Part shown: piece after piece, positions 1 to 64,000 of the stretch
How positions within the stretch are numbered: the first letter of the stretch is position 1
Layout: every line of letters begins with the position of its first letter
NCBI GenBank assembly: GCA_963709845.1
Contig: CAVPXV010000006.1
Coordinates: 346,243-410,242 of the forward strand
Length of the DNA stretch: 64,000 nucleotides
DNA from: an uncultured Thermoleophilia bacterium
Lineage (GTDB): Bacteria; Actinomycetota; Thermoleophilia; UBA2241
Reading direction: 5' to 3'
Notes under the pieces: generated by a model
What the model saw: only the letters and a program-made list of their open reading frames with translations
Told to the model about the DNA's origin: nothing
Databases searched by the model: none
Program-made: the position numbers and the translations under genes

Positions 1-322
1 GCACGTGGAGACTCAGCTCGTCGATCACGCCGAGGGCATAGAGGGAATCGAGGAGCCGGAAGGTGTTGCCGCCGCCCATCATGAGCACTTGCGCCTCGAG
101 GATCGCCTGGTCAGGCGCGCTCGACGTGTGGGCAGAGACGACCTCGATGTCGAAGGCGCCAAGTGCGGCCGCGGCCCGGTCGGCGTAGCCGTCCCAGTCC
201 GCCAGGGCGTACGGGACGAACGTCACCACGTCGCCCGCCGCCACTCCGGCAAAGGCCTCGGCGGCGTGGGAGAACATCGTGCCACCGTAGTTGGTGGAGT
301 TCGACAGCAAGAGCAGCTCCAT
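1..322 (-). CDS. pepE: Dipeptidase E (peptidase S51), truncated by window edge
   Basis: Manual minus-strand translation (not in the ORF track): MELLLLSNSTNYGG...VTFVPYALADWDGY...MMGGGNTFRLLDSL, the PepE N-terminus and GGGNTF motif. Confidence 0.88.
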   Translation of the reverse strand, partial: MELLLLSNSTNYGGTMFSHAAEAFAGVAAGDVVTFVPYALADWDGYADRAAAALGAFDIEVVSAHTSSAPDQAILEAQVLMMGGGNTFRLLDSLYALGVIDELSLHV

Positions 323-609
323 GCGCGCCATTCTGGTCGGCCGGCCCGTGAGGCGATCATGAGCAAGCTGTTGCTGGGGCCGCGGCTGGTTGCGGCGCCT
401 CGCGGCGAAGAGGTTGCGGGTCGAAGAGAAGCGACACGCCCCACCAAGTGACTACCACGCGGTCGGCATCGGGCAAACGTTGGGGGGCGCGGTCGTGCCT
501 GACGCGGGCTTTCAGTCGCTACGGCAGCGCCCGCACGGGTCGGCGTCGCGCCAGCGTCGGCGCGGCGTCGGCGTCGAGTCAAGCCATACCGCAACGCGCC
601 CGACACGGA

Positions 610-642
610 CGGACCGGGCGGCCAGCGGGGCCGCCCGGTCCG
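610..642 (-). terminator. GC-rich hairpin downstream of cold-shock gene
   Basis: 14-bp perfect stem CGGACCGGGCGGCC/GGCCGCCCGGTCCG, 20 nt after the csp stop; no U-tract. Confidence 0.55.
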
Positions 643-662
643 CGGTGCTCGTGCTTCAGCTC

Positions 663-866
663 TTAGAGCGCGCTGACCACAGTCGCCTGCTTCTTGCCGT
701 TCTGGCCGGTGGCTTCCGTGAAGGACACGGCCTGACCCTCGCTGAGGTTCTTCACGCCCCCGCCCTGGATCTCAGAGATGTGGACGAACAGGTCGTCGCC
801 ACTCTCCCGCTCGATGAAGCCGTAACCCTTGTCTGCGTTGAACCATTTCACTTTGCCATCTGCCAT
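663..866 (-). CDS. cspA: Cold-shock protein (CspA family)
   Basis: [15 protein letters not shown] and LFVHIS RNP motifs, 67 aa, AAAGGA RBS. Confidence 0.97.
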
Positions 867-895
867 TGTGTCTCATCCTTTCGCCCCACCAGGGC

Positions 896-986
896 AAAAA
901 CAAAAACGACGTGACCTCCGCCAGAATGCGGTGTGTCACGTCGCAGTCCCACGAGCCGGAATGGCTCGCCTGCTAAAAGTATAGCA
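896..986 (-). promoter_or_regulatory. Extended -10 promoter and structured 5' leader of csp gene
   Basis: Minus strand TGCTATACT at 978-986, then a 9-bp stem (907-915/935-943) followed by TTTTTGTTTTT (896-906). Confidence 0.65.
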
Positions 987-1190
987 CGTTCCGCGTTGGG
1001 CGGGGCCGATGGCGGCGATCGCCGCGCCGTGGGAAGGTGTCCTCCAGACGGCGTCCGCGCGTACGCCAAACGGACCCCTGGTACGCTCTTGCGTACTCGG
1101 GAATCACGGCAGTGCGTGCGCCACCGGATGAGTCCGGCCGAGGCGGCGGAGCCGGACGCCGGCAGCGAGGCCAAGGATGGGCGAGGAGAG

Positions 1191-2196
1191 ATGATCGCGC
1201 AGGACCGCAGCGTGACGTCGCGCGCCGATGGAGCCCTCGAGCTCCTCGACCTGCGGCGGTGCTACGGGGACGTCGTCGCGCTCGATGGCCTCAGCTTCGG
1301 TGTGCCCGCGGGCAAGGTCTTCGGCTTTCTCGGCCCCAACGGCGCCGGCAAGACCACCGCCATGCGCGCCGTCGTCGGCGTGGTCGCGGTGGACAGCGGC
1401 GAGGTGCGCTGGCGCGGCGCCCTCGTCGACGCCCGTGCGCGCCGCACCTTCGGCTACATGCCGGAGGAACGCGGCCTCTACCCCGGCATGATCGTCCTGG
1501 AACAGCTGGAGTACCTGGGCCGCCTCTACGGCATGAGTTTGAATGACGCCCGCGACGCGGCGCGTCAGTGGACCGCTCGCCTGGGCGTAGAGGACAAGCA
1601 GTCGGCCAAGATCGAGACGCTGTCCCAGGGCAACCAGCAGCGCGTGCAGCTCGCGGCGGCGCTCGTACACGAGCCCGAGCTGCTCATCCTCGACGAGCCC
1701 TTCGCGGGCCTGGATCCGGTGGGCGTCGACGAGATGAGCACAATCTTGGCGGAGCGCGCCGCGGCGGGGGCGACCGTGCTCTTCTCGAGTCATCAGCTCG
1801 ACCTGGTGCAGGACCTCTGCGAGGCGGTCGCCATCATCCACCGCGGACGCCTGGTGGCCGAGGGCAGCCTCGCCGAGCTGCGGCGCGGCGGCGAGCCGCG
1901 CCTCGCCGTCCGCGTCGCCGGCGATGCCGAGGGGCGCTGGGCGGAGGGCTTGGCGGGCACGGCCGACGTCGTCGGCCTGACGTCCGGCACCGTGCTTCTC
2001 GCCCTCTCGCCCGGTGCGGACGCGCAGCTCGTGCTCGACGCGGCACGTGCCGCCGGCCCGGTGGAGCACTTCGCGTTCGCAGCAGCGCCGCCTGTCGGAC
2101 GTCTTCCGCGAAGTGGTCGGCTCGGACCCGAAGGAGGTCGACCGGGCAGCCCGGGCGCAGACCGCAACGGCCGCCGAGGGGGGCGGGACGGGGTGA
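1191..2196 (+). CDS. ABC transporter ATP-binding protein (apparent frameshift near 2080)
   Basis: Walker A GPNGAGKT, LSQGNQQ signature, ILDEP; the C-terminus RRLSDVFREVV is in another frame and stops at 2196. Confidence 0.88.
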
Positions 2197-3377
2197 ACGG
2201 CGGCTGGCTTGCGGCGGTCTGGCTGGTCGCCGCGCGCGAACTGCGTCAAGGCACGCGCGCACGGTCCTTCCGCGTCGTGACCTTGCTGCTCGTGCTGACC
2301 GTCGCGGCGGCGGTCGTCCTCCCCGCCGCGCTGCGCGGTCACCGGACCACGGAGAAGGTCGGCATCGTCGGCGGCCCCGAGCCGGCCGTCACCGACACCG
2401 TGCGGACCGCCGCGCGCGTCGCCGGCGTCCGCGTACAGGTCGTGCGCTTCACCGACCTCGGTGCGGCCGAGTCCCAGCTCCGCGCGGGGACCCTGGCGGC
2501 GGTGCTCGTCGGCGGTCGCGAGGTGCTCGTCGACAGGGCGCCCGCTCCGGGGACGGCGGTGAGCGGGGCCAGCCTGAGCGGCGCCCTCGCGCTCGTGGGC
2601 GGCCTCGCGCGCCTCTCCGCGGCGGTTCCGGCGGGCACGCTCAGCCACGGCGTCAACCTCCCCATCCGTGGCCTCAAGCCGCCGCTCACCGACCTCAGCG
2701 TGCGCCTCACGGGCCTCGCCATGACGGTCGCGATCTACATGATCATCCTGCTCTACGGCTCGCGCATCACGGTCGGCGTGAGCGAGGAGAAGTCGAGCCG
2801 CGTGGTCGAGGTGCTGCTCGCCGCCGTGAGCCCCGCGCAACTGCTCTTCGGGAAGGTGCTCGGACTCGGCATTCTCGCCCTCGTGCAGGCGCTGGCGATC
2901 GTCGTCACATTCGTGGCGCTCGGGGCGCTGGTCGGTTCGAGCCTCGTCCACAGCGCCTCGCTCGTGGTGGTCGCCGTGGGCGCGCTGTGGATCGTCGTGG
3001 GCTACGCCTTCTACTGCACCGCATATGCGGCCGCCGGCTCCCTGGTCAGCAAACCCTCGGATGCCTACAACGCCTCGCTGCCGGTGCAGCTGCCGCTGAT
3101 CCTCTCCTACATCCTCACCTTCACGGTGCTGTACGGCAACGGTGTCTACGGCTTCTACTGGTTCCTCGCCTTCTTCCCGCCGACGGCGCCGATCTCGATG
3201 ACCGTCCTCGTCGCCATCGGCGCCGCCCGGCCCTGGGAGGTCGCCCTCTCGGTGCTGCTCTGCCTCGCGGCCACGGTGGGCATGGCCTGGGCCGCCGGCA
3301 CCATCTACGGACGCGCCATCCTGCACAGCGGTGCCCGGCTCAAGTGGCGTCAGGCGCTGCGCAGGGGCGCCTCGTGA
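2193..3377 (+). CDS. ABC-2 type permease (NatB/YhaP-like)
   Basis: VWLVAARELR start, VSEEKSSRVVEVLL motif, multiple TM helices; GTGA overlap with the ATPase stop. Confidence 0.88.
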   Translation: MNGGWLAAVWLVAARELRQGTRARSFRVVTLLLVLTVAAAVVLPAALRGHRTTEKVGIVGGPEPAVTDTVRTAARVAGVRVQVVRFTDLGAAESQLRAGTLAAVLVGGREVLVDRAPAPGTAVSGASLSGALALVGGLARLSAAVPAGTLSHGVNLPIRGLKPPLTDLSVRLTGLAMTVAIYMIILLYGSRITVGVSEEKSSRVVEVLLAAVSPAQLLFGKVLGLGILALVQALAIVVTFVALGALVGSSLVHSASLVVVAVGALWIVVGYAFYCTAYAAAGSLVSKPSDAYNASLPVQLPLILSYILTFTVLYGNGVYGFYWFLAFFPPTAPISMTVLVAIGAARPWEVALSVLLCLAATVGMAWAAGTIYGRAILHSGARLKWRQALRRGAS

Positions 3378-3426
3378 CCGACGTTCGCCGAGCCGGGTAG
3401 AACAGGCGCATGGAAAGGAGGCACCG

Positions 3427-3885
3427 ATGAACAGAGGTCTGACCGCTCACGCCTCCGTCGCCATTGACGCTCCCCGCGCCCGGGTCTGGAAAGCGCTCGT
3501 GACGCCCGAGGACACCAGGCACTACATGTTCGGCGCCGAGGTCGTGTCAGATTGGCGGGTGGGGAGCTCCATCGCCTGGAGAGGCGAGTGGCAGGGCCGC
3601 GCCTTCGAAGACAGGGGTGTGATCCTCGAGGCCCGGCCCGAGCGGACTCTCCGGTTCAGCCACTTCAGTCCGCTCTCCGGGCTTCCGGACGAGCCCGAGA
3701 ACTACCACAACGTGACGATCGAGCTCGCCGACGAGGGCACGGGGACGCGCGTCAAGCTATCCCAGGACAACAACTCCAGCGAACAGGCGCGCGAGCACTC
3801 CGAGAAGAACTGGGCCGCGATGCTGACGGCCTTGAAGGCGTTCCTCGAGGAGAGCGTGGCCGCCGCGGCCCAGAGCGACGCCTGA
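3427..3885 (+). CDS. SRPBCC/AHSA1 domain protein
   Basis: IDAPRARVWKALV...SDWRVGS...NWAAMLTALK pattern; AAGGAGG RBS. Confidence 0.88.
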   Translation: MNRGLTAHASVAIDAPRARVWKALVTPEDTRHYMFGAEVVSDWRVGSSIAWRGEWQGRAFEDRGVILEARPERTLRFSHFSPLSGLPDEPENYHNVTIELADEGTGTRVKLSQDNNSSEQAREHSEKNWAAMLTALKAFLEESVAAAAQSDA

Positions 3886-3987
3886 TTCGAGTCGGTCACT
3901 CGGCGCGGCGTTCGGCGAGGCCTTGAACGAGGATGCGGCGGGCATACCGTGAGGACGCCACCAACCGCGCAGCCGGAAGGAGCCACC

Positions 3988-4569
3988 GTGAAGAAGTCGC
4001 TCGGTCCCGAGACCCTGCTCTACCCCACCCCCGTCCTGGTGGTCGGCAGCTACGACGCCGAAGGTCGGGCCAACGCGATGACCGCCGCCTGGGGCGGCGT
4101 CGCCTGCTCCAGGCCGCCCTGCCTCTGCATCTCCCTGAGGGCGGCGACCGCCAGCCACGGGAACATCATGGCGCGCAAGGCGTTCACGATCAGCCTGCCG
4201 AATCGCGAGCAGGCGGCCGCGGCCGACTACTTCGGCATCGTCTCCGGACGCAACGTCGACAAGTTCGCGGCCGCAGGCCTCACGGCCACGCACGCCGAGT
4301 TCGTCGATGCGCCCTACGTCGCTGAGTTCCCGCTCAACATCGAGTGTGAGCTCACCGAGGTGCACGAGCTCGGCCTGCATACCCAGTTCATCGGCCTCGT
4401 CAAGGACGTCAAGATCGACGACAGCTGCCTGGACGCAGAGGGTCACCTCGACGTGCGCAAGCTCGATCCCATCGCCTTCGCCATCCCCAGCAGCTACTTC
4501 GCGCTGGGCGAGCTCCTCGGCCCGGCCTACTCGATCGGCAAGGTCTTCACCGCCGCCAAAGAGGGGTGA
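3988..4569 (+). CDS. Flavin reductase family protein (flavoredoxin-like)
   Basis: LYPTPVLVVGSYD, NAMTAAWGG, GIVSGRNVDKF, LGLHTQFIG motifs. Confidence 0.9.
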   Translation: MKKSLGPETLLYPTPVLVVGSYDAEGRANAMTAAWGGVACSRPPCLCISLRAATASHGNIMARKAFTISLPNREQAAAADYFGIVSGRNVDKFAAAGLTATHAEFVDAPYVAEFPLNIECELTEVHELGLHTQFIGLVKDVKIDDSCLDAEGHLDVRKLDPIAFAIPSSYFALGELLGPAYSIGKVFTAAKEG

Positions 4570-4714
4570 GCCCGGGGCGACGCCATGGAGGGACTTCCCG
4601 GAGTCGTCGGCAGGCCCACGGCTGGACGATTCCGCGGAGGCCGGCAACGAGCCGCACCGTCATCTGCTGAACTAGCCAGAAGCGGCCATCGCGCATCACA
4701 TCGTCGGGTGTCGC

Positions 4715-5194
4715 TCACCACACGAACGGCACAAAGCTGTGGTGCACGTTCGCCCGGTACTCTTCGTAGTCGGGGTGCGCCTCGACGAGCCAAGCCTCCT
4801 CACGACGCCGCTTGGCGTCGAGGAAGACCGCCGCGGCGGTCCACGGTGCCAGCGCCAGCGGGGACGAGAGAAGCGACCAGGCCAGCGCCAGCAGCAGGAC
4901 GCCGCCGTACATCGGGTGGCGGACGAGGCCGTAGGCCCCGCCACGCTTGAGGCTGCCCTCCTCGACCGGTTTCGGGAACGGCGTTATCTGCCTGCCGAGG
5001 CCGCCGGCAGCGCCGGCGAACAGGGAGAGGCCGCCGAGGGCGCTCACGGCAGCGGCGACTTGTCGCACCTGGCGCGCCGATGACGGCCAGCGCGAGCCGC
5101 GGACCCCGGCGGCAGCGATGGCGGCGAGGAGCACCAGCTGCAGGGCGACCCAGCCCTCGCCGCGGCGTCCGAGCTGAGGCAGGCTTCCGTTCAT
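4715..5194 (-). CDS. Isoprenylcysteine carboxyl methyltransferase / PEMT family membrane protein
   Basis: GAYGLVRHPMYGG motif, REEAWL, YEEY. Confidence 0.88.
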   Translation of the reverse strand: MNGSLPQLGRRGEGWVALQLVLLAAIAAAGVRGSRWPSSARQVRQVAAAVSALGGLSLFAGAAGGLGRQITPFPKPVEEGSLKRGGAYGLVRHPMYGGVLLLALAWSLLSSPLALAPWTAAAVFLDAKRRREEAWLVEAHPDYEEYRANVHHSFVPFVW

Positions 5195-5360
5195 GAGGCG
5201 CCTTTACCCAGTTCGGGCGGAGTCCCGCCGTTACGGGGTCACTGCGCCGGAGTCCCGCGTCGCCCGGACGACATCCACGCGGGTCACGCGCGCGGGAAGG
5301 CCGTCATCACCGTCTGAGGCGTGCCTCGGCGACCCACAAGCTCCTCTTGCAGGGCGGCCT

Positions 5361-6242
5361 CTAGGACCCCAGAGGGAACCAGCGCTCGCGATGCTGGAAC
5401 AGGTAGCGGTCCGTGAGGAAGTTCAGGACCATGCGCGCGTGCCGGAAGTGCTCCACGATGTAGGCGAGCACCGGCGCGAAGCCGAGGTCGCGGTGCAGCG
5501 TCGCCTCCCACGAGAGCGCATACGAGCGGCGCCCGATCGACTCGAGCTGCGCCAGCGCCCCCAGGTCCGGGATCAATGGCCGCGCCGGCCGCTCCTCCCC
5601 GCCTTGCCCCGCGGCGAGCGCCCGGCTCAGGCGCTCGACCGCGAGCGGCGCCAGCGCGTGAGCCTCGGCGTAGTCGGGGAACACGCCGCTCAGGAACAAG
5701 CTCAGATCGCCGAGCCGCCGATAGAGGACCAGACGCTGGTCGGGCGGCACCGTGAGGATGAGCTCGGCGAACTGGGCCGGGTCGAGCTCGCTGAAGCGCC
5801 GGTGCCGCCAGCCGCGCCGGCTCTTGACCCAGATCGCCCCGCTGGCCACGTGCGTGTACGAGGCGAGCAGGTCGGCGAGGAAGAGCCGCCGCAAGGGGTC
5901 GGCCACCAATTCGCGCAGCGGCTCCACCTCGAACACGGGTACGCTGCGCCGAGAGCCGATACGCTCGGGCACGAACGCCAGCCCCTCGAGGAGCACCGGC
6001 GTGCGCGCCAGCAGGGTCGCAAACGCCATGAAGGGACTCACCAGCACGAGCGCGTCCTCGTCGCTCCGGCGGAACAGTGCCTCGAACAGCTCTGGCGCTC
6101 CGAGGAGGCGCTCGATCTCCCCCGCCTGGTCGCGCAGGCGAACGGCGGCAGGCGCGCCCCCGACCGACCCGCCGGCCACCCGCGCCAGCAGCTCCAGGTC
6201 ACGGTCGGTCAAGCGTTCGCGCAGGAGAAGATCAGCAACCAT
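5361..6242 (-). CDS. Conserved hypothetical protein
   Basis: Long ORF with globular composition (YRRLGDLSLFLSGVFPD); no function recognised. Confidence 0.7.
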   Translation of the reverse strand: MVADLLLRERLTDRDLELLARVAGGSVGGAPAAVRLRDQAGEIERLLGAPELFEALFRRSDEDALVLVSPFMAFATLLARTPVLLEGLAFVPERIGSRRSVPVFEVEPLRELVADPLRRLFLADLLASYTHVASGAIWVKSRRGWRHRRFSELDPAQFAELILTVPPDQRLVLYRRLGDLSLFLSGVFPDYAEAHALAPLAVERLSRALAAGQGGEERPARPLIPDLGALAQLESIGRRSYALSWEATLHRDLGFAPVLAYIVEHFRHARMVLNFLTDRYLFQHRERWFPLGS

Positions 6243-6364
6243 GTCACGGTTCTTCCCGCAGAGCCGGGACGTCCAGCATGGCCCGCTGGCGGCCGTCGCC
6301 GGTCGGCCGCCCCGCGGTCGCCTGACGGCCGCCCATGAGGACGTTGCCGTGCGCTCGCGCCTTG

Positions 6365-6471
6365 GCTCACCACACGAACGGCAGGGAACCTCTCCGAACC
6401 CTCGCCCGGGTACTCCTCGTAATCGGGGTGCGCCTCGACGAGCCAGCCCCCCCAACGACACCGCTTGGCGT
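6365..6471 (-). repeat. Decayed direct duplicate of the 3' end of the 4715-5194 methyltransferase gene
   Basis: Shares GCTCACCACACGAACGGCA, TCGGGGTGCGCCTCGACGAGCCA and CCGCTTGGCGT with 4713-4818. Confidence 0.85.
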
Positions 6472-6556
6472 GGCCGCCGCGACAGTGCGCGGCATCGCGA
6501 CTCCCTGAGGTCGGCCCCGGGGCTCGGCCCGCCCGCGCGGCCGGGTATACCCCATC

Positions 6557-7030
6557 ATGGCTCCCTGGAAGCTTCCACCGCCGGCCAAGATCTACGAGGC
6601 CTTCAGCGCCCTCGCGGACGGCCGCGTGCACATCGAGGAGCCGGGACGCGCCACGGTGCGGTCTTCCGGCGGCGACAAGACCTACACGGTCGAGTGGACG
6701 GGCGATTTCGCGGCCGTCACGTCGAACGACAACGCCTCGTACTGGCAGGGCTACCTGGGCTACCCGATCGTGGCCGTCCTCGTCGCCGCGGGGAAGGTGG
6801 ACGTCGACGGGGCCGTGCCGGGGATGCTCGCGGGGATCGACTGGCATGCCCTGAACGAGCGCTTCAGGCGCGACTACGACGCCGCCGTATCGCAGGTGCT
6901 CGACGACCTCGACGAACGCGGAGAGGATTGCGCGCGCATCATGCGCGCGGTCGACAGCGCGATGGACCAGCTCGAGGCGCTCAAGCTGGAGCGAGGGGGA
7001 CGAGGCCGCCGGCCTCCCTCGCGAGGCTGA
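6557..7030 (+). CDS. Conserved hypothetical protein
   Basis: WKLPPPAKIYEA...SNDNASYWQGYLGYP; clean high-GC3 frame. Confidence 0.75.
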   Translation: MAPWKLPPPAKIYEAFSALADGRVHIEEPGRATVRSSGGDKTYTVEWTGDFAAVTSNDNASYWQGYLGYPIVAVLVAAGKVDVDGAVPGMLAGIDWHALNERFRRDYDAAVSQVLDDLDERGEDCARIMRAVDSAMDQLEALKLERGGRGRRPPSRG

Positions 7031-7128
7031 AGCTCAGCGGCAGAAGGTCGTCGGATGCGCCTCACCCCTGCGAGTGCAGTCCCCGCCTCGGGCGAGGCCC
7101 CGGCCGATCGCGAGCCGCCGGTCGCCGG

Positions 7129-7836
7129 TCAGGCGGCGAGCATACGCTCCGCGTCCACCGCGCCGCCGGCGTCCTCCTCGTGCTTGAACAGCAGGTAGAC
7201 GTCGCGCCCGTCGCCGAGCAGCTCGCGCGAGCGCCTCCGCAGGCGCGCGATCGCCGTCTCGTCGTAGTCCGGTTTGCGCAGCCGGTAGTAGACGAAGTCG
7301 GCGGTGACTACGTCCGGCACCGTGAGCGTTTCGGACTCCGCCACGCAGAGGGCGGCGTTGCGCCGGCTCAGCAGCTCGTAGACTTCCGGGACGAACCACG
7401 AGGCATGCCGGAACTCGACGGCGAAGCGCACGTCGCCGGGGAGCATCTCGAAGAAGCGTTCGAGGCGCGGCAGGTCGAGCTTGAGGTTCGGCGGCAGCTG
7501 CAGGAGCACGGGGCCCAGGCGCCCGGCCTCATGGAGCGGGCGCAACGTCGAAAGGAAGAACTCGGCAGGCTCGCGTGCCTCCTCTTTCAGCCGTTTCACG
7601 TGCGTGATCGACTGGTGCGCCTTGACCGCGAACGCGAACCCGGGCGGCGTCGAGGCAACCCACGCCGCCACCGTCTTCGCCGACGGCATGTGGCGGAACG
7701 TGTAGTTGATCTCCACACAGTTGAGCCGGCCGGCGTAGTGCTCCAGAAAGCGCGCGGCCGGGAGCTTCTCGGGGTAGAACTCGGGCTTCCAAGCCGGGTA
7801 GGCGAACCCGGAGGTGCCCGCATAGAGCGTCGCCAC
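7129..7836 (-). CDS. DUF72 family protein
   Basis: GTSGFAY, VEINYTF, FAVKAHQSITH, LLQLPP, AVEFRH. Confidence 0.93.
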   Translation of the reverse strand: MATLYAGTSGFAYPAWKPEFYPEKLPAARFLEHYAGRLNCVEINYTFRHMPSAKTVAAWVASTPPGFAFAVKAHQSITHVKRLKEEAREPAEFFLSTLRPLHEAGRLGPVLLQLPPNLKLDLPRLERFFEMLPGDVRFAVEFRHASWFVPEVYELLSRRNAALCVAESETLTVPDVVTADFVYYRLRKPDYDETAIARLRRRSRELLGDGRDVYLLFKHEEDAGGAVDAERMLAA

Positions 7837-8049
7837 GTCTCACCTCGCTTCCTCCGTGGACCATGAGGACGGACGGCGGGCAGAGGAGGGCCTGCAGCGC
7901 CGACCGTCCTGCCTTTCAGGTGCCCGCTGCGCCGCGGGGTCACACCAGAGTGCCGGGCATGGCATCGCCGCCACCTCGAGCGGGAAAGCATGCAGTGGAA
8001 CGCGTGGGGTGGACCGCAGTCACAGGCAGAGAAGACGAGGAGGACGACG

Positions 8050-9925
8050 ATGAGCGCTCAACCCCATGTCACCGAAGACCTGCCAGGCCTGGAGGCCGTA
8101 CGCGAGCTGGCGGGCCAGCTCCGCGCCGACAGTATCCGCTGTACGTCGGCGGCCGGCTCCGGCCACCCGACGTCCAGTCTCTCGGCGGCCGACTTGATGG
8201 CCGCCCTCTTCGCCCGCCACCTGCACTACGACTGGGGCAGGCCCGAGCGCCCGGACAACGACCGCCTGATCTTCTCCAAGGGCCACGCGTCGCCGCTGCT
8301 CTACGCCCTCTACAAAGCTGCCGGCGTGATCAGCGACCGAGAGCTCGTGGAGACGTACCGGCGAGCCGGATCGCCGCTGCAGGGTCACCCCACTCCGATG
8401 TTGCCGTGGGTCGACGTGGCGACGGGCTCCCTGGGACAAGGGCTGCCTGCCGGCGTCGGCATGGCCCTCGCCGGCAAGCTGCTCGACCAGCTCGACTACC
8501 GCGTGTGGGTGCTATGCGGCGACAGCGAGCTGGCCGAGGGCTCCATCTGGGAGGCGCTCGACAAGGCTGCGTTCTACGGTCTCTCCAACCTGACGGTGAT
8601 CGTCGACGTGAACCGGCTGGGGCAGCAGGGGCCCACCGAGCTGCAGTGGGACCTCGAGGCCTACCGGCGGCGCGTCGAGGCCTTCGGGGCTCGCGCCGCG
8701 GTCATCGACGGCCACGAAATCGGGCAGATCGACGAGGCCTTCTCGCTCGCCGAGCGGTCCGACCGGCCGACGGTCGTCCTGGCGCGGACGGTCAAGGGCA
8801 AGGGCGTCCCCGAGGTCGAGGACAAGAACGGCTGGCACGGCAAGCCGCTGCCGGCGGACGTCGCGGAGAAGGCCGTGCGCGCCCTCGGCGGCGTTCGCGA
8901 GCTGAGGGTCGCGACGCCGCCGCGCCGCGCACGGCCGTCGGCGGTCACGGCGAGGCCGCGGCCCGCCGTGGAGCTGCCGCGCTACGAGGTGGGCGCCAAG
9001 GTCGCGACGCGCACGGCCTTCGGCGATACACTCGCCGCGCTCGGCGCCCGGCCGGAGATCGTCGTCATCGACGGCGAGGTCGGCAACTCGACGTTCACCG
9101 AGACGTTCAAGGCCCACTACCCCGAGCGCTTCTTCCAGATGTACATCGCGGAGGGGCAGATGATCGGCACGGCGGTCGGCCTGAGCGCGCGCGGCTACGT
9201 GCCGTACGCGGCCACCTTCGCCGCCTTCCTCAGCCGCGCCTATCGACTTCGTGCGCATGGCCGCGGTCTCGAAGGCGGACATCCGCCTGTGCGGCTCGCA
9301 CGCCGGCGTGGAGATCGGCCAGGACGGGCCGTCGCAGATGGGGCTCGAGGACATCGCGACGATGCGCGCCGTGCACGGCTCGACCGTGCTCTATCCGAGC
9401 GACGCGACCTCGGCGGCGGCGCTGACCGCGGCGATGGCCGACCGCGCCGGAGTCAGCTACCTGCGCACCACGCGCGGCGCCTACCCGGTCCTCTACGCCG
9501 CCGGCGAGAGCTTCCCGGTGGGCGGCTCCAAGACCCTCCGGCTCTCGGGCGAGGACGAGGTGTTGCTCGCCGGCGCCGGCGTCACGCTCCACGCCTGTCT
9601 CGAAGCGGCGGAGCGGCTCGCCGCGCACGGCGTGTCGGCGCGGGTGATCGACCTCTACTCGGTCAAGCCCATCGACGGCGAGGGCCTGGCGGCGGCGGCG
9701 CGCGCCTCGGAGCGCCGCCTCGTCGTGGTCGAAGACCACTACCCCGAAGGCGGCCTCGGCGAAGCCGTCCTGGCCGCCCTCGCCGGCACCGGCGAGGCGT
9801 TCCGGGTCGAGCACCTCGCCGTCCGCGGCATGCCCGGCTCGGGCACCCCGGCGGAGCTCATGAAGGCCGCCGGGATCAGCGCCGACGACATCGAGGCGGC
9901 GGCACAGCGGCTGCTCGAGAGCTAG
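8050..9925 (+). CDS. tkt: Transketolase (single frameshift near 9243)
   Basis: SGHPTSSLS, FSKGHA, TGSLGQG, GDSELAEG TPP motif; continues in the 9251-9925 frame (GQDGPSQM, EDHYPEGG). Confidence 0.92.
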
Positions 9926-9964
9926 CTAGGGCCGCCCCGCGCCGCGGCCGCCGCGGGCGAGCAG

Positions 9965-10888
9965 TCAGCGCAGCCGCGTGACGAAGCGCGCGTAGTCAGG
10001 GTCCTGGCCCCTCAGGACGGCCTGGTACCGCTCCCTGATGCGCGCCGTCACGGGGCCGATGCGGCTGCCGTTGACGGCGCGCGCGTCGACCTCGACCACC
10101 GGAGCCACGTAGGTCGACGTCCCGCAGGCGAAGACCTCGTCGGCGATGTACAGCTCGGTCAGGTCCACCTCGCGCTCGTGGGTCGGCACCCCGAGGTGCT
10201 CGGCCACCAGCAGCACGGTGCTGCGGTTGATCCCCTCGAGGAGGTCGCTGGCGGTGCTGGGAGTGATGAGCACGCCGCTCCGCACGATGAAGATGTTGGC
10301 GGCGCTGAGCTCGCAGACGTGCCCGGCCGCGTCGAGGAAGATGCAGTCGTCGTAGCCGCTGTCGATCGCGTCCTGCTTGGCGAGCACGGAGTTCACGTAG
10401 GCGCCGTTGACCTTGGCGCGCGAGGGGATGGCGTAGTCGGGGATGCGTCGCCACACGCTCGTCTTGAGGCGCGCGCCGTCGAGCGGCAGGATGGACTCCG
10501 CCGTGTAGACGAACATGCTGAGCAGCGTCGCCATGCCGCGCGAGCGCGTGCCCGGCAGCTCCTCGCTGACGTGCACACTTACCCTGACGAAGACGTCCTC
10601 CGCCACGTCGTTCGCGAGCACGACCTCCCTGACGGCCTCCACGAAGCGCGCCTCGCTCCAGGCCGGCTCGAAGGTGTCGATGCCGATGATGCGGGCGGAG
10701 TTCACGAGCCGGCGGTAGTGATCGGCGAGGCGGAAGGCGACTGCTTCATGATCACGCGTGATCGTGACGGGCAGGACCGTGTAGACGCTGAGGCCGTAGA
10801 GCACCGCCGCGCTGGTGATGCTCAGGGTCGCGTCCGCGGTCGGGATGATGCCGGAGCCGAAGTAGGCCCTGGGGTAGACCTGTGCCAT
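9965..10888 (-). CDS. ilvE: Branched-chain amino acid aminotransferase (class IV)
   Basis: FRLADHYRRL, RAKVNGAYVNS, ELSAANIF, LEGINR, EVFACGT. Confidence 0.85.
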   Translation of the reverse strand: MAQVYPRAYFGSGIIPTADATLSITSAAVLYGLSVYTVLPVTITRDHEAVAFRLADHYRRLVNSARIIGIDTFEPAWSEARFVEAVREVVLANDVAEDVFVRVSVHVSEELPGTRSRGMATLLSMFVYTAESILPLDGARLKTSVWRRIPDYAIPSRAKVNGAYVNSVLAKQDAIDSGYDDCIFLDAAGHVCELSAANIFIVRSGVLITPSTASDLLEGINRSTVLLVAEHLGVPTHEREVDLTELYIADEVFACGTSTYVAPVVEVDARAVNGSRIGPVTARIRERYQAVLRGQDPDYARFVTRLR

Positions 10889-11194
10889 GTGAGACCTCTG
10901 TCGCGCTCGATTGGGGCTTGCGCCTGGTCGGCCTCCGCAGGTGTCTGAGGCCGGTGGCGCCCGGGGCTGTTGCCGGGTGTACCTACCAGAACCCGCGGCC
11001 GCTCGCAACTGCGCCTCCGCGACGCCGCACGCCGGCGATGCCGCGGCCGTCGCAGTCGGCGCGGATGTCGGCGAGGCACTGGTGACATCGGGAAGCTCGC
11101 ATCGCACAAGCAGGCCGGCCGCCAAGCCTGAGCCACCGCTGACTCCTGCTTGCCTAGCGCCACGTGGGTGAGCAACGGCGTGGTGCGGGCGCCG

Positions 11195-11914
11195 TCATTC
11201 AGATGTTCCGGCGGAGAGGCCGCGGACGACCGGCCAAGCCGCGGCGAACGCGACATCGGCGCGCCGCTCGATCTCGGCACTGCGCCGCCGCATCTCCGTG
11301 ACATCGGGATCCTCGTCCAGGTACTTCAGGTTGATGTCGACGTCGACGGCGCCGCAACGGACGCACGTGATCGCCGTCTGCACGGCCACCGCAAGTTCGC
11401 TCGCGGCGGCGGTGTTGAAGCCGGCGCTGAGGCCCGCCGCGAGCTCGAGAACCTCAAGACAGGCATCCGCCGCGGCCAGCGGCACGGCCGCCGCGTGCCG
11501 CCTCGCGACGGTCATGGCGGCTCCGCGCGCCGCGTCCTCCTCCGTGGTGCCCCTGGGCAAGCGGGAGGACCCGGCGACCGCGAGGTAGGCGTCGGTGTCG
11601 GCATCGACGGCGGCGAGGAGTCGCGTCCTCAGGGCCTCGGCGGCCGCACACGTGGACCGTAGCTTCGCCCCATCGACCTCCACGCCCTCCTTGGCGACCG
11701 TCAGCCGGCACACCATGCCGACCAGGGCGGCGGCCATGGAGCCGGCGTAGGCAGCGACGCTCCCGCCCCCGGCTCGCGGGAACGGTGCCCCGACCTCGTT
11801 CGCGAAATCGCGAAGCGTGAGGTCGATCAACTTCCTCTTGGCGAGGTCTGGCGCGGGCTCCAGCACCTGAGCGAGAGGGTCTGCGACGTCATCGCCCACT
11901 CTGATTGCGCTCAT
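11195..11914 (-). CDS. Formiminotransferase-cyclodeaminase C-terminal (cyclodeaminase/cyclohydrolase) family
   Basis: PRAGGGSVAAYAGSMAAALVGMVCRLT, DADTDAY, VDINL. Confidence 0.85.
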   Translation of the reverse strand: MSAIRVGDDVADPLAQVLEPAPDLAKRKLIDLTLRDFANEVGAPFPRAGGGSVAAYAGSMAAALVGMVCRLTVAKEGVEVDGAKLRSTCAAAEALRTRLLAAVDADTDAYLAVAGSSRLPRGTTEEDAARGAAMTVARRHAAAVPLAAADACLEVLELAAGLSAGFNTAAASELAVAVQTAITCVRCGAVDVDINLKYLDEDPDVTEMRRRSAEIERRADVAFAAAWPVVRGLSAGTSE

Positions 11915-12103
11915 GGTCGCCTCCCCGTGCTCGTTCGACATGCGTCCTGCGCGGTTACCACCGTCCACGCAGTGTTTACCCGGGTCAGCGGATAATGCGC
12001 ACCGTTCACTTTGTCGTCCGTCGCGCAGGAGGCGGGCGGAGCGCCTCCGGGCCCTGGGGCTTGCGGGGACCATCATGAGGCAGATCCGCCGCGGTGCGCG
12101 GAT

Positions 12104-13057
12104 CTACGGGGTGAGCACGACCCGGCCCATGACGCGCAGATAGTGGGCCCAGTAGCCTTGCAGGTCGCCGTAGTGGTCGGCGCGGCGCTGCACCTCCTCG
12201 GGCGGCAGCGGCTGGCCGTTGCCGTAGACGTGGCCCGCGATGCGCAGGAGCGCGCGATCGCCGTAAGGGATGCGCTCCATGCGCCCCAAACTGCGGATCA
12301 TGATGAACGCGGCCGACCAGGCGCCCACCCCGGGGATGGCGCGGAGCCAGCGGGACACCTCGTCGTAGGGACCCTCACGAAGGAAGGCCTCGTCTACCTC
12401 ACTGAAGGCGACCGCGGCGCTGTGGATGTATTCGGCCCGGCGGCTGTTGCGCAGCAGCCGCGTGAGGTCCTCGACGCTCGCCCGCACGACCGCCTTGGCG
12501 CCGGGGAAGGGCCAGTACTCCCTGCCATCGAACTCGACGGCTGCCGAGAACTCCCGGATCATCGCGCGCTTCATCTGCTGCGCGACGGCCAGCAGGTTGC
12601 GCTGCGAGAGGATCGTCCAGCACGCGTTCTCGAACGGCGTGAGGAACTTGACCTGGTGGTAGCCGTAGAGCTCTCGCTTGACGGTCACGAAGGGCGGATC
12701 GGAGTCGATCAGCTCGTAGAAGCGGTGCAGGTCGTCGTAGACGCTGAGGTAGGTCTCGACACGGCGCACGAGTGCGGCTGCGTCGGCCTCGCTCAGAGCC
12801 TCGTCGGCGTGGAGCTCATAGCGCAGCTCCGGCTCCTCCACGGTGCCGGTCGCGGAGAGCTTGACGGCGACAGGCGTTTGGCTGGCCCAGGCCGCCCGCT
12901 TGAGCGATCTCTCCGAGACCACCTGTTCGCCGTGCATGGGAGGGAACGTCACGATGAAGTCGAGCGCCTGATCGAAATCGAAGGGGGCGACCGGTCGTAC
13001 CGTGCCTTCGCGCTGCAGTCGGGCCAAGCTCCACCTCCGCGTCTCGGTGACCGCCAC
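12104..13057 (-). CDS. alkA: DNA-3-methyladenine glycosylase II (AlkA/HhH-GPD family)
   Basis: FENACWTILSQ, HhH motif LRAIPGVGAWSA, PYGD. Confidence 0.85.
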   Translation of the reverse strand: MAVTETRRWSLARLQREGTVRPVAPFDFDQALDFIVTFPPMHGEQVVSERSLKRAAWASQTPVAVKLSATGTVEEPELRYELHADEALSEADAAALVRRVETYLSVYDDLHRFYELIDSDPPFVTVKRELYGYHQVKFLTPFENACWTILSQRNLLAVAQQMKRAMIREFSAAVEFDGREYWPFPGAKAVVRASVEDLTRLLRNSRRAEYIHSAAVAFSEVDEAFLREGPYDEVSRWLRAIPGVGAWSAAFIMIRSLGRMERIPYGDRALLRIAGHVYGNGQPLPPEEVQRRADHYGDLQGYWAHYLRVMGRVVLTP

Positions 13058-13099
13058 GTACCCGATGGCGGCCCGTCGCTAACGCGGTCGTGCGCTGGG

Positions 13100-13453
13100 T
13101 CAGATGGCGAGAGGTAGGCGGGTCTCCTCTTCGGCCTCGCCGGGTCGGCCGACGCTCACGCGCAGGCAGCCCTCATCGTAGAGTCGCTCGGCGCAGAGAG
13201 GGCAGGCGAGCGAAAGCCCGTCGCCGCGGCGCACGAGCACCGGCTTCTCGCCGGCCAGCAGTACGCGACCGCAGCCGTCACAGTGTTCCGCTTCCTCGCT
13301 CCAGGCAGGGATGCCGTGCTCGCGCAGTCGCCTCAAATGACGCTGACGCAGTTCACCCTGCAGCGGCGCCGTGCCTTCCTCACGCCCGGACTCTGCGGCC
13401 ACAGACTGTGGCCGCCAAGTGAACAACTGCCGCCAGACTCCCCGTGCTCCCAT
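13100..13453 (-). CDS. Small hypothetical protein with two CxxC pairs (putative zinc ribbon)
   Basis: HCDGCGR...ACPLCAE; GAGGAG RBS before ATG at 13453. Confidence 0.6.
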   Translation of the reverse strand: MGARGVWRQLFTWRPQSVAAESGREEGTAPLQGELRQRHLRRLREHGIPAWSEEAEHCDGCGRVLLAGEKPVLVRRGDGLSLACPLCAERLYDEGCLRVSVGRPGEAEEETRLPLAI

Positions 13454-13673
13454 CGCCAGGACGCTCCTCTCCGCTTCGCTCCTGGCAGAGAGGTGCCCGC
13501 GCCGCGGCGCTCCAAACGCGGGCATCGTTGGCGGCCGAAGCAGCGTGCCGGCGCGGATCGGTCCGCATGACAGGACGCAGATGCCCGCCTTGACCGGCAG
13601 GCGCCGCGGGGTGGCCCGCCCGGACAGGTCTTCGACCTCCGGAATGGCAGATCCGAGCGTCGGCCGCCTGCGG

Positions 13674-14135
13674 TCAGCGATCGCCAGACGACTTGCCTTG
13701 GCCGCCTGCGTGGGCCTTGCCACCGTGGCCTGTCTTGGCGTGGGCCTTGCCACCGTAGCCTGACTTGGCGTGCGCCACGGCCGAGACGGCCATGCCGTGA
13801 TTCGTGATGGTCTTGCCGTTCGCGAGCGTCTTGCTGCCCACCGCACCCTTGTCCTTGGCCACCTTTGAGACGGCCGCGCCGTGGGCACCCTGGGCCCCGG
13901 TCTCGTCGGCTTCCTTCTGCGCGCTGGTCGCACTCGGCGTCGGCGATGGCATCGAAGGCTCTGTCGCACTGGCGCTGGGCTCCGGCGAAGGCGAGCCGTT
14001 CACATCGTCAGCGGGCACCGCCGCCGCCACCGCGGCGACGAACGCACGGACCTCGCTGCGCATGGAAGCCGAGGCGACGCTGGCGAGCACGAGCATGCCG
14101 CAGACTATCGCGGCGGCGATCCAGAGCTTGCGCAT
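13674..14135 (-). CDS. Secreted hypothetical protein with HGxAVSxxA motifs
   Basis: Sec signal MRKLWIAAAIVCGMLVLASVASA, S/P/T linker, HGAAVSKVA and HGMAVSAVA; GGAGG RBS. Confidence 0.8.
   Translation of the reverse strand: MRKLWIAAAIVCGMLVLASVASASMRSEVRAFVAAVAAAVPADDVNGSPSPEPSASATEPSMPSPTPSATSAQKEADETGAQGAHGAAVSKVAKDKGAVGSKTLANGKTITNHGMAVSAVAHAKSGYGGKAHAKTGHGGKAHAGGQGKSSGDR
13708..13772. repeat. 30-bp intragenic tandem repeat (about 2 copies)
   Basis: GCGTGGGCCTTGCCACCGT(G/A)GCCTG(T/A)CTTG twice; encodes K(S/T)G(Y/H)GGKAHA. Confidence 0.85.
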
Positions 14136-14222
14136 GGCGTACCTCCGTCAAGGATGCGCGGGACGCGCAGCACCGTTCCGCGGGCGCTTCACGCCTCCTG
14201 CCTGCTGATGATCCTTTCACTC

Positions 14223-14249
14223 TTATCGGCGACCGCCGACGGGGCTTCA
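14223..14249 (-). promoter_or_regulatory. Sigma28 (FliA/WhiG)-like promoter
   Basis: TGAA-N15-GCCGATAA on the minus strand, about 90 nt upstream of the 14135 start. Confidence 0.55.
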
Positions 14250-14327
14250 GCCTTCGCCGTTGTCCGAACCGGGGACAAGGCCGCGGGTCGCTGTGCCCGA
14301 CTGCTGCACCTTCCAACCTGCGCCGGC

Positions 14328-14552
14328 TCCGTGCCGCACCTCGACACCACGGCCGCGGCGATGCTCAAGGAGCTGATCGCCGAGCTGCGCGATCAAGGCG
14401 TGGAGCTGGCCTTCGCCCGCGCCACGACCGGCCTGATCCACGACATGGAGCGCAACGGGATCGCGAAGCTCATCGGCGACGACCGCTTCTACGACACCGT
14501 CGCCGCCGGAGTCGACGATTGCCTGCATCACTCGCAGCCCCGGTTGGGCTGA
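14328..14552 (+). pseudogene. STAS domain remnant (C-terminus of a SulP-type transporter)
   Basis: SVPHLDTTAAAMLKELIAELRDQGVELAFAR...IGDDRFYDTVAAGV; no start codon or TM domain upstream. Confidence 0.7.
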
Positions 14553-14738
14553 GGCCGCGACGCCACTCGTGCGAGAGGGCGCCGAATGCCGCCGACCTGC
14601 CCGAGATCACATCGCCATCACGCTTGACACCTTGCGCACGCCACCCGCAGAGGCGGGAAGAGGCGACGGCGCTGATCGCACGGCTGGCGTTCGATCAGGA
14701 CGACGCGGGCGACGGCGACGAGCAGGTTCGCCCGAGCG

Positions 14739-15047
14739 TCAGCCCCGACCGCGCCGCGCGCCACGCTTGTCGTCCCTGACGCCCACGGAGGCCGTATAGG
14801 GCAGCAGGGCCATCTCGCGGGCCCTCTTGATGGCCACGGCGACCTGGCGCTGGTGGCGCCGGCAAGCACCGCTGACGCGGCGAGTCTTGATCTTGCCGCG
14901 ATCGCTCACGAAGCGTCGAAGGGTCGTCACGTCCTTGTAGTCGACCTCGTCCACCTTCTCCTTGCAGAAGGAACAGTAGCGACGACGCGCCGGGTCGACG
15001 GGGCGACCCTTCTTGGGCGCCCGTGGTTGAGCTTTGCTCTTAGGCAT
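14739..15047 (-). CDS. rpsR: 30S ribosomal protein S18, zinc-binding form, stand-alone
   Basis: RRYCSFC...[48 protein letters not shown]. Confidence 0.95.
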
Positions 15048-15241
15048 TCATGTCCCTTCTGCGGCCATCCATCCATGCCGGCGTTCAGACCAGCCTACCA
15101 GTGAGACTATCATGAGGGCCTTCGTCCTGGTGATGGTGGCGTACAACGCATATGGCACGAGTCTTCCCCGGGCCCTATCCAGATAGGCGGCCTCCCGTTC
15201 GCCGTCGCGCCATGCACCCCCACCTGTGAGTAGCGCGCGAA

Positions 15242-17192
15242 CTAGATGTCTCTCCGCGCCGGTGCGCCGCCCGGCAGGACCTTGGCACGTCCCGGCCTCG
15301 TCAGGAAGGCCAGAAGGTAGAGGACGAAGACCACGGCCAGCAGGGCGCGGTATCCGGTGATCAGCGCGGCGTACTCGAGCACTCCTCCCACCATCGCCCC
15401 CACGAGATTGGCGCCGAAAGCGACCGTCGAGGATCCGACGTCGCGGAACCGCTGGGCGAACACGAGGTTGGCGAGAAAGACGGGCGCGAAGGCGATGCCG
15501 ATGGCGGCGCCGAGACGAGGCAAGAAAGGCATCGCGAGCAGCGTTTCCGGGGGCACCAGCCACGCGATCACGAGGGCCGCCGTCAGCAGCAGGTAGAGCA
15601 GCTTCGCCGGGGGCAGCGTCAGGCGCTTGGCGACCTCGACGGCCGACAAGACGGCCAGGAGGATGCCGAAGAACACGAGCGCATTCACGAACCAGGTGGT
15701 CCCGAACAACAAGGCGAACTGCACCACGTTCTTGGTCTCGAGCAACAAGAACGCGGCACCCATGAAGAACAGGTCGAGGTAGGGCCGCATCTCGCCGAAC
15801 CGTCCGCCGAAGTGACGCGTCAGCGCCGCGGATCCCAGGAGGATGAGAAGCAGGGTGACCAAGTAGAACCGAGGAATCGAACGGGACTTGAGGTAGGGGA
15901 ACGGCCAATCGTCGGTGGCGACCATGGGAGGGCGCGCGGGCGAGACCCAGGGCGTCGAACGCACGATGTCGTCGGCGGCGCGCCCCACAGTCAGGACGCC
16001 CTGTCGCCGCGGCCCCAGCCCAACGGGCCCTCGATCGATGGAAGGAGGATGCCCGAAGGCTCTGGTGACCGTCTCGGCGTAGCGATCGAAGACCTCGGGC
16101 CGGTAGTAGTTGTACATGGTGAAGACCCCACCGGCGCGCAGGTGGCGCCGCACCGACTGCATCGCCTGCAAGGTGAACAAGTAGCTCTCCAAGCGCAGCG
16201 AGGACTGGCCGCTGACGAGCGTCAGCGAGTCTGGCAGGGCGAAGACGATCAGGTCGTAGCGGCGGTCGCTGCGCTCGAGAAAGGCTCGCCCGTCGTCGAT
16301 GTGCACGCTGACCCGAGGGTCTTCGTAGGGACGATCGGGGTGGTCGCGAGCGCCGATCGACTGGATCACCGGGTCGATCTCGACGGCGTCGATGTGCCGC
16401 GCGCCCTGCGAGAGGGCGACGGCGACGTCGTTGCCGTTTCCTGCTCCCACGATCAAGACATCGCCCGGCCGCCCCTTGAGGTGGCGATAAGGATAGAGGT
16501 AGAAGGCGTTGCTGCGGCGCAGGACGCTCGTGGGGTAGATCGATTGGTGTGGCAGACCGTTGACCTGGATCGCCTCCACCCCCCGAGGTGAGCGCGAGAC
16601 GCTCACCTTGTAGTAGGGCGACCAGTACTGATTTGGAGCGAGCGAGACTGCGCCGAGTAGGAGCACGATGACCAGCAAGGCCACCATCTGCGCGGGCCGA
16701 AGCCTCCAGCGAAGCAGAGGGAGGAAGGCCGCTGCGACGACGACGCCCCAGACGACCGGCGGCGAGTGGAGGAACGCCAGCCCCGAGAAGGCCGCGATCC
16801 CGAGCAGACTCCCCAGGATGTCGAGGCGGTAGGCGGTGAGGGGCGGGAACGTGGCAAAGGTGCGCGCTACTCCCTCGGCGACCAGCGCCATGGCTGCCGT
16901 GACGAGCACGAAGATGAGCGGCAGGCTGATCCAGACCGGCAGGGCGGGCGACCCGAAGATGCCCTACCAGGCGGCCGAGGTGGCCAGCCTGGACAGGGAA
17001 GAGAACGACGAAGCCCAGGAGGACCGCGAGGACGACCGGTGCCTGCCCGAAGTGATCGCTCCGCGAGCCCGCTCGCAAGAAGCCGACGCCGATGCCGAGG
17101 AAGCTCGCCAGCAGCACGAAGTTGGTGAAGTAGGCGAGATACACGACGTTGGCAGCGCCCCAGCGGATCAGCATGAGCTCGAGGAAGAGCAT
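15242..17192 (-). CDS. Membrane-bound spermidine synthase-like SAM-dependent protein (frameshift near 16970; true start slightly upstream, unresolved)
   Basis: N-terminal TM block FLELMLIRW..., VLIVGAGNGNDV, AVEIDP, DDGRAFL, ATDDWPFPY, C-terminal TM block. Confidence 0.8.
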
Positions 17193-17290
17193 CAGGAAGC
17201 TGAGGAGCAGCAGCCTGAGTCGCCGGCGGCGATCGTGCGAGGAAGATGCCTGACCCGGCGTGACGCCGGCGGGCGCGGGTCGAGAAGGCT

Positions 17291-17668
17291 TCAGCGCTGG
17301 ACCTCAGCCCGCAGACCACAGAGCGGCGCTACGTCGCTCAGACTCACCCGGCGGTGGTCGTCGTGGGCGGGCAGCACCGGCTCGCCACTCCAGTCATCGA
17401 CCCAGAAGGCCAGCACGTGAATGGTGGCGTGTGGGTAGCGGTGGGTGCACTCGGCGGACGCTCGGCCGGCGACCGCCTCGATGGTGCACTCCTCGGCGAG
17501 CTCTCGCGTCAGGCGCTCATCCGGGCTCCTGCCCACATCGAACCTGCTACCGGGCAGCTCCCGGTGACATGCGAGACGGTCGCCGCTTGGCGGCGGAGCG
17601 AGAAGCACCGCGCCGTCCTCGACGAGGATCGCGGCAGTGACCCGCGCTACCTCATCGCTCATGGCCAT
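17291..17668 (-). CDS. NUDIX hydrolase, MutT-like, degenerate box (possible pseudogene)
   Basis: VTAAILVEDGAVLL...ELPG...LTRELAEEC...HRYPHATIHV. Confidence 0.65.
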   Translation of the reverse strand: MAMSDEVARVTAAILVEDGAVLLAPPPSGDRLACHRELPGSRFDVGRSPDERLTRELAEECTIEAVAGRASAECTHRYPHATIHVLAFWVDDWSGEPVLPAHDDHRRVSLSDVAPLCGLRAEVQR

Positions 17669-17929
17669 GTCCTTCCCACGGAACCCCCGTCGATGCTGAC
17701 GACAGGATAACTTGTTCGTGCGAAGAGGGCTGACGAGACGGGAGACGAGGCGCGGAGGGCGGCTTTCTTGTGTACCCGTCTCGGGTCGGCTGCGTAGCCG
17801 CCCCCCTGGCGAGCTGAGCGGCCACCGTTTCCGACCCGTGAGTACGGCGGAGACCGGTCAGCGGACGACGACGGGGCAGTGGCGCGGGGCCAGCCGCATG
17901 CCGTCAAGGCGCCCCTCCACCCCTCCGAT

Positions 17930-18457
17930 TCAGGGGTCGCGCGGCGGACGCGGGATCCAACGCGGGACCGTGCCTCGGTGAATCTCGTACGCCTCGCCGA
18001 ACCGGGCTCGCAGCCTCGGCTCCTCGTAGCCGACGACGAACAGGTGAAACGCGACCGCCAGCGCGGCGGCATAGAGAAGAAGATCGATCGAGAGGAACAG
18101 CCACGCCTCGCCGGAGACGACGAGCAAAGCGCCGATGTAGATGGGGTTCCGGACCCAGCGGTATTGCCCGACGCCGACGAAGCGCCGGGGCGAGTCCCAC
18201 AGTCCTGGTGTCCCGCGGCCGACGGCTCCGAACAGCCACAGGCAGGAGAAGTACAAGAGGAGGCCGGCTGCTATGACGGCGGCGGCGGGCCAGGCGACCG
18301 GACTCGGCGACTCGCCCCGGCGCGTGAGGATCAGCCAGGGAACGTACACGCCCCCTGCCCCGCGGCACAACCAGCGTGAAGACGAGGTTACGCAGCAGAA
18401 GGCTCGTCGATGGCCGCCCTCTCTGACGGTCCTCGCGCCGCCGCGCCCTCGTGTCAT
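17930..18457 (-). CDS. Isoprenylcysteine carboxyl methyltransferase family protein (frameshift near 18365)
   Basis: GRGTP, YRWVRNPIYIG, YEEPRLRARFG; the N-terminal TM LLLRNLVFTLVVP is in another frame. Confidence 0.8.
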   Translation of the reverse strand: MTRGRGGARTVREGGHRRAFCCVTSSSRWLCRGAGGVYVPWLILTRRGESPSPVAWPAAAVIAAGLLLYFSCLWLFGAVGRGTPGLWDSPRRFVGVGQYRWVRNPIYIGALLVVSGEAWLFLSIDLLLYAAALAVAFHLFVVGYEEPRLRARFGEAYEIHRGTVPRWIPRPPRDP

Positions 18458-18469
18458 TCGCTCGCGGCT

Positions 18470-19294
18470 CTACGCGGCGGACCGCCTTGACCCGTTGCCC
18501 GCCGCCGCGCGCTCTTCCTGGAAGAACTCGACCAACACGGGCGCCAAGGCCTCCACAGCCACGTCGTGACGCTGGCCCTCGAGCTCCCGGTAGCGCCCGG
18601 CCGGCATGTTCTCCACCAAAGCGGTAGCCGTGTCGCGCATGAACGGGTAGCTCTCGCTCCCGTTCATCACCAGCGTCGGCGCCCGGAGGTCCGCAGCCCG
18701 CGCGATGGGCACGGCGCGGTCCTCGCCGAGGATGGCTGCGTCGTAGACGAGCGTCGGCGCCACCGCCTCGAGCGGCGGCCACATCGGCGTCTCCCGCATC
18801 GCCGCGACCTGCTCGGCCGGGACACCGACCAAGGCCATGAAGAGCGCGACCGCATCGCCTCGGCGATCGGCCGCCAGCAGCTCCCTGAGCCGCCGTCTGT
18901 AGTCCCGCCAGAGCTGTACATCTTCGGCGTTGTAGGGAGGCTCGTAGAGGGCGACCGCCTTGACCTGCTCGCCGAGCCCGAGCGCCGCCTCCAGGGCGAG
19001 GGCCGCGCCCGAGGAGATGCCGTAGAGAGACGCGGCGGTGCCGGCCTTGCCGATGAGCGCCCCGATGTCTTCGACCTCGCGCTCGACGGCGTAGGGCAGC
19101 GTGTCGCTGCTCTCGCCGCGGCCGCGGCGGTCGTAGGTGATGACGCTGAAGTGCGGTGCGAGGAGCGCCGCCAGCTTCGGCATGTACCCGAACGACCTTG
19201 AGCCCAGCGCGCCGTCGATCAACAGCAGCAGGTCGCCCTCACCGCTCTGTTCGTAGGCGATCTTCGTACCGTCTTTTGAGATCACATGAGGCAT
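18470..19294 (-). CDS. Alpha/beta fold hydrolase
   Basis: SKDGTKIAYE, YDRRGRGES, GISSGA nucleophile elbow, GQRH. Confidence 0.9.
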   Translation of the reverse strand: MPHVISKDGTKIAYEQSGEGDLLLLIDGALGSRSFGYMPKLAALLAPHFSVITYDRRGRGESSDTLPYAVEREVEDIGALIGKAGTAASLYGISSGAALALEAALGLGEQVKAVALYEPPYNAEDVQLWRDYRRRLRELLAADRRGDAVALFMALVGVPAEQVAAMRETPMWPPLEAVAPTLVYDAAILGEDRAVPIARAADLRAPTLVMNGSESYPFMRDTATALVENMPAGRYRELEGQRHDVAVEALAPVLVEFFQEERAAAGNGSRRSAA

Positions 19295-19457
19295 GGCCCG
19301 CCTCCTTGCTGCGTTTGACGGACAAGGGGAAGATTGCCGGTTGGGAGGGAGTGAAACGCGGCGCGGGTGTTCGCGCGTGCGCGAAGCGTAGGGGTCACTC
19401 TTCGTCCATCAGCGGCACGAGCCAACGGCGGAGCCTGGAACAGTGCCTGAAGGCACG

Positions 19458-20234
19458 TCACCGGGTGTCGCCGAGAGTCGCCTCGAGGCCGCGCGCGTCC
19501 CCCTCCTCATCAGCGAGAACGGTGATGCCGGCGTAGCCGAGGCGCGCGAGGTCGGCGCCGAGCGCGTCGGCCTGCCCGCCACCGAGTTCGAGCAAGAGCG
19601 CGCCGCCGCGTCGCAAGAAGCGGGGGCTGTCGCTCAGGACGCGGCGGAGGATCTCGGTGCCATCGCGACCGCCGTCGTAGGCCAGCGGTGACTCGAACGC
19701 GAGGGTGTCACGCTGCAACAACGGCAGCTCGGGCGTCGGCACGTATGGCACCACGCCGACGACGACGTCGACGCCTCCTTCGAGCGTGCGTGGGAGCGGC
19801 GTGAACAGGTCGCCCCGGTAGACCTCCACGCCGTTCGCGGCCGCGCAGGCGACGGCGCGCTCGTCGACGTCGGACGCCACGACGCGCGCGCCGGGGCGCT
19901 CGGTCATCAACACCTTGGCGATCGCTCCGGCCCCGGTGCAGAGGTCGATCGCCGCGCCGTTCCTCGGCAGACGCGCGACGGCGCGACGCGCGAGCGGCTC
20001 GCTCTGCCGGCGCGGAACGTAGACGCCGGGATCGACGCGGATCTCCACGCCGCAGAACGAGACGCTCCCGGTGATCCAGGCGAGTGGCTCGCCGGTGAGG
20101 CGACGTCTCGTGAGCGCGGCGAGGAGTTCGACATCGCCTGCCGCTCGAGCGAGGAGCTCGTCCGCCTCCTCTGGCGCCGCGACAAACCCGGCGCCCGCGA
20201 GCAGCGCGGAGAGCGCGTCGCGATCGTTGGGCAT
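19458..20234 (-). CDS. HemK/PrmC-related SAM-dependent methyltransferase
   Basis: RRLTGEPLAWITG, VYVPRRQSE, IDLCTGAGAIA, AYDGGRDG; NPPY replaced by VVPY. Confidence 0.85.
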   Translation of the reverse strand: MPNDRDALSALLAGAGFVAAPEEADELLARAAGDVELLAALTRRRLTGEPLAWITGSVSFCGVEIRVDPGVYVPRRQSEPLARRAVARLPRNGAAIDLCTGAGAIAKVLMTERPGARVVASDVDERAVACAAANGVEVYRGDLFTPLPRTLEGGVDVVVGVVPYVPTPELPLLQRDTLAFESPLAYDGGRDGTEILRRVLSDSPRFLRRGGALLLELGGGQADALGADLARLGYAGITVLADEEGDARGLEATLGDTR

Positions 20235-20438
20235 CGGCACTCCTAGTCTTTTCGGCACACGCGACCTGCTTTGGGAGCTCGTCGGTCTCCCCCGGCGCCG
20301 GCTGCACGCCCAGTCAGGCGGATTTGTCGCGAGCCTGCTCGGTGACCGGCATTGCCTCCGTGGCTCTGCCGAGCGCCACCAGGCAGCGCCCCTGCCCGAG
20401 CAGCGCCGCGCGCCGGTGGGCAGGGTCGTAGATCACAA

Positions 20439-21233
20439 TCAGTCGGGCACCTTACCGCCGGCGTGGCACTTGATGCAGTCGGCGAGCGCGGCCGCCGACT
20501 GTCCCTCGTGCCCCGACGACACGTTCTGGGGCGTGTGGAAGTGGCAGCCGTAGCAGGTGTAGGTCGAGGTGCCGCCGGGATGGCAGGTCTGGCACGTCGA
20601 CTGCTGCTGGTTGGTGCCGTGGTTCACCGGGAAGATGTCGTGGTTGAAGTTGGCGCCGGCCCAGCTCGAGGTGCCGTGACACCCGCCGCATTGCGTCCCG
20701 AACGCGCCGTGGTGGACGTCGTTCTTGGCGTGGCAGCCGTTGCAGTCGACGGGCGCGCCTTGGAAGTTGGCGCCGGTGTGGCAGGCGCTGCAAAGCAAGG
20801 TGGCGTGCTTGCCCGTGAGCGCGAAGCCGGTCACCGAGTGCGGGAAGCTCGCCGAGTTGAGCGAGGTGAGCACGCCGTTCGGCCCATTGTGGTCGGGGTG
20901 GCAGCCGCCGCAGGGTGCCGAACGCATGGCCGCGAGCGTCCCGTGCAGCCCGCTCTTGCCGCTGATCTGCGTGCCGACGTCGGCGTGGCAGCCGACGCAC
21001 TTGTCGGCCATGCTCTGGGAACTCCAGGGCGCCGTGTGACAGGCGCCGCAGCGGTTGCCGAGCTGGGCGTGGTTCGTGATGCCGCCCAGGGGAGCGGCCC
21101 TCGCCTGCGAGTTCAGCGATCCGGGGCTGAAGAGGAACGGGCTGGCGACGATCGTGACCGCCACGACCACCGCAAGAAGCACGACGGCCACCGCGATGCC
21201 GATGGGTGAGAAGAAGCCCGGTCGCCTGCTCAT
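20439..21233 (-). CDS. Membrane-anchored multiheme cytochrome c (9 CxxCH)
   Basis: N-terminal hydrophobic anchor; CGACH, CVGCH, CGGCH, CSACH, CNGCH, CGGCH, CQTCH, CYGCH, CIKCH. Confidence 0.93.
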   Translation of the reverse strand: MSRRPGFFSPIGIAVAVVLLAVVVAVTIVASPFLFSPGSLNSQARAAPLGGITNHAQLGNRCGACHTAPWSSQSMADKCVGCHADVGTQISGKSGLHGTLAAMRSAPCGGCHPDHNGPNGVLTSLNSASFPHSVTGFALTGKHATLLCSACHTGANFQGAPVDCNGCHAKNDVHHGAFGTQCGGCHGTSSWAGANFNHDIFPVNHGTNQQQSTCQTCHPGGTSTYTCYGCHFHTPQNVSSGHEGQSAAALADCIKCHAGGKVPD

Positions 21234-21254
21234 CGTCGCGTCACCTGCCTCGAG

Positions 21255-21881
21255 CTATCGCTGTAGGGTCGCGTAGTAGAGCGCCGCCACCACGTGGATG
21301 AAGGCGGCGGCGAAGAGCGCCCACGTGAGCGGTATGTGCACCATGTGCCAGGTCGCGAGCGCCCTTCTGCGTCTCGCGATCCGCTCGCGATCCTCGTCCC
21401 GTGCGCTCGCGGCGACCACGTCGTCGATCGTCCGCGGCACCCTCGTGTAGATGTAGCGCCCCACGAGGCCGCTGATGACGACCACCACGGTCAGGAGCAT
21501 CGCCAGCCCGGCGAGGCCGTTGAACTTCATCGACGTGTGCAGCAGCACCATGTACGGCCCCACGAGGCCCATGACCATGTGGCTCTTCAGCCAGACGGCC
21601 GTGCTTCCCCAGCGCGCGTCACTGCGCAGCTTGCGCAGCGAGTAGAGGGTCACCGTCGCCAGCATGAGGATGAAGCCGGCGATCCCGATGCCGTGGCCGA
21701 TGAGGCTCGACGCCCTGGGGAGTGCGCTGGCCTGCACGGAGGCGAACGCGTACAGCGCCGTGACTGCGACGATCGCGATGAGCGCGTACCAGAGCTCGGG
21801 CGAGCGCCCGAACATCTTCCGCGCCGGCCGTGCCGGCGCCGCGATCGAGCTCGCCGTGAGTTCCTGCTGCTGCCTAGGCAA
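21255..21881 (-). CDS. Polytopic membrane protein with conserved histidines (cytochrome b-like)
   Basis: About 5 TM helices; GHGIG, WLKSHM, LLHTS, WHMVHIP, FIHV; TTG start with AAGGAG overlapping the upstream stop. Confidence 0.78.
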   Translation of the reverse strand: MPRQQQELTASSIAAPARPARKMFGRSPELWYALIAIVAVTALYAFASVQASALPRASSLIGHGIGIAGFILMLATVTLYSLRKLRSDARWGSTAVWLKSHMVMGLVGPYMVLLHTSMKFNGLAGLAMLLTVVVVISGLVGRYIYTRVPRTIDDVVAASARDEDRERIARRRRALATWHMVHIPLTWALFAAAFIHVVAALYYATLQR

Positions 21882-23202
21882 GCTGCTCCTTCCACTCGCG
21901 CCAGCAGACCTCGACGAGCTCGGCGATCGCGGCCCCCGCCGCCTTGAGGTTCGCGGCGATGCTGCCCACGTCGGCGCGCGCCTCGATGAGGTCCTGCAGC
22001 GGGAACGACAGGGACTGGTCGCCCATGACGACCGCGCCGGCGAGGGTGCGCTCCCCCACGGCGAGCCGCACGCGGGCGCCGTGGGTCTGCGTCTCGACGG
22101 CCACGGCGTCGCCGATCTCGGACCAGGTCTGGCTGGCGCCGCGCTGCAGGCCCTCGAGATCGGCGTCCCTGCCGCCGCTGCCGACACTGCCGACGGTGCC
22201 GATGATCGTCGTCTTGAGGCCGGCCAGTCTCGTGACGTTGAGGGGAATGCCCTGCTCGTATGCGTGGACGGGCTCGCTGGTCATGTTCAGGCCGGCGGCG
22301 CGACCTTTGAGCACCGCCGAGTTCCACAGGACCTCCATCGTGCGGCGGCCCGTGGCGGGGTCGGCGGCCTCGGCCACGTCGCCCGCCGCGTAGACGTCCT
22401 CATCGCTGGAACGGAGGTACTCGTCGACCAGGATCCCCCGTCCGCATGCCAACCCCGCCTCCCGAGCCAGCTCGATGCGGGCGTGGACGCCGATCGCGAC
22501 CGCCACGAGGTCGCAGGGGATCCGCTTGCCGTCGCCGGTCTCGACGGCAGCCACGCGGCCGTCGCGGCCGAGGATGCCGGCGAGCTCCGTGTAGTTGTGG
22601 ACGCGCACGCCTCGGCCGACCAGTTCCTGCTCCACGACGTGAGACTCGGTCTCGGACAGCACGTTTCTCCAGTAGCGGTCCTGACGCATGAAGTAGTCCA
22701 CCGGCACGCCGTGCGCGTGCAGGCCCTCGACGATCTCGAGAGCCGTGATGCCTCCTCCGACGACCACCGCTCCCTTGGCGCCTCGGCTTCTGCGGATGAT
22801 GTCGTTGGCGTCATCGAGGTCGTCCAGCTTGACCACGCCGTCCAGCTCGGCGCCCGGCACCTTGGCGGGGATGGCCGTGGAACCGGTGGCGATCAGCAGG
22901 CGGTCGTAGCCGAGTTCCCGGCCACTCTCGAGCGTCACCCTGTGCGCCTTGGTGTCGATGCCGTCGGCGCGCTCGTTGACGATGGTGAGGCCAAGGCCGA
23001 CGAGGCCCTCGGCCGAGAACGGCCGCAGCCACTTCTCGGGGATCTCCTTGGCAAGGTAGTAGGCGAGGCCGGGGCGGGAGTAGTAGCCGTGCGGATCGGC
23101 GCCGACGACCACGATCTCGGCGCCCGCGTCGGCACCGCGGATCGCCTCGGCCGCGGCGATGGCCCCCGGCCCGATGCCGATGAGCACGTGGCGCCTGGCC
23201 AT
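21874..23202 (-). CDS. NAD(P)/FAD-dependent oxidoreductase (NirB N-terminal / rubredoxin reductase-like)
   Basis: VLIGIGPGAIAAA, LLIATGS, VVVGGGITALE, YAAGDVA. Confidence 0.9.
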   Translation of the reverse strand: MARRHVLIGIGPGAIAAAEAIRGADAGAEIVVVGADPHGYYSRPGLAYYLAKEIPEKWLRPFSAEGLVGLGLTIVNERADGIDTKAHRVTLESGRELGYDRLLIATGSTAIPAKVPGAELDGVVKLDDLDDANDIIRRSRGAKGAVVVGGGITALEIVEGLHAHGVPVDYFMRQDRYWRNVLSETESHVVEQELVGRGVRVHNYTELAGILGRDGRVAAVETGDGKRIPCDLVAVAIGVHARIELAREAGLACGRGILVDEYLRSSDEDVYAAGDVAEAADPATGRRTMEVLWNSAVLKGRAAGLNMTSEPVHAYEQGIPLNVTRLAGLKTTIIGTVGSVGSGGRDADLEGLQRGASQTWSEIGDAVAVETQTHGARVRLAVGERTLAGAVVMGDQSLSFPLQDLIEARADVGSIAANLKAAGAAIAELVEVCWREWKEQLA

Positions 23203-23203
23203 G

Positions 23204-23473
23204 TCAGCGCCCTCCCTGGGCACGGCCGCCGTGGGTGCCGGCGATGGGCTCGAAGCGAAGCAGGCCGCGCGGGCAGCGCTTGATGCACTCTCCGCAGGTC
23301 AGGCAGCGGCTGTCCTTCACGGGCTCGCCGAGCCACACGTGGCGCCTGACGTCGATCTCGATGGGGCAGTTGAACGAGCAGACGCCGCACTGGACGCAGC
23401 GGATCGGCTCCGGCAAGACCCACGCCGTCGCGAGGGCGGCATACTTCTCCCTGTCCGCACTGAACCAGCCCAT
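23204..23473 (-). CDS. 2[4Fe-4S] ferredoxin-like protein
   Basis: CVQCGVCSFNCP and CLTCGECIKRCP; GGGAGG RBS. Confidence 0.88.
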   Translation of the reverse strand: MGWFSADREKYAALATAWVLPEPIRCVQCGVCSFNCPIEIDVRRHVWLGEPVKDSRCLTCGECIKRCPRGLLRFEPIAGTHGGRAQGGR

Positions 23474-23530
23474 GGTGATGCCGTAGCCCTCCCTGAGGTC
23501 TGCCCTGACTCGCACGCGGCGTGGGACGAG

Positions 23531-23564
23531 TCGCGACCAGTATCTCATCGCGACCAGTATCTCA
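23531..23564. repeat. Perfect 17-bp tandem duplication upstream of the redox operon
   Basis: TCGCGACCAGTATCTCA at 23531-23547 and 23548-23564. Confidence 0.9.
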
Positions 23565-23640
23565 TCAACGCGCCAGCGAGGGGAGCCGTGCGTTGCCGGC
23601 CGCCATCGCGCCGCCCGTGCTCCATTCGCAGGAGAGAAGT

Positions 23641-23686
23641 TGGAGGCGGCGACCGGAGTCGAACCGGTGATGGAGGTCTTGCAGAC
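23641..23686 (-). other. 3' half of tRNA-Cys(GCA); probable att-site duplication
   Basis: Minus strand GTCTGCAAGACCTCCATCACCGGTTCGACTCCGGTCGCCGCCTCCA: anticodon loop, T arm and CCA end; no D arm or 5' acceptor strand upstream. Confidence 0.85.
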
Positions 23687-24023
23687 GTCCGTCGGCGGTG
23701 CTGGGCAGTAGTCCACCCTGTGCGATGAGGCCATGCGCCGCGTCGCTCACATGCTCCATCTGGAGGAGGGCGCGGGACCCGGATGCGGGCGTCTTAGCCG
23801 AGGTGGGGGACACGAGTGCAGGCAAGGGTCGTCATCTCGAACAGGCGCCCGCAATAGACCAGCTCTCAGACGCCGGACGCCGCCACGCAGCGCGTGATCT
23901 GCGTCGGACAGTCCTGCGGGGTCGTTCGGCCAGTGCCAAGCATCTCGGCGCTCCTCCCTTCGGACGCAAAGCCAGCGTGCCGTCGAGAGAAGCCGCGTCG
24001 CTCTTACGCCTTGAGCGTATCCA

Positions 24024-24533
24024 CTATCGGAGGTCGCCGCCGCGGCCGACCGTGAGGGGGAGCAGCGCGGGGCGGGGTATGCGCCGAGCATGTCCGGGAG
24101 GGCGCCGCGCGGCTGGCCTGGGGGGCTGCCCTATGCCGTCACACTCGGCCTGAGACGGTGACCACGGCCCGCCGCGAACCGCCAAGCCCGCCGCCAGGGC
24201 ACCGGTCAAAGTGGCGAGCAGGGCGAGGCCGGCCGCCTGCTGGGCCTCGCCGCCGAGCGGCCCGCTGGCGAACGGATCACCGCCCCAGGACTTCTGCGCG
24301 AGGCCACGCGCCCAGTCGCGGCCGAGGTACTCCATCTGCAGCGTCGAGAACGACACCGCGCTACGCCCGCGAGATGACTCGGAGAGGTGAGTACAGGGGC
24401 GCGTCGTCAGCGTGAAGCGTTGCGCGCCGCAGGCGAGGATGCGCTCGCCGGGCGCGGCGATGCAGCGTGCATGGTCGTCATCGGGGAGTCGCTTGGGGTC
24501 GTTCTCCCAGACCCACTCCAGCGGGACCTTCAC
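24024..24533 (-). CDS. Hypothetical protein (possibly decayed)
   Basis: GAGGAG RBS before GTG, TATACT -10 near 24605; one hydrophobic segment; C-terminal part doubtful. Confidence 0.4.
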   Translation of the reverse strand: MKVPLEWVWENDPKRLPDDDHARCIAAPGERILACGAQRFTLTTRPCTHLSESSRGRSAVSFSTLQMEYLGRDWARGLAQKSWGGDPFASGPLGGEAQQAAGLALLATLTGALAAGLAVRGGPWSPSQAECDGIGQPPRPAARRPPGHARRIPRPALLPLTVGRGGDLR

Positions 24534-24674
24534 CCTGGCACTCCTCGCCTCGGCCTTGGGGCCAGCGTGCCATCGTGTGAAGCCGCGTCGGTCTGACTTT
24601 TTTAGTATACACCTTGGGCGGCACGTCCTGGGGCGGGCGCCGGTCGCTCCGAGATCGCCGCGGTGCCGACGAGG

Positions 24675-25235
24675 CTAGCGGCGGACGCCGGGCAAGTCCC
24701 GTTCCATGTGAAGCGTCGTGCCGTGTTCGTCGGAGAGGATCTCCAGGTCGTCCATGAGGTTGCTGATCAGGAACAGCCCGCGTCCGTGCTCGCCCATCAG
24801 GTCGGGCTCCGCGTCACTGTCGATCTGCGACGGGTCGAAGCCTGGTCCCCCGTCGCTGACGTCGAGCGTGAAATGGTCGTCGCGCAGGTCGGCGAAGACG
24901 CCCACGGGGCTGCCCGGCGCGTGCGCGACCGCGTTGATGAGCGCTTCGTCGGCGCAGAGCACGATCAGTCGCGTGGCAGCATCGTCGACGTCGTTCGCGG
25001 TCAGATAGGTCGTGAGAGCCTCGCGCAGCACAGTAGCCGATGACGGCCGAGCCGCGAACCGGCGCCGGAACGCGTCGGCGCGCTGCCGCCGCCCACGGCT
25101 GGTATCGCTGCCGGCGGCCCCGACGGCCACGAGACCAGGGGTGCTGCCCCTCGTGGCCGTGACAGTAGCCGCCATGTGGCGCGGGGTGGGATCGACTGTG
25201 GTCTCCATCTTCCCCTTGACTGCCCCGGTCCTCAT
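24675..25235 (-). CDS. Anti-sigma factor / RsbW-like serine kinase (HATPase_c_2)
   Basis: LCADEALINAVAH, VSDGGPGFD, GEHGRGLFLISNLMDD. Confidence 0.85.
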   Translation of the reverse strand: MRTGAVKGKMETTVDPTPRHMAATVTATRGSTPGLVAVGAAGSDTSRGRRQRADAFRRRFAARPSSATVLREALTTYLTANDVDDAATRLIVLCADEALINAVAHAPGSPVGVFADLRDDHFTLDVSDGGPGFDPSQIDSDAEPDLMGEHGRGLFLISNLMDDLEILSDEHGTTLHMERDLPGVRR

Positions 25236-25389
25236 GGCTCCCACCCCTCCGCTGCTCCCTCGGGTCACCGATGTGGTCGTGGCTCAAGTGTGGCCCTGGG
25301 GGTGGGGCGGGCGCGCCGGCCATCGGGGGAGATCCTGACCTGCTGATGCGGGGAGTCTTTGCCCTGGTCAGACGGGCAGGGGGCGGCGT

Positions 25390-27637
25390 CTACGGGCGCC
25401 AGACGGCGCGGACACAGGTGCCGTCGTCGCTCGACGACAGCTCGAGCCGCGCCCCGATCGACTCGGCCCGCTCGGCCATGATGACGAGCCCGAGGCGGCC
25501 GGACGACCCGGCCGTCACATCGAAGCCACAGCCGTCGTCGGTGATGACCAGCTCGAGCAGGTCGCCCCCATCGTCATGACCGTCGCGCAGGCTCACGAGG
25601 ACCTGTTCGGCCCCTGCGTGCTTGACGACGTTGTTGAGCGCTTCCTGGGCGATGCGGTACATGGCAACGGCCACCTCGGGCGGCAGTTCCCGCGTACTGT
25701 CGACAGCGAGTTCGACGGGGATGCGCGCTCGCCCCACCACGGCCTCACCCAGCTGGCGGAGCAGGTCGGGAAGGCTCGTCTCGGCGAGCGCCGCCGGCCG
25801 CAGCTCGAGCAGCAGCATGCGCATCTCGGCCAAGGCCCCTCGTGTCAGCTGCCGCAGCTCCTCCAGCCGTTGCCTGCCCTGTTCGGGGTCGCGCTCGTAG
25901 ATGCGGGGCAGGACCTCGGCCGTCAAGCTCACGGAGAACAGGGTCTGGCTGACGGCATCGTGCAGGTCGCGCGCGAGCCGCTGCCGCTCCTTGGCGGCGG
26001 CCAGCTCGCGCGCGTTCTGGTACAGCCGCGTGTTCTCCACGGCGATCGCCAGCTGGTCGGCCAGCGTCGTGATCGCGAACAGGTCCTGCTCGTCCAGGGG
26101 ATGGGGGCTGCGCGACGTGATGTCGAGCACGCCGGCGAGGCTGGCGCCCACGCGGATCGGCACGGCGATCTCGGAGAGGGATCCCTTCTCAGGCTCCTCT
26201 TGAGACGTCTGCCCGCCCTCGCGCTGTGGCTCGTTCTCCAGGAGCGGTTCGCCCGTCCGTACGACCGACTGCCACCGCCGGCAGCCGGCCGAGATCGGCG
26301 ACCTCCATGTCGCACCGCTCCTCAGTCGCGCCCCGGCTGCACGAGAGCAGCTGCGCCGACCCTTCCTCTGCGAGAAGGAGGATGCGGACGCTGTCGTAGT
26401 CGAAGGTCCGCAGGAGCGAGCCCGCGACGTAGGGCAGCAACTCGTCGAGGTCGAGGATCGAGCTGATCTGCCGTCCCGCTTCGTTGATGGCGCGCAGGTG
26501 ATGGGTGCGCTTCTCCAGGCTGCGCACCAGGTCGCGAAGCCGGTGGGTCATGCGGTTGAACGCGTGGGCGAGCTTGCCGATCTCGTCGTTGCGCCTGACC
26601 GGCGCCTCGAGGTCCAGATCTCCATCGGCGATCAGGCTCGCGGTGTCGCCAAGCTCCGACAGCGGACGCACGATGCTGCGGATGAGGACGATCCCGACGA
26701 GGATGGCGAGGAGCGCGGCGACCAGCGCCACGCCTCCGGCGGTCCACAGGGCCAGCTGCGTGGCGTGCAGCGCTTCGGCCTCGCCCTGCTCCGCCAGCAG
26801 CCCCACCTTCAATCCCGGTATCCACTTGTACACTCCGATCACCGTGACGCCGGCATAGCCCTGATACGTGGCGAAACCGGATCTGGTCCTGTCGACCGCC
26901 TGGGTGGAACCCGCGGTGCGGATGTACGTATCGGGGATGGAGTAGCCAGGTCGGCGAAGGTCGGTCAGCAGACGGTGGTTGGAGCCGATGAGGTACGTCT
27001 CGCCGGTCTGACCCAGCCCAGCCCGGCCGACCATGAGCGCGTTGAGGCTCTCCAGATTCGCCCGCCCGGCCAGTACGCCGATAGCGGCGTCGTGATAGGT
27101 GACGGGACAGCTGGCGACGACCGTCATCTTGTTGAGCGAGAGCGAATAGGAGGGCTCCTGGATGAACTCGTTGCGCATCCCCTCGGTGAAGTAGTCGTTC
27201 ATCCCGAGCTGCTGCTGCTCGTGGCCTCTCTCCGTCGACAGCAGGACCTCGCCCTTCGGCCCCATGAAGAAGAGCTCCTCGAAGAGGCCCATGCGCTTGG
27301 CGGCCCAGGTGAACCGGCGCAGGACCCGAGCGTGGGCCGCCTGGTAGGCGGCCGAGGTCGGAGCGGCCTGGGTGAGCGTGTGCAGGTCCGCGGAGATCTC
27401 CTCGGCTGACAGCACGATGTCGAGGTTCAGCCGCAACCCTCCGACCCAGGAATCGACCTCCTGCTGCTTCAGCGTCGCGACCGACTCCAGCTGGCCGACC
27501 ACGCGGTCATGCGCGTCGCGGGACACGAGGAGCGCGGTGACGATGCTGATGGCGATCGCCGTGAACGCCACGATGAACACGCAGTAGAGGAGAAGTCTGT
27601 TCCTGATCGTCCATGACCCGGGGAGCCTGAAGCGCAT
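25390..27637 (-). CDS. Sensor histidine kinase (TM-Cache-TM-HAMP-GAF-HisKA_3-HATPase), disrupted near 26190-26300
   Basis: Two TMs, HAMP RNDEIGKLAHAFNRM, ERQRLARDLHDAVSQ, QEALNNVVKHA, DDGCGF. Confidence 0.88.
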
Positions 27638-27698
27638 GACAAGGCCTTCCGCTAGTCGAGGGTCGGACGCATGGGCGCGGGCGCGGCCGAGGGCCCGG

Positions 27699-28689
27699 TC
27701 AGGGCCCGGGCGCGAGGTAGGTCATGGTGTAGCCCGGGTGGGCGCGGTCGTAGCCAGCTCCCATGAGCTGGCGCCACCGCGCCTCGTCGATCCAGCCGAT
27801 CGCGGCCTGGGGCGTGTCCACCAGGGGGCCCACGGCACGTACCGCCAGCTTCTGGAAGGCCAAGCCGGGCTTCGGCGCCCACTTGAGGAGGATCTGCGCC
27901 GCCTCGTCCGGGTGTTCCACGGCGTAGCGCCAGCCCTGCTGGCTGGCCCGCACGAACCGCCGGACAAGCTGGGGGTCGGCCTTGACGGTGCTGTCGTTGA
28001 CGAGCACAAGGCCCTCGTAGCCGCCTACGCCATAGTCGGCGGGGAAGATGGTGCGCACCGGGTGGCCGGCCATCTCCGCCTGGATCGGCTCGTCCTGCGC
28101 ATAGCCGAGCCAGGCGTCGACGCGGTGGTCGTAGAGAGCCTGCAGATCTTCCGCGTCGACCTTGACGGTCTTGACCGTGGACGGGTCGACGCCGGCCGCT
28201 TTGAGAGTCTCCTCGAGCACGCCCTTCCAGTAGTCGGTCGTGATGCCCACTCGCTTCCCCGCCAGGTCGGCAGGCTTCGCGATGCCCGACTCTGCAAGCG
28301 AGAAGATGACGAGCGGCGGTATCTGGAAGGCGGCCATGACTGCCGTGACCGGCTTGCGCTGGGCCACGAGGTCCTTCAGCTCCCCGAAGGAGGAGATGGC
28401 GAACGTTGCCGACTTGTCCAGCACATGGTTGACCGCGGGATCGCCCGGACCCCCTTCGCGGATGTCGACGTTCAGGCCGTTCGCCTTGTAGAAGCCCCTG
28501 GCCGCGGCGACGTAGTACCCGGCGAACTCGGCCTCGTGGAACCAGTTGAGCTGCAGCGAGACCTTGGCGGGCGCGGACGTCTCGACCGGGGCGGGCGAAC
28601 TGCCGCAGGCGGTGAGCAGAAGGCCCGGCGACGCCCAACGCCAGCGCGCCGGCCAGGGCCACGAGGACGCGTCGGCGCGCGAGGCTCAT
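27699..28689 (-). CDS. NMT1/THI5 family substrate-binding lipoprotein (frameshift near 28625)
   Basis: MSLARRRVLVALAG signal, lipobox LTAC, then VSLQLNWFHEAEFAGYYVAAARGFYKANGLNVDIREGG. Confidence 0.85.
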
Positions 28690-29321
28690 TGCACCAGCTT
28701 CCGCTGCAGGGCGATGGCGACCGCCTCCGTGCGCGTGGCCGCTCCCAGCTTCATGAGGATGTTGCTGACGTGGAACTTGACCGTGGAGCGGCTCACGAAG
28801 AGCTTCTCGGCGATGTCGGGGTTGCTGTCCCCCGCCACCATCAGCTCGAGGATCTCGAGCTCCCGACTGGTGAGCCCGTCTTCCTCCGGCGGCTCCGTCG
28901 CCGCCTTGATCAGCACCTCGGCGGCCTCGGGCGCCAGGGTGCGACGGCCTGCATAGGCCGCCCGGATGGCGCCCGCGAGCTCGTCGGCCGACACGTTCTT
29001 CAGCAGGTAGCTGAGGGCGCCCGCCTTGAGCGCGCCCTGGACCAGGTCGTCCTCCTTGTAGCTGGTGAGGGCGATCACCTGGACCTCGGGGCACGCCTCC
29101 TTGATGCGGCGGGTCGCCTCGGCGCCGTCCACCTCCGGCATGACGAGGTCCATGAGCACCACGTCTGGCCGCAGGGAGACGCACTTGCTGACAGCGTCAG
29201 CGCCTCCGGTGGCGTCGCCCACGTGCTCGAGGTCGTCGAACGCCAGCAGGAAGGCTGAGAGCCCGCTGCGCACGACTGCATGGTCATCGACGATCATGAC
29301 CTTGATGGCATGGTGGGCCAC
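28686..29321 (-). CDS. NarL/LuxR family response regulator
   Basis: IVDDHAVVRSGL, DVVLMDL, LTSRELEIL, TVKFHVSNILMKL. Confidence 0.95.
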   Translation of the reverse strand: MAHHAIKVMIVDDHAVVRSGLSAFLLAFDDLEHVGDATGGADAVSKCVSLRPDVVLMDLVMPEVDGAEATRRIKEACPEVQVIALTSYKEDDLVQGALKAGALSYLLKNVSADELAGAIRAAYAGRRTLAPEAAEVLIKAATEPPEEDGLTSRELEILELMVAGDSNPDIAEKLFVSRSTVKFHVSNILMKLGAATRTEAVAIALQRKLVQ

Positions 29322-29544
29322 TATCGTGTCTCCCCTCACTCCAATTCCACAGGATACTGGGAATCACGGCCTCAGGAAAGGCGACGCGGCGTATCGGCCG
29401 CCGACGATCCACCTGACCACCTGGCCAGGCTCAAGACTCGCCGATCTGTCAGGCGCAAGTCTCACCGCGTGGCGGGCGCGTGCGAGAGGGTCCCAGGCCT
29501 ACGCTGTGGCTGCAATGGGAGCCACAGGAGAACAACCAGGCTGC

Positions 29545-29925
29545 ATGCGAACGGTCCTGGCCGAGGGACAGCCCACGGTCCGGGACGCGCTTCGCGACCT
29601 GGTGACACAGGGCCTCGGCATGCAGGTGGTCGGCGAAGCCAGAACGCTCCAGACGTTGCAGCGCCAGCTGCGGGCGCACCGCCCGGATCTCGCGATCGTG
29701 GACTGGGACCTGCTGGCCCAGTCCGCATCCGTGCTCGCGGGCCTGCGCGCCTGTTCGCCGGGTCTGCGCATCGTCGTCATCGGGCTGCGTCCGGAGATGC
29801 GCCCCGCCGCCCTGGCGGCCGGCGCCGACGAGTTCGTCAGCAAGGTGGACGCACCCGACGTCGTCGTCGGCGTCCTGCGGCCCCGCCCAAAGACTACTGG
29901 TGAGACGACAGGGGGTCTGTCATGA
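29545..29925 (+). CDS. Stand-alone receiver domain protein
   Basis: MRTVLAEGQPTVRDAL, PDLAIVDW, AGADEFVSK. Confidence 0.8.
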   Translation: MRTVLAEGQPTVRDALRDLVTQGLGMQVVGEARTLQTLQRQLRAHRPDLAIVDWDLLAQSASVLAGLRACSPGLRIVVIGLRPEMRPAALAAGADEFVSKVDAPDVVVGVLRPRPKTTGETTGGLS

Positions 29926-30158
29926 ACAAGTCGAGCGCCGTTCGCGCCAGCTCATGGGCCAGCACGATCCACAGGCCGGGACCAGTGCTTCGCGGCGGTC
30001 CCCGAGATCATGGGGTGCTCGCCGACCAGGCCTGGGAGCTGCAGCCGCACCTTGGGCAGCCGGATGACGACGACATCGGCATGCGCTGGGCGATCGCCTG
30101 GTACCGCAACATCCAGTCAAGGACATCGAGGTTGGAGGGTGGTCATGTCGCAGCTTAG
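29922..30158 (+). CDS. Small hypothetical protein
   Basis: ATGA overlap with the receiver gene and overlap with the MMPL start. Confidence 0.45.
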   Translation: MNKSSAVRASSWASTIHRPGPVLRGGPRDHGVLADQAWELQPHLGQPDDDDIGMRWAIAWYRNIQSRTSRLEGGHVAA

Positions 30159-32476
30159 GGACAAGGGGAAGACGGGGGCCGGCAGGAGCAGCGGCCTCAC
30201 CGAGCGCCTGGCGCGCACGAGCGCACTGCACCCCTGGCGGACGATCGGCCTCTGGGCGGTGCTCGTCGTCCTGGCCGTGCTCGCCGTCGGCTCGCTCCTC
30301 GGCAGCGGCCTCACCTCGGAGATGAAGTTCCGCGCCGCCAAGCCGGACAGCCTGGTCGGCCAGGAGCTGCTCCAGCAGCGACTGACGGGCCCGCAGAAGG
30401 TCACCGACTTCGTGATCGTGCGGTCCGCCACGCGCACCGTCGACGACGCTGCCTTCAAGGCCTACGTCACAGACGTCGCCGCCAAGATCAAGGCCCTCGG
30501 GCCGAACGTCATCGCCAGTGTGGCGACCTTCTATCAGACGAACGATCCCACAGCCGTCTCGAAGGACAAGCACTCGACCCTGATCCCGGTAGTCATGGCC
30601 GGCAAGATGGACGACGCGCTCAAGAACGTGGACAAGCTCCACGAGACAGTCGTCGCGGCGCAGGCGTCAGGGGTTCACCGTGGCCCAGACCGGCGACGCC
30701 AGCATCAACGAGATGTTCACCAAGCTGGCCGAGAAGGACCTGCAGCGCGGCGAGATCTTCGGCATCCCCGCCGCGCTCATCGTGCTGCTCATCGTCTTCG
30801 GTGCCGTGCTCGCCGCGTTCATGCCGCTGGTGCTGAGCGTCATCAGCATCGTCCTGGCCCTGGCGCTCACCGCTCTGATCGGCCAGGTCTACCCGATGAA
30901 CACCTTCGTGCTGAACATCCTGACCATGATGGGTCTGGCCGTCGGCATCGACTACACGCTGTTCGTCATCAGTCGGTACCGCGAGGAGCGCGGCCGCGGC
31001 CTGGAGAAGGTCGACGCCATCGCCGCCACCGGCGCCACCGCCAACCGCGCCATCTTCTTCAGTGGCATGACCGTCGTGCTGGCCATGTCCGGCATGGTCA
31101 TCATCCCGCTCGACATCATGATCAGCATGGGCGTGGGCGTCATGCTCGTCGTCGTCACCACGCTGCTCACGGCGCTGATCCTGCTGCCGGCCCTCCTGAG
31201 CCTGCTCGGCGACCGCATCAACGCCCTGCGGGTGCCGTTCGTCGGCAAACTCGCGCTCAAGCGCGCCAGCGGCTCCGGCGGCCTCTGGGAGCGCCTTGCC
31301 CACAGCATCATGCGCCGCCCGGTGGTGTGGCTCACGGTGGCGGTCGTGGCGCTGCTCGTGGTGGCCGCCCCGGTGGTCGTCATGAAGAAGGGCAACAACA
31401 CCGCCAGCGCCGCACATCTGCCCGGCAGTGAGTACGCCAAGCAGGGCTGGGACACCCTCGACCGTGACTTCTCACTCGGCAAGGCCAACCCGCTGATGAT
31501 CGTGGTCGACGGCCAGGTGACCTCGCCTGACGTCAAGCAGGCGGTCGGCCGCCTGCAGGCGGCGATGAAGGCCGACGGGCGCTTCGGTCCCGCGCAGGTC
31601 ACCGCCAACAAGACCGGCGACCTGACCCTCGTCACCACGATGCTGGCGGGCGATCCCGCCGGCGAGGCGACGCAGTCCCTCGTCAGGCACCTGCGCAGCG
31701 ACATCGTGCCGGCGGCCGTCGACGGTACGTCGGCCAAGATCTACGTGACGGGCAACACGGCCGGCGTCGTCGACTACCTTGGCTTCTTCGACACGTGGAT
31801 GCCGGTCGCGCTGGCCGTCGTCCTCAGCCTGAGCTTCGTGCTCCTGCTCGTCGCCTTCCGCAGCATCGTCATACCGGCGCAGGCGATCGCCATGAACCTG
31901 CTGTCCGTCGGCGCCGCCTACGGCCTGATGGTCCTCGTCTTCCAGAAGGGCATCGGCGCCTCGCTGCTCGGCCTCACGCAGGTCGACACGATCGAGGCCT
32001 GGGTGCCGCTCTTCCTCTTCAGCCTGCTGTTCGGGCTCTCGATGGACTACCAGGTCTTCCTGCTCAGCCGCATCAAGGAGCGCTATGACCAGACGGGGGA
32101 CACCCGCGAGGCGGTCGGCTACGGCCTGGGCCGCACCGGGAGCATCATCACCGGCGCCGCCGCCATCATGGTCTGCGTGTTCGGCGGCATGGCCACCGGC
32201 GAGCTGGTCATGTTCCAGCAGATGGGCTTCGGCCTCGCGGTCGCGGTCCTGATCGACGCCACCGTGGTGCGCAGCATCATCGTGCCGGCCTCGATGGAAC
32301 TGCTCGGCGACCGCAACTGGTACCTGCCGCGCTGGCTCGAGTGGCTGCCGAACGTGGCCGTCGAGGGGCACGCGCCCACCAGGCACCTGCCCGGCGCCGC
32401 CCCCGCGCCTGCCTTCCGGCCGCAACCTCAGCCCGCCTTCCGTCGCGAGAACGGGCGCACCACTGTGGTGGAGTAG
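30145..32476 (+). CDS. MMPL/RND family transporter (frameshift near 30670)
   Basis: GLAVGIDYTLFVISRYREE, LFGLSMDYQVFLLSRIKE, GDRNWYLPRWL. Confidence 0.92.
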
Positions 32477-32515
32477 ACCGGCAGTCGTCCGTGTATCCCG
32501 GACGACCGAGCGAGT

Positions 32516-32555
32516 AGAAGGGGGCGGGAGGCCGATAGCGCCTCCCGCCCCTTCT
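32516..32555. terminator. Probable bidirectional terminator hairpin
   Basis: AGAAG(G)GGGCGGGAGGC / GCCTCCCGCCCCTTCT stem between convergent MMPL and GNAT genes. Confidence 0.75.
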
Positions 32556-32674
32556 GCCTCACATGGTGAGGCGGGGTCTCTCCACGATCAGCGCCTCTCT
32601 GCGCGGCCGACATCGCCCAAAGCGGATGACGCGCCCCGACCACCTCCGCTCGGCCAAGAAGACTTCGGTACTTC

Positions 32675-33142
32675 TCAGTCGCAAGCACGAACGGAACGCA
32701 CCATGTACGCGGGCGCGGGATGCTCCGTGACGAAGCCGCAGGACGCGTAGAAGGTTCGCGCGTCCTCGCCATCTGCCAGCACCCACACGGTGCTGATGCA
32801 ATGCGCGACCATCCACGCGTCCATGCGCCGGACCAAGGCGGTGCCCACCCCGTGCCTGCGCCGCGACCGGCGCACGCCGATCTCATAGAGCAGCAGCTCT
32901 GCGCCCGGGGAGACCGGCAGGGGCAAGGCGATGGTAACGAGGCTGCCCACGACCTCACCGCCATCGAACGCGGCCCAATGGACCACGGACGAGTCGCTGA
33001 GATACCGCGCCGACTGTCGATCAGTCAGCGCCGGGAGTGGCTCCCCGCTATCGGAGAGCCCGAAGTCCGCGGCGTCGGCGGCGAGGACGGCCAGAACACC
33101 CTCATCGCCGGGTTCCAGGAGCTTGATGGAGAGCATCGCCAC
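32675..33142 (-). CDS. GNAT family N-acetyltransferase
   Basis: LLYEIGVRRSRRRHGVGTALV, ARTFYASCGF. Confidence 0.85.
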   Translation of the reverse strand: MAMLSIKLLEPGDEGVLAVLAADAADFGLSDSGEPLPALTDRQSARYLSDSSVVHWAAFDGGEVVGSLVTIALPLPVSPGAELLLYEIGVRRSRRRHGVGTALVRRMDAWMVAHCISTVWVLADGEDARTFYASCGFVTEHPAPAYMVRSVRACD

Positions 33143-33223
33143 ATCATCCTCGATCGGGCTGCTCGGCAGGCATGTCTGGCGCGCTGCGGCTGCTGCCGGA
33201 CGATCAGGGGTCGGCGAGCTCCC

Positions 33224-33622
33224 CTAGCTCCTCGTCGCCGAGGAACTGTTGTACACCACAGCAGCGCGAACCAGGTCCTTCAGGGCGGACTCGTCGACCA
33301 AGCCGGCTTCGCCAATGTCGATGGCACGCGTCGCCTTGGCCTCAAGACCGGCGTTGAAGAGACCGTGCGGATCGTCCAGAGAAGCGCCCTTGAAGAAGCT
33401 GAGCTTCACGTGGTCCTTGAAGGCGGCGGCGCTGCAGACCAGGCCGTCATGTGCCCAGACCGCCGTCCCCCACTTCCAGTCCTCGGCGATGTCGGAGTCG
33501 GCTTCGTGGATCAGGTCTCGCAGCCGGGCAAGCGTCTGGCCGCGCCAGTCGCCCAGGGAGGCGATCTTGTCGCTGATCAGCCGAGAGGGGTTCGAGCTAC
33601 GCGTCGCGTCGGTCTTCATCAC
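33224..33622 (-). CDS. DUF1801 family protein
   Basis: DWRGQTLARLRDLIHEAD..EDWKWG, FFKGASLDDPHGLFNAGL. Confidence 0.9.
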   Translation of the reverse strand: MMKTDATRSSNPSRLISDKIASLGDWRGQTLARLRDLIHEADSDIAEDWKWGTAVWAHDGLVCSAAAFKDHVKLSFFKGASLDDPHGLFNAGLEAKATRAIDIGEAGLVDESALKDLVRAAVVYNSSSATRS

Positions 33623-33884
33623 ACCTGCTCCTGCAGTCGGAATGCATGGTGGCCCTTCACACTACTCGGGCTTGCTTGACCCGTGACGAACGTGCGTCAC
33701 GCGTCGTGGCCATAGGTACCCCGCATCAGCCGCCGCTAGCGTTGTCGACGCGACGAAAGCGCCCAAGGCGACAAAGCGCGCCTCGGTCGCCTTCGTCTCG
33801 CCGGCGCCGACCCGCCCTCCGGCGAACCGCCGAACGCTGCCCGACGTCACTTGAGATAGCACCGTCGAGCTTGAAAGGTCCCCC

Positions 33885-34319
33885 ATGAGTGCGCGCCTTT
33901 CCACGTTGTTGGTGGCCCTGGTCCTCGCGGCTGCGGCGCTCGGCACGGCCGGATGCGGGAGTCCCGGCGGCGACACCCATGTGCTCGACGGCAGCGCATG
34001 GCGCCTCGTCGCATGGCAGACGAGTTCCCTCGACCCCAGAGGGTTCACGATCACCGCGAGGTTCGCGGACGGCAGGATCTCCGGGACCTCGGCCGTCAAC
34101 GCCTACGGAGGCCCATACACAGCGGATCCTGGCCACGCGTTCTCGGTGGGGGACCTGGCCGTCGGTGCGATGGGCGGGACCGGGCCCGACATGGGAGCCG
34201 AGCGGAACTATCTCACGCTCCTCGGTGAGGCGAGGTCCTTCGAGCGGAGCGGCAACCGGCTCACTCTGTTCGACCAGCAGGGCGGCAGATCGCTGGTCTT
34301 CGAGGCGGCCAAGCTCTAG
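33885..34319 (+). CDS. META domain lipoprotein
   Basis: Lipobox TAGC, LDGSAWRLV, ISGTSAVNAYGGPY, AERNYLTLL. Confidence 0.85.
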   Translation: MSARLSTLLVALVLAAAALGTAGCGSPGGDTHVLDGSAWRLVAWQTSSLDPRGFTITARFADGRISGTSAVNAYGGPYTADPGHAFSVGDLAVGAMGGTGPDMGAERNYLTLLGEARSFERSGNRLTLFDQQGGRSLVFEAAKL

Positions 34320-34507
34320 CCGACCGGATTCCTGCGCGCGCGCTGACGAAACCAACGGATGCCGCTGTCCTACGTGATCGTGACCCTGGCGGCCTTGCCG
34401 GCCGACACGGTAGCCCTTGCACCAGAACTCGCTGACGGGCGTGCGCCTCGCGGCACAAGTGAGTGTCACAGGGCGTGCACGGGCACTCTTTGGACGAGGT
34501 GAGGACC

Positions 34508-34777
34508 GTGTGCAGGAACATCAGAACGCTCTACAACTTCGAGCCACCGGCGACCGACGAGGAGATCCACGCCGCCGCGCTTCAGTTCGTGAGGAAGATC
34601 AGCGGCTTCACGAGCCCGTCCGCCGCGAACGAGGCGGCGTTCCGTCGCGCGGTCGACGACGTCGCCGAGGCATCCACGACGCTCCTCGGATCGCTCGTGA
34701 CCACCGCCGCGCCCCGGGACCGCGAGCACGAAGCCGCCAAGGCCCACGCTCGCGCGGTCCGGAGGTTCGGCGCCTAG
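34508..34777 (+). CDS. DUF2277 family protein
   Basis: MCRNIRTLYNFEPPATDEEIHAAALQFVRKISG. Confidence 0.92.
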   Translation: MCRNIRTLYNFEPPATDEEIHAAALQFVRKISGFTSPSAANEAAFRRAVDDVAEASTTLLGSLVTTAAPRDREHEAAKAHARAVRRFGA

Positions 34778-34865
34778 CGACGCCGCCTGCGCGGCGGCCA
34801 GACCCCAGTCGCTCCCGCTCTGAGGGAAGCGAGGCTGCATGTTTGCGACGTCCGAGGACGGGAGA

Positions 34866-34889
34866 ATACTGAACTATATGGTTCAGTAT
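34866..34889. promoter_or_regulatory. Palindromic operator overlapping the ArsR start codon
   Basis: ATACTGAAC-N6-GTTCAGTAT perfect inverted repeat, AT-rich in a GC-rich context. Confidence 0.8.
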
Positions 34890-35216
34890 AGCCCCCGACT
34901 CGACTCGACATTCGCGGCACTCTCCGACCCCACGCGCCGGGGCATCCTGGAGCGTCTGGGCCAGAGCAACGCCTCGATCAGCGAGCTCGCCGCGACCTTC
35001 GCGATGACGCTCACCGGCATCACGAAGCACGTGCGGATCCTCGAGCAGGCGGGGCTGGTGACCACCGAGAAGGTCGGCCGGGTGCGGTCCTGCAGGCTGG
35101 GGCCACGTGGGCTCGACGACGAGACGACCTGGATCGCCGCCTACCGGGAGATGCTGGAAGCACGCCTCGACCGGCTCGGCGACTTCCTGGAAGAGGAGAA
35201 AGGATCCCAGTCATGA
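34878..35216 (+). CDS. ArsR/SmtB family transcriptional regulator
   Basis: FAALSDPTRRGIL, KHVRILEQAGLV, KVGRVR. Confidence 0.92.
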   Translation: MVQYSPRLDSTFAALSDPTRRGILERLGQSNASISELAATFAMTLTGITKHVRILEQAGLVTTEKVGRVRSCRLGPRGLDDETTWIAAYREMLEARLDRLGDFLEEEKGSQS

Positions 35217-35716
35217 GTACATCGCTCAAGCGGTCTGAACCGGCGCCGACGGGAGCGGCAGTCGTCACCACACCCGCCCCGCGCGAGATCCGCATCGAGC
35301 GCGTCTTCGCTGCGCCGCGGGAGCGCGTGTGGCGCGCCTTCACCGACCCGGAACAGGTCGCGCGGTGGTGGGGCCGCGGCAACAAGTTGGACATCGAGCG
35401 CTTCGAGGTGGAGCGCGGCGGCCACTGGCGCTTTGTCGAGCACGGCCCCGAAGGTGTCTCCGGCTTCGAAGGACGGTTCCGTGAGGTGACGCCGCAGGAG
35501 CGCCTCGTGCAGACGTTCGAGTGGGACGGGATGCCGGGCTACGTCGCCATCAACACCGCGACGTTCGAGGATCTCGGCGACGGCCGCACGAAGATCGTGA
35601 CGACGTCGCTGTTCCACACGACCGAGGAGCGCGACGGCATGCTGAGCTCGGGCATGGAGGGCGGCCTGAACGCAAGCTACGCAGCCCTCGACAAGCTGCT
35701 GATCGAGCTGAACTGA
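35213..35716 (+). CDS. SRPBCC/AHSA1 domain protein
   Basis: IERVFAAPRERVWRAFTDP..WWG, LVQTFEW, SGMEGG; ATGA overlap with ArsR. Confidence 0.9.
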   Translation: MSTSLKRSEPAPTGAAVVTTPAPREIRIERVFAAPRERVWRAFTDPEQVARWWGRGNKLDIERFEVERGGHWRFVEHGPEGVSGFEGRFREVTPQERLVQTFEWDGMPGYVAINTATFEDLGDGRTKIVTTSLFHTTEERDGMLSSGMEGGLNASYAALDKLLIELN

Positions 35717-35729
35717 AGCGCTGGCAAGT

Positions 35730-35764
35730 GGAAGGCGGAGGGGTCTGCGACCCCTCCGCCTTCC
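35730..35764. terminator. Terminator hairpin between convergent genes
   Basis: GGAAGGCGGAGGGGTC-TGC-GACCCCTCCGCCTTCC, 16-bp perfect stem. Confidence 0.8.
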
Positions 35765-35823
35765 CGACGCTTTTCGGGCCGGTTCGGCGCACAGGTTCAC
35801 CTGACCTCTGCACCCCGTTACCT

Positions 35824-36486
35824 CTAGTTCAGCCGGATGACCTCGGTGAGGGAGGCGAAGGGCTGCGGCGCGTCGGGCACCGTGTAGCCGAAGGCCGCCT
35901 TCAGCGCGGCCGCCGATTGCGGCGTGTAGGAGAGCGACGCCCCCTGGATGCGCACGTACTTGTGGCCGTGCGACGAGAACACGTGGTCGGTCATGCCCAT
36001 CTCGTTGACGCCGGCAAAGGCGACGAGAGGCTGGCCGTTGATCGAAGCCCTCACGCTCTGGGTCTTGACGTTGAACGTGAGCTTGGTCACCGTGACCTGC
36101 GTCCAGGTGGCGGCCGGCGTGAGCTTCAGGAAGCGGACGCCGCCCCGGAACCTGACCGGGCCCCAGTACGGCGAGGCGGTCTGGAACGAGACTCCGGAGA
36201 TGGTCGAGGTCAGTCTCACGGTATGACTGATCGGCGTGAGTGCCATCGGCGTGATCGGCTCCAGGAACACACCGTTGGCAAGCTGCACGTTGGCCAGATC
36301 GGCTCGGTCCCAGTTCAGCGTGAGCGTGCCGTGCGGCGTGATCGTGGCGGCGCCAGCCGTGACCGGCGCGACGGCAAGCACCACGAGGCCGGAGAGCAGG
36401 AAGACGAGGAGCATGCGAGCGGGCCAGGCGTGGCGTGGCGAACGGGCGCGGAGAGACGAGCGAGTGTCGGCGAATGATGAGTTCAT
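35824..36486 (-). CDS. Secreted hypothetical protein (weak HtaA-like beta-rich pattern)
   Basis: Hydrophobic signal LLVFLLSGLVVLAVAPVTAGA; FRGGVRF, SLSYTPQSAAALKAAFG. Confidence 0.65.
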   Translation of the reverse strand: MNSSFADTRSSLRARSPRHAWPARMLLVFLLSGLVVLAVAPVTAGAATITPHGTLTLNWDRADLANVQLANGVFLEPITPMALTPISHTVRLTSTISGVSFQTASPYWGPVRFRGGVRFLKLTPAATWTQVTVTKLTFNVKTQSVRASINGQPLVAFAGVNEMGMTDHVFSSHGHKYVRIQGASLSYTPQSAAALKAAFGYTVPDAPQPFASLTEVIRLN

Positions 36487-36707
36487 GACTTCCCCTTAGG
36501 TCGCGGGTGCTGCTGACGCGCAGTCTTGCCGCACTTGTACCCGCGGCGCCCACGACGCTCCCCCGTGGCCCACACCCCGGGCGAGCCCCAGCCAGTGCCC
36601 TTGAGGTGGGCAAGCCGGCGGTCGACCACGCTACAGTCGTCTCTTTCAACCGGGGCGTCGCGCAGGCCAAGGATCCGCTTGCCCAGCTAGATGAGCATGT
36701 TCATGCT

Positions 36708-36908
36708 TCAGCTAGCCTCGCTGTGAGAGCGCAGTGCCGCGACCAGGAACGGCAGACCAAGGACGACGAGCACGATGCCGGTGATGAAGGTGGGCCGCGT
36801 GCCCAGATGGTGGCTGCTCGAGAGCAGCGCGTGTGCGAGGGCGATGATCCCGGTCACCATGAGGATGATGCCGAGGCGCAGGTTGTCGGTCCTCGACAGT
36901 CTTCTCAT
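36708..36908 (-). CDS. Small two-TM membrane protein
   Basis: GGGAGG RBS, two hydrophobic helices. Confidence 0.65.
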   Translation of the reverse strand: MRRLSRTDNLRLGIILMVTGIIALAHALLSSSHHLGTRPTFITGIVLVVLGLPFLVAALRSHSEAS

Positions 36909-37284
36909 GCGACCTCCCGCCGCCAGTTGAGCCGGCCCTCGTCGGCCACCACCAGGTAGTCGAACAACTCCGCGGTGCCGGTGCGCCCGCGCACTGTGCC
37001 TTCATGGTTCCCGGCCGTCACCTCTTTGGACCTCCTCCCACGCCCTCCCGACGCTGCAGGAGAGGCGGCGGCGCTGATCGCGGTGCGGGCAAGTTGCCGG
37101 CCACCGTAGAGGCCCGCTGCCCGTGAGGGCGGCGGGCCTCCTACGGCCCGAGCATGAGATGCCGGTCGCGCCTCCTGAGAACGCACGCGAGACAGCCAAG
37201 CAGGACGAGCGTGCCTTGACGCTCCCGAACGCGGCTAGGGCGTGTGTTGTCCCCGCCGCCTGGTCGGCCTGTGACCGCTCGCCG

Positions 37285-37578
37285 TCAGGGCAGTTGGCTC
37301 ACAAGGCCGGCGAACTCTTCGGGCGTGAAGGCGCGGAGCGTCTGCGTCGTGACGTAGCCCTGAGCGGCGGTCGACATCGACATCAGGGCCGCGAACTCGT
37401 CGCTCGGACCCTCGGCCACAAGTACGTAGTCGTAGGCACCCATCGTGGCATGGAAGCTGAGCACCTTGCCGCCGGCGGCTTCGATCCCCTTGACGACCGC
37501 TTCGTACCGCGCCGGCCCGTTCTTGATCTCGGCCAGCCCCTTGGCGGTCAGGTTGGAGAGTATGACGAACTGCGGCAT
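37285..37578 (-). CDS. GYD domain protein
   Basis: MPQFVILSNLTAKG...AAGGKVLSFHATMGAYDYV...TQTLRAFTPEE. Confidence 0.9.
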   Translation of the reverse strand: MPQFVILSNLTAKGLAEIKNGPARYEAVVKGIEAAGGKVLSFHATMGAYDYVLVAEGPSDEFAALMSMSTAAQGYVTTQTLRAFTPEEFAGLVSQLP

Positions 37579-38187
37579 GGCGAACCTCCCTTGTAACGGG
37601 GTCGCACCCTCCTGTGCGGCGCCCTCACAATGGGTTGTCACCTCAGCCGTTCAATCGTCACCGTTGCAGGCACAGTGCGGCCACCTGCCTGGTGGCGTTC
37701 TGCTCGATGCGCCTCCCAGGGAGGCTTCTGCTGGAGTACATCCCCTCGCCGACCTGCGGCTTCGCGCCGGCCCACACATGCAGCAAGTCGCCCTTCCTCT
37801 CGGCGTGACCCCGGTCAATAGCGAAGAAGGCGAAGAGGCAGATCGCGAGGACGGAAGCCGAAGACTATGAGGAGCAAACGTTTCACGTCACGCCGGTCAT
37901 CGTGGACCTCGATCCCGCGTGCCTCACTCGCATTCGGCAGCCTGGAGAAGACCCCGATGAGGCTGCCGACTGCGCATGGCTGTACCACCATGGTAGGAGA
38001 TAGGGCGCGGGCAGTCTGCGAGAGCCGAGTGCGCGCGGGTTGCCGGTGACCGGGCACTTGCCCGTGTCGCCAGCAGCCAATCCGCAGTGACCGCTCTCAA
38101 GCACGGCTAGGTCGTCACCCTCGGGTGGCTGCAGTTCGCCGCCGCTACGAAGCTCGGCCTTCCGTGTGGGGAACCTTGTCGGACCGA

Positions 38188-40944
38188 CTACTTCACCGCG
38201 AACCTGCGCCACGTCGTCGTGACCGCGGCGGCGGTCCTGTTCGTCTTGGCGAGCGTCGCCCGCACGCGGTAGCTGCCCCGCCTGGTCGGCTTGAAGGTCG
38301 TCCAGCTGTAGACGCCGTTTGTGCCGATCTTGGCTGTGGCCGTGGACACCGGTACTGGGTGCCACTTGCCGCTGTAGAGTCGCTGCACCGTGAACGTGAC
38401 CTTGATGCGGCCGGCGAGGCTGGTGGGGGTCACCTTGCCTGTGGCCGTCAGGCGCTTGCCGAGCCTGAAGGCGCCGCTCGTGAGGCCGCTCAGCTTGAGC
38501 GACAGCGTGGGCACCGGCACGATGACCCTGCGGTAGATGCCGGCGTTCACCGTGGTGGTCGCGGCGAGGGCAGTCCGGGCCGAACCGCTGCTCGCTGCTG
38601 CCAGTCCGCCGGAAGTGGCTGCGTAGAGGACCGTGTGGTCGCTCACGGCGGCGGAGCCCAGGGCCAGGATCTGGAGCCGACCGAGGAGCCCTGCAGCCCG
38701 CGTCCATCTGTCTCCTCCGTCGCTCGAGAAGTAGAGGCCGCTCGAATCGGCGGCGTAGAGGCGGGTGGAGTCGCCGCCGGCGAACAGGTAGCGGTTGCCG
38801 GGCGAGCCCTGCGTCCGCTGCCACGTCGCGCCGCCGTCGAGGGAACGGTAGGCCCCGGTCTGGGCCGCGACGAACAGCATGTGCCGGGGATGGGTGGCGA
38901 TGGCGATCGTCTGCGAGCCCCGCATGCCAGTCGTGCGGTCATCGATCCGGGCCCAGTTCGTTCCGTCGTCGGTGCTCTTGTAGATCCCCGTGCCTGGGGT
39001 CGTACTCCCGGCACCTCCGGTCACGACGTAGGCCAGCCCCGGAGTCCTGGGGTCGAAGGCGATGTCGGTGATCCGCGCCACGGACGGCATGGAGACAGGC
39101 TGCCACGAGGTGCCGGAGTCGCTGCTCGCGTAGAGGTAGCCGGGACCAGTGAGGTAGGCACCGGTATCGAGCGCGACCAGCAGATGGCCAGCCTGGAACG
39201 GGTCGGCTGCCATGACCCAGAGGACCGCCCCGTCCGGCGCCGGCGAGGGCGCATTCCAGCCGAGGTCGAGCCAGGTGTCGCCGCCGTCCGTGCTCCTGTA
39301 GACGTCGGTGTGACTCACCGCGTAGACGACCTTGCCGTCGGTCGGGTCGGCGCGCACGACGGTCATGCTGGCGTAGTCTGAGCTGGCCTGCTGATAGGAC
39401 CAGGTGTCGGCGCCGTCCTCGCTGCGATAGACGCCTGGCCAGTTGCCGAAGGTGGCGAAGACCCGCAGCGAGTCGCTGGGCGAGACGTCCATGGAGCTGC
39501 AGGTCATCCCTGCGAGACCCTGGTCTGCGCTCTGCCAGGTCTGCCCGCCGTCAGTGGTCTTCTGTACCCCGTAGGTGCTGTCCCCGACGTAGCCGACCTG
39601 GCTGGGAGCCGGGTCGAAGAGCGGCGCCGTGTTGCCCGTGAGCGGACCGAACGGCTGCCAGTCGGCCCCGGCCGCGTCGTCGTTCGAGGTCCAGTGAGAG
39701 AGGTACACTGAGTCTGGGGCCACGAAGGTGATGCCGGTGTTCAGGCTGTAAGGCGGGGTCACGTCCTGCCAGCCGGAGAGGGCCGCGTCCGTGCTCTTGA
39801 AGACCGCGTCGGGGACCATCGAGTCGATCCACACCTCGCCGGGGTGGTTGGGGTTGTAGGCGAGCGTCTCGTTGAAGCCGATGCTGGCGACGGCGGGACT
39901 GGCGACCTGGCTCCAGGTCTTGCCCGCGTCGCTCGAGTGGTAGACGCGCGCGTCACGGGTCAGGAGCACCATCTCGGAGGTGCTGCCGGGTTCGAAGGCC
40001 ACGTCTTCGACGCTGACCCCGTCCAGACTCTTGACGATCGTCCAGGTCGATCCGCCGTCGGAAGACCTGATGAGTCCCTCTGCGTCGCTGCTGGTGCCGC
40101 TCTCGAGCGATTCGCGGTAGGAGCCGACGAAGAGCACCTGCGGGTCAGAGGGCGAGGGATAGACCTGACCGTGGTCGATCTGGCGTCCGTCGGGCCAGGT
40201 GCTGTTCATCACCAGGGTCCAGGTGTCGCCTTGGTCCTTCGACACCTCCACGCCCTTGAAGCTGAAGGCCCAGAGCCAGTCCGGGTGCTGCGGATCGACG
40301 GCCAGCCTGTAGTTGCCGAGGGGGAGGGCGAGACCGACGTGCGTCCAGTGCGCGCCGGCATCGGTGCTGCGGAACAGGCCGAGAAGCCCGTAGGCCGGAG
40401 CGTAAAGCGTCTTCGGGTCGCCGGGCTTCATGAGCACCTGGTGCACGTCGCCGCCGTAGAGGTCGCCGCCGTTCCACGTGCCGAGGCCCTGCGTGACCGT
40501 GAAGGCGCCGGGCAGAGGCCCGGAGCCGCCGTCGGGGTTGACGACAGTGAGCGCGTAGAGACCGGGGTCCATGCCCCAGGGCACCGTGGCGGTCAGGGTC
40601 GTGCTGTCGACGTAGGTCAGGTTGGTCAGGGGCGTGCCATTGAGAGTGGCCGTCGGCGCGGTCAGCACGATCGTGCCGGTGCCGTCCATGACGGCCGCGA
40701 AGCCAGAACCGGTGATCGTGACCGGCGTGTCGATGTCGTTGGGCGCGGAGACTGGGGCGAGGGCGCTCACGGTCGGGGCGATCCCATCGGCTGGAGCGGC
40801 CCAGACCGGGACGAGCGTGCTTGAGGCCGGACCTGGGCTCGTTTCGCTGACGTTCGAGGGCGTGCGCGGAGTGGCTGCGGCGGCTCCGCCCAGGGCGAGC
40901 ATCAATAGACCACTGAGGACGAGGGAGAGAGGAAACGTCTTCAT
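38188..40944 (-). CDS. Large secreted protein: IPT/TIG domain, BNR/Asp-box beta-propeller repeats, C-terminal beta-sandwich
   Basis: Signal peptide; VTITGSGF...VVNPDG; more than 10 S/TxDxGxTW-type boxes; basic beta-rich tail. Confidence 0.85.
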   Translation of the reverse strand: MKTFPLSLVLSGLLMLALGGAAAATPRTPSNVSETSPGPASSTLVPVWAAPADGIAPTVSALAPVSAPNDIDTPVTITGSGFAAVMDGTGTIVLTAPTATLNGTPLTNLTYVDSTTLTATVPWGMDPGLYALTVVNPDGGSGPLPGAFTVTQGLGTWNGGDLYGGDVHQVLMKPGDPKTLYAPAYGLLGLFRSTDAGAHWTHVGLALPLGNYRLAVDPQHPDWLWAFSFKGVEVSKDQGDTWTLVMNSTWPDGRQIDHGQVYPSPSDPQVLFVGSYRESLESGTSSDAEGLIRSSDGGSTWTIVKSLDGVSVEDVAFEPGSTSEMVLLTRDARVYHSSDAGKTWSQVASPAVASIGFNETLAYNPNHPGEVWIDSMVPDAVFKSTDAALSGWQDVTPPYSLNTGITFVAPDSVYLSHWTSNDDAAGADWQPFGPLTGNTAPLFDPAPSQVGYVGDSTYGVQKTTDGGQTWQSADQGLAGMTCSSMDVSPSDSLRVFATFGNWPGVYRSEDGADTWSYQQASSDYASMTVVRADPTDGKVVYAVSHTDVYRSTDGGDTWLDLGWNAPSPAPDGAVLWVMAADPFQAGHLLVALDTGAYLTGPGYLYASSDSGTSWQPVSMPSVARITDIAFDPRTPGLAYVVTGGAGSTTPGTGIYKSTDDGTNWARIDDRTTGMRGSQTIAIATHPRHMLFVAAQTGAYRSLDGGATWQRTQGSPGNRYLFAGGDSTRLYAADSSGLYFSSDGGDRWTRAAGLLGRLQILALGSAAVSDHTVLYAATSGGLAAASSGSARTALAATTTVNAGIYRRVIVPVPTLSLKLSGLTSGAFRLGKRLTATGKVTPTSLAGRIKVTFTVQRLYSGKWHPVPVSTATAKIGTNGVYSWTTFKPTRRGSYRVRATLAKTNRTAAAVTTTWRRFAVK

Positions 40945-41118
40945 GGCACGACCCCCCAGGTCGCGGTGCGCCCCGTCGCGGCCTCGGCGGCGGAGTGAGA
41001 CCCGCCTGACGCGGGGTCATGAGCCCAGCATACGCCAGCTCGCAGCGATAGCAACGACCGGGACGGAGGCTGGTCAGTCCCGCCGATCACACCAGACGAC
41101 GGCGATCGCTTGGCGCTC

Positions 41119-42027
41119 TCACGACGTGTCGCGAGACGCGATCCTCGTCCGCTTCCGCAGGAAGCGCACTGCTTCGAGCGCCGCGACCTGACCCTCGCCA
41201 ACGGCCTTCGCCGTCTGGTACGGCTCTCCCGTGCAGTCCCCCGCCGCGAAGACTCCGGACACGCTTGTCTCCATGCGCCGGCCGACGGTCACGTGGCGGC
41301 CGTCGGAGGCCAAGCCTTCGAGCAGGGTGCGCGGAGAGACGCTGTTCTTGTAGATGAACACCGCGTCGACCTGCAGCTCCTCGTCGGGGAACGACACTCG
41401 CACGTGGCCGTCCCCTCGCGCCAGTCGTGTCGGTCGCGCTCCCGCCAGCACGGCCACGCCATCCGGGAGGCGGTACTCACCCCGGTACAGGGGCACGTAG
41501 GTGACTGCGACCCCGTAGTCCTCCGCGAGGGCCGATGCCTCCTCCTCACCCTCGGGCGCGTAGCTGATGAAGGCCGCCCGTCGCCCCGCGAACAGCCTGC
41601 CGTCGCAGGTCACGCAGTAGCTCACCCCCTGACCCACGAGTTCCTCCTCACCCTCTATCTCCGCTTCGCGGTAGACTCCCGTGGCGAGCACCACCGCGCG
41701 GGCGTGGTAGACCTCCCGCTCGCTGAAGACGACGAACTCGTCGTCGGCGCGGATGATCTTCGATACCTTCTCTGCGATGAGCGGCACGTCGAACTCGTCG
41801 AGGTGGCGCATGAACGCCGCCGCCAGCTGCTCTCCGCTCACCGAGGTGAAGCCAGGGTAGTTCGCGATGGCGTGCGCCTTACGGACACGACCGAACGGTG
41901 CCTGCCCGCCCAACAGGGCCACGGTGCGTTTGCGGTTGGCCACATTGATGGCGGCTGAGATACCCGCCGGCCCCGACCCCGCGACGATGACATCGTAGTC
42001 TGACGACTTGCCCGCAGGCTCCCCCAT
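41119..42027 (-). CDS. Thioredoxin reductase-like flavoprotein lacking the NADPH-binding motif
   Basis: GSGPAG, GVSYCVTCDG, FAAGDCTG; the usual GGGxxA position reads ISYAPEGEEEA. Confidence 0.85.
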   Translation of the reverse strand: MGEPAGKSSDYDVIVAGSGPAGISAAINVANRKRTVALLGGQAPFGRVRKAHAIANYPGFTSVSGEQLAAAFMRHLDEFDVPLIAEKVSKIIRADDEFVVFSEREVYHARAVVLATGVYREAEIEGEEELVGQGVSYCVTCDGRLFAGRRAAFISYAPEGEEEASALAEDYGVAVTYVPLYRGEYRLPDGVAVLAGARPTRLARGDGHVRVSFPDEELQVDAVFIYKNSVSPRTLLEGLASDGRHVTVGRRMETSVSGVFAAGDCTGEPYQTAKAVGEGQVAALEAVRFLRKRTRIASRDTS

Positions 42028-42090
42028 GAAGTCCCTCCCTCTCGTATCCCGAGTCCTCGTCGGCTGGAGCTCACCTCGACGGGCAGTCTT

Positions 42091-42372
42091 CTACGCCCCC
42101 GCGTCCGGCGGCTGTGGAACGACGATCGTCGCGGCATCGGCAGGCTTCAGGTCGAGCATCTCCTGGGACGCTCGATTGATCTCGCGGGCTACGACGTCGA
42201 GCGGGTCCTGCACGTTGAAATCTCCCTTGGTCGTCAGAATGAGGGTGTCACGATACTCGTTACTCGTGCCGACACCCGGACGCCCGAAGTGCTTCTCCTC
42301 GCGCAAGGCGATCACATAATGCGGGTTTATGTAGACCGGGGACCCATTGACGTCCCTGAACTCGATGAGCAT
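42091..42372 (-). CDS. Small protein, FlbD/SwrD-like
   Basis: MLIEFRDVNGSPVYINPHYVIAL...DTLILTTKGDFNVQDPLDVVAREI; GAGGAG RBS. Confidence 0.55.
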   Translation of the reverse strand: MLIEFRDVNGSPVYINPHYVIALREEKHFGRPGVGTSNEYRDTLILTTKGDFNVQDPLDVVAREINRASQEMLDLKPADAATIVVPQPPDAGA

Positions 42373-42498
42373 GGTGCGCTACTCCTCACGGGTCGTGTCA
42401 GTGATGCTGCGAGGGTTGTATTGCCGGCGTAGCCTCTCTCGATTGCGGTGGCGCCGTTGCCCGAGCGCCCTGCGGCATCAGGGCGTGCTCGATCCTCA

Positions 42499-43821
42499 TC
42501 ACCCGGCGGGCAGCTGATGCCGAGCAAGGGCGAACCTGACGAAGCGCGATTGCAGCTGCTCGCTTGCGAGCAGCTTCTGTGCAGGCGGCAGCGACAGAAT
42601 GGCCCCCAGGACGGCGTTGGCGAACGCCGGTCCTCGCCCCGCCGTGCCGTCCACGAGCAGGTCCGCCAGCCTCCCCCGCTCCAGCATCCGTCTGGCGAGG
42701 TACTCAACAGCGTTCAGCGGGACATGGGGCGCTCGCGGGCGCCGGACCATCGTCAAGGTGTCTTGGAGACACGCCTCGACGCAGACGCCGCAGCCGAGGC
42801 AGCGATCGAGGTCGACGTCGCTGAGCAGGCGCGTCGCGGCCTTGCCTCCGTCGCTCGGACGAGCGCCTTCGGGCACGAGCGAGATGGCCTGAACGGGACA
42901 GGCCCGCACACATCCGCCGCAACCGGTGCACCGATGACGGTCGAATCTGGGTTGGAAGGCGCTTGGCTGCATCACCGCCATGCCGTTCTGAGCCGAACGG
43001 AGCTCGACGCAGCAACATGCGCAGCAGCTGCAGATGTAGCTCAGCTCCCGCTGCACGTTGTCCGCGATGTGTACGAGGCCGTGCTCCCGAGCGGCCTCGA
43101 GGAGCTCGCGTCCCTCCTCTCTGCTGATCTGCCTGGCATGGCCGTGCCGGATGAGGTAGCGGGCCGCTACCCCCAGACTCATGCAGGTCTCCATGGGATA
43201 GTCGCACGCCGCGCCGAGGTGCATTGCCATATGGCGGCAGAAGCAATTCGTGACGGCCAAGGAGTCGGCCTTCTCCACATACGAGGTGGCTCGCTCCCAG
43301 TCGAGGACCTCCGGCAGGAGGTCGTTGAAGAGGGCGGTCTCCTGCACGAGGGTGCGGCTGACGAGCGTGGGGATACCCGAAACCTCCTCGTCGAACGCGC
43401 TGTCACCGGCCATGTAGGCCTCGTAGGCTCGGGCCAGGCGCGCCTTCGACAGTCCGTCGTTCAGGCGCATCATGGAGAGCTCGAAGAAGCCCACGACCGG
43501 AGGCGCGAGCATGTACGTCGTCGCGCCGCTCCGCGCATCGTGCAGGTCCAGGACGAGCCCCTTGCCGGCCATCGCCTCAAGCCGGGCGCGGAGGCCGCCT
43601 GCGTCCATGCCGGTGCGTCGGGCAAGGTCCGCGACGGTGGCGGGAATGACCGGCAGGCGAGCGGCAAGTGCGGCATCGTCGGGCGAGAAGAGGGTCTCGA
43701 GGATCTCCCGCCAGGCTCGTTTCGCGGCCGGATCCCGCGGCTCCACCATGGCAACGGGCCCTCGCAGCAATCGCTTCGCCAGATCTTGATGAGCGTGCCC
43801 CAGGCTCGCTACGTGTCCCAT
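42499..43821 (-). CDS. Cys-rich 4Fe-4S binding protein
   Basis: NCFCRH, CSCCACCC, CTGCGGCVRACP, CLGCGVCVEAC. Confidence 0.85.
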   Translation of the reverse strand: MGHVASLGHAHQDLAKRLLRGPVAMVEPRDPAAKRAWREILETLFSPDDAALAARLPVIPATVADLARRTGMDAGGLRARLEAMAGKGLVLDLHDARSGATTYMLAPPVVGFFELSMMRLNDGLSKARLARAYEAYMAGDSAFDEEVSGIPTLVSRTLVQETALFNDLLPEVLDWERATSYVEKADSLAVTNCFCRHMAMHLGAACDYPMETCMSLGVAARYLIRHGHARQISREEGRELLEAAREHGLVHIADNVQRELSYICSCCACCCVELRSAQNGMAVMQPSAFQPRFDRHRCTGCGGCVRACPVQAISLVPEGARPSDGGKAATRLLSDVDLDRCLGCGVCVEACLQDTLTMVRRPRAPHVPLNAVEYLARRMLERGRLADLLVDGTAGRGPAFANAVLGAILSLPPAQKLLASEQLQSRFVRFALARHQLPAG

Positions 43822-44142
43822 GACCTCTCCCTCTCTATGGGCACCATGGTAAACCCTGTCCGCTGGTGCATCGCTGGTCTGCCGCTGCAGAACCACGACC
43901 GGCGGAGCAGACCCTCCCAGAACCCAAAGCGTTCGTGGAACCGCTCAAACCTCGGGTTCGGGCTCGGCGCGTCGTCCGGGCGAGCCGCCGAGAGTACTCA
44001 TGGTTCAGCATGCGGGCCCGGCGGACTCTCCACGCGACACGGTACCTGCCGCGGCCCTGCGCCTAACGCGAAAGGCCGTTCAGCAGCGCTCACCGGCTAC
44101 GGGCGGCGATTCTCCTGAGGCGGCGGCGGGAAGCAAGGAGGA

Positions 44143-45087
44143 ATGGCGACCGACACAGATCTCTTCCCGGGCCAGTGGCAGCCGCAGGTGGTCCTCATGG
44201 CGGCGCTCGAGGTCGGCCTCATCGAGGCGCTCCTCGAGCGACCACGGCCGGCGGCGGAGGTGGCCCGGAACATGGCGCTGGACGAGCGCGCCACGCTGCG
44301 CGTGGTCCGCGTGCTCGTCGACGCCGGCTATCTCGAAGAGCGGGCCGGCGGCGTGGTCGTGGCGCCGGACGTCCGGGCTTTCCTGGATGCAAACGACGAG
44401 GCCTTCGTCGGCGACAGACTGCTCCATTTCCACAGCCTGCTCGCCCGATGGGTGCAGTTGCCCGAGGTCCTGCGCCACGGCGGCCCGGCGCACGCTGAGC
44501 GCACGGCGCAGTCTCTGCGGGCGTTCATCGGTACCATGCGCGTCGGCGCTCTCGAGCGGGCACGGCCACTGGCCGATCAGCTCGCAGCATTGTTCCCGGC
44601 AACGAAGAGCGTTCTCGACATCGGCGGCGGGCCGGGCACGCAGGCACACGCCTTCCAGCATCACGGCTGGCAGGTGACGGTGCTCGACTTCCCCGAGGTG
44701 ATCGACCTGATGGCGGATGACCTCGCGGAGGCCGGCATCGCCACGATCAAGGCCGACGCGACGCAGGGCATTCCAGCCCAGGACTTCGACCTCGTCCATT
44801 GCGGCAATCTCTTCCACTCGATGTCATCCGAGGAATGCGCAGTCGTCGTGAGAGGAGCCGCCGGTGCCCTTGCCCCCGGAGGAGCCCTGGCGATCTTCGA
44901 CTTCCTCCGCGGCAAGGGCCTGCGTTCGTCGCTCTTCGCCGTGAATATGCTCGTCGCGACGAGCGCCGGAGACGTCTACGCCGACGAGGACTATCAGCGC
45001 TGGTGTGCAGCCGCAGGCCTGCGGGACTTCGCCGTTCACGAGGTCCCTGGGCAGACGCAATGGCTGCTCACGGCCACCAAGGCCTGA
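44143..45087 (+). CDS. SAM-dependent O-methyltransferase (Methyltransf_2 with dimerisation domain)
   Basis: VLDIGGGPG, VLDFPEV, GNLFH, LAPGG; AAGGAGG RBS. Confidence 0.88.
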   Translation: MATDTDLFPGQWQPQVVLMAALEVGLIEALLERPRPAAEVARNMALDERATLRVVRVLVDAGYLEERAGGVVVAPDVRAFLDANDEAFVGDRLLHFHSLLARWVQLPEVLRHGGPAHAERTAQSLRAFIGTMRVGALERARPLADQLAALFPATKSVLDIGGGPGTQAHAFQHHGWQVTVLDFPEVIDLMADDLAEAGIATIKADATQGIPAQDFDLVHCGNLFHSMSSEECAVVVRGAAGALAPGGALAIFDFLRGKGLRSSLFAVNMLVATSAGDVYADEDYQRWCAAAGLRDFAVHEVPGQTQWLLTATKA

Positions 45088-45116
45088 CACGGGAGCCTGA
45101 GCGACCGCGCCTAGGG

Positions 45117-46228
45117 TGTCCTGTCCCAGGTTAGCGTTGACACCTGGAGGTCAGCGTGACCCTGGTCGAAGCCCACGAAGAAGGTGCACCCTTGCCCTGT
45201 TGTGTCCGCAACGGGGCGAAGGAGTGCACCATGACCAATCATGCCATCGTCTGGCGTTTCCGGCGACAGGTGCTGCTCGAGGCGGCGCGTCTCGGCAACG
45301 TCAGCGAGGCCTGCCGCCGCGCCGGCGTCTCGCGCACCACCTACTACCGCTGGCTGCGCCGCTACCTGGCCTACGGCGCAGACGGCCTTGCGCCCAAGCA
45401 GGGGCGCCCGGCGCGGGGCCGGGCACGCCTCAGCCAGCAGGCCGAGCAGGCGGTGCTCGCCTACGCCCTCGCACACCCGACGCACGGGCCGCAGCGCATC
45501 GCCGACGAGCTCGCCGGCGAGCGCTACGGCGCGCTTGCCGTCTCGCGCATGAGCGTCTGGCGCCTGCTGCGCCGCCGCGGCCTCGGCTCGCGCTCGCGGC
45601 GCCTGGCCGCCCTCGAGGGCTTCGCGCTCGGCGAGCAGGGCCTGCTCTGCGAGGGACGACGCCGGCGCCTCGAGCGCCACATCGAGGCCTCGCGGCCGGG
45701 GGAGCTGCTCTGCCTCGACTCCTTCTACGTCGGCAACCTCAAGGGCGTCGGGAGGATCTGGCAGGTGACGGCGATCGACGCCTTCTCGGCCGTGGGCTGG
45801 GCGCTGCTCACGGTGGGCGAGCTGCCCGCGGCGGTCGTGCGCCTGCTCGAGGGGCGCGTGCTGCCCGACTGCGCCGCGGCCGGCCACGTCCCCGAGCGCG
45901 TGCTCACCGACAACGGCAACGAGTATCGCAGCCGCCTGCTCGCCGTCTTCCTTGCCGGGCGCGGCATCGCCCAGCGCCGCACCCGTGTCGGGCGGCCGCA
46001 GAGCAACGGCTTCGTCGAGCGCTTCCAGGGCACCATCTTGCACGAGTTCTACCGCATCGCCTTCCGCCGGGCGCGCTACGCCTCGCTGGCCACCCTGCAA
46101 GCCGATCTCGACGTGTTCGTCGAGGACTACAATCGCCATCGCGCCCACCACGGCTACCGCACCAGAGGCCGGCGCCCCATCGAGCTCTTCGAGACACGAA
46201 CCTGCAACAGCTGAACTGGGACTGGACA
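45117..46228 (+). mobile_element. IS481 family insertion sequence, 1112 bp
   Basis: TGT...ACA ends; IRL TGTCCTGTCCCAGGTTAGC vs reverse-complemented IRR TGTCCAGTCCCAGTTCAGC; flanking direct repeat GCCTAGGG (45109-45116, 46229-46236). Confidence 0.93.
45231..46214 (+). CDS. IS481 family DDE transposase
   Basis: HTH NVSEACRRAGVSRTTYYRW; LCLD, LTDNG, SNGFVER; YNRHRAH. Confidence 0.95.
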   Translation: MTNHAIVWRFRRQVLLEAARLGNVSEACRRAGVSRTTYYRWLRRYLAYGADGLAPKQGRPARGRARLSQQAEQAVLAYALAHPTHGPQRIADELAGERYGALAVSRMSVWRLLRRRGLGSRSRRLAALEGFALGEQGLLCEGRRRRLERHIEASRPGELLCLDSFYVGNLKGVGRIWQVTAIDAFSAVGWALLTVGELPAAVVRLLEGRVLPDCAAAGHVPERVLTDNGNEYRSRLLAVFLAGRGIAQRRTRVGRPQSNGFVERFQGTILHEFYRIAFRRARYASLATLQADLDVFVEDYNRHRAHHGYRTRGRRPIELFETRTCNS

Positions 46229-46244
46229 GCCTAGGGCGGGGCTT

Positions 46245-46505
46245 CTAGACGGCTGTCTCCTTCTGCGCCTCTTCGGCGGCGCCCTCAGTGGACCACGGCG
46301 TCACGCGCCAGCGACCAGTGCGATCGCGAGTCCAATGGTAGGCCGGGAGCGTCCAGTCATCGCGCTTGACGTAGGCAGCCACCGCGGCCGCCACGACCGT
46401 CAGCGCCGACGCCAGGAACGCCATGAACATGATCATCATGGCTACAGCCGTGATGATCGCCGTCACCGGTCCGAGAAGCATCCAGAGAGTGGCCTTGGAC
46501 CTCAT
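46245..46505 (-). CDS. Small membrane hypothetical protein
   Basis: Long hydrophobic N-terminus; AAAGGGG RBS. Confidence 0.6.
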   Translation of the reverse strand: MRSKATLWMLLGPVTAIITAVAMMIMFMAFLASALTVVAAAVAAYVKRDDWTLPAYHWTRDRTGRWRVTPWSTEGAAEEAQKETAV

Positions 46506-46638
46506 GCTGTCGACCCCTTTCTCGACTGCCGGAATCGCGGCCACGACAAAGCGCCCGCGATCGATCACGCCAATCCTATCCCGCTGCCTCACAGCGAAAA
46601 CCTTGCGTAGCCGTATGTGAGATCTCCAGACGCTGTGA

Positions 46639-47661
46639 TCAAGACAGAACCTCGAGCAACGATTCATCCTGAGTGGGCGCGAAGCGGCCGCGAGTTCCCC
46701 GGCGATCACTTCCACGATGGCCGTCCTCTCCTTGATCGCTGGCTCCCCGCACTGCCGCTACGACGACATCCGGATGGGTCGCGTGCAGGGCGTGTCCGCC
46801 GTCGGGCACCACGACGAGCGTGGACCGTGCGAGACGCTCGTGGAAGTACCGGGCCTCGTTGACGCTCGCGAGAGCGTCTCCGCGGCCCACAAGCACAGTG
46901 ACGTGTACCGGGAGTCGGCCGTAGCGCCGAGCCAGCACGCGAAGCTCGCTGGCGGATCGACACAGCTCCCCAGGAGCGTAGCGGAACGTGCGCGGCTTGA
47001 GCGCCATCGCGAGAGCGGCTTTCGCGTAGGAGGAGGGCACGGGCTGCGGCGAGCAGGCCTTCTTGAGGAGCCTCCGGCCCACTATCCTGCCGAGCGGGAC
47101 CAGTAGCGTGTTGCTCGAGACGCCGGCGATCAGCGGACGCCTGGCGAAGAACGCGAGTGGCCCGACGTGGGCTCGGCAGGGCATGACGTGACCGGCTATG
47201 GTGACGACTCCAGCCACATCCTCGGGATAGGCATCCGCGTAGGCGATGGCCACGGCGGCGCCAAGCGAGTAGCCGACGACCAGCGGCCGCTTCAGACCCA
47301 GCTTCAGCGCGGCGGCGTGAAGCTGTCTGGCCTCGGCGAACAGCGACTGCCCGTCGTCGGGTAGCCGATCGCTGTAGCCATTGCCCGGGCGGTCGAACGC
47401 GATGACGCGGTGGTCGCGAGCGAGGCCTTCGCTGATCGAGACCTCGAAATCGTAGGCTGAGCCTCTCAAGCCGTGGATGAGGATGACCGGCCGGCCCCGA
47501 CCCCGGTCGAGGTAGTGGAGCCACACCCCCTCGACGCAGACGCTTCCGCCGGCGGGCGGGTAGTCAACTTCCGCCTTGCGAACGAGCTGCAGCGTGAGGA
47601 GTGCCGATCCCGCGAGGGCGATCGCGAAGATGGCGACCGCCGCCCCGATCCATGTCACCAT
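46639..47661 (-). CDS. Membrane-anchored alpha/beta hydrolase
   Basis: ILIHG, FDRPGNGYS, GYSLG, GGHALH. Confidence 0.87.
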   Translation of the reverse strand: MVTWIGAAVAIFAIALAGSALLTLQLVRKAEVDYPPAGGSVCVEGVWLHYLDRGRGRPVILIHGLRGSAYDFEVSISEGLARDHRVIAFDRPGNGYSDRLPDDGQSLFAEARQLHAAALKLGLKRPLVVGYSLGAAVAIAYADAYPEDVAGVVTIAGHVMPCRAHVGPLAFFARRPLIAGVSSNTLLVPLGRIVGRRLLKKACSPQPVPSSYAKAALAMALKPRTFRYAPGELCRSASELRVLARRYGRLPVHVTVLVGRGDALASVNEARYFHERLARSTLVVVPDGGHALHATHPDVVVAAVRGASDQGEDGHRGSDRRGTRGRFAPTQDESLLEVLS

Positions 47662-48002
47662 GGCTTCCGCCTCCCCAAGGTGCCGTTGTTCCCAACCGGA
47701 CCCGCGAGGGCCGCCCTACCGACCCCCATCGCAGCCACTCCGGACGATTCTACCCCGGAGCGCACGCCTCCAGCAGGCGTTGCCGCGACAGGTGCAGAGC
47801 CTCGTGCTGGCCCGTCTTCAGCCATACGTGCTGATCATGTTGGAGGTCTCGATGACGTGCCGGGCCCGCGAAGGTCGGCCCTGTGCAGCCCCTCCCCCGT
47901 AGGCGCCGACGCAGTGCGGACGCGTCCTGATGCGGGTCCCGACTGCCAGCGCCCATGCGCCAGGCCCACCACGCCCGCCGTCCCCTGGACCCCGGCGAGC
48001 CC

Positions 48003-48416
48003 TCAGCGGATGCCGCTGTCGTACGCGACCGTGACCTTGGAGGTTCTGTCGGCAACCACGGTCGCGTTCAACGATGCGGCATGAGGGAAGGGCCGACCCT
48101 TCGAGGAGCGCGGCACGAGCCGGTAGCTGCCGGCCTGGAGCCGCACAGAGAAGGTGCCATCGTTGCCCGACTGCACCGAGGCGACCACGTCACCCGCAAG
48201 CGTCTCGATGTCGATGGTCGCCGCATAGGGCCGGGTGTTGGCTGGGCCGCCGACCCGCTCGACCGGTGAGATAGGTCCCAGCGTGACCTTGCCATCGAGG
48301 AGTCCGCTCTGGCCGCCCGCCACGCCGCATGCCGCCAGAATAGCCGCCGCGACGATCGTGACGATGGCAAGCATCAGCGCCCGAAGCAACGATCCAAGAA
48401 TGCCAGTGCTCGTCAT
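48003..48416 (-). CDS. Hypothetical lipoprotein (carboxypeptidase regulatory-like beta-sandwich)
   Basis: Lipobox LAAC, GKVTLGPISPVE, DGTFSVRLQAGSY, YDSGIR. Confidence 0.75.
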   Translation of the reverse strand: MTSTGILGSLLRALMLAIVTIVAAAILAACGVAGGQSGLLDGKVTLGPISPVERVGGPANTRPYAATIDIETLAGDVVASVQSGNDGTFSVRLQAGSYRLVPRSSKGRPFPHAASLNATVVADRTSKVTVAYDSGIR

Positions 48417-48553
48417 GAGCCGCTCCGCCTCCAGCAAGGCGCCCTGCGCGCATCGCTAGTCGAGAGACGCACCACGCGCGGCGCCGTTCACTCTGGAGGG
48501 CATGACTCAGCGTCGTGACGACCCCTCCGTGCGGCTCTAGTCACCTCTCGTGC

Positions 48554-48680
48554 TACCCCAAGGTCGTCTCAGAGAGAGGACATGCGACGATCGCGATCAC
48601 GCTCGACACCTACCCGCACGCCATTCCAGCGTTGCAGGAAGAGGCGGCGGCGCTGATCGCCGGAGCTGGTGTTCGCCAGT
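48554..48680 (+). pseudogene. Tyrosine integrase C-terminal remnant
   Basis: YPKVVSERGHATIAITLDTYPHAIPALQEEAAALIAG, the LGH...Y box II with the Leu codon lost; no upstream domains. Confidence 0.8.
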
Positions 48681-48708
48681 CAGGGACTCTGACGCTCAGG
48701 AACCGGGC

Positions 48709-48939
48709 TCACGCTGCCGACGACGCCGCTCGGCCGTACCCGGCGAGCATGTTCGCCTCCTCGCGGAGGCGCCCATCGGTGTGTTCCTGGACGATCGTGG
48801 CGAGCTCGAGAAGCTGCGAGGCCAGCTCATGATGGCCGCCGTTCAGCACCTCCTCCTGGACTTTCCAGAGGTCTTTGACCGCGGCCTTGTACTTGCCTGC
48901 CTCGATCTCGCTGCGTGCCTTGTCAACATGAGACGACAT
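48709..48939 (-). CDS. Small hypothetical helical protein
   Basis: GGAGG RBS, MSSHVDKARSEIEAGKY..., 76 aa. Confidence 0.6.
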   Translation of the reverse strand: MSSHVDKARSEIEAGKYKAAVKDLWKVQEEVLNGGHHELASQLLELATIVQEHTDGRLREEANMLAGYGRAASSAA

Positions 48940-49083
48940 GATGGTCCTCCACTGCAGTCCCTGGCCTTTCACCGGCCCATATCCATTATCGAACCGGCCC
49001 CGAGCGAAGGACAGACCGACACCGTTGTTCGCACCTGCGCCCAACACTTGCTTCGACCCCGCTCTGTCCCTAACGTCGGAGCC

Positions 49084-50007
49084 ATGAGTGTCTCGACCAT
49101 CGTCGTTGCAGGCGCCACGGGCAATCTCGGCAGTCGCATCGCGAGATCTCTGGTTGAACGCGGAGCCACCGTGCGAGCGCTCGTCCGCCACGGCACGGCC
49201 CGCGACAGGATCGAGCGACTAGAAGAACTCGGCGCCGAGATCGCCAGTGTCGACTTGAACAACGCTGCGGAGGTGACACCCGCATGCACGGGCGCTTCCT
49301 GCGTGGTGTCCGCGCTGTCGGGCTTGCGGGACGTGATCGTGGAGACGCAGACACTGCTTCTCGACGCCGTGGTCAGGGCCGGCGTGCCCCGCTTCATCCC
49401 CTCCGACTACTCGATCGATTTCACCAGGTTCCCAGCCGGCGAGAACCGCAATCTCGATCTCCGCAGAGAGTTCCACGAGCGTCTGGACAGGGCGTCGATC
49501 GCCTCGACCACGGTCTTCAACGGTGCCTTCGCCGAACTGCTGACCGGTGAGATGCCGCTCATCCTCTTCAAGGTGAAGCGAGTTCTCTACTGGGGGGATG
49601 CGGACCAGCGCATGGACTTCACAGCGATGGACGACGCGGCCGCATTCACGGCCAACGCTGCCCTCGACCCGTCCACCCCTCGCTTTCTGCGCATCGCCGG
49701 CGATCGACTCAGCGCCCGGGAGCTGACAGCAGTCGTGAGCGACGTGACCGGAACGCGGTTCCGGCTGCTCCGCGCAGGAGGTCTGGGGACGTACTGCCAG
49801 CTCATCAAAGTCGCACGCACGGTCGCTCCCGGAGAGAGGGAACTCTACCCGGCGTGGCAGGGCATGCAGTACATGTGCGACATGTTCCGCGGCCACGCGA
49901 CGCTGGAGCCGCTCGATAACGGTCGCTATCCCGGCATGCGCTGGACGACTGTGCGGGACGTGCTCTCGCAGCGTCAAACCGGCGCGACGCCACCGCGGGC
50001 AGCGTAG
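49084..50007 (+). CDS. NmrA family NAD(P)-binding protein
   Basis: IVVAGATGNLGSRIA, AGVPRFIPSDYS. Confidence 0.9.
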   Translation: MSVSTIVVAGATGNLGSRIARSLVERGATVRALVRHGTARDRIERLEELGAEIASVDLNNAAEVTPACTGASCVVSALSGLRDVIVETQTLLLDAVVRAGVPRFIPSDYSIDFTRFPAGENRNLDLRREFHERLDRASIASTTVFNGAFAELLTGEMPLILFKVKRVLYWGDADQRMDFTAMDDAAAFTANAALDPSTPRFLRIAGDRLSARELTAVVSDVTGTRFRLLRAGGLGTYCQLIKVARTVAPGERELYPAWQGMQYMCDMFRGHATLEPLDNGRYPGMRWTTVRDVLSQRQTGATPPRAA

Positions 50008-50319
50008 CGCCGAGGTATCAGTCGTGGGGGCGGCTGAACGGCGGTGCAAGGTGGCCGCTGCAAGCGACGGCGCTAGCGGGATGAGCTCGCGGAATCAGTG
50101 GCGTGTCAGCATGGGCGGCCGTGCGAAACCGGGGGCCGGCCGCTGACGACGGGCAGGAGGCGGCTGCGCCCCCTCGAAACCTGCGCGCAGGCACCCAAGC
50201 GTTGGCGCCCGCCCGTGCCACCGCGACATGAGGCAACTTGAGGAGCCTGGTCCGGCTCTGATCGAGCGGACAAGCTGGCGGGATGGGGCCGTAGAGCCGG
50301 CCCCGATCTGGAGGGAGAG

Positions 50320-51147
50320 ATGCCGTGACGCCGTCGTACCGAGGAGATCACGCAGCGCAACATCGGTGTGTTCACGGCAGAGCGAGCAGGCGCGCATCCG
50401 GTCGCTCGTCGTGGCCATGGCCGGCTGCGGCGCATTCGGCGCGCCCGCGGCACACTACCTTGCCCGCCTGGGCGTCGGCGAGCTGCGACTCGCGGACCCT
50501 GAGGAGTTCGAAGCCTCCAACGTCAATCGCCAGTTCGCCGCCTACGTCGACACGATCGGTGTCAACAAGGCCGAGGCGGTGGCGGCCGAGCTGGCGCAGG
50601 ATCAACCCCGAGACTCGTGCGTCCGCACCTTCAGCGACGGGGGTCAACGAGAGCTCCATCGCGGAGCTGCTGGACGGGGCCGACGTGGTGGTCGACGGCC
50701 TCGACTTCTTCGAGCCTCGACGACCGAGCTCCTCCTGCATCGGGAGGCGGGCCGTCGCGGCCAGCGGGTCTGCGCGTGCCAGGGCGTGGCGGAGATCACC
50801 ACGGCGACGTGCTTCGACCCGTCGCGGGCGGCCCTGGAAGACATGGTCTGCGACGAGGGCCGCCCGTCGGTCGCCAAGGCGATCGAGCTCGTTCTTCCCG
50901 GTGCTCCCCAAGGCAACGACGCCTGAGCTGCTCGCCCAGCGCTATCGCCGGCGAGCTGCCGTGCGTCCCCTCCGACGTTACCGCGCGCCGCCTTCGGGGG
51001 CGCGCTTCCTGGTCGAGGACATCCTCCGCATAGCCGTCCGCCGACCTGCCGCCGCATGCGGTGGCCCCCGACCTCTACGTCCTCGATGAGGACGACCTCT
51101 GGCTGCGCTTCTGGGATGCGCGCCACGGCGCCTGGTCGAGCAGGTAG
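50320..51147 (+). CDS. ThiF/MoeB family adenylyltransferase (multiple frameshifts)
   Basis: RNIGVF, AMAGCGAFG, LADPEEFEASNVNRQ, GVNKAE, DVVVDGLDFF, pieced across three frames. Confidence 0.82.
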
Positions 51148-51196
51148 CGGACGTCCGGCTCGTTCGTGCGAAGCTCACGTCTCCCGGCTGGTTTGC

Positions 51197-51204
51197 GCCG
51201 ATAA
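51197..51204 (+). promoter_or_regulatory. Sigma28-like -10 box upstream of the N-acyltransferase
   Basis: GCCGATAA about 60 nt before GTG; -35 poor, region error-rich. Confidence 0.35.
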
Positions 51205-51261
51205 ATGTCTCCAGCACGCCCATAGTGGGCGGAGCGGTGATCGACATCGGGAGCGTGCTCC

Positions 51262-51910
51262 GTGCGGATCGTGCGAGTGACGGACGAGAAGGAACTGGTC
51301 CGGCTCTTCGCCTTTCGCTACCGCATCTTCGTCGAGGAACTGGGGTGGATGGCGCGCAAGGATCGAGGCGCTCACATCCTGGTGGACGAGTTCGACCGCG
51401 ACGCGGCCAACTACGCCGCCTACGACCGCTCGACGGCGAGGTCGTCGGGAGCCTGCGGGCCGTCCCCGACGGCCCCCTGGGCCTGCCCCTCGAGCGCTGC
51501 CAGGTCCTGGACGGGTACCGCGACGACAAGACGGCTGGTCGAGCTGTCACGACTGGCCGTGGCGCCCGTCGTGGCGCTGCACCATGCTGGCGGCGCCGCT
51601 GATGAAGGCGGGCTACCAGTGCGCCGAGCCGCATGGGCGCGACGCACATCGTCCTCGACACCTACATCGGCAATGGCACTGCGCTCCGAGCGCCTCTACA
51701 TCAAGCTCGGGTTCGAGCAGCTGACCGAGCCCGTACCCGGACCCGGACTACCTGTGGAAGCAAGGGGTGGTGACCTTCGCCCTCGACTGCGAAGCGCGCC
51801 AGGCGCGACTGGCCCAGCCAGCGCCCCGGTCTGCTACCACTTCTTCACCGCCGAGGACGACCGCATCGACCACGGCGCCGCCGCCCGGGCTGTGGCCGTA
51901 CTGCGGCCCG
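51262..51910 (+). CDS. FeeM/LuxI-like GNAT N-acyltransferase (multiple frameshifts; end approximate)
   Basis: [15 protein letters not shown]...DEFD...[18 protein letters not shown]...[11 protein letters not shown]...LYIKLGF. Confidence 0.78.
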
Positions 51911-51967
51911 AACTGGCCGGAGCGACGTCCGGCGGCACGGGTCGACTGGCAGCGCCGCGGCTGTCGG

Positions 51968-54718
51968 TCAGCTCGAGCCGCTGCAGCAGCTCCGTCAGGA
52001 GCTCGGCGAGGCGCGCCGCGTCGACGGGTCGTGACGAGTAGAACCCCTGACCCAGCTTGCAGCCCAGGGCCCGCAGCTCGAGCATCTGCGCCTCCTGCTC
52101 GATGCCTTCGGCTACGACCTCGAGCCGGAGCGTGTCGCCGAGGGTGATGATGGCTCGCGCCAGGGCGGAATGGTCGTCGCCCTCGGCGACGTGGTCCACG
52201 AAGGGCTTGGCGATCTTGACGGCGTCGACGGGGAACTGGCGGAGGTAGCTCAGCGACGAGTAGCCGGTGCCGAAGTCGTCGATCGACAGCCGGATCCCCA
52301 GCGTCTTGAGCTCCCGCAGACGCGCCAGCGTCGCGTAGCTGTCTTCCACGAGCGCCGTCTCCGTGATCTCCAGCGTGAGCCGGTCGGGATCGATGCCCGG
52401 ATGTCGCCAGCGCCTCGCTGGACCTTGGAGACCAGGAGCGGGTCCTTGAGCTGCCGGGGGGAGAGATTGACGGCCATCCGCAGGGAGGTCAATCCCAGCT
52501 CGCTCGTCCCACGCGGCGAGTTGGCGACACGCCTGCGCGAGGACGTAGTCCCCGATCGGGACGATGAGCCCCTTCTCTTCGGCGACCTGGATGAAGGAGC
52601 CCGGAGGCAGCAAGCCCTCGCGCGAGGATGCGCCCAGCGCACGAGGGCTTCGCGAGCCGACGATCCGCTGCGTGGCGATCTCGACGATCGGCTGGTAGAA
52701 GACCACGAACTCGTCGCGCTCGACAGCTTGGCGGAGCTCGTTGGCCAGCTCCAGCTGCTCGTAGACCGCCTCCTGCATCGCCGGCTCGAAGACCTCGAGG
52801 CGATTCTTGCCGTGCGCCTTGGCAGAGTACATGGCCACGTCGGCGTCGCGCAGCAGCTCCTGCGCCGAAGTGTGAGAGCCGTCCGAGACGGCGACGCCGA
52901 TGCTCACCGAGACCGAGAGCTCCGCCGCCTCGAGCGCGAAGCTCTCAGTCGAAGAGTCCGAGGGTTCGCTCGGCCACCCGGCACGCCTCGGCAAGGTCGG
53001 TCGCTCCTTCGAGGAGGATCGCGAACTCGTCCCCTCCGAGCCGCGCCGCCGTGTCACTCGACCCTGAGCACGCCGCGTCGAGCCGCTCCGCCACCTGCAC
53101 GAGGAGGTTGTCGCCGAGCACGTGCCCGTAGCTGTCATTGACGAGCTTGAAGTCGTCGATGTCCATGAACAACACGGCGACCTTCGATGCCCGTCCTCGC
53201 GGCGCGCGACAGAGCGTGCTCCACGCGATCCTTGAACAGGACCCGGTTCGCGAGGCCGGTAAGGGCGTCGTGGAACGCTTGATGCTCGAGCTCGTTCTGG
53301 AAGCGCACCCGCTCGCCGACGTCTCGCGACGTGAAGACGAGGCTGTGGACGTGCGGGATCGTCGAGGAGGTTCGCGACCACCGTCTCTGTGAAATGCCAC
53401 ATCCCTTCGTGGTCACACAGGCGCCATTCGCCGCGGGCACTGCTGCCGATCTGGCTCGGCGCACCGCGAGACAAGAGAGAGCATGGAAGGCAGGTCATCG
53501 GGGTGTACGAGGTCGCGGAGCTTGCGCTCGTTGAGGTCGTCGGGCGCGTAGCCGAGGACGCTTTCGGCGGATGGGGTGCAGTAAAGGATGCGACGTGTCT
53601 GGGTCGGTCACGAAGATGGTGTCCGAGGAGTTGGTCACGAGTGAACGAAAGCGCTCCTCCGTCTCCTGTGAACCTTTGAGCTCGTGCAAGGTGCCGCTCT
53701 CGCGGAGGGCCAGAAGCCTGCCTCGCCAGGAGCAGCGGCGTCACCGCCACAGCGGCGAACACCATGACGCCGAGCGGGGTGTTGACGATGCCTCTGGCGG
53801 CGACCAGGAGGATCCCGAACCCGGCGAGGGCTGCCAGGTAGGCCACGAGGTAAGCAAACAGGTTGGGGACCGCGATCTCGCGCGCGGGGCCGTCCTGCGA
53901 CTTCCTGCGCAGCCGGATGTACCCGGCCCAGGCGACCAAGATCCACGTCAGGGCGGCCATACAGTTCAGCAAGGCGGTGTTGTTGGCGCTGCCGCCGTTG
54001 AAGCGTCTCGTAGCTGAAGAGGAGGTCGACGGCGATCTGGATGATCAGCGCCGCGACAAGAGCAGCGATGCTCGCGTCGCGCGGCAGTGAGCGCCTGCGA
54101 ATCACCACCCACATGAGGCCGAAGACGAGAAGCAGGTCGCCCAGCGGATAGGCGGCTGCGACGAGCTGTGCCGCCAGGCCATCCTGTCCTCGACTCAAGG
54201 GTGGGGATGATGAGCGTGTAGGCGACGATCATGCCCGCCACCAAAGAGCACCGCTACCGCATCGAGCGCGAAGCCGACTGCCTCGGCCCGCGTGGCCACC
54301 GCCCTCGGGAACTGCATCAACCCCGCGGCGACGAGTGGGTAGAGGGCCAGGAAGAAGACGTCGGCCCATGAGGGCGACGGTACCTGCCAAGAATGGCGCC
54401 GTAGACGATTGAGACCAGGCTTCCCAGAAGGGCGGCGAACAGACCCGCGCTGACCAGGAGCCAGGGCCGGCGCCACCTCCCTGGCTGCGCGAGCGCCGAC
54501 CTGAAGAACAGCAGGTTTGCGACGAGGATGAGCGCCTCGAAGTTGACGTAGTCGAAGATCTCGCGGCCGGCGATCGTCCACCAACCTAGGACGCTGGCGA
54601 GGATGTAAAGGCCGCCAATCGCATTGGCAGCCACCAGAAGGAGCCGAGGGGCGTCCCACTTCAGCACCTGTCGTTCCAGCGTCATGGGATGGCGCAGGGC
54701 TGTAGGCGCTTCGGTCAT
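51968..54718 (-). CDS. Membrane sensor PAS-GGDEF-EAL protein (multiple frameshifts; end approximate)
   Basis: TM block ([24 protein letters not shown]), [55 protein letters not shown]. Confidence 0.88.
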
Positions 54719-54787
54719 TAGTCCATCCCGCTCTCCCCGATTTGACCCGGCGCACAGCCTCAGTGCTGAGGGTCGGCCGCCAGAGGA

Positions 54788-54815
54788 TTATCGGCACGCC
54801 GGGACGTCGTCTTGA
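54788..54815 (-). promoter_or_regulatory. Sigma28 (FliA/WhiG)-like promoter
   Basis: TCAA-N16-GCCGATAA about 70 nt upstream of the GGDEF-EAL start. Confidence 0.6.
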
Positions 54816-54834
54816 ATTCGTGCCGGCGGCGCGC

Positions 54835-56160
54835 TTAGTCCGGCTCGTCGTCCCCTTCCGCTCGAGCCGCCCGGGCCTCTTGCGGCGGAGCCGTAGCCTT
54901 GGAGGAGTCCAGACTAGCCTCTGGGACGCGGATCCTGTGCCACTCGCGGCGCAAGATGGGGGCGGTCACGGCTATTCCTGCCATGGCCACCGCCCCGGCG
55001 ACCGCGAAGAAGCCCCCGCCGATCCGCTCGTACAGCAGCGGAGCCGACGCGGTGCCGATGAATGCTGCCAGCTGAGTCGCCGTCTGTTCCGCGCCTTGGA
55101 CGCTGCCCAGCCAGCGGCTGATACTGACCTGCACGAGGAAGGCCTGTTTGGCGGGGAAGGCGAAGGCGAAGGCGAGGCCGTCTATGGGCAGGAGAAGGAG
55201 GAAGATCGTGGGGTCGTGCAGCAGCGGCACCAGCAGCCAGCAGACCGCCTGGATGCCGAAGCCAGCGAACATCAGCGCGAAGCGGCTGTGTCTGTCGGCG
55301 ACGCGACCGCCGATGAACGAGAGCAGGAGCGGCGCGCTGAACACTACCCAGGTGAGTCCGATGACCGTGATCGACGCCCCGAGGTCACGCAGGTAGATGC
55401 TCCACAAGACCTCGAAACCGCCCATGGCGTACTGCGCCGTTGCGACGACGAGGATGATGGCCACGACGGGACGGCTCAGCACCGACCGCCAGGGCGCCCG
55501 TTCTCGTTCCCTGGCTCTCGCCTTCCCCGCCGTGGCGGGCTCTCGCAGGAAGAGCGAAAGCGCCACCGCCGACGCAACCGTGAGCAGGCTCCCGAAGAGG
55601 AAGATCGCGTAGAACGCTCGGGTCCCATGTCCACCCCCCAGCGCATAGATGGGCCAGGCCATTGCCGGACCGACGATCAGCCCCCCGTACTGCGCCGTGG
55701 TCAGCCACCCATAGGCCCTGCTGCGGTTCTCATTCGATGTGATCTCAGCGACGAACGCCTGCGCCGCGGGTACGACCGCCGCCGCGCCGATGCCCTCGAG
55801 CACACGGAAGGCGACGAACCACCAGGGGTCTGTGGTCGTCAGGAAGAGAAGCGTCGACAGCGCGAAGAGCAGGGTCCCGCCGACCATCATCGGCTTGCGC
55901 CCGATTCGGTCGCTCAGCCGCCCCGCCGGCACAGAGAACGCGAAGACCGCGAGGAAGTAGGCGCTGGCGATGACGCCCACCATGGTGACTGAGGCGTGGG
56001 CGTTCTCGCGCAGGAAGACCGGCAGGTAGGGGTAGATCGTCCCAGACCCGAGCCACACGAAGAAGTCGGTGACGCAGACGAGGGCGAGCTGCCGTCGCGC
56101 GGACGGAACCATGCCGCCCGGCTCGAGGTCTACGGTTGGTCCTGTGGAGACACTCCGCAT
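54835..56160 (-). CDS. MFS transporter (DHA1-like); start may be 56112
   Basis: GRLSDRIGRK motif A, FRVLEGIG, about 12 TM helices. Confidence 0.9.
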   Translation of the reverse strand: MRSVSTGPTVDLEPGGMVPSARRQLALVCVTDFFVWLGSGTIYPYLPVFLRENAHASVTMVGVIASAYFLAVFAFSVPAGRLSDRIGRKPMMVGGTLLFALSTLLFLTTTDPWWFVAFRVLEGIGAAAVVPAAQAFVAEITSNENRSRAYGWLTTAQYGGLIVGPAMAWPIYALGGGHGTRAFYAIFLFGSLLTVASAVALSLFLREPATAGKARARERERAPWRSVLSRPVVAIILVVATAQYAMGGFEVLWSIYLRDLGASITVIGLTWVVFSAPLLLSFIGGRVADRHSRFALMFAGFGIQAVCWLLVPLLHDPTIFLLLLPIDGLAFAFAFPAKQAFLVQVSISRWLGSVQGAEQTATQLAAFIGTASAPLLYERIGGGFFAVAGAVAMAGIAVTAPILRREWHRIRVPEASLDSSKATAPPQEARAARAEGDDEPD

Positions 56161-56513
56161 GCGGCTCCAAGGTCGAATGTCGCGAGGCACGTTCCAGCAG
56201 ACGATACGTGCGCCGGTCTGCCAAGCCAAGCGCGAGGCTGGAGGTCTTGATGATCTATCCCGTCCGCAGAAGCTGACTCTCTGCAGGGCTTCTTTCTGAG
56301 CTGCCGACGCCACGCCGACGCGCCGAGGCGCTGACCTTCATCGCTTGCCCGTTTCACCTGGAGTCCAGCACGAGCGGCGGAGTTCGCCTGAGCGCCACCA
56401 AACGCGCTCGCGCTAGGTATATCGCCGTGCGGCCGTTTATCTTATGAGACGCTCTGGTGGCCCATCGCGGCGCTCGGGGCGATTGCCCTGGCATCCGACA
56501 GGACGGTGAGCTT

Positions 56514-57689
56514 GTGAGACTCCTCGCATTCGCCTTGGCCGTGGCGTCGCTGACGGGAGTGCTGCTGTCTTCGTGTCTCGCGGCGGCACAGCCGCTACCA
56601 ACGACGTCCGGTGAGCTGTCGCTGCCCGAGGCCCCGACGGCGACCTCGGGCACGGCACAGGTGCTCTCCGGGACCGCTGGCCCCGACGTCATCACAATCC
56701 ACCAGAACGTCGATGGGTCCCTGACCGTCACGGCCAACGGCCTTCCTCAGACCGTGGCAGCCGCAGACGTGCCGAGGCTCGTCGTCGACGCCGGAGCGGG
56801 AAGCGACAGGATCACGGTCGACGCCAGCGTGACCGCGAGCCTGACGATCTTCGGCGGTGCCGGCAACGACGTCATCGTCGATCGTGGCTCCGGCACCGCC
56901 TATATCGACGGCGGGCCCGGCAACGACACGATCACCGGCGGGACCGGCTTGGGCATGCTGTTCGGCGGAGCCGGCGCCGACAGGCTCACGCTTCGCGGCC
57001 CCTCGGGCTTGATGGCAGGCGGACCTGGCGCCGACCAGTACGCCGGAGGCTCCAGCAGCTCCAGAGTCTTCGCGCAGCGGGGCGAGACGCTCACCTCACC
57101 GGGGCGAGTCACGATCGTCTCCCTGAGCTCGAAAGACGCGAGTGGCCATGCCCCCGGGTACGTGCTGCACGTCACCGGCAGCACCGCGTTCCGCCAGCGC
57201 GTCGCCTCCGACGTCACGTCGCTCCTCTCCCTTCCGAACGGGCGCAAGCTGCTCACCGCCCTCGACAACGCCGGCCGCGCCGTCAGCGTGACGGCGACGA
57301 CCGCCGGCAACCAGACGACGATCCTCAACTCCGCTGCAGCGTTCCTGAGAGCCGGCGGCAGCCACGGCACCGGCTCGGCGACTGTCGTGTCCTACAACGC
57401 CTATGAGACGACCATCGAGGGCGACACGCAGGTCTGGCAGCGCCGACCGCCGCTCGTCGGCCTGTACCACGAACTCGTCCACGCGCTGAACGCCGCCACC
57501 GGGACCATGCAGCCCGGCAAGAGCGTCACCGGTGTACAGAAGCTGGAGCTCCAGGCGATCGGCCTGCCTCTCAAAGGCATCGCCTTCCGCTGGAGCCCGC
57601 AGGCGCCGGCGGGCGCCGCCAACCCGGCCGTCTTCACGGAGAACGGATTCCGCGCCCTTCTCGGAATCGCCCGCAGGACCGCCTACTGA
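56514..57689 (+). CDS. Secreted protein with RTX-like Ca-binding repeats and an M91-family zinc metallopeptidase domain
   Basis: Signal peptide; GGAGND, GGPGND, GGAGAD, GGPGAD; LYHELVHA HExxH, ELQAIGL, TENGFRALLG..RTAY. Confidence 0.8.
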   Translation: MRLLAFALAVASLTGVLLSSCLAAAQPLPTTSGELSLPEAPTATSGTAQVLSGTAGPDVITIHQNVDGSLTVTANGLPQTVAAADVPRLVVDAGAGSDRITVDASVTASLTIFGGAGNDVIVDRGSGTAYIDGGPGNDTITGGTGLGMLFGGAGADRLTLRGPSGLMAGGPGADQYAGGSSSSRVFAQRGETLTSPGRVTIVSLSSKDASGHAPGYVLHVTGSTAFRQRVASDVTSLLSLPNGRKLLTALDNAGRAVSVTATTAGNQTTILNSAAAFLRAGGSHGTGSATVVSYNAYETTIEGDTQVWQRRPPLVGLYHELVHALNAATGTMQPGKSVTGVQKLELQAIGLPLKGIAFRWSPQAPAGAANPAVFTENGFRALLGIARRTAY

Positions 57690-57747
57690 CAGAGGGCAGC
57701 CGATGAGGCCAAGCTCGCGGACCGTCTGCGAACGCGGGCGGCGCCGC

Positions 57748-58986
57748 TCAGGGCGCCGGCGACGATGAGGGAGCGGGGTTCGGCGACGGCGTGTCCGAGG
57801 GCGTCGGCGCCGGGCTTACGCTCGGCGTGGGGCTCGAGGAAGGCGTCGGTACCGGTGAAGGCGCAGCGCTCGCGGTGTCGGTCGGGTCAGGTGAGGGCGT
57901 ACTGGTGCTGCTCGGCGATCCACCGCTCTCTCCCACCACGAGCGGGGACGCGGAGGGCGACGCGGAGAGGCTGCTCGCCGCGACCGGAGTCGATGCGGCT
58001 GCGCCAGGTGAAGCGTGCGTCGGCGCTGCGGCGCTGCGGCCTTGCTGCGCGGCGACCCGGGCAGATGATGCGCGCGGTGAGGGGCGCGATGCCGTCGTCT
58101 TCGTCGTGGATGGGTGGCGCGCACCATGAGTCGAGTGCTCGACGCTGTAGATGCCGCCGGCGCTTCCCGCCACCACGGTGGCGCCGAGCGCCACGACGGC
58201 GGCCTTGGTGGACAGGGCCGCGGTGATCTTGGCCAAGGCGCCGGCGATGGCGCCGCCGCCGAGTCCGGCCGGGGCGGATGCGGCGGCGAGCAGTGCGGAG
58301 GCGTTGAGACACTCTGGAAGCGGCATGGCCTTCAAGGCCAGGGCTGGTAGGCCGACGGCCATGGCGAGGCCGCCCACACGCGGGGCGCCCTTCTGGGCGC
58401 GGCGCTCGCCGCCGCTACCGCTCGCCACCCGGCTGCCGGAGATCTCCACGAAGTGGCGCCGGAAGCTGGTGCGGGCACGCACGAGCGTCACCTCAGCCGA
58501 GGCGGTCTTCACGCCGAGCGCATAGGCGACCTCGTCGGTGTGCAGGCCGTGGATCTCGCGCAAGAGAAGTGCGGCGCGCTGCGCCGGCGGCACGCGGCGG
58601 AACGCCTCCTCGATCTGCCGCCGCAACTCGGCTTGCTCGCAGTGATCGATGGTCGCCGGCAGTGCGAGCTCGAGCTCAGGTTGCCAGGGGACCGCAGGCC
58701 TGCGCTTGCGTGCCCGCAGGTGGTCGTAGCAGGCGTTCACGGTCACGCGGTAGAGCCAGGCGCGCTGGTTCAGTTCGCCTGGTTTGCCGAGCCTCTCGAA
58801 GGCCTTGAGAAGGACGTCCTGAGAGACGTCCTGCGCGTCCTCGCGATTGCCGAGGAGGCGCAGGGCGAGGTTGTAGATGCCGGAGGCGTGCTCGCTGTGC
58901 AGTTCTGCGAAGGCGTCCCGGCGAGTGCTCGCCCCGCCTCTGACCCCCCGCCACACCACCCTGCGCCACGGTCGTTCGTCCGGCAT
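57748..58986 (-). CDS. ECF sigma factor with C-terminal TM and Ser/Pro/Thr-rich extension
   Basis: Region 2 DAQDVSQDV..AWLYRVTVNACYD, region 4 LREIHGLHTDEVAYALG; hydrophobic segment then SPSPTP tail. Confidence 0.88.
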   Translation of the reverse strand: MPDERPWRRVVWRGVRGGASTRRDAFAELHSEHASGIYNLALRLLGNREDAQDVSQDVLLKAFERLGKPGELNQRAWLYRVTVNACYDHLRARKRRPAVPWQPELELALPATIDHCEQAELRRQIEEAFRRVPPAQRAALLLREIHGLHTDEVAYALGVKTASAEVTLVRARTSFRRHFVEISGSRVASGSGGERRAQKGAPRVGGLAMAVGLPALALKAMPLPECLNASALLAAASAPAGLGGGAIAGALAKITAALSTKAAVVALGATVVAGSAGGIYSVEHSTHGARHPSTTKTTASRPSPRASSARVAAQQGRSAAAPTHASPGAAASTPVAASSLSASPSASPLVVGESGGSPSSTSTPSPDPTDTASAAPSPVPTPSSSPTPSVSPAPTPSDTPSPNPAPSSSPAP

Positions 58987-59080
58987 GCCCCCGCCTTCGC
59001 AACAGATCCATCAGAGAAACGCCCCGCCGGGCCAGACCCTAGCACGTCGCCCGACGGGTGTAAGCAGACACCTACTTCCA

Positions 59081-59110
59081 GCGGGCGGCGCCCCGTAAGG
59101 CGCCGCCCGC
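59081..59110 (-). terminator. GC-rich hairpin after the 59134-59862 gene
   Basis: GCGGGCGGCGCC / GGCGCCGCCCGC 12-bp stem. Confidence 0.6.
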
Positions 59111-59133
59111 GCTGCCTGGCTTGCGCGAAGGAT

Positions 59134-59862
59134 TCAGCCGCCCGGCGTGACCGCGAGCGTCGACGCCGGGACGGTGTGCACCGTGATCGTCTCGGCGATG
59201 AAGACCGGCGTCACCTGACTTCTGTCGATGGTGCCGGTCACCCATGCCTTCTCGCCGACGACCACCTGCGACAGAGTGATCGCAGTCGTCGTCACTCCGT
59301 CTTTGAGGAAGACTTGTGTCGAGGGCGTGACGACCACCTTGAGACCCGCGCCGAGCCTGGACCACAGAGCGCGCGACGCAGAGTTCACCGTAAGAGTGAG
59401 CGTGTTGGGTGTGCTCTGCGGGTCGACGGCCCTCACCGGTCCGCCACAGGCGAAGTGAGTGAGCTGGTTGGCGGGCGTGCGATCGATGACCCTGATGCTC
59501 TGCGCAATGAAGACTCGCGAGCCTGGCTGACCGCGATCGACCCGGCCGCTGACAGTCACCGGGTCGCCGGCGCGGATGTCGGACAGCTTGATCAGGCGAG
59601 CGATGCCGTCGGTGATCAGGAGGATGCGGGCATGGGTCCCGACGCGCACGGCGAGCGAGCCACCGATGAAGGGTCTGACGGCCTGGGAGCCGACGTCCAC
59701 GTGCATGCGCAGGGCCCCGGCAGAGCGAATGACGTTTTGAACCGACCCCGTGGCCGTGAACCCGGCAGCGGGCGCGGACCCGCGCGTCTGCTGCGCCACG
59801 GCCGGGACGACGATGGCCAGCACGACGACCAGCGCAAGTGCGATTACGACCAGCTTCTTCAT
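59134..59862 (-). CDS. Secreted protein with two tandem OB-like (DUF5666-like) domains
   Basis: MKKLVVIALALVVV signal; internal duplication LSDIRAGDPVTVSGRVDR...VFIA / LSQVVVGEKAWVTGTIDR...VFIA. Confidence 0.75.
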   Translation of the reverse strand: MKKLVVIALALVVVLAIVVPAVAQQTRGSAPAAGFTATGSVQNVIRSAGALRMHVDVGSQAVRPFIGGSLAVRVGTHARILLITDGIARLIKLSDIRAGDPVTVSGRVDRGQPGSRVFIAQSIRVIDRTPANQLTHFACGGPVRAVDPQSTPNTLTLTVNSASRALWSRLGAGLKVVVTPSTQVFLKDGVTTTAITLSQVVVGEKAWVTGTIDRSQVTPVFIAETITVHTVPASTLAVTPGG

Positions 59863-60289
59863 CTCAGCCTCCTGGATGACGGTTTGCGGACGAGGGACTC
59901 CTGACCGCTCACTGTCAAAGACGCTGCAGGAGGCGCGAAGCCTAGCTACGGCCTCGAGCACGATGCCCATGATCCGCCGCCACGGCCGCGAAGTCCACGC
60001 AGAGTGAACGACCGTCACAGGATGGGGTAGCACTTCACGTCCGGTCCGGAGGAGCCGGGTGAACGCGCACGCGGTGGGCTCTGGGCGTTCTGCTGTCTGG
60101 AAGCGCCTGACTGCCACCGGCCCGGGTGAACACGCGTCTTGGCGACGAACGTCGACACAGGTCAAGAAGACGTGCCCGGCCTACACGACTTCGCCCCATG
60201 CTGGCATTCTTGGTGCTGCGCCGACGGGAAGCCGCGCTACCTTATGCCCCCACTGCCGCAGGAAGCGGGCCAAGGAACGGGGCCGCTCG

Positions 60290-61426
60290 CTAGCGCAGCT
60301 TGCGCTCGATCAGCGGCCAGAAGCCGGCGGCCTCTTGGCTCATGACCCAGATGCTGATGCCGGCGATCTTGGGATGTCGCCTGCGCAGCTCCGCGAGCTT
60401 GGCGGCGAGAGCGGTCTGGTCCTGGAAGTAGACCGCGTGCGTGACGCCCGCGTCCGCAAAGCGCAGCGTCGCCTCCTGCGATGCGGGGTCGCGCCCGACG
60501 GCGACGTGGTAGGAGGCGGCGAGCATCGCCCCCCTGTGGGCAGAGACGGTGCTCACCGCTCCGCCATGCCAGTCGAAGCCGAAGAAGGGCAGGCCCATCG
60601 AGATCTTGCGCGCCGGCACCTGGCTTTCGGCAAAGGCGAGCACCCGATCCACCCACGCTAGCGGCGCCTGCGGTCCCGGACCGCTCCACGGGCCACTGTA
60701 GCTGTAGGTCATGATCTTGAACTCATCGACGGCCCTGCCGAGGCGAGCCCAGTCGGCGAAGATCTGGTTGTCCCACTGCCCCGGCTCGGAGGTCTTCGGA
60801 GAGACGGCGATCGAGAGGAAGCGCTGCTTGGCGTGCAGGGCCGCGGCAAGCGCCTCGACAAAGGATGAGAAGCGCGCGCGGTCGGCCGCCTTGAGCCCCT
60901 CCCAGTCGAGGTCGATGCCGTCGTAGCCCTTGTCCTCGACGAGCGCGACGAGGTTGTCGATGAGGCGGCGGCGCACTTCCGGCGAGGCCAGGATCGCCGC
61001 GGCGATGGGACGGCTGAAGGCGCCGCCCGCGTCCTTCGTGTTGGTCACCGTGGCGAAGATGTTGAGGTCGCGCTCACGAGCGGCCGCGACGAGGTCGAGG
61101 TTCTCGTTCACGGACGTGACGGCGCCGTCGGCCTGCGCGTGGTACCAGTCGAAGTCGACCTCATCGACCGCGTGGGCAACGGTCGCCGCCTCGAGCGAGG
61201 CGACGCTGCCCAGCGTCCAGGCACTCACCCGATACCGCCGCCCGCCGAGCGGCGTCCTCATGTAGCCGAGCGGCGGCTTGCCCGGTCGACCGAGGTGCGT
61301 GGCGAAGGGGCCGACGGTGAAGAGCAGGACGACCACCAGGGCGAGCCCACCGGCGAGGAGCAGCAACGCGAGCAGGCGCTGCCGCCGCAGGCGAGCTCTC
61401 CTGACCTCGCGGGGCGGGACGGTCAT
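60290..61426 (-). CDS. Membrane-anchored glycoside hydrolase family 18
   Basis: YDGIDLDWE catalytic motif, IMTYSY, PGPQAP, GISIW. Confidence 0.9.
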   Translation of the reverse strand: MTVPPREVRRARLRRQRLLALLLLAGGLALVVVLLFTVGPFATHLGRPGKPPLGYMRTPLGGRRYRVSAWTLGSVASLEAATVAHAVDEVDFDWYHAQADGAVTSVNENLDLVAAARERDLNIFATVTNTKDAGGAFSRPIAAAILASPEVRRRLIDNLVALVEDKGYDGIDLDWEGLKAADRARFSSFVEALAAALHAKQRFLSIAVSPKTSEPGQWDNQIFADWARLGRAVDEFKIMTYSYSGPWSGPGPQAPLAWVDRVLAFAESQVPARKISMGLPFFGFDWHGGAVSTVSAHRGAMLAASYHVAVGRDPASQEATLRFADAGVTHAVYFQDQTALAAKLAELRRRHPKIAGISIWVMSQEAAGFWPLIERKLR

Positions 61427-61804
61427 CGCAGGCGATCGCGGGAGGTGCCGGTCATCGCTAGCACTGTAGCAGGCAGAGACGAGAGGAGGGGCTTTCGGTC
61501 CGCGCGGACGGCCCCACGGTGGGCGAGACGACGTGGGCGTGACAAGCTAAGGAGACGTGTCGCATCAGTGGATGCTGCGCTACGCAGGCCATCTTCTTCA
61601 ACCGGTGCGGCGCCGACGCGTCTGCCAGAGGTGACAGCCGGCTTCGCGTTCCCGCCGCTCCTCCGTCGACCGCGCCGCCTATGATTACGGAACCGCAAGG
61701 CGCAGCATGCTGAGCCGCTCCACTTCTTCTCGGCTCGCGGCGCAGTGGCAGAGCACCGAGGCCGGGGGGTCGGTCGGCCAGATGTCGGAAGCGAACCGGA
61801 AGCG

Positions 61805-62509
61805 ATGAGCCCATCACGCAAGGATCGACAGAGCTCCAATCGACGCCAGCCTCCGCAGCCGCAGGTGCCGGTGCTGCCCCCGGGGCTCGCGCGCCTCGGC
61901 GTGGAGGCGCTGCGTGCCCAGCCGGAGCACGAGAGCGTCGAGCTGGTCGATCTCGACCTTGCCGCCGAGCACATCACGACGCTCTCGCTCGAGACAGCCC
62001 GCGTCAAAGACTGCCGCTTCGAGGGCGCGCAGCTGCGCCGCCTGCGCTGCCGACGAGTCGTCTTCGAGCAGTGCGACTTCGCCAACTCCACCTGGCTCGA
62101 CTGCGACCTCGGCGACGTCGCCTTCCTCGGCTGCCGCCTGACCGGCGCCAGCATCTCGGGTGGGCGACTCTCCGAGCTGGTCCTGCGCGACTGTCAGCTG
62201 CGCCTCGCGCGGCTCTCGCACCTCGGGCGTCCCCAGGGCCTCCTCGAGGGCTGCGACCTGGGCGGCGCGCTGCTCATGGAGAGTGACCTGACCGAACTGA
62301 CCTTCGCGGGCTGCGAGTTCAACGAGGCGGAGCTCTTCAACGTCGAGCTCGGGGGCTGCGACCTGCGCGGGAACGAGCTCGACGGTCTCAGAGGCGTCGG
62401 CTGCCTGCGCGGCGCCAAGATCGATACCCTGCAGCTGCTCAGCCTCAGCCCGGCCCTGGCGGCGCACATCGGCCTCGTGGTCGAGGAGGCGAGCGGAGAG
62501 GACGCTTGA
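61805..62509 (+). CDS. Pentapeptide repeat protein
   Basis: Repeating A/C-D/x-L/F-x-x units (CDFAN, CRLTG, CDLGG, SDLTE, CDLRG). Confidence 0.88.
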   Translation: MSPSRKDRQSSNRRQPPQPQVPVLPPGLARLGVEALRAQPEHESVELVDLDLAAEHITTLSLETARVKDCRFEGAQLRRLRCRRVVFEQCDFANSTWLDCDLGDVAFLGCRLTGASISGGRLSELVLRDCQLRLARLSHLGRPQGLLEGCDLGGALLMESDLTELTFAGCEFNEAELFNVELGGCDLRGNELDGLRGVGCLRGAKIDTLQLLSLSPALAAHIGLVVEEASGEDA

Positions 62510-62753
62510 GCAGGCGCCCGCCGCGGTGACTCGGATGGCCGGATCCCTTCGGCAGCTCAGGCCCGGCCGGACCGAGCGCCCGCGGCTGCCTGGGCTTGGT
62601 GATGGCGCGCATAGGTTCAGGCGACCTGTGCGCGCGCGCTATCGCGAAGAGGTCGTGCAGACTTGTGTCACTTCGGGGCTTGACACGTTCAACGATTGTC
62701 CGCCACTGGATAGGGCGCGAACGGCTCAGCGGCCAGGACGACGATCGGCGGGT

Positions 62754-63744
62754 CTAGCTACTCCCGTGATCGACGACGATCACCACGCTGCCGATCTTTC
62801 GCCCCGTCTCGACGTATCTGTAGGCCTCGACGATCTCGTCCAACGGATACCGGCGGTCGATGAGCGGCCGGAACGCGCCCGACTCCATGAGCTGGGCGAA
62901 CCGCTGGACCATCGCATGATCGATCTTGGGGAAGGGGAAGACGACCTTCTGTCGGTCGAGGAACCGCCCCGCGAGCGGCGTCACGAGCGGCAAGACGGCG
63001 TTCTGGAAGCAAGGGACCGCCGTCCGACGACACATAGATCCCACCGGGCTTGAGCAGGCGCCTACAGAGGCCGAACGAGCTCTTGCCGACGGCGTCAAAG
63101 ACGATGTCGTAGCGCCGGTCGTCCTCGGTGAAGTCCGCGACCGTGTAGTCGACGACCTTGTCGGCGCCCAGGCCCCGGACCAACTCCACGTGGGCCGTGT
63201 CGCAGACGGCGGTGACGCGGACCCCGAGGCTCTTCAGCAGCTGCACCGCCGCCGAGCCGATGGCTCCGGTAGCACCATTGACGAGCACGTCCTGCCCGCT
63301 TCGCACCTGCGCATGCAGCAGCGACGAGAGAGCGTAGTGCGCACCCTCGGTCGCGGGAGCGGCCTCCTCGTAGGAGAGGTCCGCGGGAATCGCCGCGAGC
63401 GACCCGCCCTCGGGGATCGTCAAGTACTGGGCATGAGCCCCGAAGGAGCCCTCGACGTAGCCGAAGACCCGCTCGCCGACCGCGAAAGAGGTCACGCTGC
63501 GTCCGGCTGCCTCGACCTCGCCCGCGAACTCGGTCCCGAGGATGGCCCTTCTTGTTGGTCTCAGGAGGCCTGTCCAGAAGCGCAGGATGAAGGGGCTGGC
63601 GCGACGGTAGCCGCAGTCGGTCCGGTTGACCGTCGTCGCGTGGATCTTGACCAGCAGCTCGTTGTCGCCGGGCGTCGGCTTCTCGACTTCTCTGACGCGA
63701 ACCACGTCCGGCGGACCATACCTGCTGAAGACCGCTGCTCTCAT
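62754..63744 (-). CDS. NAD(P)-dependent alcohol dehydrogenase / quinone reductase (MDR family), frameshift near 63020
   Basis: TVNRTD, LGTEFAGEV, VLVNGATGAIGSAAVQ; C-terminus IDRRYPLDEIVEAYRYVETGRKIGSVVI in the adjacent frame. Confidence 0.88.
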
Positions 63745-63909
63745 CGAGTGCCTCTCGGTTCGGACTACTCGTCTTGCCGTCTGATTCCCCTGTCCGCCCG
63801 ACGCACCGCGCACAACCTGCGCGGGCAACGCCTGGGCTCTCCTGCAGACCTACGGCGCGTCAGGTTGATGCGCTTGTTCGGTCCCCGGACTCTTCTGGCG
63901 GTCGCCGCG

Positions 63910-64000
63910 TCATAACCACGCACCGAGAGCGATCAGAGCGGCCGACAGCGCGAAGATGAAGGGGCAGAGCCGGAAGGGCAGGAACCTGACCCAGAACCCG
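63910..64000 (-). CDS. C-terminal end of a membrane protein, truncated by window edge
   Basis: Minus-strand frame GFWVRFLPFRLCPFIFALSAALIALGAWL-stop. Confidence 0.5.
   Translation of the reverse strand, partial: GFWVRFLPFRLCPFIFALSAALIALGAWL

Follow-up and report, generated by a model that had tools for sequence, protein, structure and literature searches.

Four genes of the window, i.e., of the whole 64,000-nucleotide stretch of DNA analyzed here, form a compact and widely conserved unit, and we put the probability at about one half that they specify a single membrane-bound conduit conveying electrons outward, from NAD(P)H to a cytochrome on the outer face. The genes are co-directional, occupy positions 20439-23473 of the minus strand, and are separated by 1, -8 and 21 nt by direct reading of the sequence; every detail of this arrangement and of the gene contents, as first described, was confirmed. 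The features of the region, in the order of transcription, are as follows.

23533..23566, minus strand: candidate operon promoter, a tandemly duplicated 17-nt unit with an extended -10-like element (TGn + GATACT) in each copy
23204..23473, minus strand: ferredoxin gene, 89 aa, 2[4Fe-4S], without signal peptide, predicted cytoplasmic electron carrier
21874..23202, minus strand: FAD/NAD(P)H oxidoreductase (flavoprotein) gene, 442 aa, ferredoxin/rubredoxin-reductase type
21255..21881, minus strand: membrane protein gene, 208 aa from TTG, five helices, predicted N-in/C-out
20439..21233, minus strand: multihaem cytochrome c gene, 264 aa, nine CxxCH, predicted outer-face location
20340..20438, minus strand: GC-rich hairpins directly 3' of the cytochrome stop, possible transcript end

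The flavoprotein ATG lies 1 nt past the ferredoxin TGA. The membrane-protein gene starts at a TTG, with AAGGAG 5 nt upstream, and shares its first 8 nt with the end of the flavoprotein gene (stop TAG); if translation began instead at the ATG at 21815, the protein would have 186 aa, and an equivalent start is found in many Chloroflexota homologues. The cytochrome gene begins 21 nt past the membrane-protein stop, and Shine-Dalgarno-like runs precede the gene starts of the operon. The 17-nt tandem repeat, located about 65 nt before the ferredoxin start, may act as the operon promoter. In an upstream alignment of eight Thermoleophilia loci the sole invariant columns were T154, G155, A158, T159, A160 and T162, which correspond to 23547-23539 of the window; a generic sigma-70 scan called no promoter. 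At the opposite end, the RNA of 20340..20438 was predicted to fold at -54.4 kcal/mol, an energy reached by 6 of 200 shuffled sequences (z -2.08), but this segment contains no T-run and a terminator scan found none, such that the hairpins are a possible, if weak, candidate for the transcript end. The unit was also placed correctly just outside a tRNA-derived att site, since positions 23635-23700 carry a 66-nt piece from the 3' end of tRNA-Cys(GCA). This fragment recurs seven times on the contig in a single orientation, two of the copies being whole tRNA-Cys genes, and ARAGORN detected no whole tRNA within the window. The flanks of the unit encode methyltransferase, hydrolase and sensor proteins, and Pfam analysis of these flanking genes agreed with the first-pass annotation that no catalytic subunit adjoins the four genes.

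The two soluble components are recognizable from their sequences. The ferredoxin classifies as the bacterial 2[4Fe-4S] type, in that its two CxxCxxCxxxCP motifs (C26, C29, C32, C36 and C57, C60, C63, C67) are invariant in 25/25 sequences, and the Pfam families Fer4_9, Fer4_10 and Fer4_7 all matched above cut-off. The flavoprotein classifies as a Pyr_redox_2 enzyme of the ferredoxin/rubredoxin-reductase type, with two putative Rossmann folds for FAD and NAD(P)H and without a redox-active disulfide. It scored 164.1 bits against PF07992 (cut-off 26.1; 6.1e-48) and 32.3 bits against PF00070, and G9, G11, G149, G150 and G151 are among the positions conserved in at least 95% of 65 sequences. Only one of its three cysteines is conserved (C230, 61/65), and neither the protein itself nor the alignment of 65 contains a conserved redox Cys pair. 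Past the second Rossmann strand, R173 (65/65) and R176 (64/65) hint at NADPH as the substrate. The top PDB sequence match of the flavoprotein was 8c0z_E (3.8e-33), followed by ferredoxin and rubredoxin reductases; in NCBIfam it matched PadH at 158 bits, below the equivalog cut-off of 475, and PadF was among the relatives of the ferredoxin, at 24 bits against a cut-off of 150. The nearest named relatives, i.e., PadH/PadF of phenylglyoxylate dehydrogenase and the FAD subunit of 8c0z, constitute a known module for FAD-to-FeS hand-over, and the similarity of our pair to such NAD(H)-linked FAD/ferredoxin subunit pairs bears out the original assignment. Nonetheless, those modules serve soluble catalytic subunits, whereas the partner here would be a membrane cytochrome, and the scores are far under the equivalog cut-offs. 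The unit is single-copy in the genome, which has no other close paralogue of either the flavoprotein or the ferredoxin.

The membrane protein was modeled by AlphaFold2 with a mean pLDDT of 84.4 and five helices (28-51, 60-85, 94-115, 123-147, 162-205). Its N-terminus and two predicted inner loops together contain 15 lysines and arginines, whereas its outer loops plus C-terminus have 3 in all, and this strongly positive-inside distribution supports the predicted N-in/C-out topology; the cytoplasmic loop residues Y80, R83, K84, G141 and R142 are invariant. The six histidines in or near helices that the first-pass annotation singled out all proved to be conserved (in 73 sequences: H101, H115 and H182, 73 each; H196, 72; H179, 68; H63, 67). 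H101 and H115 are on helix 3 and H182 and H196 on helix 5, each pair forming an H-x13-H pattern with its members 14 residues apart, which is compatible with two stacked b haems, one predicted near each face. Similar His pairs, with a spacing of about 13-14 residues on each of two helices, occur in NOX2 and are a signature of the ferric-reductase-domain superfamily, whereas the HydC/FdnI proteins arrange their histidines as 1+1+2 rather than 2+2 on two helices. The sole family signal of the membrane protein is nevertheless a sub-threshold one, which suggests a distant relative of PF01292 (Ni_hydr_CYTB; the HydC/FdnI/CybB di-haem b proteins), the characterized members of which react with quinones. 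The window protein scored 23.7 bits, below the PF01292 gathering cut-off of 30.1; among 28 members of its own family, sub-threshold Pfam matches were to Ni_hydr_CYTB in 26 (best E 3.8e-6), DUF4405 in 11 and Ferric_reduct in 4 (best E 0.16). Fold searches did not raise haem-binding bundles above generic helix bundles: CybB (5oc0) was retrieved at Z 8.6 (rmsd 4.0 over 132 residues) amid many unrelated bundles of equal Z, STEAP4 was retrieved at Z 8.9 over 158 aligned residues, Foldseek returned nothing at E <= 0.001, and a profile search of PDB sequences returned only 5o0t, at E 8.7. Protein-database entries in which the flavoprotein and the membrane protein appear fused seem to be frameshift or assembly artefacts.

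In the cytochrome, nine CxxCH motifs take up all 18 cysteines, an N-terminal hydrophobic helix, possibly cleaved, spans approximately residues 10-34, and the protein is predicted to be located on the outer face. Ten further histidines are conserved in 24 sequences, three of them invariantly (H55, H97, H115) and the others at 90% or above (H132, H143, H174, H198, H205, H233, H242). With no other cysteine present, this complement fits bis-His electron-transfer haems, with His as the putative second axial ligand, and the protein is assigned to the c7/c3-type multihaem cytochromes through matches above cut-off to Cytochrome_C7 (PF14522, 39 bits), Cytochrom_c3_2 (PF14537, 37.2) and Cytochrom_CIII (PF02085, 29). 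P0121, the one protein that looked like a b-c fusion, appears to result from a frameshift. The Ccm genes anticipated for the genome are indeed present, i.e., CcmE and three PF01578 genes at C6:825-831 kb, and the genome can therefore make c-type cytochromes. It also has at least 10 further ORFs with four or more CxxCH, several of the NapC/NirT type; these are possible onward partners of the unit, and a separate quinol-fed route probably exists. Futalosine-pathway-like (MqnC-like) genes make a menaquinone pool likely.

Conservation of the unit was evident from two directions. Among 80 cytochrome-seeded loci, 63 were colinear for all four genes; of the remaining 17, 12 were cut by contig ends, one was rearranged but complete, one (L018) lacked only the flavoprotein, and three represented giant paralogous cytochromes. 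The second sample, seeded by the membrane protein, comprised 401 genomes from the phylum of G401, the genome carrying the Anaerolineales (Chloroflexota) locus L036. Here, all 22 strong membrane-protein matches had the flavoprotein upstream and a multihaem cytochrome ORF downstream, and the ferredoxin was seen in 19, the other three loci stopping before its position. Thus, the four-gene synteny across genomes that had been anticipated is found as one colinear unit in at least five phyla, the closest relatives of the window being in Thermoleophilia. The membrane-protein family is not rare: it was present in 51 of the 401 sampled genomes, and its profile, when searched against 1.84 billion representatives, retrieved 4297 clusters (50% identity) at E <= 0.001, 2617 at 1e-10 and 199 at 1e-30. 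Two elements of the original proposal were not borne out by this survey. The unit occurs also in records of Planctomycetota, Gemmatimonadota and Myxococcota, which lends no support to the suggested link to monoderms, and the notion of a 'minimal' wire is not supported either, given partner cytochromes of 12 to 23 CxxCH in other loci. Judging by record names, many carriers are aerobes or phototrophs (Gemmatimonas, Gemmataceae, Oscillochloris, Herpetosiphon), a poor fit with a purely anaerobic-respiration role. The neighbors of the window unit are not kept beside it elsewhere and no other conserved neighbor was found across the 80 loci, such that the unit appears to be self-contained.

The 401 genomes contained 29 weaker matches that represent a distant subfamily of the membrane protein; in eight loci examined, the ferredoxin and/or flavoprotein adjoined the membrane protein in six, and seven had no multihaem ORF. 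In another variant (G314), a flavoprotein-FHA gene is followed by those of an FeS/cNMP-binding protein and a membrane domain fused to 5 CxxCH, and then by CcmE and CcmF. In these arrangements, the association of the membrane protein with the cytoplasmic pair thus appears again independently. Conversely, G370 has the b-c pair, i.e., membrane protein and cytochrome, without adjacent ferredoxin or flavoprotein genes (polA is divergent upstream), and the best flavoprotein match in this genome, which is 89% complete, is 26 bits; L116 likewise has the pair without the two adjacent genes. The b-c pair is thus apparently able to use another donor.

If the four proteins bind one another, as their gene organization suggests, electrons could follow a continuous path. 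The cytoplasmic flavoprotein would take hydride from NAD(P)H onto FAD and deliver electrons one at a time to the ferredoxin with its two [4Fe-4S] clusters. The ferredoxin would in turn reduce the b haem ligated by H101 and H182 near the inner face of the membrane protein; from there the electron would cross to the b haem near the outer face, ligated by H115 and H196, enter the nine bis-His c haems of the outer-face cytochrome, and finally be handed on to further multihaem cytochromes or to acceptors in the envelope or outside the cell. Such a scheme would need no quinone, and outward flow, helped by the membrane potential, would dispose of reducing equivalents rather than build proton-motive force. 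For a conduit of this direction, dissimilatory electron disposal to Fe(III), humics or partner cytochromes, i.e., a role in extracellular respiration, seems the somewhat likelier use, with reductant supply to the envelope not far behind.

No characterized complex matching the unit was found by Pfam, NCBIfam, PDB sequence, fold or literature search, as the first-pass annotation had supposed. The closest parallel in working principle is offered by NOX, STEAP and Fre-MsrQ (E. coli) of the ferric-reductase-domain superfamily, in which a cytoplasmic NAD(P)H flavoenzyme feeds cofactors stacked in a helix bundle and thence a far-side acceptor, without a quinone donor (PMC12525009). The unit shares with this superfamily (PF01794) the two His pairs on two membrane-spanning helices, but not the sequence, as only 4 of the 28 relatives of the membrane protein mentioned above matched Ferric_reduct. 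The superfamily has six helices instead of five; an FNR-type or F420H2:NADP+-type dehydrogenase (fused) or Fre instead of Pyr_redox_2 and a separate 2[4Fe-4S] ferredoxin; and O2, Fe(III) chelates or MsrP as acceptors instead of a nine-haem cytochrome, while MsrQ and STEAP hold one haem plus flavin where two b haems are predicted here. The layout is also unlike that of the Mtr/Pcc conduits, as had been claimed: those have an outer-membrane beta-barrel gene beside the cytochromes, whereas the unit consists of four genes only, with no such gene in its flanks and no conserved extra neighbor. The Listeria flavin-based EET locus (Ndh2, EetA/B, FmnB, PplA) is characterized by a type II NADH dehydrogenase, a dedicated quinone and a flavinylated lipoprotein, and none of our four proteins matched its families in Pfam or NCBIfam.

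The most serious competitor to the NAD(P)H-fed conduit, although we consider it unlikely, is that the membrane protein and cytochrome are a menaquinol:cytochrome c oxidoreductase, resembling a CbcL split in two, to which the flavoprotein and ferredoxin add a second cytoplasmic input or output, e.g., balancing NAD(P)H against the quinone pool, instead of being the only donor. The b part of CbcL presumably falls in the same broad Pfam neighborhood as our membrane protein (HydC/FdnI, PF01292). The cofactor counts are the same, since CbcL of Geobacter sulfurreducens is described as having two membrane b haems, nine low-spin bis-His c haems, ten further conserved His and no conserved Met ligand (PMC9129911). 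It is described, however, as a single six-helix polypeptide and a quinone oxidoreductase (PMC9129911), in contrast to the separate genes (21 nt apart), the five helices and the dedicated flavoprotein and ferredoxin of the present unit. The sub-threshold kinship to PF01292 in 26/28 members, the MqnC-like genes and the lone b-c pairs of G370 and L116 also favor the menaquinol route, and leave the quinone independence put forward originally a supposition. Against this route, the membrane protein has the flavoprotein and ferredoxin as companions in 22/22 and 63/80 loci, with genes overlapping or abutting, and the distant subfamily retains these three while dispensing with the cytochrome. Moreover, none of the best 120 longer relatives of the cytochrome has a b domain by Pfam (P0121 being an apparent frameshift), the 2+2 His pattern departs from that of HydC/FdnI, and for quinol oxidation the genome offers other candidates, of the NapC/NirT type.

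That electrons run the other way is in our view improbable. They would come from reduced humics or Fe(II), or through cytochromes from a periplasmic hydrogenase or formate dehydrogenase, and would yield reduced ferredoxin or NAD(P)H inside. All the cofactors are reversible one-electron carriers, and the flavoprotein family is bidirectional, its PadH/8c0z-type relatives including NAD+-reducing complexes. Inward movement, however, opposes the membrane potential, and the potential of NAD(P)+ is low, such that only very low-potential donors could drive it; moreover, no gene for hydrogenase, formate dehydrogenase or Fe(II) oxidase lies beside the unit. A comparable periplasm-to-cytoplasm architecture is known in the TmcABCD, HmcABCDEF and DsrMKJOP complexes of sulfate reducers, which combine a multihaem c protein on the periplasmic side with a b cytochrome in the membrane and an FeS protein in the cytoplasm (PMC10861901). 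These differ in having an HdrD-like subunit (CCG motif, noncubane cluster) that acts on DsrC and a quinone-interacting b subunit, where the present unit has a simple 2[4Fe-4S] ferredoxin together with an NAD(P)H flavoprotein; HdrD-like and NarI-type families were absent from the Pfam and NCBIfam matches of our four proteins. Just as improbable is mere shared regulation, in which the flavoprotein and ferredoxin form a soluble NAD(P)H:ferredoxin system for cytoplasmic enzymes and never contact the membrane protein. The b-c pair does stand by itself in two places, and the apparent flavoprotein-membrane protein fusions look artefactual; yet the order and tight spacing are kept across five phyla, the trio recurs in the distant subfamily and in G314, the cytoplasmic pair has no close paralogue, and the cytoplasmic loops of the membrane protein have invariant residues.

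The proposal bears on how bacteria without Mtr/Pcc, especially soil and peat Actinomycetota and Chloroflexota, transfer electrons to minerals and humics. For the known inner-membrane entries to multihaem networks (CbcL, ImcH, CymA, NapC/NirT types), the electron source is in every case the quinone pool. An NAD(P)H-fed haem wire would follow a different logic, regenerating NAD(P)+ without respiration-coupled energy conservation. More broadly, we tentatively propose, as a conjecture somewhat readier to fail than to hold, that flavoprotein, ferredoxin and di-haem membrane protein are the core of an unrecognized, widespread class of prokaryotic transmembrane NAD(P)H dehydrogenases with three components, which would resemble NOX in principle while being built from unrelated parts. 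With modular c7-type cytochromes of 9 to 23 haems, this core would provide a quinone-independent route to extracellular acceptors in soil Thermoleophilia, Anaerolineae and others; extracellular electron transfer would then have a second basic design, alongside the cytochromes fed by quinol. A conduit whose flow is aided by the membrane potential would need control. It is to be noted that in the G314 variant the FHA and cNMP-binding domains are carried on the cytoplasmic subunits.

The unit is made up of four genes, listed here from its upstream end:

23204-23473, minus strand: ferredoxin, high third-position G+C
21874-23202, minus strand: flavoprotein, high third-position G+C
21255-21881, minus strand: membrane protein, high third-position G+C
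20439-21233, minus strand: cytochrome c, high third-position G+C

The spacings of 1, -8 and 21 nt given in the first-pass annotation were indeed read as a 1-nt gap, an 8-nt overlap and a 21-nt gap. The TTG start of the membrane protein at 21881 has AAGGAG 5 nt upstream; an alternative start is the ATG at 21815, the equivalent of which is used by many Chloroflexota homologues. Upstream of the ferredoxin, an extended -10-like motif is the sole feature common to eight Thermoleophilia loci, and it occurs as a tandem duplicate in the window copy. Scans for sigma-70 promoters and intrinsic terminators returned none, a search for DtxR/IdeR-type iron boxes (three mismatches to the consensus allowed) gave no matches, and Rfam had no match at E <= 1 in window 19000-26000. 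Among public sequencing runs, no RNA set containing the sequence was listed, and the DNA sets that were share 0.19 or less of its words.

The four-gene feature is real, self-contained, and ancient enough to have acquired structure by phylum. In a cytochrome-seeded search of the genome collection, 583 of the 600 pattern matches listed were confirmed and 80 loci were kept, on which the check for four-gene synteny, proposed with the original annotation, was run. Ferredoxin, flavoprotein, membrane protein and cytochrome followed in this order on one strand in 63 of the 80; another 12 end at a contig end, and their visible genes agree with the order. One locus (L067) is complete but has the membrane protein placed after the cytochrome, one (L018) lacked the flavoprotein alone, and three (L066, L068 and L079) were giant cytochromes with 57, 39 and 81 CxxCH motifs, respectively, without other genes of the unit. 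By NCBI rank, the loci with a near-full flavoprotein, numbering 64, belong to Chloroflexota (41), Actinomycetota (14), Planctomycetota (5), Gemmatimonadota (3) and Myxococcota (1); in a FastTree phylogeny of these flavoproteins and that of the window, which left out loci with a match spanning 380 residues or fewer, grouping was largely by phylum, with the Actinomycetota in one clade (support 100). The loci closest to the window are from Thermoleophilia MAGs, the proteins of one of them (L002) being 84-92% identical. When the search was seeded with the membrane protein, three of 401 sampled genomes of the window's phylum were positive, the window's genome included, and one genome of the window's genus lacks the protein; in the phylum of G401 (the genome holding the Anaerolineales locus L036), 51 of 401 genomes had a match. 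The strong matches of the latter sample number 22, and each of them lies between a flavoprotein, upstream, and a multihaem ORF, downstream; the ferredoxin is visible in 19. The genes flanking the unit in the window were not its neighbours elsewhere, and clustering of ORFs from the unit loci, made noisy by shadow ORFs, yielded no further conserved neighbour. The recurrent neighbours were housekeeping genes: D-Ala ligase, PHP, 3-hydroxyacyl-CoA dehydrogenase and ATP synthase.

The membrane protein had been described as having about five transmembrane segments, and its AlphaFold2 model, built on a 28-sequence alignment, contains five helices at a mean pLDDT of 84.4. Since 15 Lys and Arg residues fall in the N-terminal segment and in the loops that follow helices 2 and 4, on the predicted inner side, vs three in the other loops and the C-terminus, an N-in, C-out topology is predicted. 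The histidines noted at the first pass were conserved among 73 sequences: H101, H115 and H182 in all 73, H196 in 72, H179 in 68, and H63 in 67. H101 and H115 are 14 residues apart on helix 3, as are H182 and H196 on helix 5, and this spacing places one pair near each face, with H101/H182 towards the inner and H115/H196 towards the outer. Two-haem transmembrane bundles with such a histidine pattern include cytochrome b of the bc1 complex and NOX2. Homology searches gave faint family signals: below-cut-off Pfam signals, all weak, were Ni_hydr_CYTB in 26 of 28 members, DUF4405 in 11 and Ferric_reduct in 4. A sequence search of the PDB with the family profile found nothing meaningful, and Foldseek returned none at E <= 0.001. 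Structural alignment of the model by VIA-align had generic bundles on top (Z up to 9.7), and the haem proteins among the rows, namely cytochrome b561 (4o6y, Z 9.2), STEAP4 (Z 8.9) and CybB (Z 8.6), were not set apart. A complex prediction of the membrane protein with the ferredoxin, two haems and two clusters scored 0.21 against a mark of 0.32, which favours neither side. The family is large, its profile matching 4297 clusters at E <= 0.001, 2617 at 1e-10 and 199 at 1e-30; the closest clusters in the ESM Atlas are unnamed hypothetical proteins. Eleven longer relatives were found, nine of which were read, and they were not used as evidence of fusion: the apparent fusions in P0121, P0123, P0126, P0129, P0130 and P0131 appear to be artefacts of a frameshift or of assembly; P0122 and P0128 are doubtful cases, and P0124 carries an N-terminal GYF-type extension.

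The cytochrome has matches to three family models, c7, c3 and class III. The nine CxxCH motifs claimed for it were found and take up all 18 cysteines, and the extra histidines claimed as well are borne out by ten further conserved His; together, they make nine bis-His haems a plausible prediction. Modeled by AlphaFold2 without haems, it reached a mean pLDDT of 57.4, too poor for a fold search, and the sole match by sequence in the PDB was 3oue_A (E 0.011). Its relatives comprise 167 of near length and 303 that are longer. Partner cytochromes elsewhere have 9, 12, 15, 17-18 or 20-23 CxxCH, numbers that mostly rise by three, and 18 of the 80 loci have a second or third multihaem ORF close by. 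In some Chloroflexota loci, giant multihaem ORFs with 29 to 81 CxxCH adjoin the unit or account for the cytochrome match themselves (L020, L036, L038, L049, L066, L068 and L079).

Neither the ferredoxin nor the flavoprotein has a signal sequence, as read from the sequence. The ferredoxin scored over the cut-off of several Fer4 models, and it has the CxxCxxCxxxCP motif twice, with all eight cysteines invariant in 25 of 25 sequences. The flavoprotein is a Pyr_redox_2 protein (164 bits), and its nearest named relatives were all far under their own cut-offs: PadH, NirB (its N-terminal part), NorW and the dioxygenase ferredoxin reductases. Of the solved structures, chain E of 8c0z came closest to it in sequence (3.8e-33), ahead of rubredoxin and ferredoxin reductases. 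It was also said to lack a redox cysteine pair, and it indeed has three cysteines and no conserved pair. R173 (kept in 65 of 65) and R176 (64 of 65) both follow the second Rossmann strand, where the NAD-linked 8c0z_E has a glutamate that aligns with M172, one residue before R173; thus, by the usual rule, these arginines hint at NADPH as the cofactor.

Variant loci tell how the parts may be combined. A distant subfamily consists of 29 weaker membrane-protein matches among the 401 genomes of the G401 phylum; in the eight loci examined, a ferredoxin and/or flavoprotein adjoins the membrane protein in six, and a multihaem ORF is absent in seven. In L117-L123, which belong here, flavoprotein and ferredoxin are retained with a membrane protein that has 300-360 residues, both histidine pairs and a long cytoplasmic insert, and there is no multihaem cytochrome nearby. 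One of these loci, L122 (1-2436), encodes a flavoprotein-like C-terminal ORF, recognised by eye where tblastn gave no flavoprotein, a ferredoxin of 108 aa, and a membrane protein of 354 aa in which both H-x13-H pairs are present. A further variant is found in G314 (L092, G314:C44:4000-18000, positions 2245-11730), in which the flavoprotein is fused to three FHA domains, the FeS protein carries two cNMP-binding domains, and an 877-aa protein has an N-terminal membrane domain followed by five CxxCH, with CcmE and CcmF after it. Such regulatory domains on cytoplasmic redox subunits are unusual. The distant subfamily and the G314 variant argue for a tie between the cytoplasmic pair and the membrane protein that does not depend on the cytochrome. 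Conversely, G370 has a membrane protein and a cytochrome without the cytoplasmic pair beside them. There, polA lies upstream in divergent orientation, and the 89%-complete assembly contains no close flavoprotein. L116 is a similar case; such loci point to a membrane protein-cytochrome pair that works without the cytoplasmic pair or with another donor.

In the simplest reading of the unit, it would be a four-subunit conduit, in which electrons would pass from NAD(P)H to FAD, two [4Fe-4S] clusters, an inner b haem, an outer b haem and, finally, the nine c haems; binding, direction, quinone independence and role are all putative. Outward electron flow is downhill in potential and is helped by the membrane potential, and such flow would therefore regenerate NAD(P)+ and dissipate the proton-motive force instead of building it. 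A short circuit of this sort should need regulation, and the FHA and cNMP domains found in G314 agree with this. Two roles may be considered for such a conduit. The electrons may be disposed of to Fe(III), humics or partner cytochromes, and the genome is rich in multihaem cytochromes; or the unit may supply reductant to the envelope, in the manner of MsrPQ or STEAP, a role that would suit its aerobic and phototrophic carriers.

The unit conforms to none of the membrane systems with which it was compared. NOX/STEAP and Fre-MsrQ share its proposed working principle (PMC12525009), CbcL is similar to it in predicted cofactor count (PMC9129911), and the Tmc/Hmc/Dsr complexes have a similar layout (PMC10861901). 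Its cytoplasmic half resembles the FAD and ferredoxin subunits found in enzymes of the Pad and 8c0z types. Full-text searches of the main text of openly available papers found no published description of the operon. The unit is uncharacterised, and the kind to which it is assigned is already known, namely, the transfer of electrons across the membrane through stacked haems, with an NAD(P)H flavoenzyme in the cytoplasm as their source.

The unit is single-copy in the genome. When Ccm/Res genes were looked for, as had been suggested, the Ccm part held, with CcmE and three PF01578 genes at 825-831 kb of the window's contig (C6); for Res, there was only a weak ResB-like ORF. At least ten further ORFs have four or more CxxCH, several of them of the NapC/NirT type. 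On contig C7 of the same genome, four multihaem ORFs (11, 11, 11 and 15 CxxCH) lie in a row at 117488-123458, some 2.5 kb away from MqnC-like genes for menaquinone (C7:125957-129029; 384.9 bits, slightly under the cut-off); a MenA match was not found in the genome. An 812-aa ORF with 9 CxxCH is at C7:463682-466120, and an ORF with 20 is at C4:757452-759542, on another contig.

Just beyond the upstream side of the operon, at window 23635-23700 on the minus strand, is a 66-nt stretch with the 3' portion of tRNA-Cys(GCA), which extends from its anticodon arm through CCA. Seven copies of this stretch occur on C6 in one orientation within 369877-524300, starting at about 369877, 412339, 430486, 443155, 465491, 475166 and 524221, and two of the seven are whole tRNA-Cys genes (412345-412420 and 524227-524300). 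The copies look like a tandem array of integrated elements of about 154 kb, in which case window positions above ~23700 would be inside the first element. Because the fragment recurs seven times on the contig, the operon, which had been placed just outside a tRNA-derived att site, would lie beyond the last att copy of the array, on the chromosomal side, which would explain why its upstream flank is not conserved. In the 1.2-kb stretch 23474-24675, where the GC3 filter passed no ORF, a 61-nt element occurs twice, at 23947-24007 and 24537-24597; the copies are 77% identical and 590 nt apart, and the element had no Rfam match. Read on the minus strand, both copies have a GGAG-rich run at their end, just before a start codon, which is that of a short ORF in one case and of a 169-aa ORF (24024-24533) in the other. 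Farther on, a Cache-HAMP sensor ORF (26189-27637, minus strand) is followed after 25 nt by an ORF (25390-26163) that starts mid-GAF and continues with HisKA_3 and HATPase_c; the whole, 25390-27637, looks like one sensor kinase that a frameshift, a stop codon or a fault of assembly has broken in two.
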